Assembly: GCA_965240325.2 (NCBI GenBank)
Contig: OZ251238.1
Span: forward strand, 868,001-932,000
Length of the DNA stretch: 64,000 bases
Direction of reading: 5' to 3'
From: Rebecca billardiae RCC1528
Lineage: Eukaryota; Protista; Haptophyta
This document shows, in pieces, positions 1 through 64,000 of the stretch. The translations under genes were made by a program, and so were the position numbers. The notes beneath the pieces were generated by a model. The model had not been told where the DNA came from and did no database searches. It worked only from the letters and a program-made list of their open reading frames with translations. The first letter of the stretch is position 1; each line of letters opens with the position of its first letter.

Positions 1-1470
1 CTCACGCAGGAGCTCGGCACGAGCCGGACCAAGGTTGTGGTGAAACTTACGACGAACTTTGGCGCCGGCGAGGCGCCCGTGAACCCGACGGCGCGGCTCA
101 CGCCAAACAATGGGCCGGGCACGCCGGTTTCGCTCGACGCGGTGTCGGACTGCCTAGGCGTGCCCGTCGTCGCCGACCCGTACAACCACGTGCCGCCGGC
201 GCCGCCGCCGTCGCCACCGCCGCCGCCGATCACGCCGCGCAGCCCGCCCGCCGCGCCGCCGCAGCCGCCGCCGAGCGAGAGCGACCCCAACCTGCTGCTC
301 GACCCGCAGGTGGCGCCCGGGGCGGGCGTCTTCAGGCCCAACGACGACCTCAACGTCGGTGGCGAGAGCACGGCGGGCACGAACAACGTGATCGACATCC
401 GCGACCTGTGGGACGTCATCCGGGAGGCCCTGGCCGACCCGCGCACGGGCGCGTGGACGCTCGGCGGGATCGTCTTCGGCGGCATCTTTGTGATCGGCCT
501 CATCGCCGGCGGTGTGTGGTACATCGTCACGCGCCGCCGGCGCAAGCGCGAGAGCACTTTCAGGGAGCTCTTCATCCCCGCGTTCGGCCTGGGCGGCTTT
601 CGCCTGCAGATTCGCCCACTCCTCGCCGCCAAGCCACTTGCCGTGGTTCCCCCGCCGCCGGCGGCGCCGCCCGTTCAGGTGGAGCGGCCGACCACCGACT
701 ACTCGTGGAGCTTCCTGCCCGGAGGGTCGAAGAAGCGCCCCGGGAGGCGCCCAAGCCTCGGCGATCCCAACGACCTGCGCGACGTGCCCGTCTCGGCGAG
801 CGGGATGCCCGTCGTGCTCGTGCAAAGCCCGCCGCAGCACTCGCGCCGGAGCTTCGGCGGCGGCGTCCGGCTGACGCCGCTGCCGAGCCCTGTCGGGAGG
901 ACCCCGAGCCTCGGCGGCAACCGGCCGACCAAGCTCCCCGCCACCCTGGACGATGACGTGTCCAGCCCGACGACCACGCCCGCCATCCAGAGCCGACGCC
1001 CGGGCGCGCTCCCCTTGACGCTCAGCCCCGACACGTCGCCGCAGGCCGCCGCGAGGCGCAGGCCCCCGCCGCCCGCCAGCCAGGAGGGTGTAGCCTCGAC
1101 CACGTTCCGTACGCGCCTGTCGTTCCTGCCGGCCTCGCCCCCCAAGATCCCCCGGCGCAGCTTGGACCGCAAAGACACGGGCGGGCGTCGCATCCTGCAT
1201 CAACCGGGTGGCAAGATCACGATCGGCCAGCTCGATAAGCCGCTCCGGCCGCCGTCCGACTCGGGCGCATCCGACTCGCTCGTGAGCTCGAGAATGGGAC
1301 CTCAGCCTCCGGATCCCGGCAAGGGCAACGCCACGCCCACGAACAAGCCGCCCTGGCGGCCGCCGCCGCCGCCGCCGTCCGATTCGAGCTCATCCGGCTC
1401 GCACGTGAGCTCCAGAACGGTGCCTCTGCCTCGGGATTCAGGCAAGGGCAACAACCCGCCGCCCAAGTAA
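1..1470 (+). CDS. Proline-rich single-pass membrane protein, 5' truncated by window edge
   Basis: Frame open from base 1. PPSPPPPP linker, hydrophobic segment WTLGGIVFGGIFVIGLIAGGVWYIV followed by basic stop-transfer TRRRRKR, Pro/Ser-rich cytosolic tail. GC3-biased codons. Confidence 0.75.
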   Translation, partial: LTQELGTSRTKVVVKLTTNFGAGEAPVNPTARLTPNNGPGTPVSLDAVSDCLGVPVVADPYNHVPPAPPPSPPPPPITPRSPPAAPPQPPPSESDPNLLLDPQVAPGAGVFRPNDDLNVGGESTAGTNNVIDIRDLWDVIREALADPRTGAWTLGGIVFGGIFVIGLIAGGVWYIVTRRRRKRESTFRELFIPAFGLGGFRLQIRPLLAAKPLAVVPPPPAAPPVQVERPTTDYSWSFLPGGSKKRPGRRPSLGDPNDLRDVPVSASGMPVVLVQSPPQHSRRSFGGGVRLTPLPSPVGRTPSLGGNRPTKLPATLDDDVSSPTTTPAIQSRRPGALPLTLSPDTSPQAAARRRPPPPASQEGVASTTFRTRLSFLPASPPKIPRRSLDRKDTGGRRILHQPGGKITIGQLDKPLRPPSDSGASDSLVSSRMGPQPPDPGKGNATPTNKPPWRPPPPPPSDSSSSGSHVSSRTVPLPRDSGKGNNPPPK

Positions 1471-2024
1471 CCAGCCGTCGCCGCCGCCATCGCCGTCCGT
1501 CGCAACCGAGTCCGAGTCCGACCGTCCCCGGACAGCCGCGGACAGGCAGAAGTGACGACGCATCCGAACTCGATCAAGGCAGGGTCAGGGCCCGCGGCCC
1601 CGCAACTCCTGCGCGGCGCCGTTCCGGCGGTTCTTTCCACTTCCAGCACGGGCGGCTCAGCACCTGTTTGCACACATCATGTCCATGGTGATGGTGCCCC
1701 CGGACCGTGATGCCCATGGCCACTACGGGCTGCCATATGAGTCATCATCCGTCCATGTCATCAGTCAGCTTGAGCACAGCATGCATCCGCGCCATCATCG
1801 TACGTCCGATCGCGGACGCAGAGTGTGATATGACTGATGAATCGCCGCGATGCCCGATGATCTGATTCTGATGAGTAACACCCGTAGTTCAGAAAAAACG
1901 CCAGTCTGCGGCGGAGCGCAGTCAGACGACGCTCGGAGTCGGAGTACCCAGGGTAAGTTACTTGCCCCCTGGCCGTACTCGTCCGTGCCCAGGGGTGCAA
2001 GCCAGCCGTTGGGAGAGGCGCCAC

Positions 2025-2459
2025 CTAGCGCAGCATCGACTGTGCCGACGGCGCGATCCCGAATGAGGGGTAGCAGAAGATGAAGAACTTCCCAAATGTG
2101 ATCGGGACACCGTCCGCACCGGGCGGGCACGAGCAGCTCTCAACGCAGCAGCAGACCTGATCCTGCGTCGCGGAGGGGTCGAGGAGTGGTGACGAAGACG
2201 GTCAGGTCACATGCCCGCGCGGGCGCACAGCCCCCTCGCTTACGCGCGCACGAACCTGCATTCTGAACACGGGCTTGAAGCCGCCGATGTTGCAGTCGCA
2301 CAGAATGAACTTCTTGGGAGATTCGCCGAGCTTTAGGCAGTAGCTGCACTCGAAGCAGAAGATATGCCAGCTGCCGGAGAAGCCGATGCACGCGGGGATG
2401 TCGATGTAGAGCGAAGTGTTGCAGCAGATGCACCCGTCAAAGCCGAGGAGGCCGCCCAT
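2025..2459 (-). CDS. Small (113 aa) cysteine-rich protein, 2 exons (2459-2256, 2162-2025)
   Basis: ATG at 2459. CAG|GTTCG donor and CGCAG|GAT acceptor join in frame: MGGLLGFDGCICCNTSLYIDIPACIGF...FRMQ-DQVCCCVESCSCPPGADGVPITFGKFFIFCYPSFGIAPSAQSMLR*. Confidence 0.7.
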
Positions 2460-2713
2460 TGCGCAATGCTCACCGCGCAACGATCGTCGGCCGCGGCTCG
2501 CAACTGACGACAAGCCTCCCCGTCCGGTACGGTTAACGGTACGTACAGTTTACTAAGAATAAGAGACGCGTATGATCGTACCCACACACAGTACTGATGT
2601 GCTGCTAAAATCTACGACGACATGATCGATATACGCCTTAAACCAAGTGTGCACGTTAAATCATAGTAAACTGTACAACATCGATACAGTATCGAGAATC
2701 GATCGAAATCTCG

Positions 2714-4045
2714 ATGAAATCGAATGCCTCGGCCGCAATCAAGATGCGGGCGAGCGGCGCGTCCTGGCTCGCGGTGTGCATGGCCGCCTCCGTGGCGTCC
2801 AAGCGGTGGAACCTCCCCGACGGCGAGGTTTGCGTTAGCGAGCTGAGCGCCGGGCCGCAGAGCACAAACGGCCGCGTGCCGCGCAACGAGAGCGAGCTGC
2901 GCCCCGTCCCGCGGGAGGTGCTGCGCTGCGGCGACGGCGGCACGTTCCTGCCCCGCGTGGCCAACGGCACGTCCAATGTTCTGCGGACCTTCGGCGCCGG
3001 CCTGCTCGTCTTCACGCCCGTCGCCAAGTCGGGCACGTCGACGATGCGCGCGGTCCTCAGCGCGTACATGCGCCGGGAGGCGCGCGAGCGGCACGCGCCG
3101 CGCTTTCTCCGTCTGCACGCCGGCCTGCGGTGCTACTCGCGCGGGTACTGCGGGCGCTTCGCGGAGGCCGGCGCGGACGAGCTGCACCGGCACACCGTCG
3201 TGCAGGGCGCGTACGCCCACTGCCGCGTGCTCTGGGCGAGCGAGCAGGGCGAAGCACGCCCGTGCGTGCACGTGATGCTGCTGCGCCACCCGGTCGAGCG
3301 GATGGTGAGCGACTACCGCTGGTTCTGCACGGGCTGCGCCGAGGCGTGCAGTCACTGCGGCCACCCGATCTTCCGCACGACCCCGTTCGGCCGACGCTGC
3401 CCCCAGCTCTCCCTGCTCGAGTACGCCTCCCTGGTGGGCAACGTGTACGCGGAGGAGCTCTCGGGCATGAACGCGTGCAGGGCGTGCGCGCCGCCCGTCG
3501 TCTTCTCCGACTTTGGCGTGCCGCTGCCGTTCAAGAAGCAATGCACCGGCGTGCAGCGCCGCGTGCGCCCCGACGAGCCGGGCCTCGAGCCCGGCGCGTA
3601 CGCGCGCGCCAAGGAGGCGCTGCTCTCCGACGATCTCTTCCCGATCGTCCTCGAGAACGTGACGCAGGCGCACGGCAGCTGCCTGAGCGTGCCGCTCGTG
3701 CTGGGCGAGCGCTTCGACTGGCCGTTCATGCGCGAGCACAGCGGCACGGCGCTGGCGAGCACGCACGCGAACGACAACTCGGCGAGCAAGAGCGCGCCGC
3801 GCAACACGCCCACCGCGGCCGAGCTCGAGTCTCTGCACGAGCTGCTGCGTGTCGATCTGGCGCTGTACGCGCACGCGGTGCGCAAGTTTGGGCGGTACGT
3901 GCACGACACGCCGCGCCTCCGCGAGAGCGTGACGCGTGCCGGCGCAGCGGGTGGCGACTGTGAGGACGGCTCGAGCCGAGCAGCCGAGCGCGCGATGCCA
4001 TCGTCGGATCATCGCGCTGCTGATGATGCTGATGCTGCGCTATAA
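2714..4045 (+). CDS. Carbohydrate sulfotransferase (Sulfotransfer_2-like), secreted/Golgi
   Basis: 5'-PSB motif VFTPVAKSGTSTMR, 3'-PB motif LLRHPVERMVSDY, C-terminal DLALY. Hydrophobic N-terminus; true start may be Met at 2744. Confidence 0.85.
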   Translation: MKSNASAAIKMRASGASWLAVCMAASVASKRWNLPDGEVCVSELSAGPQSTNGRVPRNESELRPVPREVLRCGDGGTFLPRVANGTSNVLRTFGAGLLVFTPVAKSGTSTMRAVLSAYMRREARERHAPRFLRLHAGLRCYSRGYCGRFAEAGADELHRHTVVQGAYAHCRVLWASEQGEARPCVHVMLLRHPVERMVSDYRWFCTGCAEACSHCGHPIFRTTPFGRRCPQLSLLEYASLVGNVYAEELSGMNACRACAPPVVFSDFGVPLPFKKQCTGVQRRVRPDEPGLEPGAYARAKEALLSDDLFPIVLENVTQAHGSCLSVPLVLGERFDWPFMREHSGTALASTHANDNSASKSAPRNTPTAAELESLHELLRVDLALYAHAVRKFGRYVHDTPRLRESVTRAGAAGGDCEDGSSRAAERAMPSSDHRAADDADAAL

Positions 4046-4307
4046 TAATAAGGCGGTGCCGCCGTATATATGGCTCATCGGGCGGCTCGGCCGCGACGAT
4101 GACCCGTCACGGATATAGCTAGCGCGCAGCGCAGATATATGATTATTCGCGCCATCACGGTAGATCGATCGATGAGTCGATGCTGTAGTCATCAGTTGAT
4201 GCATCATGCTGTAATATGGGCTCATAGGACTGCTGCTGCGTCGTGCTGTCTACTCGGCTGAGCGCCCCGGTGCCGCTGAGGCACAGGGCGGCGGTTACGA
4301 GTGTCGA

Positions 4308-7187
4308 TCACGCGCCGTCCAGGTCGTCAGCCGGGGGCGTGCCCACCGACGTCATCGCGCCGTCGTGATCGCCCACGTCGCCGCTGCTCTGTTCGCCCGA
4401 GCTGCGGCGCGCGCCGCCGCCGCGGGCCGTCGCGGCGAGCCGCGCGCGCGTGCCGCCACCGCTCGCACTGCCTGTGCCGCTGCCGGCGCTGCCGGAGCGG
4501 CGCTCGCGCTCGGCAGGGCGCAGGGGCGGCGTGAGGGTGGCGCCCGCGGCGCCGGACGGCGAGCCGTCAGGCCTGTGCGGCCCTCCGACTTCCGAGGGCG
4601 CGTCCCTCGCCGTGGGCGACGGAGCGGGCGGCCCCCGCGAGCGCGGCGGCGGCGGCGGTCCCGGTGGCAGCGCCGTCGCACCGCCAGCGCCGCCGCTCCC
4701 GCCGGCCGGCCTGGCCGGCGCGGCGAGTGGCGCAAAGCCGCCTGGTGACGCGCCTGCCTCCGGCTGCTGCGCGGCGCGCGGGCCGCCGAGCAGTGGCGTG
4801 GCCACATCGCGCGCTGGCGTGAGCTCGCGGTGAGCGTCCGCCCGCGCCGCCGCGCGCGCGCGCGCGGCCGCTCCGGAGGCGGGCGTCATCGGCCGCTGCG
4901 CCGCCGAGCGCGGTGCCGCGGTGCCCGCCGCACCGCCGCCGCGCGCGCCGAGTCGCGCGGCGCGCTCCGCGTGCGCGCAGCAGCACAGCTGGCAGAGCAG
5001 TGCACGCGCGCTCGCCGCGACGCGCGCGAGCGCGGCGAGCAGCTGCGCGGCGAGCCGGCCGACGGGCGTGTGCCCGAGCCGCCGCGCCGCGCGCGCAAGC
5101 GCCACGCCGCCGTGCGCCGAGCGCGCGGCGGAGGAGTCGAGCCGCGCGATGGCTCGCTGCACGCGTGCCCCCATCAGCGGGCTGCGCTCGAACGGCGGGC
5201 GCTCGGGGCCGTACCGTGCGCCGCGGCGGCGATCGGCCGCGGGGCGGTGCAGGTACCCCCGGATGTACAGATCGCCGGACTCCGTCGTCACCGGGCGGAT
5301 GGACACGCCCGCGAGCGCGGCGCGCGCGCGCCCTTCCTCCAAGCTCGCACTGAGCGGCGCCGGCGATCGGAGAGCTGGAAGTCGGTCGGCAAGCGCTGGG
5401 CTCGGCGCGCCGCCGGAGCAGTGCTCGCCGCGCAGCATGGCGCGCGGCACGGCCTCCACGCTGCCCGGCGGCTCGTCGCCCGCGCCCTCGCCCGGCGCGC
5501 CCGCGCCCATGCCGGACGCGCCGCCGCCGCCGCCGCCGCGCCGTGGAATGGCGATGGGCGGTGAGCGCTGCGCGCTGAAGAGCCTTGCCTCGCGGCGCGC
5601 GGCGCGCCGCGCCGCCTTTGCGAGCGGCGAGCGCGCGGCGGGGCCCGGCGGCGGCAGCGGCACGGCGCCCACCCCGCCGAGCCCGAGCTCGGCGCTGCGC
5701 GCGAAGCGGCCGTGGCCGAGCGGCAGGAACGGCCCGGGGAAGCTGCGGAGCAGCGCCCAGCGCGTGCCAGCGAAGAAGGCATGCGATTTCACGTCGGCGC
5801 CGCCGCGCGGGCCGCTCCCGAGCCGCTCGGCGGGGCACTTCTCGAGCAGAGCGTCCACGAGCTCCCGCGCCGCGCGCGAGACCGGCGGCAGCCCGCTCCG
5901 CGCGGGCGTGGGCGGCGGCTCCCGCGGCGGCGCCGAGACGATCGCGCGGAGCAGCGTGCTCCGATCCGAGCCATCGAACGGCCTCTGCCCGTGGAGTGCC
6001 TCATAGAGGAAGCAACCCAGGGCCCACCAGTCTCGCTCCGGGTCCGCGCCCGACGCGGCGGCGGGCGGCGGGGTGGGCGGGGACGCGCGTGGCGTGCCGC
6101 CGCCGCCGCCGCCACCGCCGCCACCGCCGCCCTTGCCCCCGGGCCCACTGCCGCTGAGGATCGCGCGCAGCATCGACTGCCCAGGCGGCGCAGTCGGCGC
6201 CGGCGCCGCGGCGCCGCGCGCTCGCGCGGGCGGCGGCTCGGCCGCGGCGGGCGATGCGACCGGTGCGAGCTCTGCCGCGCGCTGGGCCGCGCCGGACAGC
6301 GAGGACGGGCCGGCTGGCGCGCCGCGCCCGCGACGCGGCATGGGGCTCGTCGCGGGCGGCTTCACCGCGCCCGCCACGCCCGCGCGCGCCGCCGCCGCCG
6401 AGCCCGCGCCACACCGCGCCGGCGGCGCGAGCGGCGGCGAGGGCTTCAGGTCAGCCGGCATGAAGCCGGGGGGCACGCTCAGCAGCACCTCGGGCGCGAG
6501 GTAGGGCAGGGTGCCCACGATGTACGGGCCCTCGGCGCGCATCCGCCTGGGCGTCGCGGGCAGCCGCGCCGGCCGCCGCGCGCCCAGCCGCAGCAGCCGG
6601 TCGCGCAGTCCGCGGAGGCCGCGGCGCGGCGGCGGCGGCGGCGGCGACTGCGCGTCGCGCGCCGCCGGCGGCGCGGCGAGCGCCGGGGGCGGCGGCTCGA
6701 CGATCGCGGCGAGGTCAAAGTCGGCGAGGCGCACGTGCCCCGCCGCCGAGAGCAGCACGTTCTCCGGCTTGAGGTCGCGGTAGATCACGCCGTGCACGTG
6801 CAGGAACTCGAGAGCGCACACGATCTCAGCCGCGTAGAACCGAGCGGCGCACTCGGGCATGCGCGCGTACGGCTGGCGCTGGAGCAGCTCGAAGAGGTCG
6901 CCGCCGGGCGCGTACTCGAGGACGAGGTACGCCCACCGCTCGTCCTGGAACGCGCTGCGCAGCCCGACCACGAACGGGTGCTCGATCATGCGCAGCACGC
7001 TCAGCTCGGTGAGCGCGCGCGACACGCGGCCGCGCCGCACGAGGTCGAGCTTGTCCATGCGCTTCACGGCGGCGAGCTCACCACTGTGGACGTGGCGCGC
7101 GAGGAAGACCGTGGCGATGTGCCCGTCGCCCAGGAGGCGCACGCGCTCCCACGCTTCCGAGGCCTCCGCCGCGCCGGCGGGCCGCAT
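4308..7187 (-). CDS. AGC-family Ser/Thr kinase with DFD motif (AGCVIII/phototropin-kinase/Fpk1-Nrc2-like), no LOV domains
   Basis: LGDGHIATVF, AAVKRM, RALTE, IYRDLKPEN, DFDLA, GTLPYLAPE, DWWALG, HAFFAGTRWALL. Long low-complexity insertions and C-terminal tail. Confidence 0.9.
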   Translation of the reverse strand: MRPAGAAEASEAWERVRLLGDGHIATVFLARHVHSGELAAVKRMDKLDLVRRGRVSRALTELSVLRMIEHPFVVGLRSAFQDERWAYLVLEYAPGGDLFELLQRQPYARMPECAARFYAAEIVCALEFLHVHGVIYRDLKPENVLLSAAGHVRLADFDLAAIVEPPPPALAAPPAARDAQSPPPPPPRRGLRGLRDRLLRLGARRPARLPATPRRMRAEGPYIVGTLPYLAPEVLLSVPPGFMPADLKPSPPLAPPARCGAGSAAAARAGVAGAVKPPATSPMPRRGRGAPAGPSSLSGAAQRAAELAPVASPAAAEPPPARARGAAAPAPTAPPGQSMLRAILSGSGPGGKGGGGGGGGGGGGTPRASPPTPPPAAASGADPERDWWALGCFLYEALHGQRPFDGSDRSTLLRAIVSAPPREPPPTPARSGLPPVSRAARELVDALLEKCPAERLGSGPRGGADVKSHAFFAGTRWALLRSFPGPFLPLGHGRFARSAELGLGGVGAVPLPPPGPAARSPLAKAARRAARREARLFSAQRSPPIAIPRRGGGGGGASGMGAGAPGEGAGDEPPGSVEAVPRAMLRGEHCSGGAPSPALADRLPALRSPAPLSASLEEGRARAALAGVSIRPVTTESGDLYIRGYLHRPAADRRRGARYGPERPPFERSPLMGARVQRAIARLDSSAARSAHGGVALARAARRLGHTPVGRLAAQLLAALARVAASARALLCQLCCCAHAERAARLGARGGGAAGTAAPRSAAQRPMTPASGAAARARAAARADAHRELTPARDVATPLLGGPRAAQQPEAGASPGGFAPLAAPARPAGGSGGAGGATALPPGPPPPPRSRGPPAPSPTARDAPSEVGGPHRPDGSPSGAAGATLTPPLRPAERERRSGSAGSGTGSASGGGTRARLAATARGGGARRSSGEQSSGDVGDHDGAMTSVGTPPADDLDGA

Positions 7188-7486
7188 CTTGATGAGCCGT
7201 GCGCCAAGCGCACCTGGAGCCGTGGAAAATGCGCGTCGGCGCGCAGTGCACGGAAAAACATCCCGCTCCAGGCTGGCGGCGGTTGGCAGGGATCCGGGCG
7301 CGCATCGGCATTCGGCAGTCGATCCGGCTGACGAGCGTGCGCAGCGGCTGCATCGGTTACAAAAGTGGTGCCCGCGCGCAAGTTGGGCTGTGCAAGCCGG
7401 CCGGTTGCACCTGCCGTCGAAGGTTGAGCGCGACGAGACGGACAGCCTCCACGGCGGTTAGAGTGCGCGTGAACGCTGGGCGGTCA

Positions 7487-9403
7487 ATGGAGACCGCAAC
7501 TGACGACACCTCGGCGATGGCGGGCGCTCACGCGGGCGCCGGTGCCACGCACGCGTCCTCGCACGCGTCTCCGACCGGCGCTGCCGCGCCGCCCGCCGGC
7601 CCCGCGCCTGCAACGCCGGGGCGGGCCGGCGCGCCGGCTGTTGACGGCGGCGCATCTCCCGCGTCGACGAGCCCGGCAGGCAGCAGCGTGCCGGGCGAGT
7701 CGGGGAAGAAGATCTCGTCGAACGTGAAGAAGGCGTGGTCCGCCGAGGAGGACGCCACGCTCCTACGCATGATCGAGGAGCACGGCGCGCAGAACTGGTC
7801 CACTATCGCGAGCCACCTCGAGGGCCGCGTGGGCAAGCAGTGCCGCGAGCGCTGGTTCAACCACCTGTGCCCCGAGGTGAAGAAGGGCGACTGGACGGCG
7901 GAGGAGGACCGTATCATCATGGAGTCGGTCAAGGAGCTCGGCACGTGCTGGTCCAAGATCGTCAAGCTGCTCCCTGGCCGCACGGACAACGCGATCAAGA
8001 ACCGGTACAACTCGACGATGCGCAAGAACCTGCGCGCGCTGCTCAAGCCCAAGCCCGCGCCGCCGGCGGAGGGCGAGGGCGAGGCCAAGCCGAAGAAGAA
8101 GAAGAAGAAGTCGAAGCCTGCCGCCGCCCGCGCCGCCGACGACGACGGCGCCGCCGCGCCCGCGGGCGCGGACGGCGCGGACGCTGAGTCGGCGGCCGCG
8201 CGCACGCCCGCGGGCGCCAAGCGCAAGGCCGGCGGCGCCGGCAGCAGCGGCAGCAAGGGGAAGGGGGCGAAGCGGCCCAAGTCGGCGGGCGCCTCCTCTG
8301 ACGGCGCCGCCTCGCCCAAGCCCTCCCCCGCCAGCGCCCTCGCCATCGCCATCTCCGCCGTCACCGAGGACGACGACGACGACAGCACGCACGTGCTGCC
8401 CGAGCTGTCGCGCGCACTCTACTCGCCCCTCTCCGAGCCGGGCTCCGCCAACAACCCGGAGGAGCGCGAGCGGCTGCGCGCGCTGCTGGACTGCTCGACG
8501 CCGCAGCTCGAGCTCGCGCCCGTCGGCGCGCGCTCCTCCACGCACGGCGGCGGGCTGCTCTCCTTCGGCCTCGGCTCCGTCAGCTCGGACGCGCACCGCA
8601 TGTCGACGGCCGTGAGCGGCCTCGGCGGCAGCGGCGGCGGCTTCCCCGGAGTCCACGAGAGCGACCTGCTCGACGCGGCGGACGCGTCGGCGGACACGGA
8701 CGAGCACGGGCTCGTCGTGATCGGCCGCTCGATGCAGCTCTGCTCCGGCACCTCGGACACCACCACGCGCACGCTCATGCTCTCGCCGTCCGACTCGCCG
8801 ACGACGATCCCAGCGGGCGCGATGCGGCGCGCGCCCGCGCCGAGCGCGTCGCAGCTCGGCCGCTCCGGCAAGGACACGAGCGCGGAGCTCGTCGTGCGCA
8901 TCCGGGGCAAGGGCCTGCCGCCGGTCGAGGCGCGCGGCAGCGTGCGCCGCGACTCGAGCACCGACGCCCTGCTCATGCCGCCGCCGCCAACGGGCGCGCG
9001 CCGGCAGCCGCGTGCGGGCGCGCCCACCCTCGCCGCGGGCTCCCTCCAGAACGAGGCCGACTCGGTCGCACGGCTGGCTGAGGACGAGGAGGAGCTGCGG
9101 AGGGCGGTGCAGAGCGTGCTGCAGGCGCGCGACGGCTCGGACGCGAAGAGCTACGACACGCGGCACGCGCCGCGCCCCGGAAAGATCGACCTCGCCGCGG
9201 CCGCGTCGGTTGGCGAGGCGCTCGGCCGCGCGCTCTACGGCAGCGGACGAGGCGCGCGGCTAACGCCCGGCGGCGCCGGCACGCCGCTCGACGAGCTGCG
9301 CGATATCGACTCGGCGGCGCTGGTCGAGTCGCTGATGCACTCGCCCGCGCTCACGCCGGGCGCGCTGCAGGCGCTCGAGAGGCACCTCGCGTTGGCGCAC
9401 TGA
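7487..9403 (+). CDS. R2R3 MYB transcription factor
   Basis: Two MYB repeats ([13 protein letters not shown]...[39 protein letters not shown]...[14 protein letters not shown]) and poly-Lys NLS. First ATG at 7487. Confidence 0.93.
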
Positions 9404-10070
9404 GAGCGAGCCGGCGCGGCCAGGGCGTGGCGCAGCGGCCGCGGGGCGAGTGGGACCGTGAGGGCCAGCTCGCGCCGCGGGCCGTGCGCGCGCGCGCGCG
9501 CGCGGAGCCCTGACTCGACGCGCGGCTCGGCTTCCGATGCCGCACTGGCTCCACGGCGCGTCCGTGCTGCGGTCCGCCCTCGACGGCCATCGCGAGACCG
9601 TGCCGCAGTCCGATGGCTCCAGCCAGCCCGGCGCCGCCGCTGGCCGGAAGCGGCCTCGATTGCCCGCTGGGCTCGCGTGCGGCCCGTGCCGTGGAGATGA
9701 CTTGGATCAGGCTGCGGCCATTCCGCATTCGTCAGAGCAGGTCATCTGACGACGGGCAGCAAAATCCGGTGATCAAACTTTTAGAAATGCAGCGGGTTTT
9801 TCACCGCTTTTTTGATGGCAAATGCCAAATGGCGCCGTTCGTGCCGAGGACCGGTGCCGAGCGAGCGTGAGATGAAAATGACTGCCAAGGTCCGGGTGGA
9901 AAGTTTCGGAGGAGTTCGACGAATCGACGGCGGATCCGGCAATCTCACGTGCGTCCGCACGGGCGGCAAACGGGCGCAAACCGTCCCGCGCGAACGCCTG
10001 ACTTCGGTCCACCACGAGAACCGACCGAGGAACAGTCCGCGCGCAACCCGTCCGCCCGCCCGCCCGCCCG

Positions 10071-11102
10071 ATGGTCCTGACGGCGCCCTACCAGCAGTAC
10101 ACGGCTCTCGTGTACGGTGCCGGCGTGCTCCTCCCCATCACGTCGCTCTTGCGCGCCGCTCTTGGGCTGCCACTCGGCCTCGCGCTGCTGCCGCTCATGT
10201 GTGCTGGCTGGGTTCGGCTCTACTACGCGACGACGCGCGCATTCCCGGGCCTCAAGATGACCGCGCTCAAGATCGTGACGGTGCGCGCCGAGCTGCACGC
10301 GATGGGTCTGCGCGAGGACCCCGCCTCCGCCGCCCTCCTCCGCTCTCTGCCGTGGGTGCCGGCGTGGGCGCGCCAGGCGATTGTCTCACACCTGCCACTC
10401 GCAAGCCTCACACCCTGGTTCGCGTTCCCGCTCGAGGGGCGGCGGCTCGAGCGCGCGATGACCGCGGACAAGGGCGTCGGCATGGTCGTCGCGCTGCGCT
10501 CGCAGCTCATCGACCGCACCCTGCGCGCGAGCGCGTCCAAGCAACTCGTCATCCTCGGCGCCGGCCTCGACACGCGCGCGCACGGCGCCCTCGGCGCCGG
10601 CCGGCGTGTGTTTGAAGTGGACCTACCCGCGACACAGGCGGCGAAGCGTGAGGCAGTGCGCGCCGCGGGCCTGGACGACTCGCACGTGACCTACGTAGGC
10701 GTCGACTTCGACTCGGACGGCGGCGCGTCGTGGCTCGACCAGCTCGTCGCCGCAGGCTTTGATCGTGCCGCTCCGGCCGTCTATATCTGGGAGGGAGTCA
10801 CCTACTATCTCCCAGAGGCGGCGGTGGATCAGACTGTGGAGCTGGTGAAGCAGTGCGCGCCCGGCACGGTGCTTGCGCTGGACTACTTCACGGCCGAGCT
10901 GGTGAGCGGCGAGCTCTTCCCGTTCGGCTCGCGCGAGCTCAAGGGCTGGGCAGAGCCCCTTCGCTCGTGGATCGGCGCCGCTGCGGACGAGGAGCCCGCA
11001 CGCGCGTGGGCGGAGGCGCACGGCCTTATCCTGCGCGACTGGATGTGCGGTGGGCCGAAGGGCGCCCGGTGGGGTGGGGCGTGTGCCGTTGAGGTGCGCT
11101 AG
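10071..11102 (+). CDS. SAM-dependent methyltransferase (LCM/YktD/Rv0731c-like) with N-terminal hydrophobic segments
   Basis: QLVILGAGLDTRA, VFEVDLPATQAAKR, VGVDF, IWEGVTYYL motifs. Confidence 0.88.
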   Translation: MVLTAPYQQYTALVYGAGVLLPITSLLRAALGLPLGLALLPLMCAGWVRLYYATTRAFPGLKMTALKIVTVRAELHAMGLREDPASAALLRSLPWVPAWARQAIVSHLPLASLTPWFAFPLEGRRLERAMTADKGVGMVVALRSQLIDRTLRASASKQLVILGAGLDTRAHGALGAGRRVFEVDLPATQAAKREAVRAAGLDDSHVTYVGVDFDSDGGASWLDQLVAAGFDRAAPAVYIWEGVTYYLPEAAVDQTVELVKQCAPGTVLALDYFTAELVSGELFPFGSRELKGWAEPLRSWIGAAADEEPARAWAEAHGLILRDWMCGGPKGARWGGACAVEVR

Positions 11103-11682
11103 CGAGGGAACCGCGGCACTCTCGGACTCTCCACGGCATCGGCACTGGCTTCCACCCCTCCAACTTCAAATCACCATGCTGGTTGTACGAAGTCACCGCT
11201 ACTCTGAGGTGCTACAAGCCTTCCGATATGGCATCCGTGGGCCTTTCGGTGGCAGAAAGCATTAAGGCCAACCGCGCTGTGCCCAACCGTCACGCGCGCG
11301 GGTACCGCGACGGTGCGTGCCGTGCCGCGCCCGTCACCGACTGCCGCTAGAATCCAGCTTTCATCCGCCTGATGGGCCAGTGGCCAGTCTGAGCAGGCCC
11401 CCAAGCGCCCCCTGATCGCGACGGTAGCTGGTGAGCATCCCTGTAAGCGGGGCGTCTGCCCAGTCCGCGGCCGACGGCGAGCCTTCATCATTTGTCGAGC
11501 CGTCATCGTGCGAATTGCGAACGATTTACAGATTTCGTCACTCTCGACGGTACCTCTTGACCCGCGCGCGTGCGCAAACACGTCGTTGCAGTCAGTGGCC
11601 GCGAGTGACGAGGCCAGCTTCCGGAGACCTCGCTCGCCGCTGCAAGCTCGCCGGCCGCGGGAAGTGCGCCGGGGCGCACGCC

Positions 11683-14482
11683 ATGTCTTGGGCGATGGCC
11701 ATCGGCTTTGGTCGCGCGCTGCGGCAGGTGGGCCGCGCGCACGCACCGCATACGCGCGTGCGACCTCGCGCGCCGCGGTGCCTCGCGTGTCGCCGACCCT
11801 TTTCCCCGCTGCGCGCCGTTCGCGCGCGTGTGCCCGGCGCATGGGACCAGGTGTGCCGGCCGACGCGCAGGCCGGCACAGCGCGCCTTGTCGGTTCTCTC
11901 GTCGCCGCCTCCGCCCGGGTACACGCCTTTCCGCCTGCACGACTCCTTCGTCGCCGAGTACGCGCGCGTCGAGCCCGAGTTCGGCTTCAACGGCCTTGGC
12001 AAGCTTGTGTTCGAGCGCACCTACTCGCGGCCACTCGGCGGCGGCAGGCGCGAGCGCTGGTTCGAGACCGTGGAGCGCGTGGTGAACGGGACGTTCAACA
12101 TGCAGAAGCAGTGGCTCGAGCACCACGAGCTGCGCTGGGACGCGGGCGAGATGCAGGACACCGCGCAGGACATGTACGAGCGCATCTTCACGATGAAGTT
12201 CTTGCCGCCCGGCCGCGGGCTGTGGGCGATGGGCACGCCGATCACGGAGGAGCGGCGGCTGTTTGCCGCGCTGAACAACTGCGCGTTCGTGAGCACGGAC
12301 GCGATCGAGGACGACTTCGCCGCGCCGTTCGCCTTCCTCATGGAGGCCGCCATGCTCGGCGTCGGCGTCGGCTTTGACACGCGCGGCGCGCACACGATCC
12401 TCGTCCGGCGGCCGACAGGCGCGCAGCCGCTGACGTACGTGATCGCGGACTCCCGCGAGGGCTGGGTGGGCTCGCTGCGCGCGCTGCTCGAGAGCTACGC
12501 GCACGGCTCCGCGCCCGTGGTACGCGCGCGTCGTCCCGACCTCCGGCCGGCGCGGCGCGCTCGCGAATCGGCAGCGGCAGCGGTCGGGGGCATGGCCCGC
12601 TCGCGCGCCGGTTGACCGCCGCGCCTATGCACCACCGACCGGCACGCGTGCTCGCGCGCGTATTTCACGCGCGCAGGAGTTCGACTACAGCCTCGTGCGT
12701 CCGGCGGGCTCGCCGATCCGCGGCTTCGGCGGCATCGCCTCGGGCCCCGGCCCGCTGCGCGAGCTGCACGAGACGGCGCGCGCCGCGCTGGAGCGAAACG
12801 TCGGCCAGCCTGTGAGCGTCACGACCATCGTCGACATCATGAACCTGGTCGGCAAGTGCGTCGTGGCGGGGAACGTGCGGCGCACGGCGGAGATCGCGTT
12901 CGGCGACCCGCGCTCCGACGAGTACATCGACCTGAAGAACTACGAGGTCAACCCGCAGCGCATGTCGTACGGCTGGACGTCGAACAACTCCGTGTTTGCC
13001 GAGCTCGGCATGGACTACTCTCCTCTCGTGCGCAGGATCGTGGCCAACGGCGAGCCTGGGTTCGCGTGGCTGGACAACATGCGCTCGTACGGCCGGATGA
13101 ACGGCGTGCCCGACCGCTCGGACTGGCGCGCGTCGGGCGGGAACCCGTGCCTCGAGCAGACGCTCGAGTCCTTCGAGCTCTGCTGCCTCGTCGAGACGTT
13201 CCCGGCCAAGCACACGGACCTCGAAGACTTCAAGCGCACGCTCGACGCCGCCTTCCACTACGCCAAGACGGTCACACTGGGCGAGACGCAGTGGCCGGCG
13301 ACGAACGCGGTGATGCGGCGCAACCGGCGGATCGGCTGCTCGATCTCGGGGGTCGCGCAGTTCATCTCGAGGTGCGCCGCGCCCACGGCGCGCTTGCGGC
13401 GCGCGCGCCCGTCGGCGCGCGCGCGACTCAACCGTGCCGCGCGCCACCGCCGCCGCGCCCGCGTCTCGGCCCGCCGCGCGCGCAGCCGCGGGCTGGGCGA
13501 GCTGCGCGAGTGGTGCGAGGCCGGGTACGGCGAGCTGCGCGACATCGACGCCAAGTACTCCCACCGCTTCGGCATCCCGCGCTCAGTCAAGCTCACCTCC
13601 GTCAAGCCGAGCGGCTCAGTCTCGCTGCTCGCGGGCGCGACGCCCGGCCTCCATTTCCCAGAGTCGAGGTTCTATGTGCGGCGCATGCGGCTGCCGCGGC
13701 TCTCGCCTCTGGTCGAGCGGCTGGTGGCGGCGGGTCTGACGGTGGAGCCCGCGGTGGGCGACGAGGAGCAGACGCTCGTCGTCGAGTTCCCCGTGGACGC
13801 GGGCGAGGGCGTGCGCTCCGTCCACGAGCTCTCGATGTGGGAGCAGCTCTCGCTCGCCGCCTTCTTGCAGCGCCACTGGGCTGACAACCAGGTGTCCTGC
13901 ACGGTCACGTTCGACCCGGAGACGGAGGCCTCGAGCCTCGCGTCGGCGCTTGACTACTTCCAGTACCAGCTGAAGGGCGTGTCGTTCCTGCCGCGCCTCG
14001 CCGACGCGACCGCGTACCCGCAGATGCCGTACGAGAAGATCTCCGAGGAGGAGTACGAGGCGATGATGGCGCGCGTGCGCATGGACGTGCTCTATGCCGA
14101 GGAGCGCGAGCAGCGCGGCGCGGGCGGCGCACGCGCGGACGCCTGCGCGGGGGCGGACGCGGGGGCGGCGCTGGGCGCGCCCGGCGGGCGCGGAGCGTCG
14201 GGCGACGCAGCGGGCGCCGGCGGCGCGGAGTGGGCAGCGCGGGGGCGCAAGCCGGCCGCGCCGCCGAGCGCGGACCCAACGGCGGACGAGCAGCACGCGA
14301 TGCACGCGGCCGACCACACGCCCGACATCTTCTGCGACTCCGACCGGTGCGTGCAGGAGGAGGTGCGGTCGATCGCGCGCAGCATGTCCGCCAGCGGGCT
14401 CAACGGCGCGGGCAAGCAGTCGCAAAGACGCGCGGCGGCAGCTGGCGGCGGCGGCGGCGGCAGTCTAGGCAGCGACTCGTAA
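11683..14482 (+). CDS. nrdJ: Class II adenosylcobalamin-dependent monomeric ribonucleotide reductase (RTPR/NrdJm type), 4 exons, putative organellar presequence
   Basis: GFNGLGKLVFERTYSR, FLPPGRGLWAMG, LNNCAF, VVAGNVRRTAEI, GWTSNNS, NGEPG, GGNPCLEQ (radical Cys), ELCCLVET, RNRRIGCS, TSVKPSGSVSLL, WADNQVSCT, YPQMPYE, C-terminal FCDSDRC. Introns 11728-11850 (acceptor uncertain), 12520-12676, 13372-13485. Confidence 0.95.
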
Positions 14483-14675
14483 GTCAGACGTGAGTCTACC
14501 TGCGGTATTCGGTAATCTGACTACTGACTGATCATCTGAGTGATCAATAAGTATAAGCTATTCAATGTGCGAGCCGTTCCGATGCACTCCGTCTCCGTGA
14601 ATCCGGGGAGGCCCCGGTCGATCTCGACCGCCGCCCGCCGTGACTCACCCGTCTCGTCAAAGTCTGGTGGGTGTC

Positions 14676-15684
14676 CGGGTGAGTAATGCAAGTACTCTCC
14701 GGGAGAACCAGGGTATTTAAGATAGTTCAGGAGATCTCCCGGACTCTCTCAACTGCCGTGACGAAACACAAGAAGTTGGTCCGCTGGGGCCGCGGGGCGC
14801 GATGGCAGCCGTGCCCCCGTGCGCTCGGGCGGCCACTCGCCCGCCGTGTGCGTGGCAATGTGCGCGTCAGCACCGGCTGGGACGTGCCTACGGGATGATA
14901 TTGGCTATGAACGTCCCATCAGTGCGCTTGAATGACCGTGTTGCGCGCGTGTGATGCAGTACGCGTGCACCGCTGTGCTTGTTCGCCCGTGCTCGTCTGT
15001 TGCGCCGAACGCGCGGCTGGCACGAGGTTGTGCTCGGTGAGCGAGTACCGACTCGGGCCGTTGACGGCATGTACATGGCATCTGCCCTTGCTCCTGCCGC
15101 GCACCATCCCCTACAGCTGCGTTCTCCGGAGGAGCACGCATGCCAAGCTATCTCAAGCATTACGCCACTAGACAGGCCATTACAGGCATTACTTTTCAAT
15201 TTGAAATGCCTTTGAGCCCGGAATACACCATGCAGCATGCGTGCTTCGAAGTGCACCGAAAGATGCGATGCGACGCGACCGTGGAGATGGTGAAGCGTTG
15301 AGAGAGCGGCATAATCTCACACAAACGCTTGGTGGCTTCAGTCAGTACTCGCTCGCCGAGCACGACCTCGTGCCAGCCGCGCGTTCGGCGCAAGCGACGA
15401 GCACGGGCGAACAAGCACAGCGGTGCACGCGTACTGCATCACGCGCGCGCAACACGGTCATTCAAGCGCACTGATGGGACGTCCATAGCCCATATCATCC
15501 CGTAGGCACGTCCCAGCCGGTGCTGACGCGCACATTGCCACGCACATGGCGGGCGAGTGGCCGCCCGAGCGCACGGGGGCACGGCTACCATCGCGCCCCG
15601 CCCGCGCGGCCCCAGCGGACCAACTTCTTGTGTTTCGTCACCTCCCGGACTTTCCGCCCTGAACTATCTTATATTACTCATCCG
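14676..15684. repeat. Long inverted repeat / foldback element: ~290-bp arms (14758-15048, 15344-15641), ~295-bp spacer, degenerate outer extensions
   Basis: Arm 2 is the reverse complement of arm 1 with scattered substitutions. Outer matches TAAGATAGTTCAGG/CCTGAACTATCTTA and TGAGTAAT/ATTACTCA. Confidence 0.95.
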
Positions 15685-16581
15685 AAATGTCCGGTTTAAA
15701 GAGATTCTGACATCTTGCATCGTCTGCATCGGCGCCCTGAGAAATATGTCCGAGGACATACAAACCCTTGCGGTCGGGACGAAAGGACAAGTGTGGGTAG
15801 ATCTTCGGAATGGCTCCAGAGTTGAGTGGCTGGATCACCCGCTCGAAAATCACGTCGCAGGATTGATGCTCTGATTCCCACTGGCCACTGTTCCCCAGCA
15901 GATTACCTAATCAGCCACAACGATGATTAGGGCTTGTTTACATCGGCTCGCATCACGTTTTGGCGCGTGGATCGCAAGCGCAGCTTCGTGAACCATGTGG
16001 ATGCCGGCGAATGTTTGTCCGAACATCACTTTCGCGCTGATTGAATGGTCATTGAACTACGCGCAACCCCATTAGCCTTTAATTAGTCCTCCTTGCGCGC
16101 GCACAGGCGGAGGGATCCTGGCGGCGAACTTTGATGGCGAACGAACCAAGGCGACGCCAGACCTTCGGTTCGCGCGACCGCCCACCTATAATCAAGGAGG
16201 CTCCGAAAGTCGCGAACGCTCAAGATCACGAATTCAGTTTCGTCGGGGATCATTTGCAGCTGCTCGATGCCACCGAGGAGATTGCGGTTCGGTCACCTGA
16301 CTGCCTTCCTCCGCTGGCGTACATACGCCCGAGGCTTAAAACGAGGACTCGATGGTGCGCGATCTTGGAACGCATCTGCACTTGGGTAATTCCGAAATCG
16401 CGTGATGAACAAGTACTCATCCGCACCCAACCTCGCCGGGGCGGCATCGGCCGAAGCTTTCACTTGTCACGCCGCATCAGGCTGGGCCCAAACGTAGTCG
16501 CAAGTCGCAAACCCGCCGCGAACCCCCTCACTTGGCCATCTCCGCCACCACCGCGCTCGACGCCTCTGTCGCCTCACACCT

Positions 16582-18444
16582 ATGCCCGCACACGCGCGTC
16601 CAGACGAGGCAAACGCGGCGCAAGCGTCCGAGCACGCGCCCGCCGCGGTCGGCCTTGCGCTTCTTGCCCAGGCCTCCGCTGTCAGCGATGAGGACGCCGG
16701 CCTCGCGCCCGCGTCGTTCGAGGACCAGCAGGTGCGCCGCCACGGCCCGGCCGCGCCGACCGGGGTGGCGTGCGCGCGCGCGCCATCCGCACGGGGTGGA
16801 GGCTGGGGTGGGCGGCAAGGGTACCGTTGCGCATCCTGCCTGGCGCTGGTGGCCTCCCCCCTCGGCGCACGCCGAGCAGCCACGCGCTGGCGTGGCGCCC
16901 AGGCTCCCCGGCGCAGCGTGTCTCACCTTTGCTCTCCCCCCGTGCGCACGCCTCGCCGCGCGCAGGCCTCCGCGCCGACGGACGCCGGGAAGTATGGCGT
17001 AGGGCCCACCCGGCGCGTGACCGCGGGCAAGTCCCGCCGCGGGCCGCAGAAGTGCTCGCGCTGCCACCAGCCTGGACACAAGTCCAGGTCATGCATCTGG
17101 CGCAAGATCGCGCTCGCCAACACAGTCAACCACGCGCCCGGCACTCCGGGCGCGGCGCAGGACGAGGCGGAGGCCGCCGCCGGCGCGTTCCACCAGATCC
17201 CCGCCGCCCCGTTCCAGCCCTCGCCGCACGCGCCGACGGGGCCGCACGCCGCACCGCCCGCGCTGAGCGGTCAGCAGATGCAGCCGGCGGCGGCGCCGCC
17301 GCCGCCGCCGTCGTCGTCGCAGCTCGTGGCCCCGCAGGCGGGCATGCCGCAGCAGCACCAGTCGCCGCACCCGATGTCGACACATTGGGACTACAACGCG
17401 CCGCCGATGCAGATGGGCGCGTCGCCGGTGCATCCCCACCAGATGCAGCCCGGCGCGCCGCAGGTGGCCATGATGTCGCCCGCATATGGCGCGCCGCCGC
17501 CGCCGCCGCAGCAGATGTGGGCGCAGCAGCCGATGCCAGCGGCGGCGGGCTACGCGCACGCGCCGTCGCCTGCGCCGCAGCAGCCAGCTGCGGGCGTGTC
17601 GCAGCCGCAGGGCGCGCAGGCCCAGTACCAGCTGCACGCGCCCACCTCTGCGCCGATGGGCACGTCGGCGGCCGCCGGCGGCGCGGACACGCCGCCCGCT
17701 CCCGGGCAGAGCGGCCCCGTTGACGCGGTGGCCGCTCAGCCGCCGTACGCGCCGATGGGCAGCATGCCGCCGTACGGCATGCAGCTCGCGCAGCCGCCGC
17801 AGCTGCCGCTGCCGCCGCCGCAGCAGCCGAATGACAATGCCCCGCCGTCCGCCGCCCCGGAGCAGCCGCCGCAGCAGCAGCCGCCGCCGCAGGGCGGCGA
17901 GCAGCAGCCAATAGGAGCGCCGCCGCAGCAGCAGCCTCTTGGCCAGGCCCCGCCGCAGCCGTACGGGTGCTACTACCAGCCGGCCTCCGCGCCGATGCAG
18001 CAGCCTGGGTGCTACGCGGGCATGCCCTCCGGTGCGTCCCAGCCGGGGATACCCAGCCCTGCGCAATATCATCCGCAGCAGCCGCAGCAGGTGGGCGAGT
18101 CGCCGCATGCGCAGGGCGGCGCAGCGCAGGGCGTGCCCGCGCACGTGATGTTCGCGTACATGCCGCCGATGCAGGGGCAGGCACAGCCGCAGCAGCCGCA
18201 GCAGCCGGCGCAACAACAGCAGCCGCAGATGCCGCAGATGCAGCCGCAGCCGCAGCAGCCGCAGCACATGCATGGCGGCGAGCCAACGCGACAGCCTGAG
18301 CAGCCGACGGGCGCAGACACGTCGCAGCCGATGCACTCGATGCAGACCATGTCCACGCAGGCGCAGCAGCAGATGGCGCAGAGCTACTCCGCGCAGCAGC
18401 AGATGGCCTCGCCGCAACTGCAGGCCATGCAGGCGGTCGCCTAA
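16582..18444 (+). CDS. CCHC zinc-knuckle protein with long Gln/Pro-rich (prion-like/activation) tail; intron 16732-16965
   Basis: CSRCHQPGHKSRSC (C-x2-C-x4-H-x4-C) after a basic patch. CAG|GTGCG...CGCAG intron is in frame. About 430 aa Q/P/A-rich. Confidence 0.8.
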   Translation: MPAHARPDEANAAQASEHAPAAVGLALLAQASAVSDEDAGLAPASFEDQQVRRHGPAAPTGVACARAPSARGGGWGGRQGYRCASCLALVASPLGARRAATRWRGAQAPRRSVSHLCSPPVRTPRRAQASAPTDAGKYGVGPTRRVTAGKSRRGPQKCSRCHQPGHKSRSCIWRKIALANTVNHAPGTPGAAQDEAEAAAGAFHQIPAAPFQPSPHAPTGPHAAPPALSGQQMQPAAAPPPPPSSSQLVAPQAGMPQQHQSPHPMSTHWDYNAPPMQMGASPVHPHQMQPGAPQVAMMSPAYGAPPPPPQQMWAQQPMPAAAGYAHAPSPAPQQPAAGVSQPQGAQAQYQLHAPTSAPMGTSAAAGGADTPPAPGQSGPVDAVAAQPPYAPMGSMPPYGMQLAQPPQLPLPPPQQPNDNAPPSAAPEQPPQQQPPPQGGEQQPIGAPPQQQPLGQAPPQPYGCYYQPASAPMQQPGCYAGMPSGASQPGIPSPAQYHPQQPQQVGESPHAQGGAAQGVPAHVMFAYMPPMQGQAQPQQPQQPAQQQQPQMPQMQPQPQQPQHMHGGEPTRQPEQPTGADTSQPMHSMQTMSTQAQQQMAQSYSAQQQMASPQLQAMQAVA

Positions 18445-19029
18445 GCACGCGACGACGCCGGCCTCAGCCACTCGATGCGGCGGCGCAGTGCGCGCCGCCC
18501 CATGAATCGCTCGAGGCCAACGCCCTGCACCGATCCGACTCCGAGTTCCATGTTCAGCTACAATCACACCTCGGTGTACATACCCTGAGACCTCCCGCCC
18601 CCCGAGCATCCGACCCCCTGTCCGCCCACTCCGCACGAGTCTGCTTCACCCGCCCGCCCGTCTCGCATCCGCCGCAGCAGCTAGTGCAGCTGCTCGCTGC
18701 GTGTCGCCCACCGAGTCGACTCTTAGACTTAGTGCGCGGCTGACAGCCGCGCCGCCGCTTCAGAGTGCCTTCAGGCAATCGCGGGCAATAAGGAGCTGTC
18801 ACGTTAAGAAACTGGGGCTTGCGCTATCGGCATGATGCGGATAGTATACTGCGGCCTATACTGTAAGTAGCACAGCAACGACTTCTTTTTTAAAGCGGCC
18901 GTTAGCGTGTCCAGCGGCCAGATTAATTTTCGAAAAATTACTATGCGCTGCGCGCGCGCCCCTAGGGGGCGGCGCGCGCGCGCGGCTGGTCCCCCCTGCA
19001 TGCCCGCACCGTCAGCTGCCTGATTGCCG

Positions 19030-21842
19030 CTACCCAGCCCCGCTACCGTCGCGCGCGACATCCGCGCCGTAAATCACCGTCACCGAGCGGTCCGGCGAGC
19101 GCGCCGCCATCAATTTGCTCCTGAGTGCCGAAAACTCCTTCTCCGGAAGCCCAGCCTCCTCGCGCAGGAGCTTGCGCGCCGTCATGCACTCCGCGATCAG
19201 GTCGATCGCGTCGGTCTCCGCCCTGCGCTGCCATTCGCGCTGCCGCTTGGCGTACTTCTTCAGCCAGAGCCGCCGCACCTTGTCGCCGAACTCCTCTGCC
19301 CACGTCGCAAGCGACACGCGGCGCACGAGCTGCGCGACCGTCGAGATGTGCGGCTCCGCCGTCGACTTCTTCCCCTCGGCGTACTCGCGGACGAATGAGT
19401 CGAGTGACTTGCGCGCGTGCACGAGCGGCATCGCACGCTTGGTCACCTGCACGAAATGCCCCTGCACCTGCTCGTCCGCGAGCTGCACGAGGCGCCCCCG
19501 CCGCCTGAGGCGAGACGCCGTCTGCGCCCGCCTCCGTGACCGCCCAGACGTTGAAGCGCAGCGGTGGGACGTTGTGCGAGCCCTGGCCGGCGAGGCTGGC
19601 GAGGCTGACGTAAGCGCCGGTGCACGCCACGATGGCCTTCTGCTCCTCCGCGTAGTCGGCCGCCTCGGCGCCGCCGCCAAAACCGCCGCCGGCCGCGCTG
19701 CCGCCTGCCGAGGCAGTGCTGCCACCGAGGCCGCGCTGCTGCGCGCCGCCGCCGGCCGCGCCGCCGCCGGCCGCGCCGCCACCAGCCGCACCACCACCCG
19801 CACTGTCAGCCGCGCCGCTGGCCGCGCCACATGCCGCGCCACCGGCCACGCGGACGCCAGCACCGGCTGTGCCGCTAGCCACGCCGCTGCCACTGCCGGC
19901 CGCGCCGCCCACGCCGCCGCCCGCGCCCGCGCCCGCGCACGCGTTGCCAGCCGCGCCCCCGGCCGCGCCGCCGGCCGCGCCGCCGGCCGCGCCACCGGCC
20001 GCGCGGACGCCAGCGCCAGCGGTGCCGCCAGCCACGCAGCTGCCGCTGCTGCTGCCACCAGTGCTGCTGCTGCCGCCCGCACCGGCCGCGCCGCCGCCGG
20101 CCGCGCCGCCGCCGGGAGCGCCGCCGCCGGCCGCGCGATCGCCAGCGCTGTCAGCCGCGCCGCTGTCCGCGCCGCCGGCCGCACCTCCGGCCGCGCCTCC
20201 AGCCGCGCGGACGCCAACGCCAGCTGTGCCGCCAGCCACGCCACTGCAGCTGCCGCCTGCGCCGCCCGCGCCGCCGCCAGCACCCGCGCCCGCGTTGCCA
20301 GCCGCGCCGCCGGCCGCGTCCGGCCGCGTCGCCGGGCGCACCGCCGCCTGGCGCGCAGTTGTCGGGCGTGCCGCCGTCGGGCGCGCCGCCACCGGGCCCG
20401 CCATCGCCCGCGCTGTCAGCCGCGCCGCTGGCCGCGCCGCAGGCCGCGCCACCGGCCGCGCGGACGCCAACGCCGGCTGTGCCGCCAGCCACGCCGCTGT
20501 CGCTGCAGCTGCCGCCGCCGCCGCTGCTGCGGGCCGCGCCGGCCGCGCGCGGCCGCGCCGTCGGCCGCGCCGCCGCCGGCAGTGCCGCCGCCGGCCGCGC
20601 CACCGCCCGCGCTGTCAGCCGCGCCGCTAGCCGCGCCGCCGGCCGCGCCACCGGCCGCACGGACGCCAGCGCCGACTGTGCCGCCAGCCACGCCGCTGCC
20701 GCTGCCGCTCGCGCCGGCCGCGCCGCCGCCCGTGCCCGCGGACGCGCCCGCGTTGCCAGCCGCGCCGCCCGCCGCGCCGCCGGCCGCGCCGCCGACCGCG
20801 CAACCGGCCGCGCGGACTCCAGCGCCGGCGGCACCGCCAGCTACGCCGCTACCGCTGCCGCTGCCGCCGCTGCCGCCGGCCGCGCCGCCGGCCGCGTCGC
20901 CGGCCGCGCCGCCTGCAGCGCCGCCAGCCGCGCCGCCCTGCCGCGCTGGCCACGTGCAGCGGCGGCAGCTGGCGGCGCCGGTCGCGGTGGGAGCCGGCCG
21001 CTCCGGATCACGTCATTGATCCCGTCGGCGTCCGCACTCCATAGCTCGGGCATGTCCGAGTCCGGCCGCTCCGAGATGGCGATCGCCTCCGACGACGCGA
21101 GCGCAACACCCTCATAGTTGCGCACGATGGCGATCGTGGCCGCGCGCGAGTGCGCTGCGTTTGGCCCGTGTCCGCCGAGAGGAGGAGGACATGCGGCTGC
21201 CCGCGCGGGCGCGCGGACTTGCCGTAGTGCTCCAAGCGATCCAGCACGGCGCCCACGGCCTGCGCCCACGGCCGCGCCGCCGACTCGCTGCCGATCATCA
21301 TCACGCCCGCGCCCGCGTGCTCGCGATTGCGCACCGCGCTCTCACGTGAGCCAGCCACCGGCGGCGGGATCGGGTGGCGCATGCCCAGGTTGAGCCACGT
21401 CGAGAACTCTCGGGCTGGCGCGAGCCCACGATGCTCAGTGTGCGGTCCTTCTCGCGCGCCTAGTGCACGACGCCCTCGTCGTCGAGCTAGGTGAAGGCAT
21501 GCAAGACGAGCGCGTCTCACGAGAAGAGCCGCAGCTTGGCTACACGCAGCAGGTTGTTCTTCTTCCGCTGGGCCTTGATGGCGACGAGGCTGTTGACGCT
21601 GCGCTTGACCTCCGCCAGGTAGTTCTCGTTCGGCATGATCGAGTGGTCCACCTCGCTCGCGGCCTCGCGCGCGCGCAGCTTGAGCATCTCGTGCGGCTGA
21701 GCGCCGCGGCCATGCGCAGCCATGCAGATGCGGCAGAGACGTGGCGCCCGATGCTTTAGGCACCTTTGCGATGCAGCTTGGGCTTCCTAGGCTTCGCGCA
21801 GGAACGCTTGCCCTTGCCCACGGTGAGCACAGCCGTCGCCAT
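19030..21842 (-). pseudogene. Decayed cargo ORF of the CAC-ended element (Gly/Ala-repeat protein with helical N- and C-terminal regions)
   Basis: Protein-like segments in several frames (EMLKLRAREAASEVDHSIMPNENYLAEVKRS..., ...RKSLDSFVREYAEGKKS...RLWLKKYAKRQREW...) broken by TGA/TAG stops and frameshifts. Confidence 0.6.
19680..20940. repeat. Compound GC-rich minisatellite encoding GGAA/GVAGGTAGAGVRAAGG repeats
   Basis: Recurrent CTGTCAGCCGCGCCGCT (4x), CGGACGCCA-like (6x) and CGTTGCCAGCCGCGCC (3x) blocks embedded in 12-nt CCGGCCGCGCCG units. Confidence 0.85.
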
Positions 21843-23880
21843 TGCTGCGCGCGGCGAGCGCGGTCCCGCGCGGCCGTCACGGGCGCAGCCGCAGCAAGTT
21901 AGTCTGATGCAAATTCCCGGTCACCCATGCAAAAGTAAGCGTTCCCGCTGCGCATGTGCGTGCATCACGAGTAACCCGCCGCCTGAATAACAACTCCGCG
22001 CCCCTCCATACACTTCCTGCATCCCCGCGCGCAGCGGCGTGCGGGCGGGCGCGAATTCGCACCGTGTTACGAACAGACCTAGCAAAGTAGATCGGTGTGG
22101 CGCGTCGGGACGCGGAGCGGGTGCGGGGCAGGCGGGGGATAGGTTGGGGAACACCCGCGATTAGAGCACCGGTGGCGCAGCGGCGACGTGGACGCCGCCA
22201 CACGCGCACGCACGGCGCGCGCTCGCACCGCGAGTCGAACGTCCGCTCGCCAAGCCCTGCGACGGCGTCCGTGCGACGCCGAGCGACGAACGCTCTCGGG
22301 ATTTGGCCCGGACCACCAGATTCAGCCGTTAACGGCCGAAAATTCATTTGTTGGAGTTTCCTTAACGGCCGCTTTAAAAAAGAAATCGTTGCTGTGAGTG
22401 ATACTCGCGGATAGATTTGAAAACTGACAGAGTGAGACTAGCCCGGATTGGCTGCCGTACACGGTACAGTGCTAGGCCGCTAGCCGTGGTTGGCGCTATC
22501 GATCGTCATCGACGCAATAAGCCAGTAGTACTAGCTAGTCGTAGTCGCACGTCCTCACGTCACTAACTAGCTGCACACGGAGTATTCCGATTCGCAGAAC
22601 TTTGGCACAGAATATAACCGTCAGGGTCATTGGTCAACCGTTGGCAGTGGCAGCGAGCCGTAGCCCGTATATCCGTTACTGATACTATAGTGTCTAGTGA
22701 TAGTGATCCGTATCGTCATCATCTAGCTATGAGCAGTATGAGTAGTCAGTCCGCCGGCGGCTCCGCGGTCAGCCTCGGACGAGTCACTCCGACGAGTGGG
22801 CCTCCGCCGGCCAGGCGCAGTGCCCGTGGGACCGGCACGGCGCGCGGCCCGACTACGAGTACGAGTACAGGCCAAGGACTAGTCCGGAGTCCCGACTTCT
22901 CCTGATGACTGACTCCTGGCCAGTGCACCGCGCAGCATCCATGCAACATCATGCTGCCAGATTTGCTCCAAAAATGGCGGCAAATAAATGGCAGCCCAAT
23001 TGTTTTCTTCGGCCTCGCCGGCCGGTCCTAAACTCTATAGACTCAGCGGGGGGCTCAGCCCCCCTGCGCCGGCGGGCGGACCTAGCTAATAAACTGAGAC
23101 TCCGTAGGCGGTCGGGCTTCCGAACAGCTAAGAAACCGAGTAACTAGCCGTGAGCCGATCATCTGACTGCTTCTAGTCAATTGCTTGCCCGCGATTGCCT
23201 GCTGTATCAATCAACTTGAATTGCCACTCGGTTCCGAATCCTTCACGGCGGCTTCCCCGCCGCCTGTTCTGCCTCCGCGTCGGTCCCGGACTCCCGGAGA
23301 GTCCGCGCGGTCTGACGCGCCGCGGCCACGGGACATGGCTAGTCCGGCCGCCAGTCGGGCGCCGCGTCCGTTACTCCGCCAGGCCCCGGTAATATAAATC
23401 TCTACTACTCGGTCGTTATTGAACTGATTATCATCATTGGTTATTATTATATATATATATATGTATGTAGATCGAATATATATATATTCGACTCTGAGTC
23501 TGACGACCCGTGTGACGCGGGCAGTCTCCGGACTCTCCGGTCGTCAGCCACACCCGCGCCGGTCTAGGACTGTCAGTGGCATCACACGCAAGCTATCCGG
23601 GCAGCGCGTAGCCGCCGTGCCCGGTGCCAGTGTGCCACGTTGAGCGCGCCGGCTGAGGCGGGGGGCAAGGCTTACTCACAAGGCATCTCCTGTCGATCCC
23701 GCCGCGCAACCTGGCGCGGAGCGTCCACGATCGTCACCCGACAAGACAAGCGGCAGCACACAGCAGTAGTGCCACGAGGCGCGGTGCGCAGGCACTGCTC
23801 AGGCCGGCCGAGGCGCGGCTCGCACGCCCGAGCTGCGCCGCCACCGCGCCGGCACTACAGAGGCATCGGGTGCGCACGGC

Positions 23881-25782
23881 CTACGGCTCCGGCACGTGCG
23901 TGTGCTCAGCCGCCTCGCCGAGCTTGACGATGTCCGACACCGGCACGCCCTCGTACGCGATGCGGTAGATCTTGGCGAAGAGCGGGAACTTCTCGACGCA
24001 CTTGGCCGCGGTGATGCACGTCATCACGTCCGACGAGGTGAGCGTGCCCTGCAGCTTCTGACCGTTGAGCATCTCCTCCTCGATCTTGTCCCACGACTTG
24101 GCGCCTGCGCGCGCGCACGCAGCGGCACGCAGCGGCGCGCAGCGCGGGGGAAGGGGGAGGGAAGGGTTGTGGTCGGCGAGGCGCGCGACGACGCACGTGC
24201 GGTCAGCGCGCTGCCGACTGCGCGCCGTGCGCGCGCGAGGCCGCGAGGCCGCGAGGCCGTACCGTTGTGCTTTGCGAACTCCTCGGCGCACTTGCGGTTC
24301 CGGCCGCCGAAGCAGGTGGTGATCAGGTCGGCGACGCCGCACGACTCGAAGAACGTGTGGTTGGGCACGCCCTTGTAGAACGTGTTGCAGAAGATCTGCA
24401 TCTCCTCCAGGCCTGCGCGCGACCCGCGCGCACGCGCGCGTCGTTGCCCCGGCTCAACCACGGCGGCGCGGTGCGACCCGCGCGCGCGCGCACGCGCGCA
24501 AGACCCGAGCCGCGGTCCGTGGGCCGGCGCGCGCACCAATGCGGATGATGGCGGCCTTGGTGTTGCCACCGTAGCCGAGGCCGTCGCAGAAGCCCGCGCC
24601 GATCGCGACGACGTTCTTGAGCGCGCCGCACAGCTCGACACCCGGAACGTCCTGCGCGGTGGCCGAGGGTGCACGCGCGTGCGCGCGCCGCGACACTGTG
24701 AGCGGCCCGCCGCGTGCGGCGCGCGCACCGGCTTCCGGGCATGCGCGCGCCGCGCGCCCCAAGTGGCTTGGGAGCGGGCGCACGTCGCGCGCGCGCGCGC
24801 ACGTTGACCACGTTCACGCGGAAGGTCTCCGCGTTGAACACCTTCTGCCACACCGCGCCGTTCGCCATGTCCCTCGCGCCGACCGTCGACTCGCAGAACT
24901 GATCCTGCGCCACCTCGTTGGCCACGTTGGCGCCCATGAGCACGGAGATGTCCATGCCGCCCATTTCTTTCTTGATGAGGTCCGAGATGAGCATCGGCTT
25001 GTTGTCGACGAACTCGATGCCCTTGATGAGCGAGATGCCGCGCGCGTTCTTCGCGTACGCGTTCTGCGCAGCGCCAGCCCAGCGGCGGCGGCGGCAGCGG
25101 CGGCGACGGCGGCGGAGACCGAGGCGGCGGGAAGGCAGCATGTGAGCAGGAGCAAACTCACGGAGCGCGCGCGCGCGCGCTCCGCCCAGCCGCCGCGCGC
25201 GCGCGCGGGGCGCACGGACGGAGGCTCGACAGCGGGTGCGCGCCCCACCGAGCCCAGACGCCGAGCGCCTCCCTGCGCTCGCATCCCCCCGCCCCACGCC
25301 GCGCGCCGCGCGCCGTGCGCGCGCCTTCATGTTGGGCACGGTGCGCGGCAGGAACTGGTGGGGCAGCACAAAGATGAGGAGGGTCGCGCCCGTGACCGCC
25401 TTCTCGAGGTTGGGCTCGGCGTGGACGTTCTCGGGCAGCTTGATGCCCGGGAGGTACTTGACGTTCTCGTGCGTCTCGTTGATGATCTCCGTCAGGTTCT
25501 TGCCGTTCACCTGCTCCTCGAACACCCACATCTCGACGGCTGCGCGGCGCGACACGACGCGACGGGAGAGGCGCAATGGTTGCGCACGCGCGCGCGCAGG
25601 GGCATTCGTCAGCACCATCGAGCGCGAGCGCGCCAGCGCGGGCGCGAGGAAGGGCCGTCGATTCGCCCGCGCCCGCACGCACTCGTCTCGATGTCATCGT
25701 GGCGGCTCGCGTTCTGGCCGACAATGCGCGCGATCGCGGAGCCCCAGTTGCCCGAACCGATGATAGCGACCTTCTCAGGCAT
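23881..25782 (-). CDS. GPD1: Glycerol-3-phosphate dehydrogenase (NAD+), 6 exons
   Basis: [100 protein letters not shown]. Five introns, one with a GC donor. Confidence 0.96.
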
Positions 25783-26315
25783 TTCGAGGTGAGTACGAAG
25801 GGAGCTGCGGCGCGAGAAGGGGCGCGGGTGGTACGCACAGCGCGTCGGCGCCCGTGAGCACGGCCGGGCGCGGCTCAGCGTCCCGTTGCGCGCCTGATTC
25901 CCCGCGCTGCGCGCGCACCGGTGAGTGCTAGCAGGCGGCCGGGACAAATGAGCCTCGTCGATGCGACGATGGCGTGTTTAGCCACGAGCGCGCACAGCTT
26001 TTTTTTTTTGGACGCCGTCCGCGCCCAAACTCGCAACTGACCAGCCGGCGGCAGCCGCGGAGATGCCCAGCGAAGTTTTGTGGATACCCGGCCGCTGCCG
26101 CCCGGAGGCCGCACCGGCAAGGCGTGGAGCGAAGGCCGGGCCAACTGCCGTCGTCCGGTGCGCATTCTGCTGACTGAGTCAGTGGGCGAGCGCTTCGGGC
26201 GATTCTCGGTTGGGGTCCTTCCGACTCTGGTGCGGAGTCCGGGGTGTGCGTCGGCGGCGACAGCCGACACGACGACGGCGTGGCTTCGCGGCCACCCGGA
26301 CCGCAGCGGTTCAAC

Positions 26316-26582
26316 CAAGGGGCTTACAAATACCACTGGGGGCGAAACACAGCTGTCGGATGCGATGTACATGAGACGGACAGTGTCCGGTCAGTGGAAA
26401 ACACTGTGGGGGAAGTTTGAATCCGGGAAAGCGGGTAATCTGTCGAGCCATCTCGTATTCTTTCAAGGCATTCCGGTCTTTTTTTCATACGAGCTCCCGG
26501 ACGCTGTCCGTCTCATGTACATCGCATCCGACGGGGCTCCTCACTGGCGCTTTCGCCCCCAGTGGTATTTGTAAGCCCCTTG
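26316..26582. mobile_element. MITE family B (P-element-like CAAGG...CCTTG ends) with 7-bp TSD GTTCAAC
   Basis: Perfect ~32-bp TIR CAAGGGGCTTACAAATACCACTGGGGGCGAAA plus internal IR GTCGGATGCGATGTACATGAGACGGACAG. GTTCAAC at 26309-26315 and 26583-26589. Confidence 0.9.
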
Positions 26583-26697
26583 GTTCAACTGCGTCGGTGG
26601 TGAGGTGGTCAAGCTTCCGGACTCCGGAGTTGAGTGGCGCTTCGCAGCCGTCCGGCGCCTGCTTGCGCGTCTGGACGGTCACGTTGGCCCTCTCATC

Positions 26698-28006
26698 ATG
26701 GCGCTGGTGCAGCTCGTCGTGCTCCACGCGCTCGCGTTCACGGCGCCGCGGTGGGCACCGCGCGCGCGCGTGGGCGAGGTGGCAGTGCGCATGGCCGCCG
26801 GCGCCGACGACGCCGAGCTCCGCGAGATCCTCGGCGGCACGCACAAAGCGCCAAGCGGCAAGTTGCGCAAGAATCTTGCCAAGGGCAAGAAGGGCCTGCT
26901 CACCATCATCGGCGGCTACAACAAGCGGTGGCCGGCGATCGACTTCGCCAAGGGCGAGTACAACGCGCGCGAGCTCGACGAGATCGAGTACGTCACCTCC
27001 CAGTTCCGCCTCGGCGGCGCCGTCGCCGTCAACATTGAGGTGGGCGACGAGGCGTGTGATCTGGACGACCTGCGCGCGGCGGTTGCCGAGCAGGCGGCGG
27101 CGAAGGGCGAGTTCCCCGGACCGTGCCCGGTGATGATGAGCGGGGAGGTGTCGGACGAGCTGCATCTCGCCGAGGCCAAGCGCATCGGCTGCGACGCGGT
27201 CGCCATCGACATGGGGGCGCTTGGCGAAGCCAAGGTGTGCGCCGTGCACCGCTACGCGCGCGCCGCGCGGCGCCACGCGCGCGCCGCGCCGCGCAGCGCG
27301 TGGCGCCGCTGCGCGCTCACACCGCGCGCACCCTCTCCCCTCCCCACGCGCGCGCGCGCATGCACCCGGCAGGCGGCGGAGCTCGTTCAGACGGCCGGCT
27401 CGCTCGGCCTCGAGGCCCTCGTCATCGCGCCCGCGACGGCTGACGGGATCGGCGCGGCGGCCATGCTGGGCTCCGATCTCCTGTGCGCGCGCGGCGCCAC
27501 GCTCGACGAGTGCGCGGCCGCCGCGGCCGCGTTCCCCGAGGGCTGCGTGCGCGTCGCGATGGCGCCGGTGGCGGACGTGCGCGAGGCGTGGAGCATGCGC
27601 GACGCGGGCTTCAACGCCGTCGCCCTGGGCAACGAGATGCTGCAGCAGTCCACCATCGAGCGCGTCGAGATCCAGTCGATTCTCAAGGCGATGCGCGCCA
27701 AGGTGGGCGCTGCGCTGCGCAGCGCTGCGCTGCGCGCGCGCGGCCCGAGGGCGGGCGCGTAGGCACGAGGGCGGGCGCGTAGGCCCTCGGACGCACCCGT
27801 GCAGCCCTCGGGCCGCGCGGCTCCCGGGGCGCGACGCGCGCACGCGCTGCCGCGCCCGGCCGATCCGATGCCCTCGTCTCACACTGCGCGCCGCCGCCTC
27901 CCTCGTGGCGCGCCGCTGATGGCAGGGCTCGTCAAAGTACGGCAAGGGCACCGGTCTCGGGCGCGGCGAGGGTGCGAAGGAGATCCTTGGCACGATCGCT
28001 GTCTGA
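26698..28006 (+). CDS. Plastid-targeted indole-3-glycerol-phosphate-synthase-like TIM-barrel protein, 3 exons (26698-27234, 27373-27702, 27926-28006)
   Basis: Signal peptide ...HALA-F then Arg-rich transit peptide. IGPS-like elements (GAVAV, CPVMM, LAEAKRIGCDAV, SLGLEALV, DAGFNAVALG). Canonical catalytic residues appear altered. Confidence 0.7.
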
Positions 28007-28439
28007 GCCTGGCCGGCTGCCTGCTGGCCGGTCGCGGCGTGGCTCGAGACGACAGACGTGGCAGATGAGGGCGGCTGTCCGCTGTGCCGCTGTGCGTGCG
28101 CTCGCGGATCTCCGGCCGAGCCGCTCGGCGGCTCGCGCGGGGCCGGATGCGCACGGGGCATACCAGTAGACTGAGCCGCCGCGCAATGTCACGCCGCCAC
28201 GCCGGTCGAGTCGTCTCCGGAGGTCTCTCTCGTCCGAGGCCCGTGCGGCGTGCCCGGCCGTGTGGCCTGTCGGCTGTCTCGGTTCAATCGGTCCGTGGCA
28301 GCGACAGACCAATTCTTATGGCGGGCCGTACCTATGGATACGGCGCCCGCCATATTGGTTGACTCAGGGAGATTAGGGCAGCGCCTCGCGAGCGTCGAGC
28401 GTGGCGTGTCGGTGCTGCGGGGTGTCGCTTTGGCTCAGC

Positions 28440-29360
28440 ATGGTATCTGCGCCGCCAAGGGGAGGGCGCGCGGCGGCGCTGTTGACTGTGAGCCTAGCTC
28501 TTGCACACGCGCTGCCCAAGCCGTGCTCGCCCCCAACCATCTCGCGCGCTGTTGTCCTCGATCGCGATGTCACACGTGCACCGCTTTCTGCGAGTCTCTC
28601 ATTCAACATTGAATGGGATAATGCGAGTGCCCCTTTGCACACTCCGAACAAGACGGAAGTGGTCAGCACGCTCCACCATGGCCTCGACGTGTTCGCCGAC
28701 CCGCAGCTCAGTCGATTGGAGGCCTTGCTCAACCTTGACCGAAGGGTGGGCTCGCCAACGGCACGCCCACATCTCATTGAGGCTATAGTGGAAGCAGTGC
28801 GACCGACCGTCGTGGTGGAGTTGGGTGTCTACAAGGGGTGGACCAGCATCTACTTCGCAAAAACGCTGGCTCGCCTCGGTTTGCAAAGTTCATTCGTCAT
28901 TTCGATCGATACGTGGCTGCTCGACCTCAGGTTCACGTGGCGGCAGAAGTCCACGTACCTCAGAGGATACCCCTCAATAGCAGGTGGGGTACAGATGTAC
29001 GTCCAATTCCTGCACAATGTCAAGGCAGCCGGCCAGCAGTCACGCATCGTGCCGATGCAATCCGCCACCACAAACGCAGCGCATGCTTTCTTCACACACC
29101 GTTGGCAAGCAGACGTTGCGTATGTCGATGCTTCACACACCAGCATCGAGGTATTCTCGGACATGGAGTATTGGTGGCCGCTGGTGCGCTGCGGAGGAAT
29201 CATGTTTGGCGATGACATGAACGTTCCAGCGGTGGAAGTGGCTGTGCTGGCATTTGAGCGCAAACACAACTTGACGGGCCAATACAGCACGTTCCGAGGA
29301 CGCCCATATGAGCCTCGATTCTGGCTCTTCGAGAAAAATAGCAGCAGTAGGCGGTGCTGA
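28440..29360 (+). CDS. Class I SAM methyltransferase (Methyltransf_24-like), signal peptide, intronless
   Basis: VVVELGVYKGWTS, ISIDTW, YVDASHT, GGIMFGDD. Confidence 0.85.
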   Translation: MVSAPPRGGRAAALLTVSLALAHALPKPCSPPTISRAVVLDRDVTRAPLSASLSFNIEWDNASAPLHTPNKTEVVSTLHHGLDVFADPQLSRLEALLNLDRRVGSPTARPHLIEAIVEAVRPTVVVELGVYKGWTSIYFAKTLARLGLQSSFVISIDTWLLDLRFTWRQKSTYLRGYPSIAGGVQMYVQFLHNVKAAGQQSRIVPMQSATTNAAHAFFTHRWQADVAYVDASHTSIEVFSDMEYWWPLVRCGGIMFGDDMNVPAVEVAVLAFERKHNLTGQYSTFRGRPYEPRFWLFEKNSSSRRC

Positions 29361-29500
29361 TTATGGCCCGCGGTGCAGGGCGGAGCGCGCAGCGTGGAGC
29401 CCGCACTGCGGGCCCTAACCACGTTTCAAAAAGATCTTCGTGATCAGCAAGAAAAAGGGACGGGGGCCGATTTTTTATTTTTACGGGGCTGGCGGTCTCA

Positions 29501-29598
29501 AACCGGTAGATCGAAAACCCGTTACTGCCGACTGAGCTAAATCGGCTCGCGCGAGCCGATTTAGCTCAGTCGGCACTAAAACGGGTTTTCTACCGGTT
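29501..29598. repeat. Palindrome: 50-bp perfect loop-less core (29526-29575) with imperfect extension to ~98 bp
   Basis: TGCCGACTGAGCTAAATCGGCTCGC|GCGAGCCGATTTAGCTCAGTCGGCA, flanked by AACCGGTAGA..AAAACCCGTT / AACGGGTTTTCTACCGGTT. Confidence 0.95.
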
Positions 29599-30065
29599 AA
29601 TATTTGAGATAACCGTAAGTCACCTGGGGACACCCCGCGAGGGCGGACCCTGTACCGTGTACGGTCCGACGTCCCACTAGTCTAACTAACTACCGACTAC
29701 GGATTTGTTGACGAGGTTGTTCCTTCCCAGCCGGCACGGCCCGGTCTGTCCCGGGTGGGCCCGCCCTTGCGCCGGCTCCCCGCGAGAGCCTTACGGCCCG
29801 GGGGGGGGAAGACGAGCCGGAAACGACGACGAAGAATCGAGCAGAAATGAGAAAACCGGACAACGACCAACCGCCGACAGAAGACGAGCACAGTTCCACG
29901 AGAAAGCGCAGCCCCCGGGTCAGACAGTCACCCCCGGGTCAACAACGATGACCCCCTGGTCAACAACGATGACTGCCGTGACCGTGTCAGCAGCCGTTCA
30001 TTATTCATTCGCGATATTATTTACGGATTTACGTAAGCTAGTCGTAGTACTAATACGCTATCTGA

Positions 30066-30250
30066 TAGTAGTATAGTAGTAGCAGTAGTAGTAGACGTAG
30101 ACGTAGACGTAGACGTAGACGTAGACGTAGTAGTAGTAGTAGTCGTATAGTAGTAGTATCTTAGAGTAGTAGTAGTCTTAGCGTTAGTAGTAGTAGTACA
30201 GTAGTATCAGTAGTAGTAGCGTACAGTCACGTATAACTAGTAGTAATAGT
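30066..30250. repeat. Degenerate (TAG)n/(GACGTA)n microsatellite
   Basis: Visible TAG and GTAGAC runs. Confidence 0.9.
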
Positions 30251-30767
30251 ATAGCAATAATATATATGTGGGGTTATTGGTACAATAACTGATTGTCGTC
30301 TAAGAGGACGACAAGAACGCCGGGCGCCAGCGCCGCTCATCAGCCACATCGCCCTCTACCAGACCATCGCCTCAAAGGGCGCTGCTCCCGGACAAACAGT
30401 CTGTCCGGGTTGTTCTTGCTGCCGCCCAGGAGATCGGTTTCCGGCGCCGGCCTCTGCCGCCTGCTTCGCCAGGCGCGGCGTGCGAGATGGCTCCAGCCAA
30501 GCTCGTCCTGCGTCGCCGGCGGCGGCGGCTCGCACGCGGGTGGCGCGTCGCGTGCACCGACCAACATCTTTCGGCTCACTCACGCACCGCGTCTCGTCGA
30601 CGGCGAGCGGCATGCCCACCGCATCTGCTGCCGCTCGCCAAGGCATGAGGACACGTAATGAATCCCACTGAGTAGGAACACACGCAGCCGCCTCGGCATC
30701 GACATGCCAGGCGGCGTGCCCACCTTCGGCCAGCAGTTGGCGTCGGCGTTCACGAGGACGGCTAGAC

Positions 30768-30934
<167 letters not shown>

Positions 30935-31565
30935 AATCGATAATGACCGCTGCTTACTGAATCCGAAATATTAATACGGCACTCGACGCGGCACGATCCG
31001 GTCACGTTAGTTGATGTGTTTGTGACTGATCAGCTGGCGGAATACTGAACTCATGAAGGAGTCGGGTGTGACAGCAGGGTGCCTTTAGCCAATTAGCCTA
31101 TAATATTTATTAGCGCCGTGCGGCTCCGGTAGTTAGTCTGACTGTCTGCCAGCCAAGTGAGTCTGCCAACGAGTGAACGACAGCCAACTCGTGACCCGCG
31201 GAGAGTGCGGGAGACGTAGGCTCCGGCCACTTGACCCGTTGCACTCGGGTGAGTGACTACGAGTAGTACCGGTCAGCAGGCCATTAAATGGCGCTTTTCC
31301 GCCTCGCCAGAGTGCGGAAGTGCGCCAGAAAATGGGAATTCCACCCCACGCTGATTCGCGGTCAAGTACTAGTTTCGCCATTGGCATCGGTCCGGACGAC
31401 GCGAGGACCGCGTGATTTGAATAGAGGCAGGGGGCGCGTGATACCCTGCTGCAGCTCGCTCAACTCGAGCTTGATGCGGTTCCGAACCTCTCACTTGGGA
31501 CCTGGGCGTAGATCGGTTTTCTCCTTAGCATCTCAGAGCTCCATCGGCGCGACTCACGTGAAACT

Positions 31566-32357
31566 TCAGCCGGGCGGCTTGCGCCGCAGACCAATCAGCG
31601 ACAGCGAGGAGGTGCCAATCGACTGCAGGAAGTGGGAGCCGCAGCCGTCGAGGCAGCGGTGCTGGTTCCCACCCGACGTGATCAGCCCCGGCTTGAGCTC
31701 GTGCTCTGAGCACACGGGGCAGCGCATGTCGTTCGAGCCCTCGCGTACGAGCACCTCGTGCATGGGCCATGCGGTGAGACCCTCGATCAGCTCACGGTCG
31801 CACGCAAAGGTGTCGCTGGCCTCCGCCAGGCCAGGGTTGTCCCCCTCGGCGCGCAGGATGGTCAGCTCGGGCCGGAGACGGCGGAGGCCGTGCAGCACCG
31901 TGTCTGCCGCGGCGCCGAGCGCCTCGTTCGATCTGAGGTCGAGCGTGCGCAGCGCCGGCAGGGCACCGGTCGCGAGCGCTGCCACGAGCCGCTGCAGGGC
32001 GCTGTCCGAGAGGCCTGAGGACGACAGGTCGAGCACCTGCGTCTTGTCGTTCTTCGCCGCCACCTCGCACAGCTGGCGAGCATCCACGCGCGCGGGGTGG
32101 GGGACGCAACGGGGTCAGTGGGGGCCCAGGCGCACAGCGTGCGCTCGCCACAGCGATGCGCGCACCTGGGCCGTGCGCTCATCGTGCGCAATGAAGTCGC
32201 AGTCGCCGAACTTCACCTCAAGGGCGATGTTGCGCGACAAGGCCGCGATGGCAATGTCGAACCTGCCACCGCCGCGCGCGCATCACCGCTCAGTCAACGC
32301 CATGGCTCCTGCGCGACCTGTCGCTCGCGGAGCGGCTTACCGGTCGTTAGACGCCAT
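31566..32357 (-). CDS. Small RNI-like leucine-rich-repeat protein with C-terminal Cys4 zinc ribbon, 3 exons
   Basis: MASNDR|FDIAIAALSRN...AQ|LCEVAAKNDKTQVLDLSSSGLSD...LRTLDLRSNEALG...CPVC...CLDGC. GTAAG and GTGCG donors join in frame. Confidence 0.75.
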
Positions 32358-32529
32358 TGCTGATCCCTTCCGCTCGCGCTCGGGCAACCTTCTGGGAAAC
32401 CGTCGCAAGAGATTTTGCTGCGCCAACCTTTTTTTTCATCATATCATTTTTTCACTGCCATCATATCTGCTGAGACGACGTACGACGAGCGCAGCGCGTC
32501 TGCGCGGTGCGGAGGCCTGCCGTGTCGCC

Positions 32530-33417
32530 TCACACTCGGATGGCACCACGGCCAGGCAGTGGGACCGGCGGGACCGACCGCAGCCCGGCGCTCGGCAGAG
32601 TCGCTGCCGTGCTCGGCGCCTCAGCATCTGCGGGCAGAGGTGTCGCGTTGATCACAAACGATTGGCCAGGCACGTGCGTCGCGGGCACGAGGGCGCGTAG
32701 CACCCGCCCGTCGGGCGCGGTCACCTTGAGCTCGTCGCCGGTCTTCTTGCCCGGCGGCACTCGCACGACGATCAAGCAGCTCGAGCGGGCGATGGCGGGA
32801 TTGGCGCCGACCGCGACCGGCGTCGCGCGCGGAATCACAATCGAAAACCACATGAACTTGCGCAGGCCCTCGCGCCGTCGCAAGGCGTGGCCGAGGCTGC
32901 GGCAGCGGCAGTCGACCGGGCGAGATGCGTACGACAGCTCGAGCCCCGACGCCGCGAAGTGCGGCCGGTGCCGCGCGAGGAGGAACTCGGCCTTGCGATC
33001 GAGCTGCCTGCCAATACAGAGCATGAAGCACACACCCACGCAGCTGCCGAGCACGGCGGCGCTGGGCAGGGCGCATCTGATCGCCAGCTCGAGGTCCGGG
33101 TGCGGGGGTAGCAGCAGGAGCACCAAGGCGAGGGTCGCGAAGATGCAGAGCCAGACGGCCGTCGCCACGACCCACTTGAACTGCACGGCGTTCAGCCGGT
33201 GCACGTCTGCGAGGAACGAGTCCCACACAGCGGCGCGGATGCGCAGGGCGAGCTGGGGCGGGACGGGCGAGTGCCGCGGGTGCGACCAGTACAGCGTGTG
33301 CACGGGGAGGAAGAAGCAGCACGAGCCATCGAACGCGCTTACCACCACCCTCTCTGGCGTCTCGTCCGATTCGATCGGACCGCCCGCGCGCGGCCGCGCC
33401 GAGAACCGATTGCCCAT
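32530..33417 (-). CDS. Two-TM membrane protein, Erf4/Golgin-A7-like, putative N-myristoylation
   Basis: MGNRFS start, PPQLALRI..VWDSFL..VHRLN, two hydrophobic segments, ..RPHFAASGLELSY. C-terminal VRVPPG..GDELKVTAPDG..VP..VPGQSF beta motif. Confidence 0.6.
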   Translation of the reverse strand: MGNRFSARPRAGGPIESDETPERVVVSAFDGSCCFFLPVHTLYWSHPRHSPVPPQLALRIRAAVWDSFLADVHRLNAVQFKWVVATAVWLCIFATLALVLLLLPPHPDLELAIRCALPSAAVLGSCVGVCFMLCIGRQLDRKAEFLLARHRPHFAASGLELSYASRPVDCRCRSLGHALRRREGLRKFMWFSIVIPRATPVAVGANPAIARSSCLIVVRVPPGKKTGDELKVTAPDGRVLRALVPATHVPGQSFVINATPLPADAEAPSTAATLPSAGLRSVPPVPLPGRGAIRV

Positions 33418-34211
33418 GCGCACGAAAGCGGCAGCGGCACGTGAAGACCCGTCCAGCAGAAGAAGAGAATGCGCAGGCGTAGCGCGACGGGCGGCCAGGC
33501 CGACGTACGCCCACACCGGCCGATGGCCCAACGCGCGTGCCCACGAGGGGTGGCGCCGGCGTCGGCCGGCGGTGAACGCGCGCTTTTGTGATTTGTCCAC
33601 CGGCCGTGGTCAGGACACATGGAGGCATGGAGCGAGTTCGATTCTTTTAATTAAATCACTGACGACGTCAACGTCACTCAACGTAGTGTGCGGTGTGACG
33701 CCGAGTCACGTTGACGTCGCACGTGCACCAACGCGGTCACTCCGGTCGCACCAGCCCTTTGGGTCCGCCCATGCCAGCACGCAGACCTCGCTCAACGCAG
33801 ATCATCCCGGCTCCCGCCGTACATACTAGTTCACTTCACGGTTCCGCGGCCGGGCACGCGGCCGCTGAGTCCGAGGGGCGGCTGGCCCTAAGCGCCCGGC
33901 CGATACTAACTACTCGATAGTCCAGGTCCTCAATGACAACTCCGGCATTCCCGGCTGTGGGCTGTGGAGTGTGGGCCGCGTGGCGGCTGTTCCAGACCCA
34001 TGCATGTCCGATAACTGTATATATATACGGCAGTCACTTCGACACTTGTCAGAGTAGCTTACTTAGAGTTACGTCATCATCAGCATCATTCCAGCAGACG
34101 AACCGCGGGTCGACGCGGGCGTCACTCTGATGCCATCACTACTTCTCATCACAGATATCACACTACTAGCTAGTATAGTCAGTTAGCTGTTCTTCATTAG
34201 TCTTAGTATAC

Positions 34212-35936
34212 CAAGGCCGTAGGGGGGCCAAAGTGGCACTGTAGCGTTACTGACGGCCACGAGCGCGGGTCCTAGCGAGTGTTTAGAGCTGATTTCGGGC
34301 TGGATCATTTGCCCTCTGGAGGGGTCTGGGCCGGCCATGTAAAAAAATCAGGTGCACATACCCTGAATATAGGGCGTAACGGCTAGCATATTTACTTATT
34401 AGAATGAGCCTGAACTTATTGGAAACGGTATGTAACGGTCGTCCTATATGTGACATATAGACCATGTCGACCTCACTTTGATAGAGCATCTCAGCGAGAT
34501 CGTTCTGAGTCCCCAGCAGCAGCAGGTCCCAACATGCGATATAGGCTGTGTACTGGCAGGCTGTCAAATATGTAGTTTCCTAGAAGCCACCGATCGTTAC
34601 ATACCCACTGTGTATATAGGCGCCATGCTGATGAATACAGCCTAGTCTGATCTCGAGCTGCGAGATACGTTTTCAGACTGTGTATACGGCCACGCGTACG
34701 GCGTATTGCAGACATAGTAGACCCAAAGCACCGGCCCCACGTCCTTAGCCCGGGAGTGCTCTCGGTCATAGTCAAGGTTTAAAGTGACTCGAGCCAACCG
34801 TCACCGCTCCCTGGCCGAGACCTACGAGGCAGGTCAAATCTGTCGTCGTCGCAGTGCGGCACAGTGCCGAGCATGCGATTCGGCAGCAAACGTCTGCTCC
34901 AGGCGGTGGCTGGCGTGTCTGCACCAAACCAGGCTGGATGGGATTGGTCCATATAGGTACGCACTACCCTGTTCCGCGCTATTTCTGGGCTTAGGGGCGG
35001 ATATTCGGCCTACAGAGGCTGATCCGGCGCTGTTCGGCGCTCCTGGCTGGCTGCGCGGAGCCCAACGGCAAGCGCCGGCGTGTGCAAGGTGTCAAGATTG
35101 AGACGGTCTCTGACGCTCCCGCCGGTCTTGGGCGCACCAGGGTGCATGAGGGCCCATCTGCATCTGCTTCTGCAGGCATGAGCGTCACAGGGGCGCGCTT
35201 GCAGGCACGGTCGAGTGCACGTCGGACCTGTCGAATGAGCCAACCGCTGCCTGCGAGCACGTCCGCGACGTCCTGAGAGGCGAATGGGAGGCGCCCAGAC
35301 GCCATCAGAGGGCACACGTGACCCATACCCAACGTACTGACCATCGCAAGTGCCACGGCAGGTGCAAACACGGGCCCTACAAGCGGAACATGACAGTTGC
35401 GAGCTCCGCGGAGGTGTTGCGCGCGAGCTCGCGCCGGTCTGCTGACGGCGATTCCGGCGCAGCAGGGCAGGTTAGGCGAGCTGGGCATCCACATACATAC
35501 ATGGGCACTTGGTGCGAGCATCGATCTCAACTGTGCGAGTTGATCATGAGCCACACCGTGCGGTAGCGTGACGGGCGCACGCAGCGCGCCAATTCAAGCC
35601 GGCCGACGCGCGCCGCGCACGGCGCGAGATGGCCAAGAAGCGGGTGGTGAGCCGCTGGTGGCGCAAAGGCACGGGTCAGTAGCGCCCACCAGCGTCACGC
35701 GCGCGCGCACCCGAGACCATCTCGGCGTCTCAAAGGTCGCGAGCGCGCGGCGGTCCACTGCCTCCGGCCGCTCGCGCTGGAGCGGAACCGAGCTCTGAGC
35801 GTCCGAAGGCGTGAAGCTCGATTTTCGAGCGGGGTCCGAGAAAAAGGCTCCGCGCCACCCTAAAAGGCCGAGGGCGGAGCGAAAATGCGACGCGACTTTG
35901 CTTTTCATTTTTAAATGGGCGGTTTGGCCCCCCTAC
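34212..35936. mobile_element. Putative larger CAAGG-ended (P-like) element with decayed low-GC interior; right TIR truncated by MITE B
   Basis: CAAGGCC-GTAGGGGGGCCAAA at 34212-34232 vs TTTGGCCCCCCTAC at 35923-35936, immediately followed by MITE B. No TSD found. Confidence 0.5.
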
Positions 35937-36250
35937 CAAGGGGCTTACAAAATACCACTGGGGGCGAAAGCGCCAGTGAGGAGCCCCGTCGGATGCGAGG
36001 CTCCTGAGACGGACAGCGTCCGGACGGTCACGGGTCAGCGGAAAACATCACTGTGCGAGAAGTTTGAATCCGACTTCTGGCACAGACTGACGGCGGCACT
36101 AATAAGTGTAGTTTTCCGCTGACCGGAGTCCGGACGGGCGGACGCTGTAGAGTGTAGTCCGTCTCAGGTCGGATCGAGCCCTCGCTGCCCCCCTCGCATC
36201 CGACAGCTGTGTTTCGCCCCCAGTGGTCGTAGTATTTTGTAAGACCCTTG
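35937..36250. mobile_element. Second, more degenerate copy of MITE family B
   Basis: CAAGGGGCTTACAAAATACCACTGGGGGCGAAA...TTTCGCCCCCAGTGGT..TATTTTGTAAGACCCTTG. Arms match 26316-26582 in swapped orientation. No TSD. Confidence 0.85.
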
Positions 36251-36563
36251 ATTGAGTACATATACAGCATATAGCACACGACATGATGATGAGTATAGCC
36301 GCAGTCTGAGTCGATCGGACGATCCGGGCAGGCGACTTTGAGTTTGACGTTCCGACCGCGCTCTGAGTTTGACGGTAGTACGACTGTCGACTCGGGCAGC
36401 CGCGGCCCACCGCTGTGATATATTTCACGGGTCGTCGCGCGGTGTCGCCGTCGGGCTCGGGCTCGGCGTGGCGGCCAATCGGCAATCTGCAGTCAGTCTA
36501 ATGACGACTGCCAGCGCTGCTGCCAGCAATTAAGCCTCACGGCCGGTGCGCGCGCGCGTACGC

Positions 36564-39500
36564 TCACAGCAGCTCGACGCGGCCTGTATTGCGCCCCGCG
36601 GTCCGCCGCGCCCCGACCCGCCGCTCGCGCGCACCACCGCGCATGGCGCTCATCGCCGCCACCAGGGCGGCCACAACAGCCAGCGCGCCACCGGCCGCGC
36701 TGAGCGCCCACTCGCCGCCGGCGCGCCGAGCTGCGGCGTGGCCGTGGCGCGCGCGGCCGCGCGCGCGCACGTCATCCGGCAGCACAGAGTCCATCGCGTC
36801 CTGCAGCGTCGCCGCCTCGCCCAGCCACGACTTGGGCTTGTCGTAGAGCATCTTATCCGGCTTGTACCACTTGGAGCGTGAGCCGCAATACTCGCGAATC
36901 TCTGGGAGGCCGCCGCCGCCGTGCGCGAGGCACTCCACAATCACGTCGTCGTCGTGTGTCGTGCAGGACGGTGTTTCGTCGTCGGAGGACGTCTGCGAGT
37001 AGACCCACCGGTCGATGCCGCAGCGCAGCAGCGAGCCCTCCTTGCCGTCGCAGTTGGCGAACGCCAGGTTGATCGGCGTGGCGAGGGCCACCTTTGAGAG
37101 CGGGACCTCCTCCTTGCCGCGCGCGCTCACGTGCTGCGTGCCGTCCGCGTACCCCAGGCGGCGGCAGGCGACTTTGGCTGCGGGGAACTCGTTGCGCCGC
37201 GTGTGGAAGCGCGAGAAGCCCTCCTTGCACACGGTGCCCCACCGCCCGTCCTTATACAGGTACAGCGAGCCCTTCGGGTGCGCCGAGAGCCAGAGGTCGC
37301 CCTCGGTCGGGCGCGTGCAGTTGTGCTCGGCGGCCACCCGCGCGCCCTCGTACACTTCGAGAGTCACAGAGTCAAGCGTGGGCCCGCCGGCGCCGAGCAT
37401 TGACGGCACGGGCGGCGGCGGCGCGGCGGGCGGCCCTGGCTTCGTGCAACGCTCGCTGCTGCCCCAGTTGCCCAGGCCGATGTGCAGCGACTCTTGGATC
37501 GAGCAGCCCACGTCCAGCTGAGGGCGAGGGGCGCGCGGCGCGCGGGCGCGGCGCGCGGGCGCGGCGTCAGCGGGCGGGAGTGCAGCGGGGCGCTCCGCGG
37601 GGGCGGTGCGCTCGGGGTGGGCCCCGGCTGGACGCACGCGCGCGCGCGCGCGGTGGCGGCGCGGCCGCGCGCCCATGCCGTGCCCGCCGCCGCGCCGCGC
37701 GCACCGAGAGCAGAATGAGCGCGAGGATGATGAGCAGCAGCGCGCAGCACAGCGCCGCCAGCGCGTTGGAGCCGAGGCGGCGGCGCTTCTTCTGCAGCAG
37801 GAGCAGGTCAGCGGCCGGCGCGGCGGCGGGCGCGTCGACTAGCCATGACGCGTCCTCGTCGACCGCGGCCGCCGCCACCGACCTCGCTGCCGACGCCTCG
37901 TCGGCCTTGAGGAAGCCTGTACTCAGCGACATGGAGCGGGAGGCCGTCTGGGACGCCATCTGCGAGGCCATCTGCGACGGGTGCTCGGAGGGGTACTGCG
38001 AAGCGTACTGCGACGCCTGCTGCGACGCGTGCTGGGACGCGTGCTGCGTTGCGTAACCTGACATGGCGCGGGAGGCGAGCTCGGAGGGCGGCTCCGTCTT
38101 GATCTCGGGCGGCGGCGCGGCGGCGGGCGCCGGCGCGCGTGGCAGCGGCGGCGGAGGCTCGGCGGCCACGCTCGTCGCCACGGCGGCGGCAGCGGCGCCG
38201 GCGGCGGCGGCCGCGCCGAAGCCGACGCCGACCGCGGCATCCGCCTTGGCCGGGCTGGCGCTTGCCTGTGCGCCAAACGAGACCTGGGAGCCGCTCGGGC
38301 TCGGGTGCGGGCTCGCGCGCGCGTCGACGAGCAGCCCGGTGGGGCTGAACTCGCTCGCGTTGCTCACCGACTCGAGGTTGTCCTCCTCCGTCGCGGGCAG
38401 CAGGATGTCCAGCAGCAGCTTGGCGTGCCTCTGCCGCCCCGCGTCTGGATGCGACACCGCCATCTCGCGGAGCCGAGAGATCACCTCCTCCGTCGAGAGG
38501 CCGCGGAGCTCGACCCAGAGCGCGTCGATGCCGTCGGCGTCGTCGCCCGCCTCGGCGCGGCGCGGCGCGAGCAGCGAGCGGATCCGGTTCCGATCGGTCA
38601 CGTCTCGGCGCGAGCCCACCTCGTTCCGGACGTAGAGTTCGAAGGGCGTGCGGCCCGAGACGTCGGTCGCGTCGCGGCGCGCGCCGTTCTCGAGCATCAG
38701 CTCAAAGATGCCGACGGGGCAGTCCGCCTGCGCGCCGATGTGCAGCGCGGTGGCGCCGGTGACGTCCTTCGTGTTCACAAACTCCGAGACGTTCACGCCG
38801 TGCGACGCCGTCGCGAGCTGCAGCAGCAGCCGCGAGACGCCGAGGCGGCGCTGCGACACGGCGAGGTGAAGAGCGGTCGCTCGCTTCTGTGTCATCGCGC
38901 GCACGTCCGCGCCCGCCGAGACAAGGCGGCGCACGATCTTGGTGTGCCCGCACGCCGCCGCGAGGTGCAGCGACGTCCTGCGCCGGGGGCGGGGGCGGCG
39001 TGGCGTGGGCGCGGTTCGGGGCCGCCGCCGCGCGCATCGCGTGAGCGCGCGCGTGTGCGCCGCCCGCCCGCGGCGCGCGCGCGAGGCCGCGGCGCGGGGC
39101 AGTTCGCGGCGCGCGAGCGGCGGCGCACCAGCCCTTCACGTGCGTGAGCGACGTGTCCGCGCCGTAGTCGAGGAGCATCTCGACGGCGTTGTCGTGCCCG
39201 CGCCGCGCCGCCCACATCAGCGGCGTCCAGCCGTCGCGGCCGCGGCAGTCGATGTTGACGCCTTGCTTGATGAGCGTGAGCGCGCAGTTGATGTGCCCAT
39301 GCTCCGCCGCGTAGTGCAGCGCGAGCCAGCCGTCCGCGGAGGCGAGGTTGATGCTCTCCGGGTCCTCGTTGAGGCACCGCGTGAGCAGATCCACGTCGCC
39401 CAGGAAGGCCGCCTTGTGCACGCCCTCGAGGCGCGTGCCGCTGCTGGGCGACACGAGGCGGAAGGGCGACTGCTGGCCCGCCTGCCCGCTGCTCATCCGC

Positions 39501-39772
39501 GAGCCTCCGCCCACCGACGGCGACGAGGCCGCGCCACGGCTGGTGGCGCTCGTGTACGACTTGTTCGAGCGCGTCTCCTCCTCCTCCTCCGTCCGCGACG
39601 CCGCGAGCGTGCTCGCGAGCGCGTTGACGACGCGCGTGCTCACCTGCGGCTCCTCGGCAATCTGGACCTGCTTCGACGCGGCGAGGGTGCTTGCGAGGGC
39701 GTTGACGACGCGGTCGCTCACTTGCACCTCGCCAGCCTCATTCACAACGCGCGTCTCCGGTGCCCCCGACAT
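36564..39772 (-). CDS. Ankyrin-repeat - TM - SRCR - TM membrane protein, 3 exons (39772-39129, 38977-37705, 37517-36564)
   Basis: About 6 ankyrin repeats (GWLALHYAAEHGH, GWTPLMWAARRGH, GWTSLHLAAACGH, ATALHLAV, GATALHIGA). KKRRR+TM. SRCR motifs GSLYLYKDGRWGTVC, AAKVACRRLGY, CDGKEGSLLRC, CTTHDDDVIVEC. Second hydrophobic segment. Both introns are GT-AG and phase-compatible. Confidence 0.82.
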
Positions 39773-40165
39773 CGCGCTCGAGCTGGGCTGCGCAGCTGGG
39801 CGAAATCGTCGTCGCCGTGCGCGACGGGGTGCTCGAGGCCACTGCTTGCTCGAGCACTGGAGCTGCTCGCCCTGCCAGCTTCAAGCTCTCCCTTTTCTGT
39901 TTTGATTGTGGACGGGCCGGGGTGGTTTCACCTTTCCCGAGCTTGCGCCGCGGCACCGGTCGGGGCGCTCGACTTTTGGGGCCGATTATCATCCGGCGAG
40001 CGGCCGTGCGTCCGAGAGTCTGAAATACTCTGAACCATTGCACGCAAATAGACTGGCGTGCGATCTCCGACCAACATCTCGGGCCGGCCTGCGGGCCCTG
40101 CGAAACGTGATCGTTGTGCTCTCTTCTGGAAGTTCACGATGGAGCGCCTTGCCCGTGAAGCCGGC

Positions 40166-42751
40166 TCAACAGATGACGGCCCCGCACTCGACGAGGCGCA
40201 GGGCGAGCAGCTGCGGGCATGGGCCGCACGACTGATCGAGCACTACCTCGAGACTCGGGCTCAGCCGCGCACCGCTCTCGCCCAGCCAGCGCGCCGCGCC
40301 GCGCACGGCGCGCACGTCCGCCGCAGGCTCGGCCGTCGCGTCGCAGCCGTCGCCGCTGCCCGCCAGCGCGCGGCTGTTGACAGCGGCAGCGGTGAAGCAG
40401 AGCGCGAGGAAAGCGCGGGCCTGGAGCGCGCGCGGCATGCTCTGCGTGCCGTCGCCCCACGCGTCCGCTCCCGGCGTGACATCGAGCCGGTCCTGGGAGG
40501 CAGCCGACGCGGCGTGTGCGTCGATGCGGCGCGCCACGTCGGCAAACAGCTCGCGCAGGGTCGGCGGCTTGGTCGCGCGCGGCACCGGGCAGGCCCGAGT
40601 CGGGGCCGAGTTCTCCACGAACGCATCCTGGTCGTCCACCTCCATCGCGTCCACGGGCTGCTCTGCGGCTGGCCCGGAATCGTAGTGCAGCGGCTCGCAC
40701 GCGTCCATGTCGTCGTGTCCGCGCGGCGGTGACGCGCCTCCGAGCGGGCCCGCATCTCGCCCCTCGTCGCCGTCCGCGGCGTCCGGCGCGGGATCGCCGC
40801 CGCACGTGCCGCCTGCGCCGTCGCCGAGCGCATCGCCAGCGCACACGTCGAGCAGGAGGTCGTCGGCGGCACACCCGTCGGCGACGTGCGCGCCGCCCTC
40901 CCAAGACAGCATGCCGTGGCCGGACGGTGCGATGCCGTACTTGGCGCGCGCGCCGAGCAGGGCGAGATTGCGAGGCTTGCCGCCGTCCGAGCCGTACAGC
41001 AGCACCGACGTGTCGAAGAGGGTCGACATCGCCGGCGCGGTCGTCTCGCCGCCCTCGACAGGACGGCCGCCGCCGGATCGCCGCGCGCCGCCCGCGCCGC
41101 CGGCCTTCACCGCCGAGCCGTCGAGCTGCGGCAGGTGCATCGTGAGGACGCGCACCCGCGCGTCCGCCACGCCGCGGTCGAGCGACTCGACCGCGCTCTG
41201 CTCGTCGCGGCGCGCAGCGGGGAGCACGAGGCGCTCGAGCACGAGCTGGCGCGCGTCGCGTACGAGCACTGGGCGCACGCGCGTGGGCGGCGGCTTGCGC
41301 GGCGGGAAGGCGAGAAGCCGCGCCGTGGGCGGATGGAGCACACTCAGCAGCAGCTCTTGCTCATCCTCGCGCTCGGAGCCCGCGCCGTCGCATGCGCGCG
41401 CTGGGCCATCGTCGTCGCGCGACGGCCCTGGGCCGTCGGGCAGCAGAGGCAGGTCGGCACGCGCGTCGTGGGCGGCTGGGAGCGTCGTGCGTGCGCCCAT
41501 GGACGTCTCCCCCGAGCCGGCACCGCGCGTGGGCTCGTACGGCCCCACATCCTCGTCGAGCGCGCACAGGTCGAGGAGCGCGCGCCGCGGCTGCGCGCCC
41601 GAGCGCTCGCCTGCACGCCCGTCCGCACCGGGTGAGGTGAAGGCGACGAGGCGGGCGGCGTCTTCGACTCCCGCGGCCGTGGCGGCCTGCTGGGAGAGAC
41701 CGTCCGCCTGGCCGCAGGGCGGCACAACCGAGGCCGGGCATGCGCACCCACTGATGTCAATAGCGCCGCAGCTGTCGTCTCCGGTGCGGTCGCATGCAAG
41801 CATCTCCACGTCCCGGTCCGCATCATTGGCGGGCGAGCACGCGCCCGGGCCGCCCATGTCGATCTCGATGCCGTCGGCACCCATGTCGCCGCCGAGGTCG
41901 AGCAGCGAGGTGTGCTCGTAGCCGTCGTAGCGCCCCGCTCCGAGCGCGGCATCGTGCCACGCCTCCGCGCGCTGCTGCGGCGGGGTCGCGAGCAGCGCCG
42001 CAATGCCACCCTGACCCTCTGCGCCCTCCTCCTCCTCCGCCCACGGCGCGAGGCACGCGATCGCTGCGTCCAGCAGCTCGGACGCTTGCGCAGGCGGCGA
42101 GTCCGTCTCCTCGGGCCCTTCGATAGACGTGCCCGCGGCCAGACCTCCGAGCGCCGCGTGTGCGGCTCCTGGCGTCTGCAGCCCGCGCTTCTGCGACGGC
42201 GGCGTCTCCGATTCGGGAGCGCTCGTCGCTCGGTCGGTCGTGGGCGAGCTCTGCTCGCCGAGCCACGCGACGAAGGCGGCTGGCGGGGCGCCGCGACGAG
42301 CGAGGTCGCGCAGCTCGTCGGCAGCTGCCGTCCAACGCGCGGGCAGCTCGGCCCGTGGCTGCGCCGTCGCCGCTTGCTCGTCAACGCGCTCGAGCGTGCG
42401 CGCGCGCTTTGACGCATGCGCGTCAGCGGTGCTCGGCTTCTTTGCGCGCGCGACGGCGGCGGACGTGTCGTTGGCGAGCTCGCTCTGCATGCACTGGATG
42501 AGCTGAGAGCGAACCGTCACTTGGTCTCCCGCGCGCTCGAACCAGTCGGCGTTCCGCTGCGCGCCGTCGTCTGCTGGCTCGTCGCCGTCGACGTCGTCGA
42601 GGACGGGCTGCGCCGCCCACGCGGCGAAGCGGAAGGGCGCCTTCTTGCCGCGCTTGTCCAGCTCCGAGCGGACGTCGGTCAGTGCGTACTGCCCATCGTC
42701 GCCGACGCGCCGGAAGCGCCGGCTGAGCGAGATGTGTGGCGGCTGCTGCAT
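40166..42751 (-). CDS. Hypothetical acidic/low-complexity 861-aa protein (possible kleisin-like C-terminal winged helix)
   Basis: Long ATG-initiated ORF with host codon bias. C-terminal TLRELFADV...QARAFLALCFTA loosely resembles kleisin C-termini. Confidence 0.6.
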   Translation of the reverse strand: MQQPPHISLSRRFRRVGDDGQYALTDVRSELDKRGKKAPFRFAAWAAQPVLDDVDGDEPADDGAQRNADWFERAGDQVTVRSQLIQCMQSELANDTSAAVARAKKPSTADAHASKRARTLERVDEQAATAQPRAELPARWTAAADELRDLARRGAPPAAFVAWLGEQSSPTTDRATSAPESETPPSQKRGLQTPGAAHAALGGLAAGTSIEGPEETDSPPAQASELLDAAIACLAPWAEEEEGAEGQGGIAALLATPPQQRAEAWHDAALGAGRYDGYEHTSLLDLGGDMGADGIEIDMGGPGACSPANDADRDVEMLACDRTGDDSCGAIDISGCACPASVVPPCGQADGLSQQAATAAGVEDAARLVAFTSPGADGRAGERSGAQPRRALLDLCALDEDVGPYEPTRGAGSGETSMGARTTLPAAHDARADLPLLPDGPGPSRDDDGPARACDGAGSEREDEQELLLSVLHPPTARLLAFPPRKPPPTRVRPVLVRDARQLVLERLVLPAARRDEQSAVESLDRGVADARVRVLTMHLPQLDGSAVKAGGAGGARRSGGGRPVEGGETTAPAMSTLFDTSVLLYGSDGGKPRNLALLGARAKYGIAPSGHGMLSWEGGAHVADGCAADDLLLDVCAGDALGDGAGGTCGGDPAPDAADGDEGRDAGPLGGASPPRGHDDMDACEPLHYDSGPAAEQPVDAMEVDDQDAFVENSAPTRACPVPRATKPPTLRELFADVARRIDAHAASAASQDRLDVTPGADAWGDGTQSMPRALQARAFLALCFTAAAVNSRALAGSGDGCDATAEPAADVRAVRGAARWLGESGARLSPSLEVVLDQSCGPCPQLLALRLVECGAVIC

Positions 42752-43193
42752 GCTCCCGCGCGCGCGCGCGTCTGGCGCGCGTCACTGGCGGTGCTCGATA
42801 CGGCGGCGGCAGCGTGCTGAGTGTTGTGAGCAGCCGCGCAGGTCCGGGACCCGTCGTCGTCGGCGGCGGCGGTGCCGGGCGTCCGGGCGTGTACTCGAGA
42901 AGCTGAACTTTCTTGAATGTACCCACTACTGTGTTTTGAACTGTCTTCACACCTCACAGCGGTCAGCCGCGCGCACGTACCCGCACATACATACGAGCAG
43001 AGCCAAATTTGGGCCGCCTGTAGCTGAGCGAGAGCTACCCGAGTGAGTCCGGACCATCCGGAGCGTTTCGCCGGAAAAGTTGAAGCAGGTCCTGGTCAAG
43101 ATCCAGCCACACCGCATCCGCCCCGAAGTCGTTGGCTTCCGCCTCGCCGAGCGAACGCGTTTTTGAGCAACCGAGCGCACGCGCACCTCCGCT

Positions 43194-43520
43194 ATGTCCT
43201 TCTTCGTGTACTCTGAGCCGCCATCAGATGAGAAGAACTACCGCGGGAATGTCTCGCAGCCCTTCGGCGGCGGCATGTCCGTCGTCAACGTTGACTTCTA
43301 CGACGACCTCATGAGCGTGCAGCTCCACGACGATGCGACCGTCAGCAATCTCCAGGCGTTGCTGTACGAGCAGACCTTCGTGCCGCCGAGCATGCAGGGG
43401 TTGTACACATGCGTCGGCGGCTCCGCGATGAAGTTGCGAGACTCGTCAGAATCCATCGAGATGGTGCCAGGCTCCAACTTCACCCTCGTGATGGAGCCGG
43501 ACCAACCTGCGTGCTTTTGA
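43194..43520 (+). CDS. Small ubiquitin-like-fold protein
   Basis: VQLHDDATVSNLQALLYEQTFVPPSMQGLY...KLRD...IEMVPGSNFTLV matches the UBL pattern. No terminal GG; ends PACF. Confidence 0.7.
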   Translation: MSFFVYSEPPSDEKNYRGNVSQPFGGGMSVVNVDFYDDLMSVQLHDDATVSNLQALLYEQTFVPPSMQGLYTCVGGSAMKLRDSSESIEMVPGSNFTLVMEPDQPACF

Positions 43521-45927
43521 ATATCTGCGGCTCCGCGCGACGCGCTCGCGCACGTGCCGCGGCGCTTCGGCGGCTCGTCGAAGAGGCGATGCCGTGAGCA
43601 AGCGCTCTCACATCTACTGCCTGTTCTTGGGACCCGTCGTCGCACGGCGTTCCGGATCTCGAGGCGCACACACTGCTGCTGATTCACCCTCCGAGCGCTC
43701 GCGCGGGCCAAGCATGCTGCCCCGTGAACTTCCTCGCCCTCAATGTCCATCGCCGGCGCTCGGGGGAAGGGTGGCGGGTGCGGCCACCTGTTGTTCATTT
43801 CGGATGCCTGCTCGCCTGAATCCGGCTGGCGGGCTCCATGTACCCGTCCCAACACGGCCGCGCGCCCCGACAGCCGCTCGGTGCCGGCTCATCACTCATC
43901 AGGCGCCGCGGCGACCGCGCCCGAGCCCAGACCGGCCAGCGGGGCTGGCACCGGCACCGCGCAGTGCCGGCCCGTCCGACTCCGGCGCGTCAGCGCCAAG
44001 GCTCAGCGTGGGGCCTGGCATCGCCTCAGTATTATGACGCCACTAATCGCACCCGCTGGGAATCGACGACCGCATTTCATGATAGTGAGTCGCAATTCTA
44101 CCGGCCCCGCCGGGCCTCTTGATCATAAACGGTTTGACGAAAGCGGCTCGATGATTTGAGACACTGGCTGATAAGACCTAAAATCTGGGTGCATTTTGAG
44201 CTTTCGTTAATCGCGGCTCACGACTGTGGCGGGAGATTCCAATCTTGCGCTAGGTTTCGGAAGACGTGGCAGTGGGGGAGCGGAGGCGGCGGAGTAGCAC
44301 GTTTTCCCGCGTTTTTTACTTTTTTCCCGCCAGGGCCCAGGGGTGCCTGTCTGGTACTCTCCTCCGGACTGCGCCGCCATCGTTACTCGGCGGGCACAGC
44401 CCTTGAAGCGAGTGCGATGGCGGAGAGCACTCGCGTGAAGCGAGTGCGATGGCGGAGAGTACCAGCCAGGGCCCAGGCCGGGGCCACGAGCCCACGAGCC
44501 ACGACGCTAGATGAGTGTCTCGGCGTTTGCCGCCATCGTCATGAGCTCGCGGCGTACAGTAGGTGCCCGCGAGCGCACGCAGGCTCACACGCTGACGCTG
44601 GCCAGCCAGCGCGATGCAGGCTCTGTGGCAATGCATGTGCGCCCCCTCACTGACACTAGCCTCCCCTGCGTGAGCGCTGGCACGGAAGACGAGTTGCGAC
44701 AGGGCGCGCGCCAGTCGGTGCGGCCTGACAGCTGACGTGCGGACAGCTGTCCTGACCGCCTGAGTTTCCAGATGGTCAGGTGACGTCTGGTCGGTCCGAT
44801 CAGGCTGGCAGCGATGCGCGTACGGGGCTCGCGCACCCTTGGTGCGCAGCTGCGCGTCGCACGCATCACCTCCGTAAACAGATTCCCCAGCCAGACCGTC
44901 GCGCTGCAGATGGTCGTCATAAATGCAGAGAGAGGCTTCCAGGTTGTGACGCCTTAGCGGCTTAGCCGAGTGTGCACATTAATCATCGCTCAGTTGACTG
45001 TTCTGCTCCGCCATCATCGGGCACACGTGGCGGAGCTCGACGATTAGACAACTTACACCGCGACGTACAGCTAACGGCGGTGCTGAGCCGCGGTGTAAGC
45101 CGTAAGGCCGGGTGCTACTGTCAGTTGCTAGTCGGTACTCGGTAGTAACGCCTACTAGTAGAACTGGCATGGCGACCGCGGCGTAACTATCTATGTACTA
45201 CTAAGTACTCTAGCTACATATATATACGTATATAGTACATATGATTACATGGCTCCGGCTTCGGTCCACCCCGCCCCCAGTCCGGTCACTGGAGCGTTAC
45301 ATCTTGACACTGCAATCAATCGGCGGGATCGCCGCCTCTGATGATCTACGATAGCTCCTAGACCACCCCAGGCGGTCCCTTGGACGACATTACGGCCAGA
45401 TGGATCATCAGGCTCCACACCTCCACTAGGTTCAGATGACTCTATTTTCCATAACTAAATACCCAATCCCGGTACCATTTTCGCAAATGTATGCAGGTGC
45501 GTGTCCGGAACGCTCCCGGATTGTGCTGAAATATGAGTAAGGGACGGGTAATTACATATAGTAAAATAGAGTCTGAACCTATTGGGAGGTGGTCGGATGC
45601 GACATTTCTCGTTGAAGTCATCAATCGGGGGAGTAAGTCGGAAGGGACCGCTCTGCAGCTCTGCCGTGCATGGTCCGCTTGGTTGACTTCGGCTGGCACG
45701 GGGCCAAGACGTAACGGAGCTGCCCGAGGTCAGGGGCGGGTGGACCGGACTCCGGAGCCGGAGCCAGATGATGATGATAAGCGTATAAATACTACGGTCG
45801 ATCTCAGAGTCTCTGCTGTTCAACGACAACATTCACAGTTGCCGCTCAGTCAAGTAGTCAGTTGCGCTGTTGCGCCGACGGTAGTCAGGTAGACGGCGCG
45901 GCTCAGAGTACAGGGTCAACCAGGTTA

Positions 45928-46436
45928 CAGGCAATCGCGGGCAATAAGGAGCTGTCACGTTAAGAAACTGGGGCTTGCTATCTGCGGATCTGGCCTAGAA
46001 ACCGAGACTAGCGATTGGCTGGTTCGCTATACGCATAGTCACACTAAGAAACCGGGACTACGTCGTCCCGGCTGACGAGTGGTCCGCCGAGGGCGAGGCG
46101 CAGTCGGCCCGTCGGGGACGCGGCGCGCGGCCCGACTACGAGTACAGGCCAAGTCCCGACTTCTCCTGATGACTGACTCCTGGCCAGTGCGCCGCAGCAT
46201 CCATGCAACATCATATATGCCAGATTTGCTCCAAAAAGGCCCAAAATTTTCTTCGGCCTCGCCGGCCGGGCCTAAAGACTCAGCGGGGGGCTCTGCCCCC
46301 CTGCGCCCCCCGCGCCTGCGCGGCGGGCGGGACCTAGCTAAGAAACTGAGACTCCGTAGGCGCTCGGGCTACCGAACGGCTAAGAAACCGAGGCTAGCCG
46401 TGAGATCTCTGACTTCTTATTGCCCGCGATTGTCTG
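45928..46436. mobile_element. MITE family A, intact 509-bp copy, ~21-bp TIRs, TA TSD (Tc1/mariner-like)
   Basis: TA|CAGGCAATCGCGGGCAATAAG ... CTTATTGCCCGCGATTGTCTG|TA. Five subterminal TAAGAAACYGRGRCT-like motifs. Internal GGGGGGCTCTGCCCCCC hairpin. Confidence 0.9.
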
Positions 46437-46504
46437 TAGACAGCACTTAGACTCGGGTGCCGCGAGGGTTATATTGGCGGCATACTTTGCAGCTTCAGCG
46501 CGTC

Positions 46505-47614
46505 TCAGATGACGCGGTCAGTCTCAACGTCGCTGGCCGCCGTTGTGAGCCGACGGCCACACGTGACGATGCTGGGGATCATGACCGTTGAGCCAGCCTC
46601 TCCGCGTGCAAACCAACGCGCCGCTTCTCGCCGAGCGCGCTCGACAGTCAGGTGGGAGAGTGCGCCGAGCTCGGCGAGCGGTTGCAGCCGATCCGCGTCC
46701 AGGAACGGCCTGAACCGGCCGAGCCCATGCTCGACCGAGTCCGAGCTGGCAAGTGCTGCGCGGACGTGGACGCCGCCGAAGCCTGCTCGGCGCAGCAGCT
46801 TGGGCAGCTTCCGGCCCACCAGCCGGTTGCCGCCGCGCGCGAGCTGGAGCGCTGACAGCTTGGCGGCGTGTCGTGCAAATGTCGCGATCGGTGGCTGAAT
46901 GATTGCGCCAAGACCGTCATCGACGTCGATGAGCGCCACGGTACCACCCGGCCGCAGCATCAGGCGCAGCGCATCCACGAGCCGGTGCGGCTGTGGCACG
47001 TGCTGCAGCACGTACCGCACGAGCGCAAAATCGAAGCGGGCGTGCGCGCCGAGCGCGTGCCCGCCTGCGCTGCGATGGCCGAACGGGGGGCACGCGCGCG
47101 TCGCGTCGGCGTGGGCCGTGGACCAGCGACCTGCTGCGCCCACCCGCTGCAAGTTCCGGCGCGCGTACGTGATCATGCGTGGGTCCGCATCGATGCACGT
47201 CACGTGCGCACGCGGAAACGCGAGCAGCAGGATTCTGGCCACGTCGCCGCCGCCACACCCAATGTCTGCGATGCGCATGCCGTCCCGCAGGTGGCACGTG
47301 CGCTCGAGGATCTCCAGCTCGGCAGGAAATGCAACGTCAGCCTGAGCGCGCAGCCTACGAAGCTCGCGCCGCGCGCTCGAGCTCATGCGCTCGGGGTCGT
47401 ACGAATGGTCGTACGAATGGTTGCGTGCTCTCCACGCGAGGTCCACTCGCTCGTGCTGGGCACGCGCCGAGATTGGCCGCGCCACGCCTACGGGCGCGGG
47501 CCGATCAGCTGCTGCCGTGCACGCCGGGCGGTCATAATACCGGGCGGCCGCCAGCCACGACGCCACCGCGGCCACCAAGGAGGGCAGGACGTGCCATGAC
47601 GGACGCGGGGACAT
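46505..47614 (-). CDS. SAM-dependent methyltransferase (UbiE/Methyltransf_31-like) with N-terminal signal anchor
   Basis: IADIGCGGG, VTCIDAD, FDFALVRYVLQHVP, LRPGGTVALID, VGRKLPKLLRRAGF. Confidence 0.88.
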   Translation of the reverse strand: MSPRPSWHVLPSLVAAVASWLAAARYYDRPACTAAADRPAPVGVARPISARAQHERVDLAWRARNHSYDHSYDPERMSSSARRELRRLRAQADVAFPAELEILERTCHLRDGMRIADIGCGGGDVARILLLAFPRAHVTCIDADPRMITYARRNLQRVGAAGRWSTAHADATRACPPFGHRSAGGHALGAHARFDFALVRYVLQHVPQPHRLVDALRLMLRPGGTVALIDVDDGLGAIIQPPIATFARHAAKLSALQLARGGNRLVGRKLPKLLRRAGFGGVHVRAALASSDSVEHGLGRFRPFLDADRLQPLAELGALSHLTVERARREAARWFARGEAGSTVMIPSIVTCGRRLTTAASDVETDRVI

Positions 47615-47703
47615 GGAGAGAAAAGTTACCCGTTGTCCGGTTGTTTCTCGAATTCCCGCAGCACACTACGCAAAGGTTGTGGAAAGGCGGGGCGCAGGTG
47701 GGC

Positions 47704-48408
47704 ATGGCTCCGCCAGCTCGCGTCGTGGTGGCCACGGCTTGGTTGCTCGGCGCCTTGAGGCGATGCTCCGCCTGGTGCAACGCGACGACGTGCGATGCGT
47801 GCGTGGCCAACGATGATGACGGCGTCGAGTACGGCCGTGGCTGCGAGTGGTGCATGGATGGACCGCCAGAACAGCATGTCTGCTTCAACTACTTTGCGCC
47901 CGGCGGCAGTACGTTCTGCAAGCGCTACGCGCTCTTAAACCAGTGCGGGCGAATGGGAGACGAGCGAGACAGAAAGCTCATCCCGGAATGGCTGCCGATC
48001 GCCGGCGCGCTCACGCTCGGCGTTCTGGCAGCGGTCATCTGCGGCCTTGCCGCGTTCTGGAAGCGGTCAACGCTGCCCGGGCGCGCCCAAGCGTGGCTGC
48101 GGAGTGGAAGGCGTTCGAGTGAACCTCCGCATGACCACGACGTCGACCTCGATGCAGAGACCGCCGCGCGGTGGCAGGCGTTCGAGTGGACCTCCGCCTT
48201 GTCATCATCACAGCCAACTTGGGCCACCGTCGACGCAGATGGAGAGCCGTGCGTGGTTTGCCTGCAGCGGCCGCGCTCGCAGGTGCTCTACCCGTGTGGT
48301 CATCGCGTGTGCTGCGAGCCCTGTGCACGGCAGGTGCGCGCACAGCTTCAGCCCAAATGCCCGATATGCAGGCGACCAGTGCGCGATCACCTGCGCGTCT
48401 ACGGGTAA
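47704..48408 (+). CDS. Type I membrane E3 ligase: signal peptide - PSI domain - TM - C-terminal RING-HC
   Basis: 8-Cys PSI pattern CNATTCDAC...CEWC...C...C...C, TM LPIAGALTLGVLAAVICGLAAFW, RING CVVC...PCGHRVCCEPC...KCPICR. Confidence 0.85.
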   Translation: MAPPARVVVATAWLLGALRRCSAWCNATTCDACVANDDDGVEYGRGCEWCMDGPPEQHVCFNYFAPGGSTFCKRYALLNQCGRMGDERDRKLIPEWLPIAGALTLGVLAAVICGLAAFWKRSTLPGRAQAWLRSGRRSSEPPHDHDVDLDAETAARWQAFEWTSALSSSQPTWATVDADGEPCVVCLQRPRSQVLYPCGHRVCCEPCARQVRAQLQPKCPICRRPVRDHLRVYG

Positions 48409-48984
48409 AGGCGGTCCGGCGGCGACTACAACGGCGGCAGGCGACGACGATCAATATTCAATTCCGAGCGATGATGACGCGGTCGTCGTTCATGTCCCGC
48501 GAGCTGCTCATCGACAGCATTCTCGTCGCCGGCGGAGTCCGCGCTGAATTCTTAATGCTCGCAGACGAATATTGGCCAATATCAGCATAGTAAGTAGCAC
48601 TGCATGATGTCACGTACCGTGAGTGACCGTCGCGTGGCCGCCCGAGAGCCTTGGCGGACTCGTTAATGCGGGTATCTGTGATGATGGGATTGTCCGGGTC
48701 ATTCCAGACCCGCCGGGACCCGGACCCGGTACAGTCTGGCGGTACCAGCTACTAACAGTACAAGCTAGCCAATCAAGTATCGTCAGCAGCAGATCGAGCG
48801 GCTCTGCTCGCGGCTGCTGTGAGCCGTGGCGCTGCTGGGCGGGCACACTGTATAGTTGAAACATGGCGGCGCCGCTTCATTCATCTAATTAATCTATTCG
48901 TCGTCGTTGTTTAATTAATAATCTATTCTGCTGCTTATCCTTTGTGATATTGTCCGTCCGCCACGGGTACTAACTATCTCTCTG

Positions 48985-48985
<1 letters not shown>

Positions 48986-49028
<43 letters not shown>
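48986..49028. repeat. (TA)n microsatellite
   Basis: Direct reading. Confidence 0.95.
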
Positions 49029-49033
<5 letters not shown>

Positions 49034-49320
49034 TATATTCCGCCTTTGTCTGCGTCTTCAAAGTTTCTCTTGATATTACTATGGTGCCGGCGGCGGACGT
49101 ATACCTTATTATTAGGACGCGGACCTCACAGGACCTGGATCGGTATACGTACCGTATATATATAGTACCGGGCCCGGGCCCCTGACGTTGAACCTAGGCC
49201 CGCACCGTGCCAGGGCCGTGCTGCGGTCCGCCAGTTCAGTGCGCCCAACCGCGCCATGAACCGGTGCGACTGCGTCACAAGCCTCTCGCAATGAAGGCGT
49301 AGAGGCCTGCCCGATCGCGG

Positions 49321-50552
49321 TCAGACGGCGTGCTTTGAGCCTGCGTCCGGGATGCCAGTCGAGCGCACGCCGCGCTGCACGAGTAGCACGACACCAAGAA
49401 CGATGGCGGCGAGCGATAAGCTCCAGCCAAGGAGCTCCGACGCCGACTGTGGCAGTGGCTCGGCGAGCGCGATGAGGCCGATGAGCACGCCCGTCGCGAT
49501 CGTCGAGATCGCTGCGTACGTGCACACGACGACTGCGCGGCCGTCCTTCAGCCCGCGCGACTGCAAAAAGAACCCGCCTGCGGTGATGAGCACGGACAGA
49601 CCGACACCCACGGGGATGCACAGCGGCGAGCCGAGCTGTCTGCTCAGCACGAGCGCTGCACGCGAGGCCGCTGCGGAGAGCCCGAAGAGTAGACCACCCT
49701 GCGCGCGTGGAGCGCGGGGCGGCCGCGGGGCGCATCGCTCGGACCACCTGGCCACCCGGCGGCGCCAGTGCGGCGCACCGCGAGCCGCGCGCGCCCTGGC
49801 ACTGCGCGCACCTGCACGCCTGTGCCCAGCTCATGCAGCGCACGCGCTCTCGGAGACAGCTCAACGATCGACCCGCGCGCGTGGATTGCTCTGACTAAGA
49901 GCTCGAGGCCAGCGAGGGTGAGCACCATCGCGGCCAGCAGCGCCAGCCCGGCCCAGCGCAGCCTCAGCTCATCATCGTCGCGCGTCGGCGTGACGAACGT
50001 GCCAACGCCAATCGTGCCCATCGCTGCGACCGCGACGCCCAGCCACTCGATGCGGCGCAGCTCCTCGCGCAGGTAGGCGTGCGAGAAGACGGCGAGCACG
50101 GCCATCCCACTGCCTGCGATCGGTTGCACCTGCGCGTGCGGGCAAGGGCGGCCGCGTCGGCGCGCCAGCACGAGCCGCGCGCGCACAGGGAGCCGTGAGC
50201 TCAGGCACGCGCTCGGTGCCATACGCAGGCCGCATCCAGCATGCGCACGCACCACCGACAATGGCGCCTGCTGGAGCGCGAAGAGCATGAGCACGGCCCC
50301 ACTGACATCGAGCACGAAGCCCAGCCGCCATGTCGAGTGCCGTGCGTAAGCTGCGAGCACCTTGCGCTCGAGGCTCATGCGCGGCAGGTCGGCCGTGCCG
50401 CGTTTCTGTAGCGCCTTACCAATGTTGTTCCCGGCGGAGGCGAGCACGGCGAGGACAAGGCCGAGCGAGTGCGATGCTGCGTCAGCTGCCGCCACAGCTG
50501 CGGCGGCTGCGTCTGGAGGCACGCCGCTGCCTGCCGAGTCAACGGCAGACAT
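49321..50552 (-). CDS. NIPA-family (DMT) putative magnesium transporter, plant NIPA9-like, 3 exons
   Basis: [91 protein letters not shown]. Introns 50252-50130 and 49811-49699. Confidence 0.87.
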
Positions 50553-50610
50553 CGCCGGAAAGGTTAAAGGCCAACGCGAGGTCAACGATCGGCGGTCGCC
50601 ATCGTTCGAG

Positions 50611-51027
50611 ATGGCACAGCCGCTAAGCGGCATGCCGAAGATCGTCGAGAAGGAGAACGGCGACAAGGTCGAATACGCGCTCCCCGAGGAGCTGCGCGAG
50701 CTTGCCTCCCCGCTGATCATTGACGTTCGAGATCTGATCGAAGTCGAGGGGAAGCTCGGGGGCGAGCCGCTCCCGGGCTCAGTGAACGTGCCGCTGAACA
50801 TGGACGGTGTGAAGCAGTCAGAGCGCGCGACGACGCTCGACGAGTTCCGCGCCAAGCTCGACGCGGCTGGCTGCCTGCCGGAGGACAAGGCGACTGGGAT
50901 CATCACGCACTGTAAGGGCGGTGGCCGAGGATTCAAGAGCGCCGTGTTCCTGCGCGAGATGGGCTACACGAATGTGCACAACGGCGGTGGCCCGAGCGAA
51001 ATTCGTGCCGCTCTCGCTGGCACCTGA
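50611..51027 (+). CDS. Single-domain rhodanese (sulfurtransferase, PspE/GlpE-like)
   Basis: IIDVR..E, LPGSVNVPL, IITHCKGGGRG active-site loop, LREMGYTNVHNGGG. Confidence 0.9.
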   Translation: MAQPLSGMPKIVEKENGDKVEYALPEELRELASPLIIDVRDLIEVEGKLGGEPLPGSVNVPLNMDGVKQSERATTLDEFRAKLDAAGCLPEDKATGIITHCKGGGRGFKSAVFLREMGYTNVHNGGGPSEIRAALAGT

Positions 51028-52025
51028 TGGCGAGGTCGCTGAGCACGCGACAGCTCGTGGCCTGCATGCCTGTGCAAATAGTGCACTGGGCGGCAGCCAC
51101 TACAGCATGCCGAGCGCGACAACCGTGCCGAGTCCCATCGAAGTGACTGCATGCTGGGCGAGCTCCGGCTAGCTGGCAGATGAGCACCTCGTCCTCCTCC
51201 GACGTGCAGCGGTACACTCGTCCTCCTCCGAGCCGTACCGCTGTACGGCGTACAGCGGTACACTCGGTATTCAGCCCCGGGAAGACGGCCGGTACTACAC
51301 GGTACTACGGTATACCGTATATATAGTCGGTATCATCAGAAATAAGCCGTAGTAGCCCGTACCGTACTATACAGTTCTAGCGCTGCCGCTGCACGATTGC
51401 GTCTGCCCACGGCGTCTGCGTCAGCGCCAGCGGTCCCGCTAATAAGAGTAAGCGGTCCGACTCGGGACGCCGGCTCGGGTCCGAGACCTCGCGGCCAGAC
51501 GGGCTGATTCGGCGAACACTTGAAGCCGCCGCGCAGCATACATGAATCACCGTCGTCACTCTGCTCGTCCAGTCGCGCAATCGCGTCCAAAGACGGCCCA
51601 GCACGTTGATGACGCCGTAGCTCATCGCCAGTCCGCAGTCGTACTCGTAGACGCAGTCAGGGAGGCCGCGCACACGCGGCAGGATCGTTGTGCGTGATGA
51701 CGATCAGGAAGGTGATGACGTGAGCCGTGCCGCAGTGGACTGCATGTAGTGCCACGATGAGTCGTAGAGGAGAAGTGATGCGCGATGAGGATGGAGAGCC
51801 GTCTGCAGCAGTGAACTGCGTCACCAAGACACGGACTGCCCTCCGATCACCGATGGCGTTCACCGATGGCTCTCTCCTTCTGGCCGTGAAAGTTCTGCTG
51901 GCGCGCGCGAGTGCGCAGGTGCAACCGGTCGCAGCGACGAGGCGCCGGCGACGCGGCTGCCAGGATGCGGCCGACAGCGTGCGCACGCTGTGGGCCCTAG
52001 CTCGCGCTCGGCCCGCTGCCATCCG

Positions 52026-53096
52026 TCACTGCGGCGCGGCGCCGCCCGACGGCGCACTCGCCTCCGGCGGCTCGCGGCAGACCAGGTTGATGTCGCGCAG
52101 TCGCCACGCGATCGGGTGTTCCACCTCGTCCTCCTCCGTGGCTGTGTCGCTCGCGTCGTCCGCCGCGTCAGCGAAGATGCCCTCTCGCGGGGCCGCCTCG
52201 CCCCTTTCCGCGCGCATCGCCCGCACCCACCGCACGTAGTGGCCGAACGAGTGCCATCGCCCCACAAACGTGAGCAGTACCTCCGACTCCCGCAGAGGCG
52301 CGTCCGCCGCGGCGGTAGCGGCACTGTCGGCAGCGGCGGCAGCTGGGCCCGCGGAGTTCGACGAGGGCTCTTGCTCCTCGGCCGGCGTGCCCGCATCCTC
52401 GGCGGGCGTACCCGCGGCCTGCGTGCCCGCGTCCTCGGCCGCCTCCGCCGCGCCCACCTCCGCCGCGCCCGCCTCCGCCGCGCCCGCCAGCTCGGGCACC
52501 AGCGCGAAGCGCTCCTTGCTCTTAATCAGCACGTGCGTCACCGTCGCCGCCCACGACAGGTCCGAGTCCATGAAGATGACCTCGACGTCGGCGGAGTCGA
52601 TGCTGATGGCCGGGCGCATGCCCGCGTCCGCGCACGCGCTCCGCGTTTGGCGCATGTACGCGGCGATCTCCGGCTCGACAGCACCCGCCTCCTCAAGCTC
52701 GTCGATGGCATGCGTGCCCGCACAGTACCGGTCCGCAAGCTGCTCGTACACGGCGTCGACGCCGGAAAGTAGGCTGTTGAACGTGCCGAGGAGGAACTCG
52801 CCGTCAGCCGCGCCCACGAGGCGCACCATCTCGCGGTACTCGGGGCTCGTCATGTACCGCCACGGCGAGCGCACCGCGGTGAGCGCTGTACGCGCGAATT
52901 GCACGCCCTCAACGCGCGCCTCGTTGTAGGCGGCGCCCTCTTCGCGCAGCGCGTCGACAGTCTCGCGAAGAAATGCGCGCCGCTCAACCGAGTCTGCGAA
53001 CCCCCACGTCGGCAGCGCCGCCGCCGGCCCCGGCCCCGCGCCGCTGCTCAGGAGGCGGCGTACACTGATGCGAAGCAGCGAGCGACGCGCCATCAT
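52026..53096 (-). CDS. Mitochondrial Tim44-like (MAIP1/Mba1-like) domain protein
   Basis: Presequence MMARRSLLRISVRRLLSS, FLLG...VYEQL, THVLIKSKERF, LLTF..., terminal WRLRDIN. Confidence 0.6.
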   Translation of the reverse strand: MMARRSLLRISVRRLLSSGAGPGPAAALPTWGFADSVERRAFLRETVDALREEGAAYNEARVEGVQFARTALTAVRSPWRYMTSPEYREMVRLVGAADGEFLLGTFNSLLSGVDAVYEQLADRYCAGTHAIDELEEAGAVEPEIAAYMRQTRSACADAGMRPAISIDSADVEVIFMDSDLSWAATVTHVLIKSKERFALVPELAGAAEAGAAEVGAAEAAEDAGTQAAGTPAEDAGTPAEEQEPSSNSAGPAAAAADSAATAAADAPLRESEVLLTFVGRWHSFGHYVRWVRAMRAERGEAAPREGIFADAADDASDTATEEDEVEHPIAWRLRDINLVCREPPEASAPSGGAAPQ

Positions 53097-53258
53097 TTCG
53101 ACGAGAAAGAAGAGACGATGGCGTTCCCCGCCCTTGCGTCCCCGGTAGCTAGCGGTCGGAGCCGGCCGGACTTATCCGGATCGTTTTGCCCCGCTGAAGG
53201 CTGAAAGCCACCGTTGGCCACGGCTGGTGAGCAAGCGCGGCGTCGTTTGAGCGGAGCC

Positions 53259-54868
53259 ATGCTTGCCTCAGCGGCGCCGACGGACGTCTTCGCGGTTGCG
53301 CGCGGCCACGCGACAGATCTGGCGGCGTCCGACCATGGCCACCAGACCGACTTCCACCCGCAGCTCGCGCGCGGCGTGGCGGCCATCGTGCACCGCATCT
53401 CGGACGGCACCGGGGCCGGGGCCGTCACGGTGTGCGCGACAGCGGTACGCGAGCTCTGCTCGCTGCTCGATCGCTTCGCGCCAAGCTTGCAGGTGGCGAT
53501 GATGTCGGTGAATGTGGTGTTCCCAGCGCTCCCGCTCGACGGCGTGCCGCTCGCCCTGCAGTGCGAGTGGATCAGCTGGCTCGCTGCGACCCAGCCGCGT
53601 GTCAGCGGCTTTCGCGAGGCGGAGGCGCATATCAACGCCGCCCGCCGCTTCCTCGAGGCGCCGGCGCCCACGCGCGCCGACGGCCAAGGCGCGGGAACGC
53701 CGGTGCTCTGGTCTCGCGCGCTTGCCTGCGCGCTCGTGCCCGGCTGGGCCCGCGCGCTCAGCCCGAAGTCCAAGCACGTCGGCGCGCAGGTCGCCATCAC
53801 CGTACGCAACCTGTGCTCCGTCCTGAGCGAGTGCTCGCACGCCGCGGAGTCCGGCACGCCCGCGGTCTCGCCGGCGGAGCGGCTGTGTGCCGTCGTCGCG
53901 CTCAACTCTACCGTGTCCGTCGTGCGCCGCTGGACGCTCGCGAGCGGCGACGGCACGCGCGCGCCCGCCGCTCCCGTGCCAGCGCTTGCCCGCACGGGCT
54001 GGCAGCAGGAGCTCCTAACGGCCGCAGTGCACGTGCTGCTCGACCTGCTGCCGCCGCGCTGCGCCGGGCACCTGCTCGAGGGCTCGCTCTGCCTCGCCGC
54101 CGCCGTCGGCCTCTCCCACCTCCTCGAGCGCTCGCCCTCGACGCTGCACGAGATCGAGGCAATGCGGGTGATGCGCGCGCACGGTGCGTTCTCCGCGCGC
54201 CCTGCGGAGCAGCTCGCGCCGCCGGGCTTCCAGCCGGGCCCGAAAAGCGTGTCGCAGCGCATCGTGCAGTCGTGCGTCGAGACGTGCATACCGGTGTGCG
54301 CGCGCGCGCGCGAGCGCGCGCGTCACTCGTGTACGCACGTCAGCGTGAACACCCTGCGTCACCGCGACCACACCGCGCACCCGCGCGTGCGCCGTGCGTG
54401 CAGGGCAAAGGCTTGGCGTGCGCAGAGGCTGGGTTGGTGCTCCTCAGCGCGATCGACGGGCCGCTTTGGGATTCCCTCCTCGCGGTAGTGCCTGGCGATG
54501 CCCTCGAGCTCGCTGGGCTGCTGCAACAGCTGCACTGGCAGGACACGTCCGGGCGGGCAGTGCCGCTGCAGCCCACCATGCGCGCGCTCGCGGAGCGGCT
54601 GCTGTACGGCTTCATGGAGCACGTGTGCGCGCTGCACCGCGACGTATGCGCGCAGTCCATCACGGCCTCGGATCACCTCCTGCTCCTGCCTCTACTCACG
54701 ACCTCCGAGCTCACGCGTGAGTCGCTCGAGTGCGCGACCGTCTTCTACACCTCCGCGCACAACCTCACGCGCGGCAAGCTCGCTGCTGCGGCTGCGGCCG
54801 GCGCCGTGCCACTGCTGCCAGTGCCCCGCGGCGCCCCCGCGAGCGCAGGCTCCACAGCAAGCCAGTGA
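53259..54868 (+). CDS. Hypothetical helical (ARM/HEAT-like) protein, intron 54294-54403
   Basis: CCG|GTGTG...GTGCAG|GGC joins two long ORFs in frame. Leu/Ala-rich helical composition. Confidence 0.65.
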
Positions 54869-55293
54869 ATTCATATGGGGGCATGATGAAGGTTGAAGCA
54901 TTGTGACAGTGCGGCAGCTCGCGCGCGCGGCATCAGGCCGCATGCGGTTCGCGCCACCGTTGCACCGTTCGGCATCATCAGCCAGATCATGCCCTGACTC
55001 CTGAGACGCTAGCGAATATCAAACACGATATTCTGGCCATCGGGAGGCAATATCTTGTCAGGGGCAAGTAGTTCCACGCGGGAGTAGTCTCGTGCGAGGC
55101 GGCCGGCCCCTCGTGCATCGGCTCGGGGCGCGCCTGAAGCTGCCATGGTGAGCCTGTCCGTCGCCTACGCGATGACCACACACTCGCCAATTCCCGGTTT
55201 CGTACCAAGCAATGATGAGAATTGCGGGTGGGCAAGGGGTGGGGATTTTCTTTTCCGAAAATGCTGCTGACCTAGCAGCACCATCATTACACG

Positions 55294-56904
55294 ATGGCCG
55301 CCGCCTCGCGCGCCCGTGCGGGGTCATTTGCGCGACTCGCCTCGATGGTGGGCGAGCAGGAGGCACGGGAGTTCCTCGCCGCGGCCCTGCGCGCCCGTGT
55401 GCCTCTGCGTGGCGTCGGTCCACCTCGCCGACGGTCCGAGGCGGCCATCGCTGAGCTCACGCGGGCGTATCCGACACTGCTGGCGCCTGCGCTCGTCGGG
55501 CTGCACCGTGCGCGCGTGAACGAGGTGGCAGCAGAGGGCGTGCACGGGCGCAGCTCGCTCGAGAGCGATCAGTCGCTCTCATCGGAACCCGCCGTCGCCG
55601 CCCCGGCGGACGACCAAACTGCACGCGCGGACGCAGACGCTGACGCGGCCGACGTCGATTCAGCGCCCGTCGATGCCGACGACGTCAGCAGCGGCGCTCT
55701 CGACACCGAGGCTGCCGGCGGCGACGTCGAGCTCGACGAGGCAGAGGAGGCCAGCCCCGAGGGCGAGCCGCCCGCCCCGTCCAGCAACGAGCACGCCGCC
55801 CCCGCCGCCGGCCTTGGCGACGCCGAGCGCTCCGACGCGGCAAGCCTGCGGCGCGAACAGCGCGCGAGACGCGAGTGGTCGCAGGCCCTGGCACTGCAGG
55901 CGCCCGTGGCGCGCTCTGCGCAGATGCGCGCGCTGCTCGAGGCGCTGGCCGGCGCGCAGGAGCCGAGCGAGCCCGCGCGGCACATGCTCCCCGAGCTGCG
56001 CTACACGCCCGGCTGTGCCCCCGACGTCGTGCACACGGATGCGCATGCCACCGAAGTGGCGGGCGTGGCGCGCTCGGCTGCTGTGACGGCGCTTGCGCTT
56101 GAGAGCGCGCGCGCGCGCGGCCGGCGCTCGCTGCGCGCGCTGGCGCGCGCGCGGTTCGCGTCGCGTGCGCTGCTCGCGCCCACGCCGCAGGGCTGGGCCC
56201 TCGCGCCCGCCGCGCCCTCGCGCCCGCCCCCGCTCCCGCCCGCGCGCGAGCGCCGGCCGCGGCCCAGCGGTGGCCCCGTCCTGATCTGCCTAGACAGCTC
56301 AGGCAGCATGGCTGGCGGCGCGGGCGCGCTCGCAAAGGCGGCGGCACGCGTCGTGGTGGAGTCGGTGAGCCACGCTCGGAGGCGCGGCTGGCTCCTCGCG
56401 TTCGGCGGGCCGCGGGACGCCCTCGTCGCCGTGCCGCTGCACACGCCTCCCGCGCCGCGCGCCGCCGCGAGCGCGGCCGCGGCCGCGGCCGCGCCCGCGC
56501 GCGCACTCTCTCGCACAGATGAGGTTCTGCGCCGGCCGAGCGACGGCGGCACCGACGTGAGCGTGGCTGTTCGCGCGGCGGTGCGCGCGATGGTCGCGCG
56601 GCGGTGGACGGACGCTCGGCTGCTCATCATCTCCGACGGCGACCTTCCGCCCGTCGACGAGCGCACACTCGCCGAGCTCGCGCGCGCGCGCCGCGCGCAC
56701 TCGCTCGGCGTGCACTGCGCGCTGGTTGATGCCTACGCGCGGCCTCTGCCGTCCGACGCGGTGCGCGCGCTGTGCGCCGCGGCGCGCGGGGCAGAACGGC
56801 GTGGGGCACACGGGCTGGCGCTCACGCGTGGCGAGGCGCGCGACAGCCTGCACCTCTTCTCGCTGCCGGCCATCCAGCACCACCCCAGCCTCAAGTCTCA
56901 CTGA
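55294..56904 (+). CDS. vWA-domain protein, ViaA/YieM/CoxE-like
   Basis: MLPELRY, GGPVLICLDSSGSM (MIDAS DxSxS), AKAAA, GGTDV, LLIISDG. Confidence 0.8.
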   Translation: MAAASRARAGSFARLASMVGEQEAREFLAAALRARVPLRGVGPPRRRSEAAIAELTRAYPTLLAPALVGLHRARVNEVAAEGVHGRSSLESDQSLSSEPAVAAPADDQTARADADADAADVDSAPVDADDVSSGALDTEAAGGDVELDEAEEASPEGEPPAPSSNEHAAPAAGLGDAERSDAASLRREQRARREWSQALALQAPVARSAQMRALLEALAGAQEPSEPARHMLPELRYTPGCAPDVVHTDAHATEVAGVARSAAVTALALESARARGRRSLRALARARFASRALLAPTPQGWALAPAAPSRPPPLPPARERRPRPSGGPVLICLDSSGSMAGGAGALAKAAARVVVESVSHARRRGWLLAFGGPRDALVAVPLHTPPAPRAAASAAAAAAAPARALSRTDEVLRRPSDGGTDVSVAVRAAVRAMVARRWTDARLLIISDGDLPPVDERTLAELARARRAHSLGVHCALVDAYARPLPSDAVRALCAAARGAERRGAHGLALTRGEARDSLHLFSLPAIQHHPSLKSH

Positions 56905-57305
56905 TCGTCCGAATAAGGACCGCGACTCAGAATCAGATGCGACGCTATGCGATGACAGCGTACGTCGTTATTGATGACTGATCGTCGGCGGAGTGTCAGT
57001 TCGTCGAGCAGTCTTTAGCAGACGACCATACTGATACGTAGCAGTGTGCATGGCCTATATGCCGGCGGCTATACTGCTAGTATGGGCCGTATGGCATCAT
57101 TGGCGCGACTACTCGGTGCGCCCGCGCGGCCGGCCCTGCGGGCCTGCCGGGCGCTGGCGGCCCGGGCCACGTGCGGCACCGTTGGCGTTGGCGTCATTAG
57201 CACGGCAGCTCCGCGTCGTGGCAGCCCGAGTGTGCTGTGCCGCTGCGCGGCGCCCTACTCACCTAGTTGGTCGCCGAAAATGGTTACGACGCCGACGGCG
57301 GAAGA

Positions 57306-58076
57306 TCATGACGCCGCCTGGGCGGAATCGTACCATGCGCGGATCTCGGGTACCGCCGACGCGCGCTCGAAGAAGGCGCTGAGCAGCGGGTATGAGTCTA
57401 CGCACGTGGGCGGGATGCCATCCAGGATCCCCCGCTTGAGCCAGCGCAGCTGCGCGAGTACCGTCACGTCCGCGATCGTCGGCTTCGACCCGACGAACCA
57501 GCCCGTGCCATTCGCCTCGAGCATGTCCTCCAGCCCCTTGAGCACCGCCGGGATCTTCTTCTGTGCCGCGTCATGCCGCAGCGCCTTCTGCGCCTTTGCG
57601 CGCTCGGATGCGGAGAGCTGCTCGACGTGCATGATCTGGATGGACGCGCGCAGGGCGTTCTGCAGGTCGTCCGAGAGCCCGAGCACCTCGTCCACCCGGA
57701 TCGCCGCCATCGGGCTCGACGGGTACAGACCGCTCAACTTTCCAATGTACGCAAGCATCGCTCCCGACTGCGCGACCGTCTCGCCGTCAATCTCGAGAAG
57801 GGGCAGCTGCCCGAACTTGGTCTTCGGCTTCAACGCGGGCCAGTCGGCGAACTTCACGCGCACGTCCGTGAACTGCAGCCCGCCGGCGACGCACGCGAGC
57901 CGGACCTTCTCGGCCTGGCCCTCGATGTCCAGGTACGTCAGCTTGAGGGTGGGCTTGGGCATCAGGCTGCGCAGCGCGTCCTCGACCGGCTCGGCGACAG
58001 GCGCGAGCGCGTCGACGCGCGGCATGCAGTACCCCAGCACGGCGCCCGCACCAGCGGCGGCGATCGTTCGCAACAT
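57306..58076 (-). CDS. Glutathione S-transferase (sigma-like) with N-terminal targeting extension
   Basis: LKLTYLDIEGQAEKVRL, KFGQLPLLEIDG, AQSGAMLAYIGKLSGLYP, WFVGSKPTIADV. Confidence 0.92.
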   Translation of the reverse strand: MLRTIAAAGAGAVLGYCMPRVDALAPVAEPVEDALRSLMPKPTLKLTYLDIEGQAEKVRLACVAGGLQFTDVRVKFADWPALKPKTKFGQLPLLEIDGETVAQSGAMLAYIGKLSGLYPSSPMAAIRVDEVLGLSDDLQNALRASIQIMHVEQLSASERAKAQKALRHDAAQKKIPAVLKGLEDMLEANGTGWFVGSKPTIADVTVLAQLRWLKRGILDGIPPTCVDSYPLLSAFFERASAVPEIRAWYDSAQAAS

Positions 58077-58430
58077 GAGCCAACGATGAGGCGCCGACGC
58101 GCGCGGAGGCGTTGCGCGGCCGTGCGGTCCAGACGAGGCGAAGAAGCGCAGTCGTTCGGGATGTCCGCACGCCGGGCAGGCGGACGTGGAATGTGGATGG
58201 AAGCTGCAATTTGCATGCGCCGTGAGCCCCTGACCGGGTACAGTATAATAGCTCATGATTGTAGTCACCACGGCCCAAGGTGTAAGCAGTATCATACAGA
58301 AAGGTTCGTAACATGTACTGATGTAGTACTACTATGTACACTGTGACGACGATCGCTGAGACGAGTCGGAAACCTATGGCGATCGATCGATCGATCGTCG
58401 CCTGTAGCCATCGATCAACATCACTCGTCA

Positions 58431-59705
58431 TCACGGCGCCGCCGGCGCGCCCAGCCCGAGATCGATCACCGCCTCCATGGCGGCGCGCTGCACGGACTGC
58501 GGCAGCGCGGCGCCGAGGCGGTCGGTGCGCGCGGACCACGCGCTGATGCAGTCATGGTAGTGCAGCCGCAGCATGCCGAGCACGATGGCGGAGGCCCAAT
58601 CGAGCGACGGCGGCGCGTCGCCCTCCGCGCCCTCCTGCAGCTGCCGCTCCTCCAGCTCGTCCGGCATGCGCTGCAGCAGCTCGCCCAGGCTGGTGCCAAG
58701 GGCAGACGCCAGCCGAGAGTCGAGCGCCCACCGGCCGTCCGGACGCTGCAGCGGCAGCACTGCGGCGAGGATTGGGTCCGTCTCCGCCTGCGCGGCGGCA
58801 GCGGCGACCTCCGCCGCCGCCGCCGACACCGCCGCCGCCGCCGCCGCCTGCACCTCGTCGTCGTCGTCGTACTCGTCCTCGACCACCGCCCCGGGCGGCG
58901 GCGGCACCGGAATGCCCGGCATCGGCCGGGTAATCCGGTTCGGCTCGCACCAGTTGGCCGCGGCGTATTTCGTCAGCAGGTGCACGAGGACGGGCTTGAG
59001 CGGCGAGCCGACCCACGAGCCGTGCACGTGCACGCGCAGGTCGAGGGCGGGCGGCTTGACGAACGCGATGTCGAGCTCGCCCTTCTCGCCCGCCGCGGGG
59101 CGCATGCCGACGCGCAGCGAGCCGCGCACCTTCAGGTCTCGGAGCTGCGCGACCACCGAGAAGGATCGGCCGAATTTGGCGCCGTCGAGGCGGATGCGCA
59201 CGGCGAGCTGCTCGGAGGGCGGCTCCCACACGATGTCCCACGTCGTCACGTGCTCGCTCTCGTGGCGCACCAGCGCGAGCGCCGGCGACCACGACGAGGA
59301 CGCGGGCAGCACCACCTCCTCCACCTCAAGCGAGCGGACGCCGTCAATCTCGCCGACGCCGCGCGCGAGCGCGCTGGCGATCACGTCGGCGTAGTACGCC
59401 TCGCGGCGCGCGATGAAGCCGGCGTGGAGCACGTCGCGCATGAACCGCGTCCAGCCGTCGATCAGCGCGCTGTGCACGAGCAGCTGCGAGCGCAGCTCGG
59501 CCACCTCGCGCTCGAGCGCCTGGAGGCGCGTCTCGCCTTTGCGCTCGTGCGCCTGCTGCGTCGCCCAGGGCAGCGCGACGCCCCAGCTCGCCGAGAGGGA
59601 CGGATCGATCTTGTGCGTGGGCTTGGCGCCCTGCCCCGTCGCCGCCTGGGCCTGGGCTTGGGCCTGGGCCAAGCCCTGCTGCACCTTGCGCCAGGCATCC
59701 TCCAT
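58431..59705 (-). CDS. Coiled-coil + SMP (TULIP lipid-transfer) domain + VWA5A/PARP4-type C-terminal helical domain
   Basis: SMP signature VAQLRDLKVRGSLRVGMRP..IAFVKPPALDL..LKPVLVHLL..WCEPNRI. C-terminus LPLQRPDGRWALDSRLASALGTSL..WASAIVLGML..W. Confidence 0.75.
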   Translation of the reverse strand: MEDAWRKVQQGLAQAQAQAQAATGQGAKPTHKIDPSLSASWGVALPWATQQAHERKGETRLQALEREVAELRSQLLVHSALIDGWTRFMRDVLHAGFIARREAYYADVIASALARGVGEIDGVRSLEVEEVVLPASSSWSPALALVRHESEHVTTWDIVWEPPSEQLAVRIRLDGAKFGRSFSVVAQLRDLKVRGSLRVGMRPAAGEKGELDIAFVKPPALDLRVHVHGSWVGSPLKPVLVHLLTKYAAANWCEPNRITRPMPGIPVPPPPGAVVEDEYDDDDEVQAAAAAAVSAAAAEVAAAAAQAETDPILAAVLPLQRPDGRWALDSRLASALGTSLGELLQRMPDELEERQLQEGAEGDAPPSLDWASAIVLGMLRLHYHDCISAWSARTDRLGAALPQSVQRAAMEAVIDLGLGAPAAP

Positions 59706-59906
59706 CCTGACAATGCTGCCTCCGCGCGCGCCCGCCGTTGATCAAGAGCGCGCGCAAACTTAAGGCGGGCGCAACCCGGTGCCTCCGGACGGGTGCTGCG
59801 GAGGCACGCCCGGACACGCCTGGCTGCCCAGCAGGTGCGCCCGTCAAGGCAGAGAGGGCGGCTGGAGAGCCGCGGCGAGGCACATTGCGAGCGGCGTCGG
59901 GCGGCG

Positions 59907-62269
59907 ATGAACCTCTTCAGCGGCGCGATCAGCAAGCTCAAGGACTCCACCGGCCTCGACCTCGGCGAGTTCGCCTCGCAGCTGCGCGACGACACGACCG
60001 AGCTGAAGAAGGATGTGAAGGAGGTGGCAGGCAACCTGCATCTGGGCGAGCACATCGCCAACGCCTCGCGCATCTCGACGACCGTGCTCTCGCAGACGGC
60101 CTCGCTCATCGGCGCCACCGCCGAGCACGACGGCGCCGTCGACACCAGCGGGCGCGCCGCGCCGCACACGGGTGCGGGCGGAGGCGGCGCCTTCAGCCGT
60201 CATCAGGAGCGGCTGCGCGCGCTCCGGAGCGACCCGCAGGTGCGGCCCGCCGCGCCGCGCGCGCCCTCGCGGTGGTGTCGCACGCTCGTCCCCACCACGC
60301 CCCGCCCTTCGCGGCCCACGCGTGCCGCCGCCCCGCGCGCCCAGACCTTCACCACCGAACCCGCAGACGGCGAGGCGTTCAAACGCTGGAGCGAAGCATT
60401 TTCGCTCCTCGACCACTCGGAGGCGATCCAGGCGCTGCTGCGCGCGTGCCCCGAGGTGCACGCGCTGCACGCGAAGCACGTGCCGGCCAGCGTGCCCTAC
60501 CGCACCTTCTGGGAGCGCTACTACTACCGCGTGCACAAGTGCGCGGCCGCGCGCGCGAGCGCCCGCCCTCGCCGTGTGTTTGGGCGGCGCGCGCGTGCGT
60601 GCAGAGGGCTTGGAGGGCGGAGGGCGTGTGCATGCTCGACCGCTGCACGGGGCAGGGCCCACCCTCGCCGCGCTGCCATCCACGGGCACGGCCTCGCCTG
60701 CTTCCCCCATGCCGCGCGGCGCGCTCACGAGCTAACCCGCAAGCGCGCCCGCGCCGGCACATCTCTGTGCCGCCCTCGCCGCCCCGGACGGTTGGTCCCT
60801 GGCCGCCCCTGCCCCTGCGCCGGCGCTGGGCGCAGGCTGGAGGTGGAAGAGGCGCGCAGGCAGGAGGCGATCGCGCGCGCGACGGCGGCGGGTGGCGGCG
60901 GCGCGGCGGACGGCGGGCTCGACCTCGACTGGGGCGACAACGACGATGCCGACGATCTCACAGGGGCGGAGGGGAGCTGGCCAGAAGCCGCGGCCGACGC
61001 GGCCGCCGCGCCGCCGGCCGCGCACGCGAGCAGTGCGGCTGTGGAGGCCGCGGTTGCCGACCCGGCCAGCGGCATCGCGGCAGCTGCGGCCGGCGATGGC
61101 GCCGGCGCCGAGGCGGCGGCCGGGCGCGCGCCCAGTGGCACAAGCGGACAGCCCGCAGCGCAGCCGCCGAGCGCACCGCCGCGCGGCGCAGCGAGCGCCG
61201 GTGAGAAGTGCTCGCCTCCGCCGCAGCCCTCCGCGCTCGAGTCTGAAACACCGCAGCTGCCGGCGGCTGTGGCCGCGCCGACGATGGCGGGATCCGGCGA
61301 CGCGCAGCCCGGGGGCGCAGCAGCGCCCGCGGGGCCGGGCTCGGGCCCGGCGGCAGCGCGCGAGAGCGCAGCGCCACAGCCGCCGGCCGCACACTCACCG
61401 GCCGCGGCCCCGGCACCCATTTTCCCTGTCGCTGAGCCGTGCGCTGCGGCTCCGTCGTCCGCGGCGTCATCGCCCGTCGGCGGTGGCGCGGAGGGGTGCG
61501 AGGGCGAGGTCCGCTCGATGTCCTCCGTCTCGGGTGCGTGCGCGCACGCGCGCGCCACGTGCAGCGGCCGCCGCACGGCGCGCTGTCCACCAGCGCAGCG
61601 CAGCACGCCGCGCGCACCCACCTATCCCCCACCGCGCGCCGCCGCCGCCTTCACCCGTCGCCCGGCGCGTGCGAACGTGCGCCGCAGGTGACCACGCCTC
61701 GGTCGACCACTCGATCGTCTCTTCCGTCGAGGCCTCCTCCGCCTCCGCGCTCGAGGCGAGCGGCGTTTCGTCATTCCAGCTCGTGAGCTCGTCAGAGGCG
61801 GTGCGTGCGTGCGCGCGCGGCGCTCTGCGGGGCGGGCGAGCGCAGCGGCGCGCGTGCGTGCGCGCGCGCGCGGCGACGCCTGTGCCGGCGCGTGGGTGGG
61901 CGGGGGTGCGGGCGGCGCACTGCACGCGCGCCACTGACGTGCGCCCGCGCCGCCCGCACCGCGCCGCGATGGCGCGCGCCTCAGGACTCCATGGAAGGCG
62001 GTGGACACGAGCGCGCAGACGCGCTCGCTGACAGCGCTGGCGCCTCCGGCTCACCGCTGGGGCACAAGGCGGTGCGGGCGCCGGCGGCCGCACCCGCGCC
62101 GCCACACGGCGGCGCGCCGGGCTCCGCCCCCGTGCCTGCGCCGCCGGCTGCCACCAGCGCAGCCGCGGACATCGCCGCCCCGACCTCCGCAGCGGCGGCT
62201 GGGCGCGGCGCGGCGGCGGCCGCGAGCGCAAACGACGACGACGACGACGACTGGGGAGACTGGTCCTGA
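59907..62269 (+). CDS. BSD-domain protein, 5 exons
   Basis: LRALRSDPQTFTTEP, LLRACPEVHALHAKHVPASVPYRTFWERYYYR, acidic DWGD motifs, ends DDDDWGDWS*. Introns incl. 60240-60344 and 60539-60835. Confidence 0.88.
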
Positions 62270-62742
62270 CTGCTGACTCCTGAGCCGGACTCTTCTGAGG
62301 CCTGCGGTCGCGGAGTTGCGCCTTGCGCCGTTGCGGGCGTGGGCGTCTTGGCACGGGCGGCCCGCTGCCTCGCATCCGCTGGATTCACACGAGCGCTGCC
62401 AGCGGCAGCGCCCGTGAGCAGCGCCCGTGCCGAGGCCTGTCGGCGTCGGTCTTCCGTGCACTCGCGGCGGAACAGTACATCCCTCAGTGACGTGAGCGAG
62501 GAGGGGCGCGCGTGGCCCCGAGCGCGTGGGCTCGGCCTGGGCCGGGCTCCAGCTCTCCCGCAGGCCGCAGCAGCCACAGGTGTGCAGGCCCAGGGCAGGC
62601 GGCTGGAGAGCTCCCCACAATCGATCCGGAAGCACTCCGGTACAATAGGCCAGGAAGTCCGGCGAAAAGTTTCAACTTTCAAACCATATCGTTGCTTTGG
62701 CCGGCCGGCGCCAGCTTTTCACGAAGTCGGACGAACGTAAGC

Positions 62743-64000
62743 ATGCCGGCGAGCCCGTCTACGCTGCCGTCGCGCTCGCCGACGGCCCCGGGCTCGAGGG
62801 GTGGCGCGTCCGGACTCGGCAGCAGGACGAGCGGGTCAGCCACCAAGTCGACCGTCTCGCGCCTGGCGAGGCCACGCACGCCCGTGCGCACGCCGACATC
62901 TGGCGCGCGCCGCGCAGGCGCGAGCGGCGCGGCAGAGTCGCCCGGGTCCAAGGCGGAGGCGGAGGAGCAGCAGCCCAGCGGCCCGGCCGTCGAGCTCGAG
63001 GCGCTCGCGCGGAAGAATGGCGTGCTCGTCGAGCGTCTGCACACGCTTCGCGAGGTCCGCGCCTCCGAGCTCTCCGCCGAGGAGCTCCGTGGTGTCGTGG
63101 CGCTCGTCGACGCGAGCGCATCGCTTGAGCGCCTCAGCATCATGTGCGCGCACGCGCACGCCACGCCGAGCCCTCGCGGTGGTGTCACGCGTCGTGCATT
63201 TTAGCATGGCACCTCGCCATCGGCTGGCACCGTCTGGACGCGCGTGCAGCTCGCACGCGCAGCGCGCGCGCGACAGAGTCGCCGCTCACCGCGCGTGCCC
63301 GCCCCTGGTGTGACCCCCGCGCGCGGCACGCGCGCCCGCTGCCCGCCAGGTGCACCGATGCGAGCGAGGCCGAGGCGGCAGCTCTGGCGACAGCGCTCCG
63401 GACGAACAAGACGCTCCGCTCGCTCTACCTCAGGTGCGCCGCGCCTCTGCATGTGCACCGACATTTGCGGACGCAGCGGCAGACGGGCGATGCGCGCGGC
63501 GTGGGCTGACCCACCCACTGATGCGCGCGCATGGCACGCGCGCAGCTACAACACGCTGGCGGATGGCGCGGCGGTGGAGCTGTGCTCCGCGCTTGCCGCG
63601 AACACAGGGCTGCACAGCCTGTATATGCGGTGCGCAGCGGCGCGCGGCGCGGCGCGGCGCGCGGCGTGGCGTGGCAGCACACAGCGGGCGCCGGTGGCTG
63701 CAGGGCCGAGCATGTCTCGCGCGCGGGGCCGAGTCCCGGGCCCCACTCACGCCCGCCGCCCGGCGCTCGCCCTCGCGCCGCGCCGCGCCGCGCAGCCATA
63801 CCGACCTCTGCTCCGCATCGACGGTGGCCCTTGCGAAGGCGCTCGGGGAGAACCTCACGCTTCAGACGCTGGCCCTCTCGCTGGCGCCCGGCGTGGAGGA
63901 GGGCGCGGCGCTTGCGCTGGCGGAGGCGCTGGGGGGGAACCGAGGGCTGCGCTCGCTCGAGATCCGGTGCGCGAGGCCGCGCGGCACGCGCGGATGCGCG
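62743..64000 (+). CDS. RNI-like leucine-rich-repeat protein, multi-exon, 3' truncated
   Basis: LATALRTNKTLRSLYL, LADGAAVELCSALAANTGLHSLY, LAKALGENLTLQTLAL, LAEALGGNRGLRSLEI separated by GT-AG introns. Confidence 0.82.

Follow-up and report, generated by a model that had tools for sequence, protein, structure and literature searches.

A monomeric class II ribonucleotide reductase gene with a mitochondrial-import-like leader in an alga

Monomeric class II ribonucleotide reductases (RNRs) are of bacterial origin and patchily distributed in eukaryotes, where they have been described in Euglena gracilis, Dictyostelium discoideum, Phytophthora, Nannochloropsis, haptophytes and chlorarachniophytes (PMC3019208, PMC3605638, PMC3566019, PMC11439496). 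The role of the enzyme was called "enigmatic" in a Dictyostelium study (PMC3605638). A recent survey of algal B12 metabolism (PMC11439496) reports RNR-II in haptophytes and describes it as cytosolic, and finds no consistent targeting pattern among B12-related proteins except MCM and CblF. The same survey quotes a human-based scheme in which AdoCbl is made in mitochondria, and states that algal copies of methylmalonyl-CoA mutase usually have predictable mitochondrial targeting sequences. A class II RNR targeted to the mitochondrion, or one carrying an N-terminal targeting-like extension, was not found in the literature searched. The gene type is therefore known in such algae, and what is new at the locus described here is a leader that resembles a mitochondrial import signal. 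Almost all eukaryotic relatives also look to carry a leader of this kind, in contrast to the cytosolic view in the literature.

Gene structure and enzyme type

The gene occupies positions 11683-14482 of the window, the 64,000-nt stretch of DNA that was analyzed and within which all coordinates are given, and it lies on the + strand, as do all features described below. It is intact, with four exons and three introns, and the spliced coding sequence of 2406 nt encodes 801 amino acids. The leader begins in exon 1 (11683..11727), which encodes residues 1-15 (MSWAMAIGFGRALRQ). The remainder of the leader, to approximately residue 38 (nt 11919), is encoded by exon 2 (11851..12519) together with the RNR_Alpha domain and C159. 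The barrel core lies in exon 3 (12677..13371), with C396 and C407 and a portion of the insertion domain. Exon 4 (13486..14482) completes the barrel with its C-terminal half and goes on to encode an Ala/Gly-rich insert of 69 residues (14105-14311), the redox pair of the C-terminus, and a tail of 43 residues that follows the pair and ends at a TAA stop codon.

All three introns are of the GT..AG type. Spliced transcripts from two relatives (L007 and L001; blastn), in which orthologs are transcribed, confirm introns 2 and 3 with an uncertainty of a few bases at the boundaries, and protein collinearity with homologs agrees with both introns. Intron 2 (12520..12676; 157 nt, GTACGC...CGCAG) is frame-shifting and is missing from transcript L001, which joins 12520 to ~12677. 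Intron 3 (13372..13485; 114 nt, GTGCGC...CGCAG) is in frame without a stop codon, and both transcripts join 13371 to ~13486; its position is common to a relative, as seen in the P0002/P0121 read-through. Intron 1 (11728..11850; 123 nt, GTGGGC...CCAG) is predicted on indirect evidence. The spliced 801-residue product was absent from the protein-search matches, which returned the genomic read-through ORF P0001 alone.

The assignment as an intron-containing, monomeric, Lactobacillus-type class II RNR (RTPR) is firmly supported by sequence comparison. The RTPR model TIGR02505 matches the three large exons with E-values of 2e-21, 8.5e-39 and 4.5e-36 (75.7, 133.3 and 124.3 bits for the separate pieces, the curated equivalog cut-off of 340 applying to the whole protein). 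As whole proteins, the ortholog P0004 scores 331 bits, just under the cut-off, and P0005, P0076 and P0112 score 350-369. The RNR_Alpha domain PF17975 is matched in exon 2 over its entire profile (1-101 of 101; E-value 2.6e-38, 131 bits against a cut-off of 26.4), and phmmer comparison with the Lactobacillus leichmannii RTPR 1L1L gave an E-value of 2.8e-68. The RTPR model also scores far higher than the NDP-reductase model NrdJ_Z (255.6 bits versus 44.8 bits). The insertion domain, PF21995, straddles intron 2, with exon 3 alone covering profile positions 72-99 at 25 bits (cut-off 27); it is present in P0004 and in every eukaryote-type homolog, and the TIGR02505 alignment is unbroken across the region. 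This domain is specific to monomeric enzymes, where it replaces the dimer interface.

All five hallmark cysteines are present. The cysteine of LNNC (C159, codon 12280-12282 in exon 2) aligns with C119 of 1L1L, that of NPCLE (C396, codon 13148-13150 in exon 3) with C408, the thiyl radical site, and that of ELCC (C407, codon 13181-13183 in exon 3) with C419. The redox pair C753/C758 lies in the sequence FCDSDRC (14330-14350), and this F-C-D-x3-C motif is invariant across the eukaryote-type homologs (alignment A1). The first-pass annotation had named the gene an intron-containing monomeric class II RNR with a full set of hallmark cysteines (NNC, NPCxE, ELCC and a C-terminal CxxxxC); these claims are borne out by the TIGR02505, PF17975 and 1L1L matches and by the alignments, and its four-exon model was reproduced. 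The best explanation of the product is a functional RTPR-type, AdoCbl-dependent, thioredoxin-recycled ribonucleoside-triphosphate reductase, an activity predicted from sequence.

Like the L. leichmannii RTPR (PDB 1L1L; TIGR02505; EC 1.17.4.2), the enzyme has an RNR_Alpha domain, a barrel, and an insertion domain mimicking a dimer interface, as well as the equivalents of the thiyl-radical cysteine C408, the redox pair C119/C419 and the C-terminal CxxxxC. It differs in being encoded by a nuclear gene with three spliceosomal introns and in its 38-residue basic leader, 69-residue Ala/Gly-rich insert and 43-residue tail. Approximately 38 residues of 1L1L at the position of intron 3 are missing here and in the other aligned homologs, both eukaryote-type and prokaryote/phage-type.

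Start codon and properties of the leader

The leader comprises 38 residues beyond the prokaryote-type homologs, with 58 residues before the conserved FGFNGLG motif, and its sequence as quoted in the first-pass annotation is correct for the spliced model. The ATG at 11683 is the first in-frame ATG after a stop codon at 11425, with none between the two in a scan of the window. Before the domain, the sole other ATG is codon 5. A start downstream of the presequence, which the first-pass annotation had raised as an alternative, would fall at the next in-frame ATG (12100), which lies within RNR_Alpha, 3′ of FGFNGLG. Because no alternative start codon yields the full enzyme, the leader is obligatory.

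Six arginines are found in the leader (residues 11, 14, 18, 21, 22, and 26) and no aspartate or glutamate, the first acidic residue being at position 46. The first-pass annotation had proposed a mitochondrial presequence from this Arg/Ala/Ser-rich, acid-free composition, an argument which is weak in this GC-rich genome, where acid-free translations with at least six basic residues make up 18% of random stop-free 38-residue sequences from this window. Composition as sufficient evidence for a presequence was rejected after this genome-specific null. The arrangement of the residues is far less common. The hydrophobic moment of the leader is 0.99 for an 11-mer and 0.87 for an 18-mer (residues 9-26). 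When 5809 stop-free 38-mers were drawn at random from this window, 0.07% of them reached its moment, as did 0.1% of the acid-free, basic ones, and shuffling the residues of the leader 5000 times never did so. Two prolines (Pro19 and Pro23) fall inside the amphipathic segment. Within exon 2, the sequence R26-A-L|S-V fits the R-3 motif RX(F/Y/L)|(S/A), placing a candidate MPP site after residue 28 (nt 11889); this is a regular-expression match of low specificity, and the corresponding sequence in P0004 is R-P-L|A-A.

These properties are those of the predicted spliced form, and the N-terminus could instead be mis-modeled, with intron 1 retained to give a leader of 79 residues or with a different first exon. 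Retention would leave the reading frame open, as this intron is in frame and stop-free, and of the three acceptors its CCAG departs most from the typical form. Against this, codon usage favors exon 1 as coding in frame (log-odds +1.08) but not intron 1 (-0.44), and all three donors fit GTRNGC. Furthermore, the helical period of the arginines spans the junction of exons 1 and 2, and the 18-residue moment falls from 0.87 in the spliced form to 0.66 when the intron is retained, the periodicity being exceptional in the spliced form alone. We consider a mis-modeled N-terminus improbable, and since the retained leader, with a single acidic residue among its 79, is still basic, the case for targeting would hold in that event too.

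The best reading of the leader, and a somewhat probable one, is that it is a mitochondrial targeting presequence. No signal-peptide h-region was found in the leader, where the maximum 12-residue Kyte-Doolittle mean is 0.95 (a heuristic rather than SignalP), and the first ten residues (MSWAMAIGFG) are mildly hydrophobic.

N-terminal extensions in homologous enzymes

In a phylogenetic tree, a branch with SH-aLRT support of 100 has all 14 eukaryote-type sequences (12 full-length and 2 partial) together on the same side. Extensions of 29-154 residues are found at the N-terminus in 11 of the 12 full-length homologs of this type, whereas prokaryote/phage-type homologs have 19-26 residues before FGFNGLG, mostly 20, and no extension. 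The gene model from Acanthamoeba has none either. Near-universal presence in the eukaryote-type group and absence from the prokaryote/phage-type one suggests that the extensions arose after the gene had passed to eukaryotes and have been retained since. Balamuthia "variant 2" was considered as a leaderless isoform and rejected, as it has the leader and differs elsewhere. Together, the 11 extensions contain six acidic residues, compared to ~51 expected (first 40 residues or fewer of each).

The enzyme could alternatively be cytosolic, in agreement with the statement of PMC11439496, with the extension a disordered, non-targeting or poorly imported appendage that owes its appearance in part to GC-rich codons. 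The frequency of acid-free, basic translations in this genome is consistent with such an origin. So are the homologous extensions, which vary widely in length, are Ser-rich and of low complexity in the amoebae, and are not significantly amphipathic by the measure used, so that amphipathicity is not claimed for the clan. However, the amphipathicity of the leader in the window far exceeds that of the GC-rich null, and acid depletion is also evident in homologs from loci of ~48-49% GC (P0076 and P0005), where codon bias offers no explanation. The restriction of near-universal extensions to the eukaryote-type clan also argues against a non-targeting appendage. Overall, we regard a cytosolic enzyme as unlikely, although it is the strongest competitor to mitochondrial import.

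A second alternative is a plastid signal, or a dual plastid and mitochondrial one, with the leader as its transit peptide and the enzyme supplying dNTPs for plastid DNA; an upstream signal-peptide exon would have been missed, or import would need none. Transit peptides are likewise poor in acidic residues and rich in basic and hydroxylated ones, the 5′ end of the gene is predicted, and the transcript of P0004 has 22 nt 5′ of its ATG without a stop codon, so its N-terminus could be incomplete. The mild hydrophobicity of the first ten residues would also fit. In contrast, signal-peptide-like hydrophobicity is absent from all 11 extensions (maximum 12-residue mean ≤1.35), including those of three homologs in which an in-frame stop upstream fixes the start codon, and the stretch between the stop at 11425 and the start codon offers no ATG for a longer first exon. 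The same kind of extension is also found in the plastid-less heterotrophs Rigifila ramosa and Balamuthia mandrillaris, and a plastid signal therefore seems very improbable. The case against it presupposes in part that the alga is a haptophyte. For the mitochondrial presequence proposed in the first-pass annotation, the in silico support thus comes from an obligatory leader, an amphipathic basic helix, the lack of a signal-peptide core and the extensions of the homologs, rather than from composition.

Predicted role and comparison with known systems

We infer a scheme covering localization, AdoCbl use, a role in mtDNA synthesis and the sparing of O2 and iron, together with expression of this copy. 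The enzyme would be synthesized with a matrix-targeting presequence of approximately 28-38 residues, imported as this precursor into mitochondria through TOM/TIM, and cleaved by MPP near RAL|SV. AdoCbl would be supplied by a matrix CblB-type adenosyltransferase, from a pool shared with methylmalonyl-CoA mutase. The enzyme could then supply mtDNA synthesis with dNTPs by reducing matrix NTPs directly and, unlike class I RNR, would need no O2 or di-iron, and the C-terminal cysteine pair would be re-reduced by a mitochondrial thioredoxin. That the enzyme, as a predicted AdoCbl-dependent RNR, would add to the AdoCbl demand of the alga, as the first-pass annotation had suggested, is well supported at the sequence level, although RNR-II in haptophytes has already been published (PMC11439496); a mitochondrial location would place this extra demand on the matrix pool.

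More tentatively, it is possible but somewhat doubtful that a location in the mitochondrial matrix is shared by all eukaryote-type RTPRs, those of Rigifila and Balamuthia as well as those of haptophyte-like algae, and that the clan acts there as a de novo dNTP synthase independent of O2 and iron that works beside AdoCbl synthesis. If so, this would explain why an "enigmatic" class II enzyme is kept in eukaryotes that also have class I RNR, and would make the clan the first dedicated organellar ribonucleotide reductase. A reductase within mitochondria would also supply a concrete function for class II RNRs, patchy as they are in eukaryotes, and would tie mitochondrial genome maintenance to B12 supply in algal ecology.

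The enzyme is of the same type as the class II RNRs described in other eukaryotes, for which the literature gives a cytosolic location or an "enigmatic" role. Methylmalonyl-CoA mutase, whose mitochondrial location is established, is likewise AdoCbl-dependent, but it is a carbon-skeleton mutase of unrelated fold and chemistry and has no role in dNTP supply. Organellar dNTPs are usually explained by import and salvage. In animals, mitochondrial dNTPs come from cytosolic class I RNR (including p53R2) followed by import, and from the matrix salvage kinases TK2 and DGUOK. The need met here would be the same and the solution different, as an RTPR in the matrix would allow de novo dNTP synthesis on site, with NTPs as the starting material.

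Gene structure and identity of the encoded enzyme

A four-exon, three-intron gene for a predicted monomeric class II ribonucleotide reductase (RNR) was proposed at 11683-14482 by the first-pass annotation, and we reproduced this model from the sequence. Exons at 11683-11727, 11851-12519, 12677-13371, and 13486-14482, all on the forward strand, form a 2406-nt coding sequence for an 801-aa protein. The introns are 123, 157, and 114 nt long, all with GT..AG boundaries and GTRNGC donors. Neither intron 1 nor intron 3 shifts the reading frame or contains an in-frame stop, which accounts for a 595-aa read-through ORF (P0001) in ORF lists and the protein collection.

In a multiple alignment, intron-less and transcript-derived homologues were collinear with the model across the exon boundaries at introns 2 and 3. 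Transcripts from two relatives were also compared to the window at the DNA level. L007, from a close relative with 87% identity across exon 3, joins 13371 to ~13486, and L001, from a more distant one, lacks introns 2 and 3, which confirms both introns and expression of the orthologues in the source organisms. A third relative, represented by a genomic ORF (P0002/P0121), has an intron exactly at the intron 3 position, after QFIS, whose read-through adds 57 aa to the predicted proteins, indicating that the intron position is conserved in this clade. The N-terminal leader is not conserved in sequence, and splicing of intron 1 is favored indirectly, by codon usage (log-odds: exon 1, +1.08; intron 1, -0.44) and by a helical arginine pattern in the leader that is present only once intron 1 is removed.

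The three large exons match TIGR02505, the NCBIfam model for adenosylcobalamin (AdoCbl)-dependent ribonucleoside-triphosphate reductase (RTPR; E values of 2e-21, 8.5e-39, and 4.5e-36), with far lower scores for models of NDP reductases. Pfam matches comprised a complete RNR_Alpha domain (2.6e-38), the barrel, and a portion of the monomer-specific insertion domain. The sole match among solved structures was the Lactobacillus leichmannii RTPR (1L1L, 2.8e-68), in which C119, C408, and C419 align to the LNNC, NPCLE, and ELCC motifs (C159, C396, and C407 in our model). Eukaryote-type homologues all retain the C-terminal FCDSDRC pair (C753/C758), and the hallmark cysteines listed in the first-pass annotation are thus correct. 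A 69-aa Ala/Gly-rich low-complexity insert (14105-14311; 24 Ala, 14 Gly) separates the end of the barrel from this redox pair. It is coding, since transcripts of relatives (P0003, P0004, and P0076) carry inserts of similar length and different sequence; prokaryote/phage-type homologues lack it. The insert gives the swinging C-terminal tail a longer tether.

Upstream, at 10071-11102 on the forward strand, is an unbroken 343-aa ORF containing a leucine carboxyl methyltransferase domain (PF04072 LCM, E 5e-29); its N-terminal ~120 residues are hydrophobic or uncharacterized. Downstream, an inverted repeat (14758-15641) starts ~275 nt past the RNR stop codon, with arms of ~300 nt each (14758-15053 and 15340-15641) that are 96-98% complementary and separated by a 286-nt spacer. 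It may represent a hairpin-forming or MITE/TIR-like element, and it appears in ORF lists as mirror-image "proteins" on both strands.

Properties of the N-terminal leader

Reading on from an in-frame stop (11425), the first ATG is that at 11683. A single further ATG, at codon 5, precedes the catalytic domain; the one after it, at 12100, already falls within RNR_Alpha, past the conserved FGFNGLG motif. A complete enzyme would require translation of the leader, barring an undetected upstream exon, and with that same proviso the ATG scan places the start ahead of the putative presequence and not downstream of it, which the first-pass annotation had named as grounds for abandoning its mitochondrial reading. 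A mis-modeled N-terminus, which might involve such an exon or intron 1, is unlikely, and would probably leave the targeting reading unchanged, since a leader that keeps the intron is basic too.

Ahead of FGFNGLG, prokaryote/phage-type homologues carry 19-26 residues (20 in most), and the window protein has 38 more, including six arginines and no acidic residues. The presequence had been argued from this composition. As a genome-specific null, stop-free translations of 38 residues were taken from the window in all six frames (n = 5809), of which 22% contained no acidic residue and 18% also had at least six basic residues, making composition alone weak evidence for a presequence. The translation of intron 3 is likewise an Arg/Ala-rich, acid-free peptide. 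"Presequence-like" composition is common by chance in this GC-rich genome, and presequence calls there need the same control.

The arrangement of the residues, in contrast, was rarely matched by chance. The arginines at positions 11, 14, 18, 21, 22, and 26 follow a 3.6-residue period, and the hydrophobic moment, which like the other leader measures is a heuristic as opposed to a trained predictor, was 0.99 for an 11-residue segment and 0.87 for one of 18 residues. Of all null translations, 0.07% reached this value, as did 0.1% of those that were acid-free and basic; shuffling the leader's own residues 5000 times never produced it. A candidate R-3-type cleavage site (RAL↓SV) follows residue 28. 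Two prolines are within the amphipathic segment, and the leader contains no hydrophobic stretch of signal-peptide strength (best 12-residue Kyte-Doolittle mean, 0.95).

Extensions among eukaryote-type homologues

Two protein searches identified 14 eukaryote-type homologues among thousands of ~660-aa proteins; an Atlas look-up suggests that many of these shorter homologues are phage-encoded. Twelve of the 14 are full-length, and 11 of these have N-terminal extensions of 29-154 residues: the window protein, P0004 (a 797-aa transcript of a relative), P0005, P0076, P0112, P0123, P0124, P0127, P0132, and the proteins of Rigifila ramosa (P0007) and Balamuthia mandrillaris (P0122). The exception, an Acanthamoeba castellanii gene model (P0035), also lacks a 17-residue conserved segment (AQEMY...FLPPG) and is probably mis-modeled; its sister sequence, the 5′-partial P0125, has an extension. 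In a maximum-likelihood tree, all 14 sequences fell on one side of a branch with SH-aLRT support of 100, in agreement with a first tree, and the window protein grouped with P0003 and P0004 (SH-aLRT 100).

For three of the extended homologues, an in-frame stop farther upstream fixes the start codon. The extensions have no sequence in common, but are strongly depleted in acidic residues, with six in the pooled first ≤40 positions compared to ~51 expected from the mature parts, and depletion was individually significant (p < 0.05) in nine of the 11. GC bias cannot account for this in P0076 and P0005, as their loci are only 48-49% GC. No signal-peptide-like core was found in any of the 11, and amphipathicity of the homologues' extensions was not significant by the measure used, so this feature is not claimed for the clan. 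The leader is real; statistically it stands out from the rest of this genome, and it belongs to a pattern seen across the clan. This comparative pattern is the strongest new result, and it is undescribed in the literature searched. Rigifila and Balamuthia are heterotrophs without plastids, yet their proteins are extended, which favors a mitochondrial over a plastid destination. A plastid or dual targeting signal is very improbable.

Several records warrant comment. The Rigifila protein, from a Trinity assembly, contains an internal duplication of ~70 residues that is probably an assembly artefact. Balamuthia has several RTPR entries (P0122, P0201-P0203; 809, 812, and 675 aa, and a 603-aa partial), every one with a 144-aa, very Ser-rich N-terminal extension. 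We rejected "variant 2" as an N-terminal variant, since the annotated variant differs elsewhere. The metagenome scaffold encoding P0005 (L005, ENA, 7.9 kb, ~48% GC) is from a eukaryote with compact genes; its intron-less RTPR gene encodes a 64-aa leader and adjoins an anoctamin gene.

Proposed mitochondrial targeting and relation to known class II RNRs

Mitochondrial targeting is the reading we lean toward, at somewhat better than even odds. The enzyme family, its residues, and the leader properties are observed here, and the remaining steps draw on known RTPR chemistry and a human-based scheme of AdoCbl synthesis. The precursor would be imported via the amphipathic basic leader and cut near residue 28, and the mature RTPR would bind AdoCbl made in the matrix. 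It would then reduce NTPs directly, supplying dNTPs for mtDNA synthesis, with the active-site disulfide resolved by the C-terminal cysteine pair and a thioredoxin.

AdoCbl is produced in mitochondria by CblA/CblB (PMC11439496). The preprint of that study reported no consistent targeting pattern among B12-related proteins apart from MCM and CblF, which counts against mitochondrial targeting, though the objection is tempered by the mixed lineages in that protein set and by its many transcriptome-derived entries. A cytosolic enzyme whose extension has no targeting role is a less probable but credible alternative, to be set against the leader's rare hydrophobic moment and the acid depletion across the clan. 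Targeting to the mitochondrion is testable and not yet demonstrated.

Class II RNRs are known from eukaryotes including Euglena, Dictyostelium, Phytophthora, and Nannochloropsis (PMC3019208, PMC3605638, PMC3566019), and the role of the enzyme was called "enigmatic" in the Dictyostelium study (PMC3605638). RNR-II has been reported in haptophytes specifically (PMC11439496), so the gene as such is not new: it is an ordinary gene, encoding a known enzyme that had already been described from this lineage. The literature searched contained no proposal of a mitochondrion-targeted class II RNR, and the clan-wide pattern of extensions contradicts the usual depiction of RNR-II as cytosolic.

Follow-up and report, generated by a model that had tools for sequence, protein, structure and literature searches.

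A haptophyte gene predicted to encode a hairpin membrane protein with N-terminal ankyrin repeats and an SRCR loop

Does the minus strand of the window (the whole stretch of DNA analysed here, 64,000 nucleotides) encode a single protein in which ankyrin (Ank) repeats are joined across a membrane to an SRCR domain, and if so, would such a protein operate as a receptor, or in another capacity? As read from the genome sequence together with the transcripts of relatives, the ankyrin-SRCR locus is one intact gene. Its three exons give rise to a product of ~956 aa, with Ank repeats, then a conserved helical segment and a linker of low complexity, KKRRR with a hydrophobic helix (TM1), a Cys-rich spacer, an SRCR domain with six cysteines, another hydrophobic helix (TM2) and a basic tail that ends in ELL. 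The features, with the evidence that defines them, are:

39129..39772, minus strand: exon 1, with the ATG at 39772 (open reading frame, Pfam, GC3, alignment to P0004)
38978..39128, minus strand: intron 1, 151 nt, GTGCGC..GCGCAG, splitting a Trp codon as TG/G
37705..38977, minus strand: exon 2 (Pfam, GC3, hydropathy, alignment to P0004)
37518..37704, minus strand: intron 2, 187 nt, GTGCGC..CCTCAG, phase 0
36564..37517, minus strand: exon 3, ending in a TGA stop (Pfam, hydropathy, orthologue alignment)
38620..39430, minus strand: ankyrin array, six repeats and a C-terminal cap, spanning intron 1 (Pfam, repeats counted by eye)
37705..37791, minus strand: KKRRR and TM1, predicted signal anchor with cytosolic N-terminus (hydropathy; conserved in P0004 and P0007)
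37314..37322, minus strand: N-C-T glycosylation sequon, just ahead of the SRCR domain (exon-3 translation and orthologue alignment)
36930..37274, minus strand: SRCR domain, six-cysteine, group A-like (Pfam, genome search, fold matches)
36645..36716, minus strand: TM2, second hydrophobic helix (hydropathy; position conserved in P0002, P0003, P0004 and P0098)
36567..36644, minus strand: Arg-rich C-terminal tail, ending ELL-COOH (orthologue alignment)

The original prediction of three exons spliced in phase agrees with codon usage as well as with a relative's transcript, and both introns lie exactly where they had been placed. Read in its predicted frame, each exon, the whole linker included, has a GC3 of 0.9-0.98, and the best-GC3 frame switches at intron 1 and again at intron 2. 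An intron defined by homology in another gene of the window (GTACGC..GCGCAG) displays the same type of signal as the two introns here. P0004, a transcript-derived orthologue of 1013 aa, aligns colinearly through all three exons, with 0 indels at both junctions. It is continuous across intron 1 (HVKG-W-T(A/S)LHLAAACGH), and KKRR and the first Cys beyond TM1 lie 30 residues apart in both P0004 and the window protein, which validates the exon 2/3 splice. A third short intron ahead of TM2, with GTGCGC at ~36780 and candidate acceptors 40 or 71 nt downstream, was rejected because both lengths break the frame carrying the conserved TM2 and the ELL end. The anticipated domain order (Ank, linker, KKRRR and TM, SRCR, second helix) is likewise recovered by Pfam, hydropathy and the orthologues, with Pfam scans and folds run exon by exon.

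Alternatively, the locus could hold two genes, a tail-anchored ankyrin protein stopping at 37567 and an SRCR gene downstream of it, with the splice being a reading artefact. This arrangement, already disfavoured, is extremely improbable. The unspliced exon-2 frame is open as far as 37567, and 70% GC makes long open frames cheap; however, GC3 in this frame falls past 37705 from ~0.9 to 0.82, 0.74 and 0.68 (the GC-rich intron 2 itself being non-discriminating between frames), and the exon-3 frame upstream of 37517 has neither a signal peptide nor a plausible start. Both halves are moreover joined on orthologous transcripts with identical junction length. They also occur in a single protein in P0007, a Logan-assembly sequence of 555 aa that comprises Ank, TM and SRCR, starting within ankyrin repeat 4 and ending before TM2. 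The colinear P0004 combined with the single-protein P0007 thus argues for one gene, not two.

In the ankyrin part, tandem 33-residue repeats exceed the Pfam cut-offs in exons 1 and 2, with Ank_2 at 70.7 (exon 1) and 50.7 bits, and Ank at 62.7 and 52.3 (exon 2) bits. The repeats number six to seven, with repeats 1-3 located in exon 1, and 4-6 and the cap in exon 2. Exon 1 has a variable N-terminus with a duplicated motif of ~18 aa (RVVNALASTLAAS, twice), and a conserved SPFRLVSPSSG motif is positioned ahead of the repeats. Identity to P0004 is 70% for exon 1 (P0004 residues 87-201) and 56% for exon 2 (residues 203-394). Past the repeats, exon 2 continues with the conserved helical segment and then a low-complexity Ala/Pro/(xASQ)n linker, leading to KKRRR and TM1, and Pfam returns 0 matches to the PGG domain in this exon even at E up to 1.

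Exon 3 starts with a Cys pair and a Pro-rich spacer, followed by the N-C-T sequon, the SRCR domain, a CGS stalk, TM2 and the basic ELL tail. The complete SRCR domain that had been claimed is confirmed by profile as well as by modelled fold. PF00530 matches exon-3 residues 82-196 at 42.3 bits (cut-off 26.1), covering profile positions 8-99 of 100, and a genome search returns an SRCR match at the same coordinates. The six-cysteine pattern of group A (WGTVC, VxCRxLG, CxGxE, LxxC, xC..H, VxC) is present with C97, C118, C156, C166, C185 and C196, and these cysteines together with C211 are invariant in 7/7 aligned sequences. The window protein and each of its distinct orthologue sequences (4/4) share the N-C-[ST] sequon, while it is absent from P0098, a paralogue in the same genome. 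AlphaFold2 modelling of exon-3 residues 45-235 with 30 sequences yielded a pLDDT of 70 (core 80-92) and a pTM of 0.69; the whole exon-3 product, folded with 7 sequences, gave a poor model (pLDDT 37.5). All top Foldseek matches are SRCR domains, including M2BP, MARCO and CD163, with probability 1.0 and TM-scores of 0.67-0.78 on target length, and the nearest solved structures by sequence are SR-A1 and SCARA5. Pfam detects no collagen or coiled-coil family in exon 3, and the 80-aa spacer is devoid of a Gly-X-Y run.

How is the protein then arranged in the membrane? Hydropathy places TM1 at exon-2 residues 401-424 (score 3.25), with KKRRR just before, and TM2 at exon-3 residues 268-291 (score 2.1), so that only one helix is located ahead of the ectodomain and the second follows the SRCR domain. 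The flanks of TM1, KKRRR before and acidic or neutral residues after, predict an N-in orientation. In the orthologues the tails after TM2 are strongly basic and the flanks preceding TM2 are not; in the window protein the preceding flank is Arg-rich as well, and the positive-inside rule is therefore indecisive for its TM2. A hairpin (two-pass) topology with a second C-terminal anchor, as originally put forward, is upheld as a prediction drawn only from hydropathy and charge bias. The alternative that TM2 is instead a GPI signal was rejected, as the helix is followed by ~26 aa of conserved, charged tail. In the alignment the C-terminal ends are ELL, EML or ALL, with P0007 stopping short of the C-terminus.

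Is this layout restricted to the present genome? Among the best 150 SRCR relatives, from a search of 1.84 billion representatives, only this small family combines Ank and SRCR, in agreement with the expectation that the pairing is not a common known family. The MMETSP transcripts P0004 and P0151 contain the entire set of Ank array, KKRR and TM1, N-C-[ST], SRCR, CGS, TM2 and ELL end, and P0002 and P0003 represent SRCR-TM2-ELL halves only. A word-index search with exon 3 retrieved only the window's own open reading frame, P0001 (278 aa), and no relatives in the 174-555 aa band. The same type of search with full-length P0004 returned generic multi-ankyrin proteins, with PF00530 in none of the 120 matches listed except P0004 itself, supporting the rarity of the combination; neither further family members nor an annotated model of the window gene were present among the matches listed. 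The ESM Atlas gave only generic SRCR clusters (scores 0.75-0.80). Judging from these sequence comparisons, the Ank-TM-SRCR-TM protein is a member of a small conserved family and not a lone oddity. In the literature on SRCR and ankyrin, we found no paper describing the combination, and a survey of 1747 metazoan SRCR genes never mentions ankyrin (PMC10855680). The layout hence seems to be undescribed, as was surmised from the outset, and represents a domain-architecture variant within the SRCR superfamily.

A related arrangement occurs elsewhere in the same genome. The gene C15 (locus L018) encodes a phosphoinositide-binding PX head and a hydrophobic helix followed by SRCR, a C-terminal TM and an ELL-ended tail, i.e. 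the same TM-SRCR-TM-ELL cassette with PX as the head instead of ankyrin repeats; the two SRCR domains are only distantly related (E 7.8e-4). An SRCR and TM module is also found membrane-proximally on a large type I RCC1-type protein of this genome, behind an unrelated ectodomain. Tentatively, and with considerable doubt, the SRCR-loop cassette (TM, SRCR, TM, basic tail, ELL) with swappable cytosolic heads (ankyrin array, PX) may constitute a modular set in haptophyte-like algae, which, if true, would amount to an unrecognised receptor/cargo-adaptor system, in which SRCR contacts in a lumen or outside the cell are tied to scaffolding in the cytosol and to membranes defined by phosphoinositides. 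Work on SRCR proteins has been confined almost entirely to animals, with secreted or single-pass scavenger/immune receptors as its subject. A conserved algal family with an SRCR loop between two helices and a large cytosolic ankyrin platform extends the range of uses known for the fold, and the Ank-headed and PX-headed genes provide a concrete pair for asking what SRCR does in unicellular phototrophs, candidate roles being contact with the surface or scale matrix, the capture of endocytic cargo and contact with microbes. We regard the domain-architecture novelty as a lead, not as the discovery of a new mechanism.

Whether the loop senses ligands can be approached through the cation site. The SALSA residue numbers used here are those that we take to correspond to the VCDD and LDD motifs. 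Ligand-binding SRCR domains (SALSA, MARCO, CD6, CD163) use an acidic cation site formed by VCDD, LDD and N, which in SALSA SRCR8 is a dual site of D1019, D1020 and E1086, and of D1058, D1059 and N1081, while the non-ligand-binding SRCR domains of hepsin and factor I do not conserve the cation-binding residues (PMC7043408). In our alignment, the VCDD position is KE in the window protein (VH, EM or QA in relatives), the LDD position is AF (MW or QW in relatives), and the N position is S (S or K across the family, K in the orthologues). The acid equivalent to E1086 is the only cation-site residue kept, as D190/D191. By alignment, the canonical site is thus not maintained, and the pattern resembles that of the hepsin and factor I domains. 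In addition, the Pfam scan of the exons identified no signalling enzyme, death, TIR or kinase domain. The originally suggested coupling of microbe or ligand sensing to an ankyrin signalling platform is therefore not supported.

It is quite unlikely that the protein serves as an innate-immune pattern-recognition receptor, whose SRCR domain would bind to the surface of microbes, like those of MARCO, SR-A and DMBT1, and whose ankyrin array would pass the signal on. Such a function would fit with an SRCR domain nearest in sequence to SR-A1/SCARA5 and in fold to M2BP/MARCO, and with the N-in orientation and exoplasmic SRCR, which recall SR-A and MARCO. Nevertheless, the acidic cluster needed for ligand binding by SALSA, MARCO, CD6 and CD163 (PMC7043408) is replaced by KE/AF/S, and by VH/MW/K in orthologues; Pfam detects neither a collagenous or coiled-coil multimerising stalk nor a known signalling domain, and there is one copy per genome with no close paralogue, unlike in expanded immune receptor families. 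The lack of a conserved cation site, shared with hepsin and factor I (PMC7043408), is also compatible with a purely structural SRCR domain, serving next to the membrane as a stalk or for dimerisation as it does in hepsin, TMPRSS and factor I, in which case the protein would be a membrane-anchored ankyrin scaffold for organelle or cortical cytoskeleton attachment, and the RCC1-type protein, where the module adjoins the membrane behind an unrelated ectodomain, points in the same direction. We consider this unlikely, however, as SRCR is the sole folded ectodomain here, i.e. a stalk bearing nothing, and the loop has a family-specific conserved extra Cys pair, the sequon and the CGS motif, suggesting a function of its own.

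Instead, we propose, with a probability of roughly 60%, that the hairpin protein acts as a non-enzymatic membrane adaptor. TM1 would be the signal anchor, because KKRRR is located on its N-side, so that the ankyrin array and the ~280-aa disordered linker would be cytosolic. Ten cysteines, the N-C-[ST] sequon and SRCR are contained in the loop of ~265 aa, which would then face the outside or a lumen, and TM2 would bring the basic ELL-ended tail back to the cytosol. The SRCR loop may touch an exoplasmic or lumenal partner via a surface distinct from the canonical cation site, with the ankyrin array recruiting putative cytosolic partners, i.e. cytoskeleton, trafficking or signalling proteins. The C-terminal ELL may represent a sorting signal, a guess from its conservation. 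The presence of TM-SRCR-TM-ELL behind a PX domain is indicative of a role as a membrane adaptor or in trafficking, and the PX-headed sister suggests, by analogy, that the cassette works in the plasma-membrane/endosomal system.

The adaptor reading can be placed among known systems. Class A scavenger receptors (SR-AI/MSR1, MARCO, SCARA5) similarly have a cytosolic N-terminus, a signal-anchor TM and one six-cysteine exoplasmic SRCR domain (the orientation being predicted here), and of the solved structures SR-A1 and SCARA5 are closest in sequence, while the best fold matches include MARCO, SCARA5 and SR-A1. They differ, however, in having a short cytosolic tail, a collagenous/coiled-coil stalk for trimerisation, only one TM and a cation site that is conserved, whereas the window protein has a predicted cytosolic part of ~640 aa with Ank, no collagen stalk, a second TM with the ELL tail, and a cation site that is not kept. 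Notch-type receptors couple an extracellular Cys-rich binding module across the membrane to a cytosolic ankyrin array, but are type I proteins with EGF/LNR modules, RAM and proteolytic release; EGF/LNR and RAM are absent from the window protein (Pfam), and its ankyrin repeats are N-terminal. The ACD6/ITN1-type ANK-TM proteins of plants likewise have cytosolic ankyrin repeats at the N-terminus and membrane helices after them, yet they possess a multi-helix PGG and no folded ectodomain, in contrast to the SRCR ectodomain and missing PGG here. Finally, hepsin/TMPRSS-type proteins and factor I also possess a membrane-proximal SRCR domain without conserved cation-binding residues (PMC7043408), and hepsin is type II, in line with the orientation predicted here, but their SRCR supports a protease domain, whereas in the window protein SRCR constitutes the only ectodomain.

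The product of the three-exon minus-strand gene at 39772-36564 is a new architectural variant within the known SRCR superfamily, conserved in a small lineage-restricted family; we file it there because its exon-3 domain agrees with SRCR membership in profile, cysteines and fold, while known architectures are not matched. The window, with a G+C content of ~70% and spliced genes, is eukaryotic, and the assembly comprises 41 contigs and 72 Mb. Three open stretches, each in a different frame, form the gene.

39772-39129, minus strand: exon 1
39128-38978, minus strand: intron 1 (151 nt), GTGCGC..GCGCAG, splitting a Trp codon as TG/G
38977-37705, minus strand: exon 2
37704-37518, minus strand: intron 2 (187 nt), GTGCGC..CCTCAG, phase 0
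37517-36564, minus strand: exon 3, TGA stop included
Exon-2 residues 401-424, minus strand: TM1, Kyte-Doolittle hydropathy 3.25
37274-36930 (exon-3 residues 82-196), minus strand: SRCR domain, as delimited by Pfam
Exon-3 residues 268-291, minus strand: TM2, Kyte-Doolittle hydropathy 2.1

Since long open frames are cheap at this G+C content, third-position G+C (GC3) was measured in 150-nt windows in all three minus-strand frames. It amounts to 0.90-0.98 in the exon-1 frame (~39740 to 39140), 0.88-0.98 in the exon-2 frame (~38960 to 37760) and 0.86-0.98 in the exon-3 frame (37520 to ~36860), the best frame switching at both proposed introns, and no periodicity was seen in the 5' flank at 39800-40100. 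As the high values extend through the whole low-complexity linker of exon 2, the linker is in frame with the ankyrin repeats and translated. The splice signals fit the genome, as GTACGC..GCGCAG bounds a homology-defined intron in the window's class II ribonucleotide reductase gene. Open stretches, splice signals and frame changes are hence all in agreement with the joining of the three exons in the original prediction. For the last ~200 nt (Arg/Ala-rich, before and through the second helix) the frame is not assignable from GC3 alone and is fixed by conservation of TM2 and the ELL end. Within this region, at ~36717-36780, an Arg-rich stretch, VRARGRARHGHAAARRAGG, lies immediately N-terminal of TM2 on the predicted exoplasmic side; here GC3 fails to separate two frames and a GTGCGC motif resembles a splice donor, the frame being kept on the same conservation. 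The upstream neighbour is a low-complexity, Ala/Gly/Asp-rich open frame of 861 aa (40166-42751, minus strand) that stops 393 nt ahead of the start codon.

The exons were searched, aligned and folded one by one. Both domain types foreseen from the sequence were recovered by Pfam: exon 1 matches Ank_2 (70.7 bits), Ank_4 (67) and Ank (62.7), the N-terminus of exon 2 matches Ank (52.3) and Ank_2 (50.7), and exon 3 matches SRCR at 42.3 bits (cut-off 26.1) over positions 8-99 of the 100-position profile. Counted by eye, the ankyrin array has six repeats and a capping half-repeat, with intron 1 interrupting repeat 4. TM1 is immediately preceded by KKRRR and followed by acidic or neutral residues, and after TM2 an Arg-rich tail of ~26 aa ends in ELL. 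The segment between the two helices contains ten cysteines, six of which occupy canonical SRCR positions (WGTVC97, VAC118RRLGY, C156DGKEG, LLRC166, SC185TTH and VEC196), and one N-C-T sequon shortly ahead of the SRCR domain. An Ala/Gly-rich hydropathy peak of ~1.6-1.8 in the linker (exon-2 residues 247-272) was considered as a membrane helix and is read as low complexity. Two repetitive stretches were also observed. In exon 1, residues 16-59 (39598-39727) carry a tandemly duplicated motif of ~18 residues, VQVSDRVVNALASTLAAS + PQVSTRVVNALASTLAAS; the orthologue P0004 does not share it but does conserve SPFRLVSPSSG just after it. In exon 2, residues ~306-342 (~37950-38060) of the predicted cytosolic linker hold the four-residue repeats HASQ, QASQ, YASQ and MASQ, translated in frame (GC3 ~0.9) and absent from the orthologue.

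The SRCR assignment is secure, as the nearest solved sequences are SRCR domains of SR-A1 (6j02, E 3.8e-5), SCARA5, M2BP and CD5L, and all top Foldseek matches are SRCR domains too (M2BP, MARCO, CD163, neurotrypsin, SCARA5 and SCARA1; probability 1.0, TM-score 0.67-0.78 on target length). The model used was that of exon-3 residues 45-235, folded with thirty sequences (pLDDT 70, core 80-92; pTM 0.69); the whole exon-3 product, folded with seven, gave a poor pLDDT of 37.5.

A word-index search with exon 3 returned nothing beyond the window's own ORF call, P0001. Because the claim depends on relatives, a full HMMER search with exon 3 was run against 1.84 billion representatives, yielding 322 proteins with E-values of 0.001 or lower, with P0001, P0002 and P0003 below 1e-30. 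The closest relatives are P0002 (409 aa, an ORF call) and P0003 (362 aa), which both span no more than the SRCR-TM2 half, P0004 (1013 aa; ankyrin repeats 106-231, SRCR 746-868), which like its cluster mate P0151 stems from MMETSP transcriptome assemblies, and P0007 (555 aa, Logan assembly), with ankyrin, helix and SRCR within one sequence. As other Logan and ORF-call entries (P0001, P0002) begin inside introns, P0007 is most likely an uninterrupted open frame, and its organism most likely lacks an intron separating TM1 from the SRCR part.

Two separate genes, one for each half, are very unlikely, since the proposed splice matches an orthologous mRNA. All three exons align colinearly to P0004: exon-1 residues 100-214 align to its residues 87-201 (70% identity), its W202 is the counterpart of the split Trp codon, exon-2 residues 1-177 align to 203-394 (56%), the KKRR-helix region aligns near 640-655, and exon-3 residues 23-225 align to 689-908 (34%). 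From KKRR to the first Cys after TM1 there are 30 residues in the window model, P0004 and P0151 alike, so that the 37705/37517 splice reproduces the orthologous mRNA exactly. Moreover, neither a signal peptide nor a sensible start was found for the exon-3 frame.

Within a single gene, the ankyrin-SRCR combination could also have been a common known family. This is not borne out as to being common: exons 1 and 2 match only P0004, P0151, P0152 and P0007 of the 153 fetched proteins, and among the 120 ankyrin matches listed in a word-index search with full-length P0004, PF00530 occurs in none but P0004 itself. Searches of the same genome gave at least 16 SRCR matches and no close paralogue of either half. 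The combination was not found described in the literature, and ankyrin goes unmentioned in a survey covering 1747 SRCR genes of metazoans (PMC10855680). Ankyrin proteins with a very different SRCR domain may occur elsewhere, the divergent query having reached 322 proteins only.

In the seven-sequence family alignment, the six SRCR cysteines, a C211-G-S motif after the domain and a GD.WLS..P.G.L lead-in are invariant (7/7). The window protein and each of the four distinct orthologue sequences carry the N-C-[ST] sequon, which argues for exposure to the secretory lumen, and the window protein shares a juxtamembrane Cys pair with P0002 and P0004. All sequences that reach the C-terminus have a hydrophobic helix and then a basic tail ending in ELL, EML or ALL. 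The strongly basic tail of the orthologues, together with their non-basic flank before TM2, supports a putatively cytosolic C-terminus; in the window protein the positive-charge rule is not decisive, as both TM2 flanks are Arg-rich.

As Reichhardt et al. showed (PMC7043408), ligand binding by the SRCR domains of SALSA, MARCO, CD6 and CD163 needs a dual cation site (D1019, D1020, E1086; D1058, D1059, N1081), and conservation of these residues is specifically lacking in hepsin and factor I, for neither of which ligand binding is known. In our alignments, the window protein has KE at the VCDD position, and relatives have VH, EM or QA; at the LDD position these are AF and MW or QW, respectively; and the N position is S or K. 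With the E1086-equivalent acid as the only residue kept, the canonical ligand-binding mode is, judging from the alignment, not available. The domain resembles the stalk type as to the cation site, but no other folded ectodomain is present and it carries conserved extras of its own. The originally proposed microbe sensing is therefore disfavoured: it rests on an analogy to animal scavenger receptors, and the cation site is mostly lost in the alignments.

The best reading is that of a hairpin adaptor, non-enzymatic and belonging to the plasma-membrane/endosomal system; its SRCR loop would hold an exoplasmic partner, its ankyrin array would hold cytosolic partners and its C-terminal ELL would serve in sorting. 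In predicted orientation, class A scavenger receptors are the closest likeness; however, the window protein lacks their defining stalk and single TM, and the comparison also fails at the ligand site in the alignment. Neither is it of the Notch type or the plant PGG-type ankyrin membrane proteins.

The cassette is reused in the same genome, as two other genes carry corresponding SRCR-helix-tail modules; a further locus holds double-SRCR genes.

C15:1533150-1536392, minus strand: PX-TM-SRCR-TM gene, tail ending HELL
C5:1368000-1377999, 5076-9824 therein, minus strand: large type I protein with RCC1-like repeats
C30:1081338-1088027: two adjoining genes, both encoding an N-terminal hydrophobic helix plus two SRCR domains

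The C15 gene has a PX exon (Pfam 25.6 bits, cut-off 21.6), an intron, and then a 22-residue hydrophobic helix, SRCR, C-terminal helix and HELL tail, and so shares the TM-SRCR-TM-ELL cassette of the window gene, here under a phosphoinositide-binding head. In these two cases the cytosolic heads (Ank, PX) are protein- or lipid-docking modules, not enzymes. The C5 protein (ORF call P0098) is encoded by a very large open frame in which repeated extracellular modules and the RCC1-like repeats are followed by an Arg-rich read-through resembling an intron, SRCR, a C-terminal helix and a basic tail that ends in ARALL. Of the window gene's SRCR paralogues, the closest (34% identity) lies in this protein. 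The C30 pair has the appearance of a double-SRCR membrane or secreted protein that was duplicated in tandem.

Follow-up and report, generated by a model that had tools for sequence, protein, structure and literature searches.

A gene of the haptophyte Rebecca billardiae RCC1528 encodes a protein in which an SMP domain is followed, across a flexible linker, by a helical C-terminal domain (CTD) of the VWA5A type. SMP proteins play a central part in moving lipids at membrane contact sites, and to our knowledge nearly all of those described are kept in place by a membrane anchor or a lipid-binding module. The protein reported here has no transmembrane (TM) segment, C2 domain or PH domain, and its two-domain layout is conserved across several protists, where it defines an unannotated family. 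What is new is the tail, a putative targeting or regulatory element not described before in an SMP lipid-transfer protein; a literature search found no paper describing a protein that joins an SMP domain to a VWA5A-type CTD. With moderate confidence, we take it to be an anchorless cytosolic lipid-transfer protein of a divergent SMP subfamily, which would pair through a coiled coil and use its CTD as a partner-docking tail.

The gene occupies positions 58431-59705 on the minus strand of the 64,000-nucleotide stretch of DNA that was analyzed (the window), and runs from ATG to TGA without an intron, encoding 424 amino acids. GC content at its three codon positions is 0.77/0.50/0.95, the strongest coding signature among the window's long frames, and overall GC of the window is ∼70%. 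A 423-aa protein (P0001), the product of a "complete" MMETSP transcript from the pavlovophycean haptophyte Rebecca sp. RCC1486, is 72-77% identical to the window protein and colinear with it from the first residue to the last, with differences in length confined to two low-complexity indels. This colinear, full-length transcript product shows that the gene is genuine and that its orthologue is expressed, the support for expression coming from the RCC1486 transcript rather than from reads of the window's own organism. The coding sequence and the parts of its product were delineated as follows.

58431-59705, minus strand: complete single-exon coding sequence, 424 aa plus stop codon (open reading frame list and sequence; third-position GC ∼0.94-0.95; colinear with the 423-aa P0001).
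59637-59702, minus strand: N-terminal helix, residues 2-23 (AlphaFold2 helix, pLDDT 83-88; its MEDxWRKxQQ start is kept in the Rebecca orthologue).
59556-59603, minus strand: short motif PSLSAxWGxALPWATQ, residues 35-50, in a disordered stretch (pLDDT <50).
59472-59570, minus strand: helical extension before the SMP domain, residues 46-78, a candidate dimerization coiled coil (AlphaFold2, hydrophobic spacing, VIA, alignment A3).
58908-59471, minus strand: SMP (TULIP-fold) domain, residues 79-266 (AlphaFold2 pLDDT >94, VIA, Foldseek, ESM Atlas).
58779-58907, minus strand: flexible linker, residues 267-309, in which a proline-rich part is followed by an acidic DDDD run and an Ala-rich helix (pLDDT 46-76).
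58434-58778, minus strand: VWA5A-type helical CTD, residues 310-424 (pLDDT 94-98, VIA, profile A4).

The structural assignments draw on an AlphaFold2 (AF2) model built from a trimmed 64-sequence alignment (A3). Mean pLDDT was 88.3 and exceeded 94 in both domains, whereas a model from a two-sequence alignment reached only 33.7. The pTM of the A3-based model was 0.55, a value at which the relative placement of the SMP domain and the CTD is undefined. The N-terminal coiled-coil helix, SMP-like core, acidic/Ala linker and C-terminal motif described in an initial annotation of the sequence are all present where it placed them. A Pfam search of the protein returned nothing at E≤10, and whole-protein searches of PDB sequences gave low-complexity noise only.

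An SMP/TULIP fold is well supported in the model for residues 79-266, the core of which consists of beta-rich residues 123-228 between flanking helices. In a Foldseek search of the PDB, the best 28 matches were all SMP domains (Mdm12, E-Syt2, TMEM24 and Mmm1; E down to 1.4e-5, probability 1.0), with other TULIP proteins next. VIA-align, run with the whole model against 48,161 representative chains, gave as best of the 50 matches listed the Mdm12 chain 5yk7_D (Z 14.1, rmsd 2.8 over 161 residues), with Mmm1 at Z 10.8, E-Syt2 at Z 10.7-11.2 and TMEM24 at Z 8.3-8.6. ESM Atlas neighbors bear SMP_LBD, MMM1, PDZD8_N and SMP_MUG190-like domains, with TM-scores of 0.35-0.39 by query, the query being the whole two-domain model. 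When a profile of the N-terminal domain was compared with PDB sequences, the sole match was Mmm1, in the correct register and at an E of 0.51, which is not significant alone. These searches bear out the SMP/TULIP core that had been proposed from sequence. None of the curated SMP models PF17047, PF10296, PF25669 and PF26547 matched the window protein (E≤10) or any of 63 relatives (E≤0.01), so that membership rests on the modeled fold and, by sequence, the domain appears to form a divergent new subfamily.

Such divergence from every Pfam SMP model would also be compatible with a domain that, instead of transferring membrane lipids, senses another hydrophobic ligand by binding it (a pigment, a sterol or a signaling lipid, for example) or acts as a scaffold for other proteins; the same superfamily includes proteins that carry carotenoids, juvenile hormone and LPS, and these do appear lower in the match list. 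Intracellular SMP lipid-transfer domains nevertheless lead that list by a clear margin (Z 10.7-14.1, against no more than 8.8 for non-SMP TULIPs, with CETP, BPI, Der f 7, JHBP and SPLUNC1 ranking lower), and the window protein is an intracellular one in which no segment resembles a signal peptide. A role of this kind is distinctly unlikely.

The best superpositions were with Mdm12 (PDB 5yk7, 5gyd and 5h55; Z 12.8-14.1), which is likewise soluble, devoid of TM, C2 and PH elements, and placed by protein partners. This likeness could mean that the window protein is the haptophyte orthologue of Mdm12, which is the soluble subunit of ERMES, a complex between ER and mitochondria. However, no sequence similarity to Mdm12 was detectable, the only profile match being the one to Mmm1, and the coiled-coil helix, long acidic/Ala linker and C-terminal helical domain of the window protein are foreign to Mdm12. 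In addition, we know of no report of ERMES in haptophytes. Given the missing sequence affinity and the different accessory parts, orthology with Mdm12 is extremely unlikely. The extended synaptotagmins/tricalbins, TMEM24, PDZD8 and Mmm1 have SMP domains of similar size (Z 8.3-11.2), but they combine these with an ER membrane anchor and C2, PH, PDZ or C1 modules, none of which is found in the window protein or its relatives.

The lack of a TM anchor or C2 domain, remarked on in the initial annotation, holds by both Pfam and hydrophobicity, and it extends to PH domains and to the ∼60 relatives. No 19-residue segment of the window protein reached TM-grade hydrophobicity, the poly-Ala linker excepted, and TM-grade segments were found in 0 of 63 relatives. 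The accompanying premise that SMP proteins carry TM, C2 or PH anchors describes the typical case, but it fails for Mdm12 and Mdm34, SMP proteins without an anchor that are positioned by protein partners. Because these two also lack them, such anchors are typical of SMP proteins rather than defining.

Behind the low-confidence linker at residues 267-309, helices cover residues 311-416 of the CTD (pLDDT 94-98), and the motif LQRPDGRWALDSRLASALG ... WASAIVLGML lies at residues 319-379. VIA superimposed residues 310-416 on residues 732-842 of chain 9e5c_4t at Z 9.8 (rmsd 3.0, 99 residues aligned, 17% identity), a score in a range that common helix arrangements can reach for a helical domain. The matched segment is the extreme C-terminus, 110 residues, of a "VWFA domain-containing protein" in a Trypanosoma brucei flagellar doublet structure, and it was the sole match covering the CTD among the top 50 listed, the last of which had a Z of 4.9. 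Sequence searches picked the same region. A profile of 21 CTD sequences (A4), compared with 177,635 PDB sequences, gave its best, marginal match at residues 734-800 of 9e5c_4s (E 0.041), and the region was matched weakly by the window CTD alone (E 0.94) and by the CTD of a Rhodelphis relative (E 1.3). The convergence of three sequence queries and a structural search on one region links the CTD to the tail of the VWFA protein, and since no PARP4 chain was found by sequence at E≤10 or among the fold matches listed, the tail is assigned to the VWA5A kind. These data support the earlier reading of the CTD as a VWA5A-type tail domain. A feature search of the ESM Atlas returned nothing for the whole protein and, for the CTD, only unnamed short clusters.

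Human VWA5A (HsVWA5A) and Dictyostelium Vwa1 (DdVwa1) each end in a helical CTD of ∼101 residues that a disordered loop connects to the rest of the protein (PMC10539598). The window CTD resembles these domains, and that of the T. brucei 9e5c protein, in its size (∼100-110 residues), its helical make-up, its position at the C-terminal end of the chain, after a disordered linker, and a shared DGxW/F-x-LD-x-x-LA ... WAT-x-L motif. It differs in following an SMP domain instead of VIT-vWFA, and the presumed vWFA docking surface is not in the chain. Pfam found no VIT or VWA match in the window protein or any relative. Because VIT and vWFA are absent from the chain, the protein shares the CTD yet is not a member of the VWA5A family.

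An exhaustive phmmer search (E≤1e-3) identified 63 relatives of the window protein. Local HMMs of both halves, run on these matches and their 90%-identity cluster-mates, detected an SMP domain and a CTD in the same order in 19 proteins, among them a hypothetical protein of Diacronema lutheri (P0093, KAG8460380.1) and EP00736_P010715 of Rhodelphis marinus (P0037); about forty proteins have the N-domain alone. Every match with a CTD only is a fragment of at most 242 aa, and the longer cluster-mate, where known, has both domains. In a maximum-likelihood tree of the N-domain, all SMP+CTD proteins fell into one clade (support 97/98) in which Rhodelphis P0037 is the first branch, and the sister clade consists of short SMP-only proteins from gene-dense Tara Oceans eukaryotic contigs. 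The N-domain-only sequences placed inside the SMP+CTD clade look truncated; one of them, P0009, falls into a 90% cluster together with the two-domain P0069. Word-index searches with the whole protein and with each domain recovered only the Rebecca orthologue, the whole-protein search having scored the 8000 candidates that share most words, and a scan of metagenome contigs found no relatives.

Several features of individual relatives were also recorded. An SMP-only gene of the sister clade, at 6001-6894 on Tara Oceans scaffolds L002-L004, encodes ∼297 aa with no Pfam match and lies between protein kinase and aminotransferase genes; the contigs, of which there are dozens, are apparently intron-poor and of picoeukaryote origin. 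Pfam domains in the relatives were limited to one sub-threshold FYVE-like zinc finger near the N-terminus of Rhodelphis P0037 (residues 38-95, 22.4 bits against a cut-off of 27.8), which may act as a membrane or protein adaptor in the Rhodelphis lineage. A FYVE anchor was rejected as a family feature, since the finger occurs in P0037 only, falls short of the Pfam threshold and has no basic motif of the RRHHCR type for PI3P; for the latter two reasons, no conclusion is drawn from it. A 703-aa protein from Logan/ENA (P0085) combines an Na_Ca_ex membrane domain with a partial SMP domain and a CTD. It was not accepted as evidence for a membrane anchor because its SMP match is truncated, which suggests that gene calls were merged; were the protein genuine, no other family member would be membrane-anchored.

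How might a carrier of this layout work? Residues 46-98 form a single continuous helix in the AF2 model (pLDDT 93-97) that reaches past the SMP core by ∼30 residues. Hydrophobic residues at 61, 64, 68, 71, 75 and 82 follow a 3-4 spacing when read from the sequence, giving a heptad-like helix at ∼58-82; coiled-coil structures match the extension at a VIA Z of 5.0, and a helix is kept at the position of residues 46-78 among relatives in alignment A3. This N-terminal, heptad-spaced helix probably pairs two chains, an arrangement that would suit an SMP domain, since SMP domains generally function as dimers. From the fold, we infer that a glycerolipid-type ligand would be bound by the SMP barrel and shuttled from one membrane to another. 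The acidic/Ala linker, which varies in length and sequence among relatives, would lead flexibly to the ∼110-residue helical CTD, most likely a protein-protein docking module that recruits or regulates the carrier through a partner. Placement by a partner would be akin to that of soluble Mdm12, which is held in ERMES by its partners and not by a membrane anchor. Upstream of these elements, the PSLSAxWGxALPWATQ stretch is the same in the window protein and P0001 except at two positions while its flanks diverge, and it may serve as a linear motif for docking.

A free SMP carrier joined to a putative protein-docking tail borrowed from VWA5A-like proteins would be a different solution from fixation at contact sites, and it would be shared by a conserved family, present in haptophytes, Rhodelphis and further marine protists, that no Pfam model matches. 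The VWA5A/PARP4 tail domain, which is poorly understood, gains a second, independent context, which may help to reveal its binding target. VWA5A is a candidate tumor suppressor whose mechanism is unknown. The likeliest partner of the CTD would be a vWFA-domain protein, because the published prediction for the VWA5A/DdVwa1 CTD is that it docks on the vWFA domain of its own protein, and an autoinhibitory role has been proposed for this CTD (PMC10539598).

That proposal raises the alternative that the CTD works in cis, folding back on the SMP domain to gate the lipid groove or the dimer interface. The window protein has the linker-plus-CTD layout with which VWA5A-type CTDs, carried on a long disordered loop, are predicted to bind another domain in their own chain (PMC10539598), and the CTD co-occurs strictly with one SMP clade. 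The low pTM, obtained despite pLDDT values >94 in the domains, suggests however that AF2 finds no confident packing between the SMP domain and the CTD, and the vWFA domain that provides the binding surface in VWA5A is absent from the window protein. We consider gating in cis unlikely, and favor docking of the tail on a separate partner.

One such partner could be the major vault protein (MVP), if the CTD acted like the MINT domain (MVPID) of PARP4 and docked the lipid carrier in or on vaults. Targeting to vaults was one of two destinations offered in the initial annotation. In its favor, the only human domain resembling the PARP4 MVPID is the VWA5A tail, at a moderate similarity of ∼6.5 Å over 100 Cα (Suskiewicz et al., PMC10450202), and Dictyostelium vaults have been observed on ER membranes, attached where the bilayer thickness is altered in (thinned) patches (PMC13100048). 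MINT (PARP4 residues 1562-1724) is, like the window CTD, an all-helical C-terminal domain behind a disordered linker, and the literature calls it remotely similar to the VWA5A tail, but it is larger (∼150-160 residues, at least 8 helices). The searches that linked the CTD to the VWFA-protein tail yielded no PARP4 chain, whether by sequence at E≤10 or in the 50 fold matches listed for the whole-model query, where SMP/TULIP domains fill one of the lists and the presence of MINT among the 48,161 representatives is unconfirmed. In the MVP-PARP4 cryo-EM structure, Arg1689, Lys1618 and Ser1614 of PARP4 lie at the interface (Lodwick et al., PMC12280208), and Gln1682 also counts among the MVP-contacting residues; VWA5A has no equivalent of the MVP-contacting Arg1689 (PMC10450202), and the MVP residues engaged by PARP4 were found in vertebrates only (PMC12280208). 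Docking on vaults is very unlikely on this evidence, and the other destination offered initially, a VWA5-type complex, is more likely. We likewise give very little weight to the proposition that the tail docks the SMP carrier on a cage or scaffold protein, either a vault-like shell or a VIT-vWFA protein; if it were true, vault-like or VWA5A-type assemblies would directly move lipids at membranes, which would fit the vaults seen on thinned ER membrane patches (PMC13100048). Literature searches on the 9e5c entry, on haptophyte MVP and for a survey of SMP proteins that includes haptophytes returned nothing useful.

The surroundings of the gene were examined as well. Its upstream neighbor, at 59793-61691 on the plus strand, is a BSD-domain gene (Pfam BSD, E 5.9e-12) in divergent orientation; with only ∼200 bp between their likely start codons, the two genes may share a bidirectional promoter. 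Directly downstream, at 57306-58295 on the minus strand, lies a glutathione S-transferase gene (GST_N and GST_C) whose open reading frame begins with a long extra N-terminal segment, perhaps UTR or a targeting peptide. Other long frames with high third-position GC have no Pfam match (1-1467, 2660-4042, 16498-18441, 26575-27759, 40169-42781, 52029-53171 and 53205-54485), while three on the plus strand do have matches: 12443-14479 to pieces of a class II (B12-dependent) ribonucleotide reductase, 7196-9400 to a two-repeat Myb protein and 10002-11099 to a leucine carboxyl methyltransferase. The genes around the SMP gene are ordinary nuclear genes.
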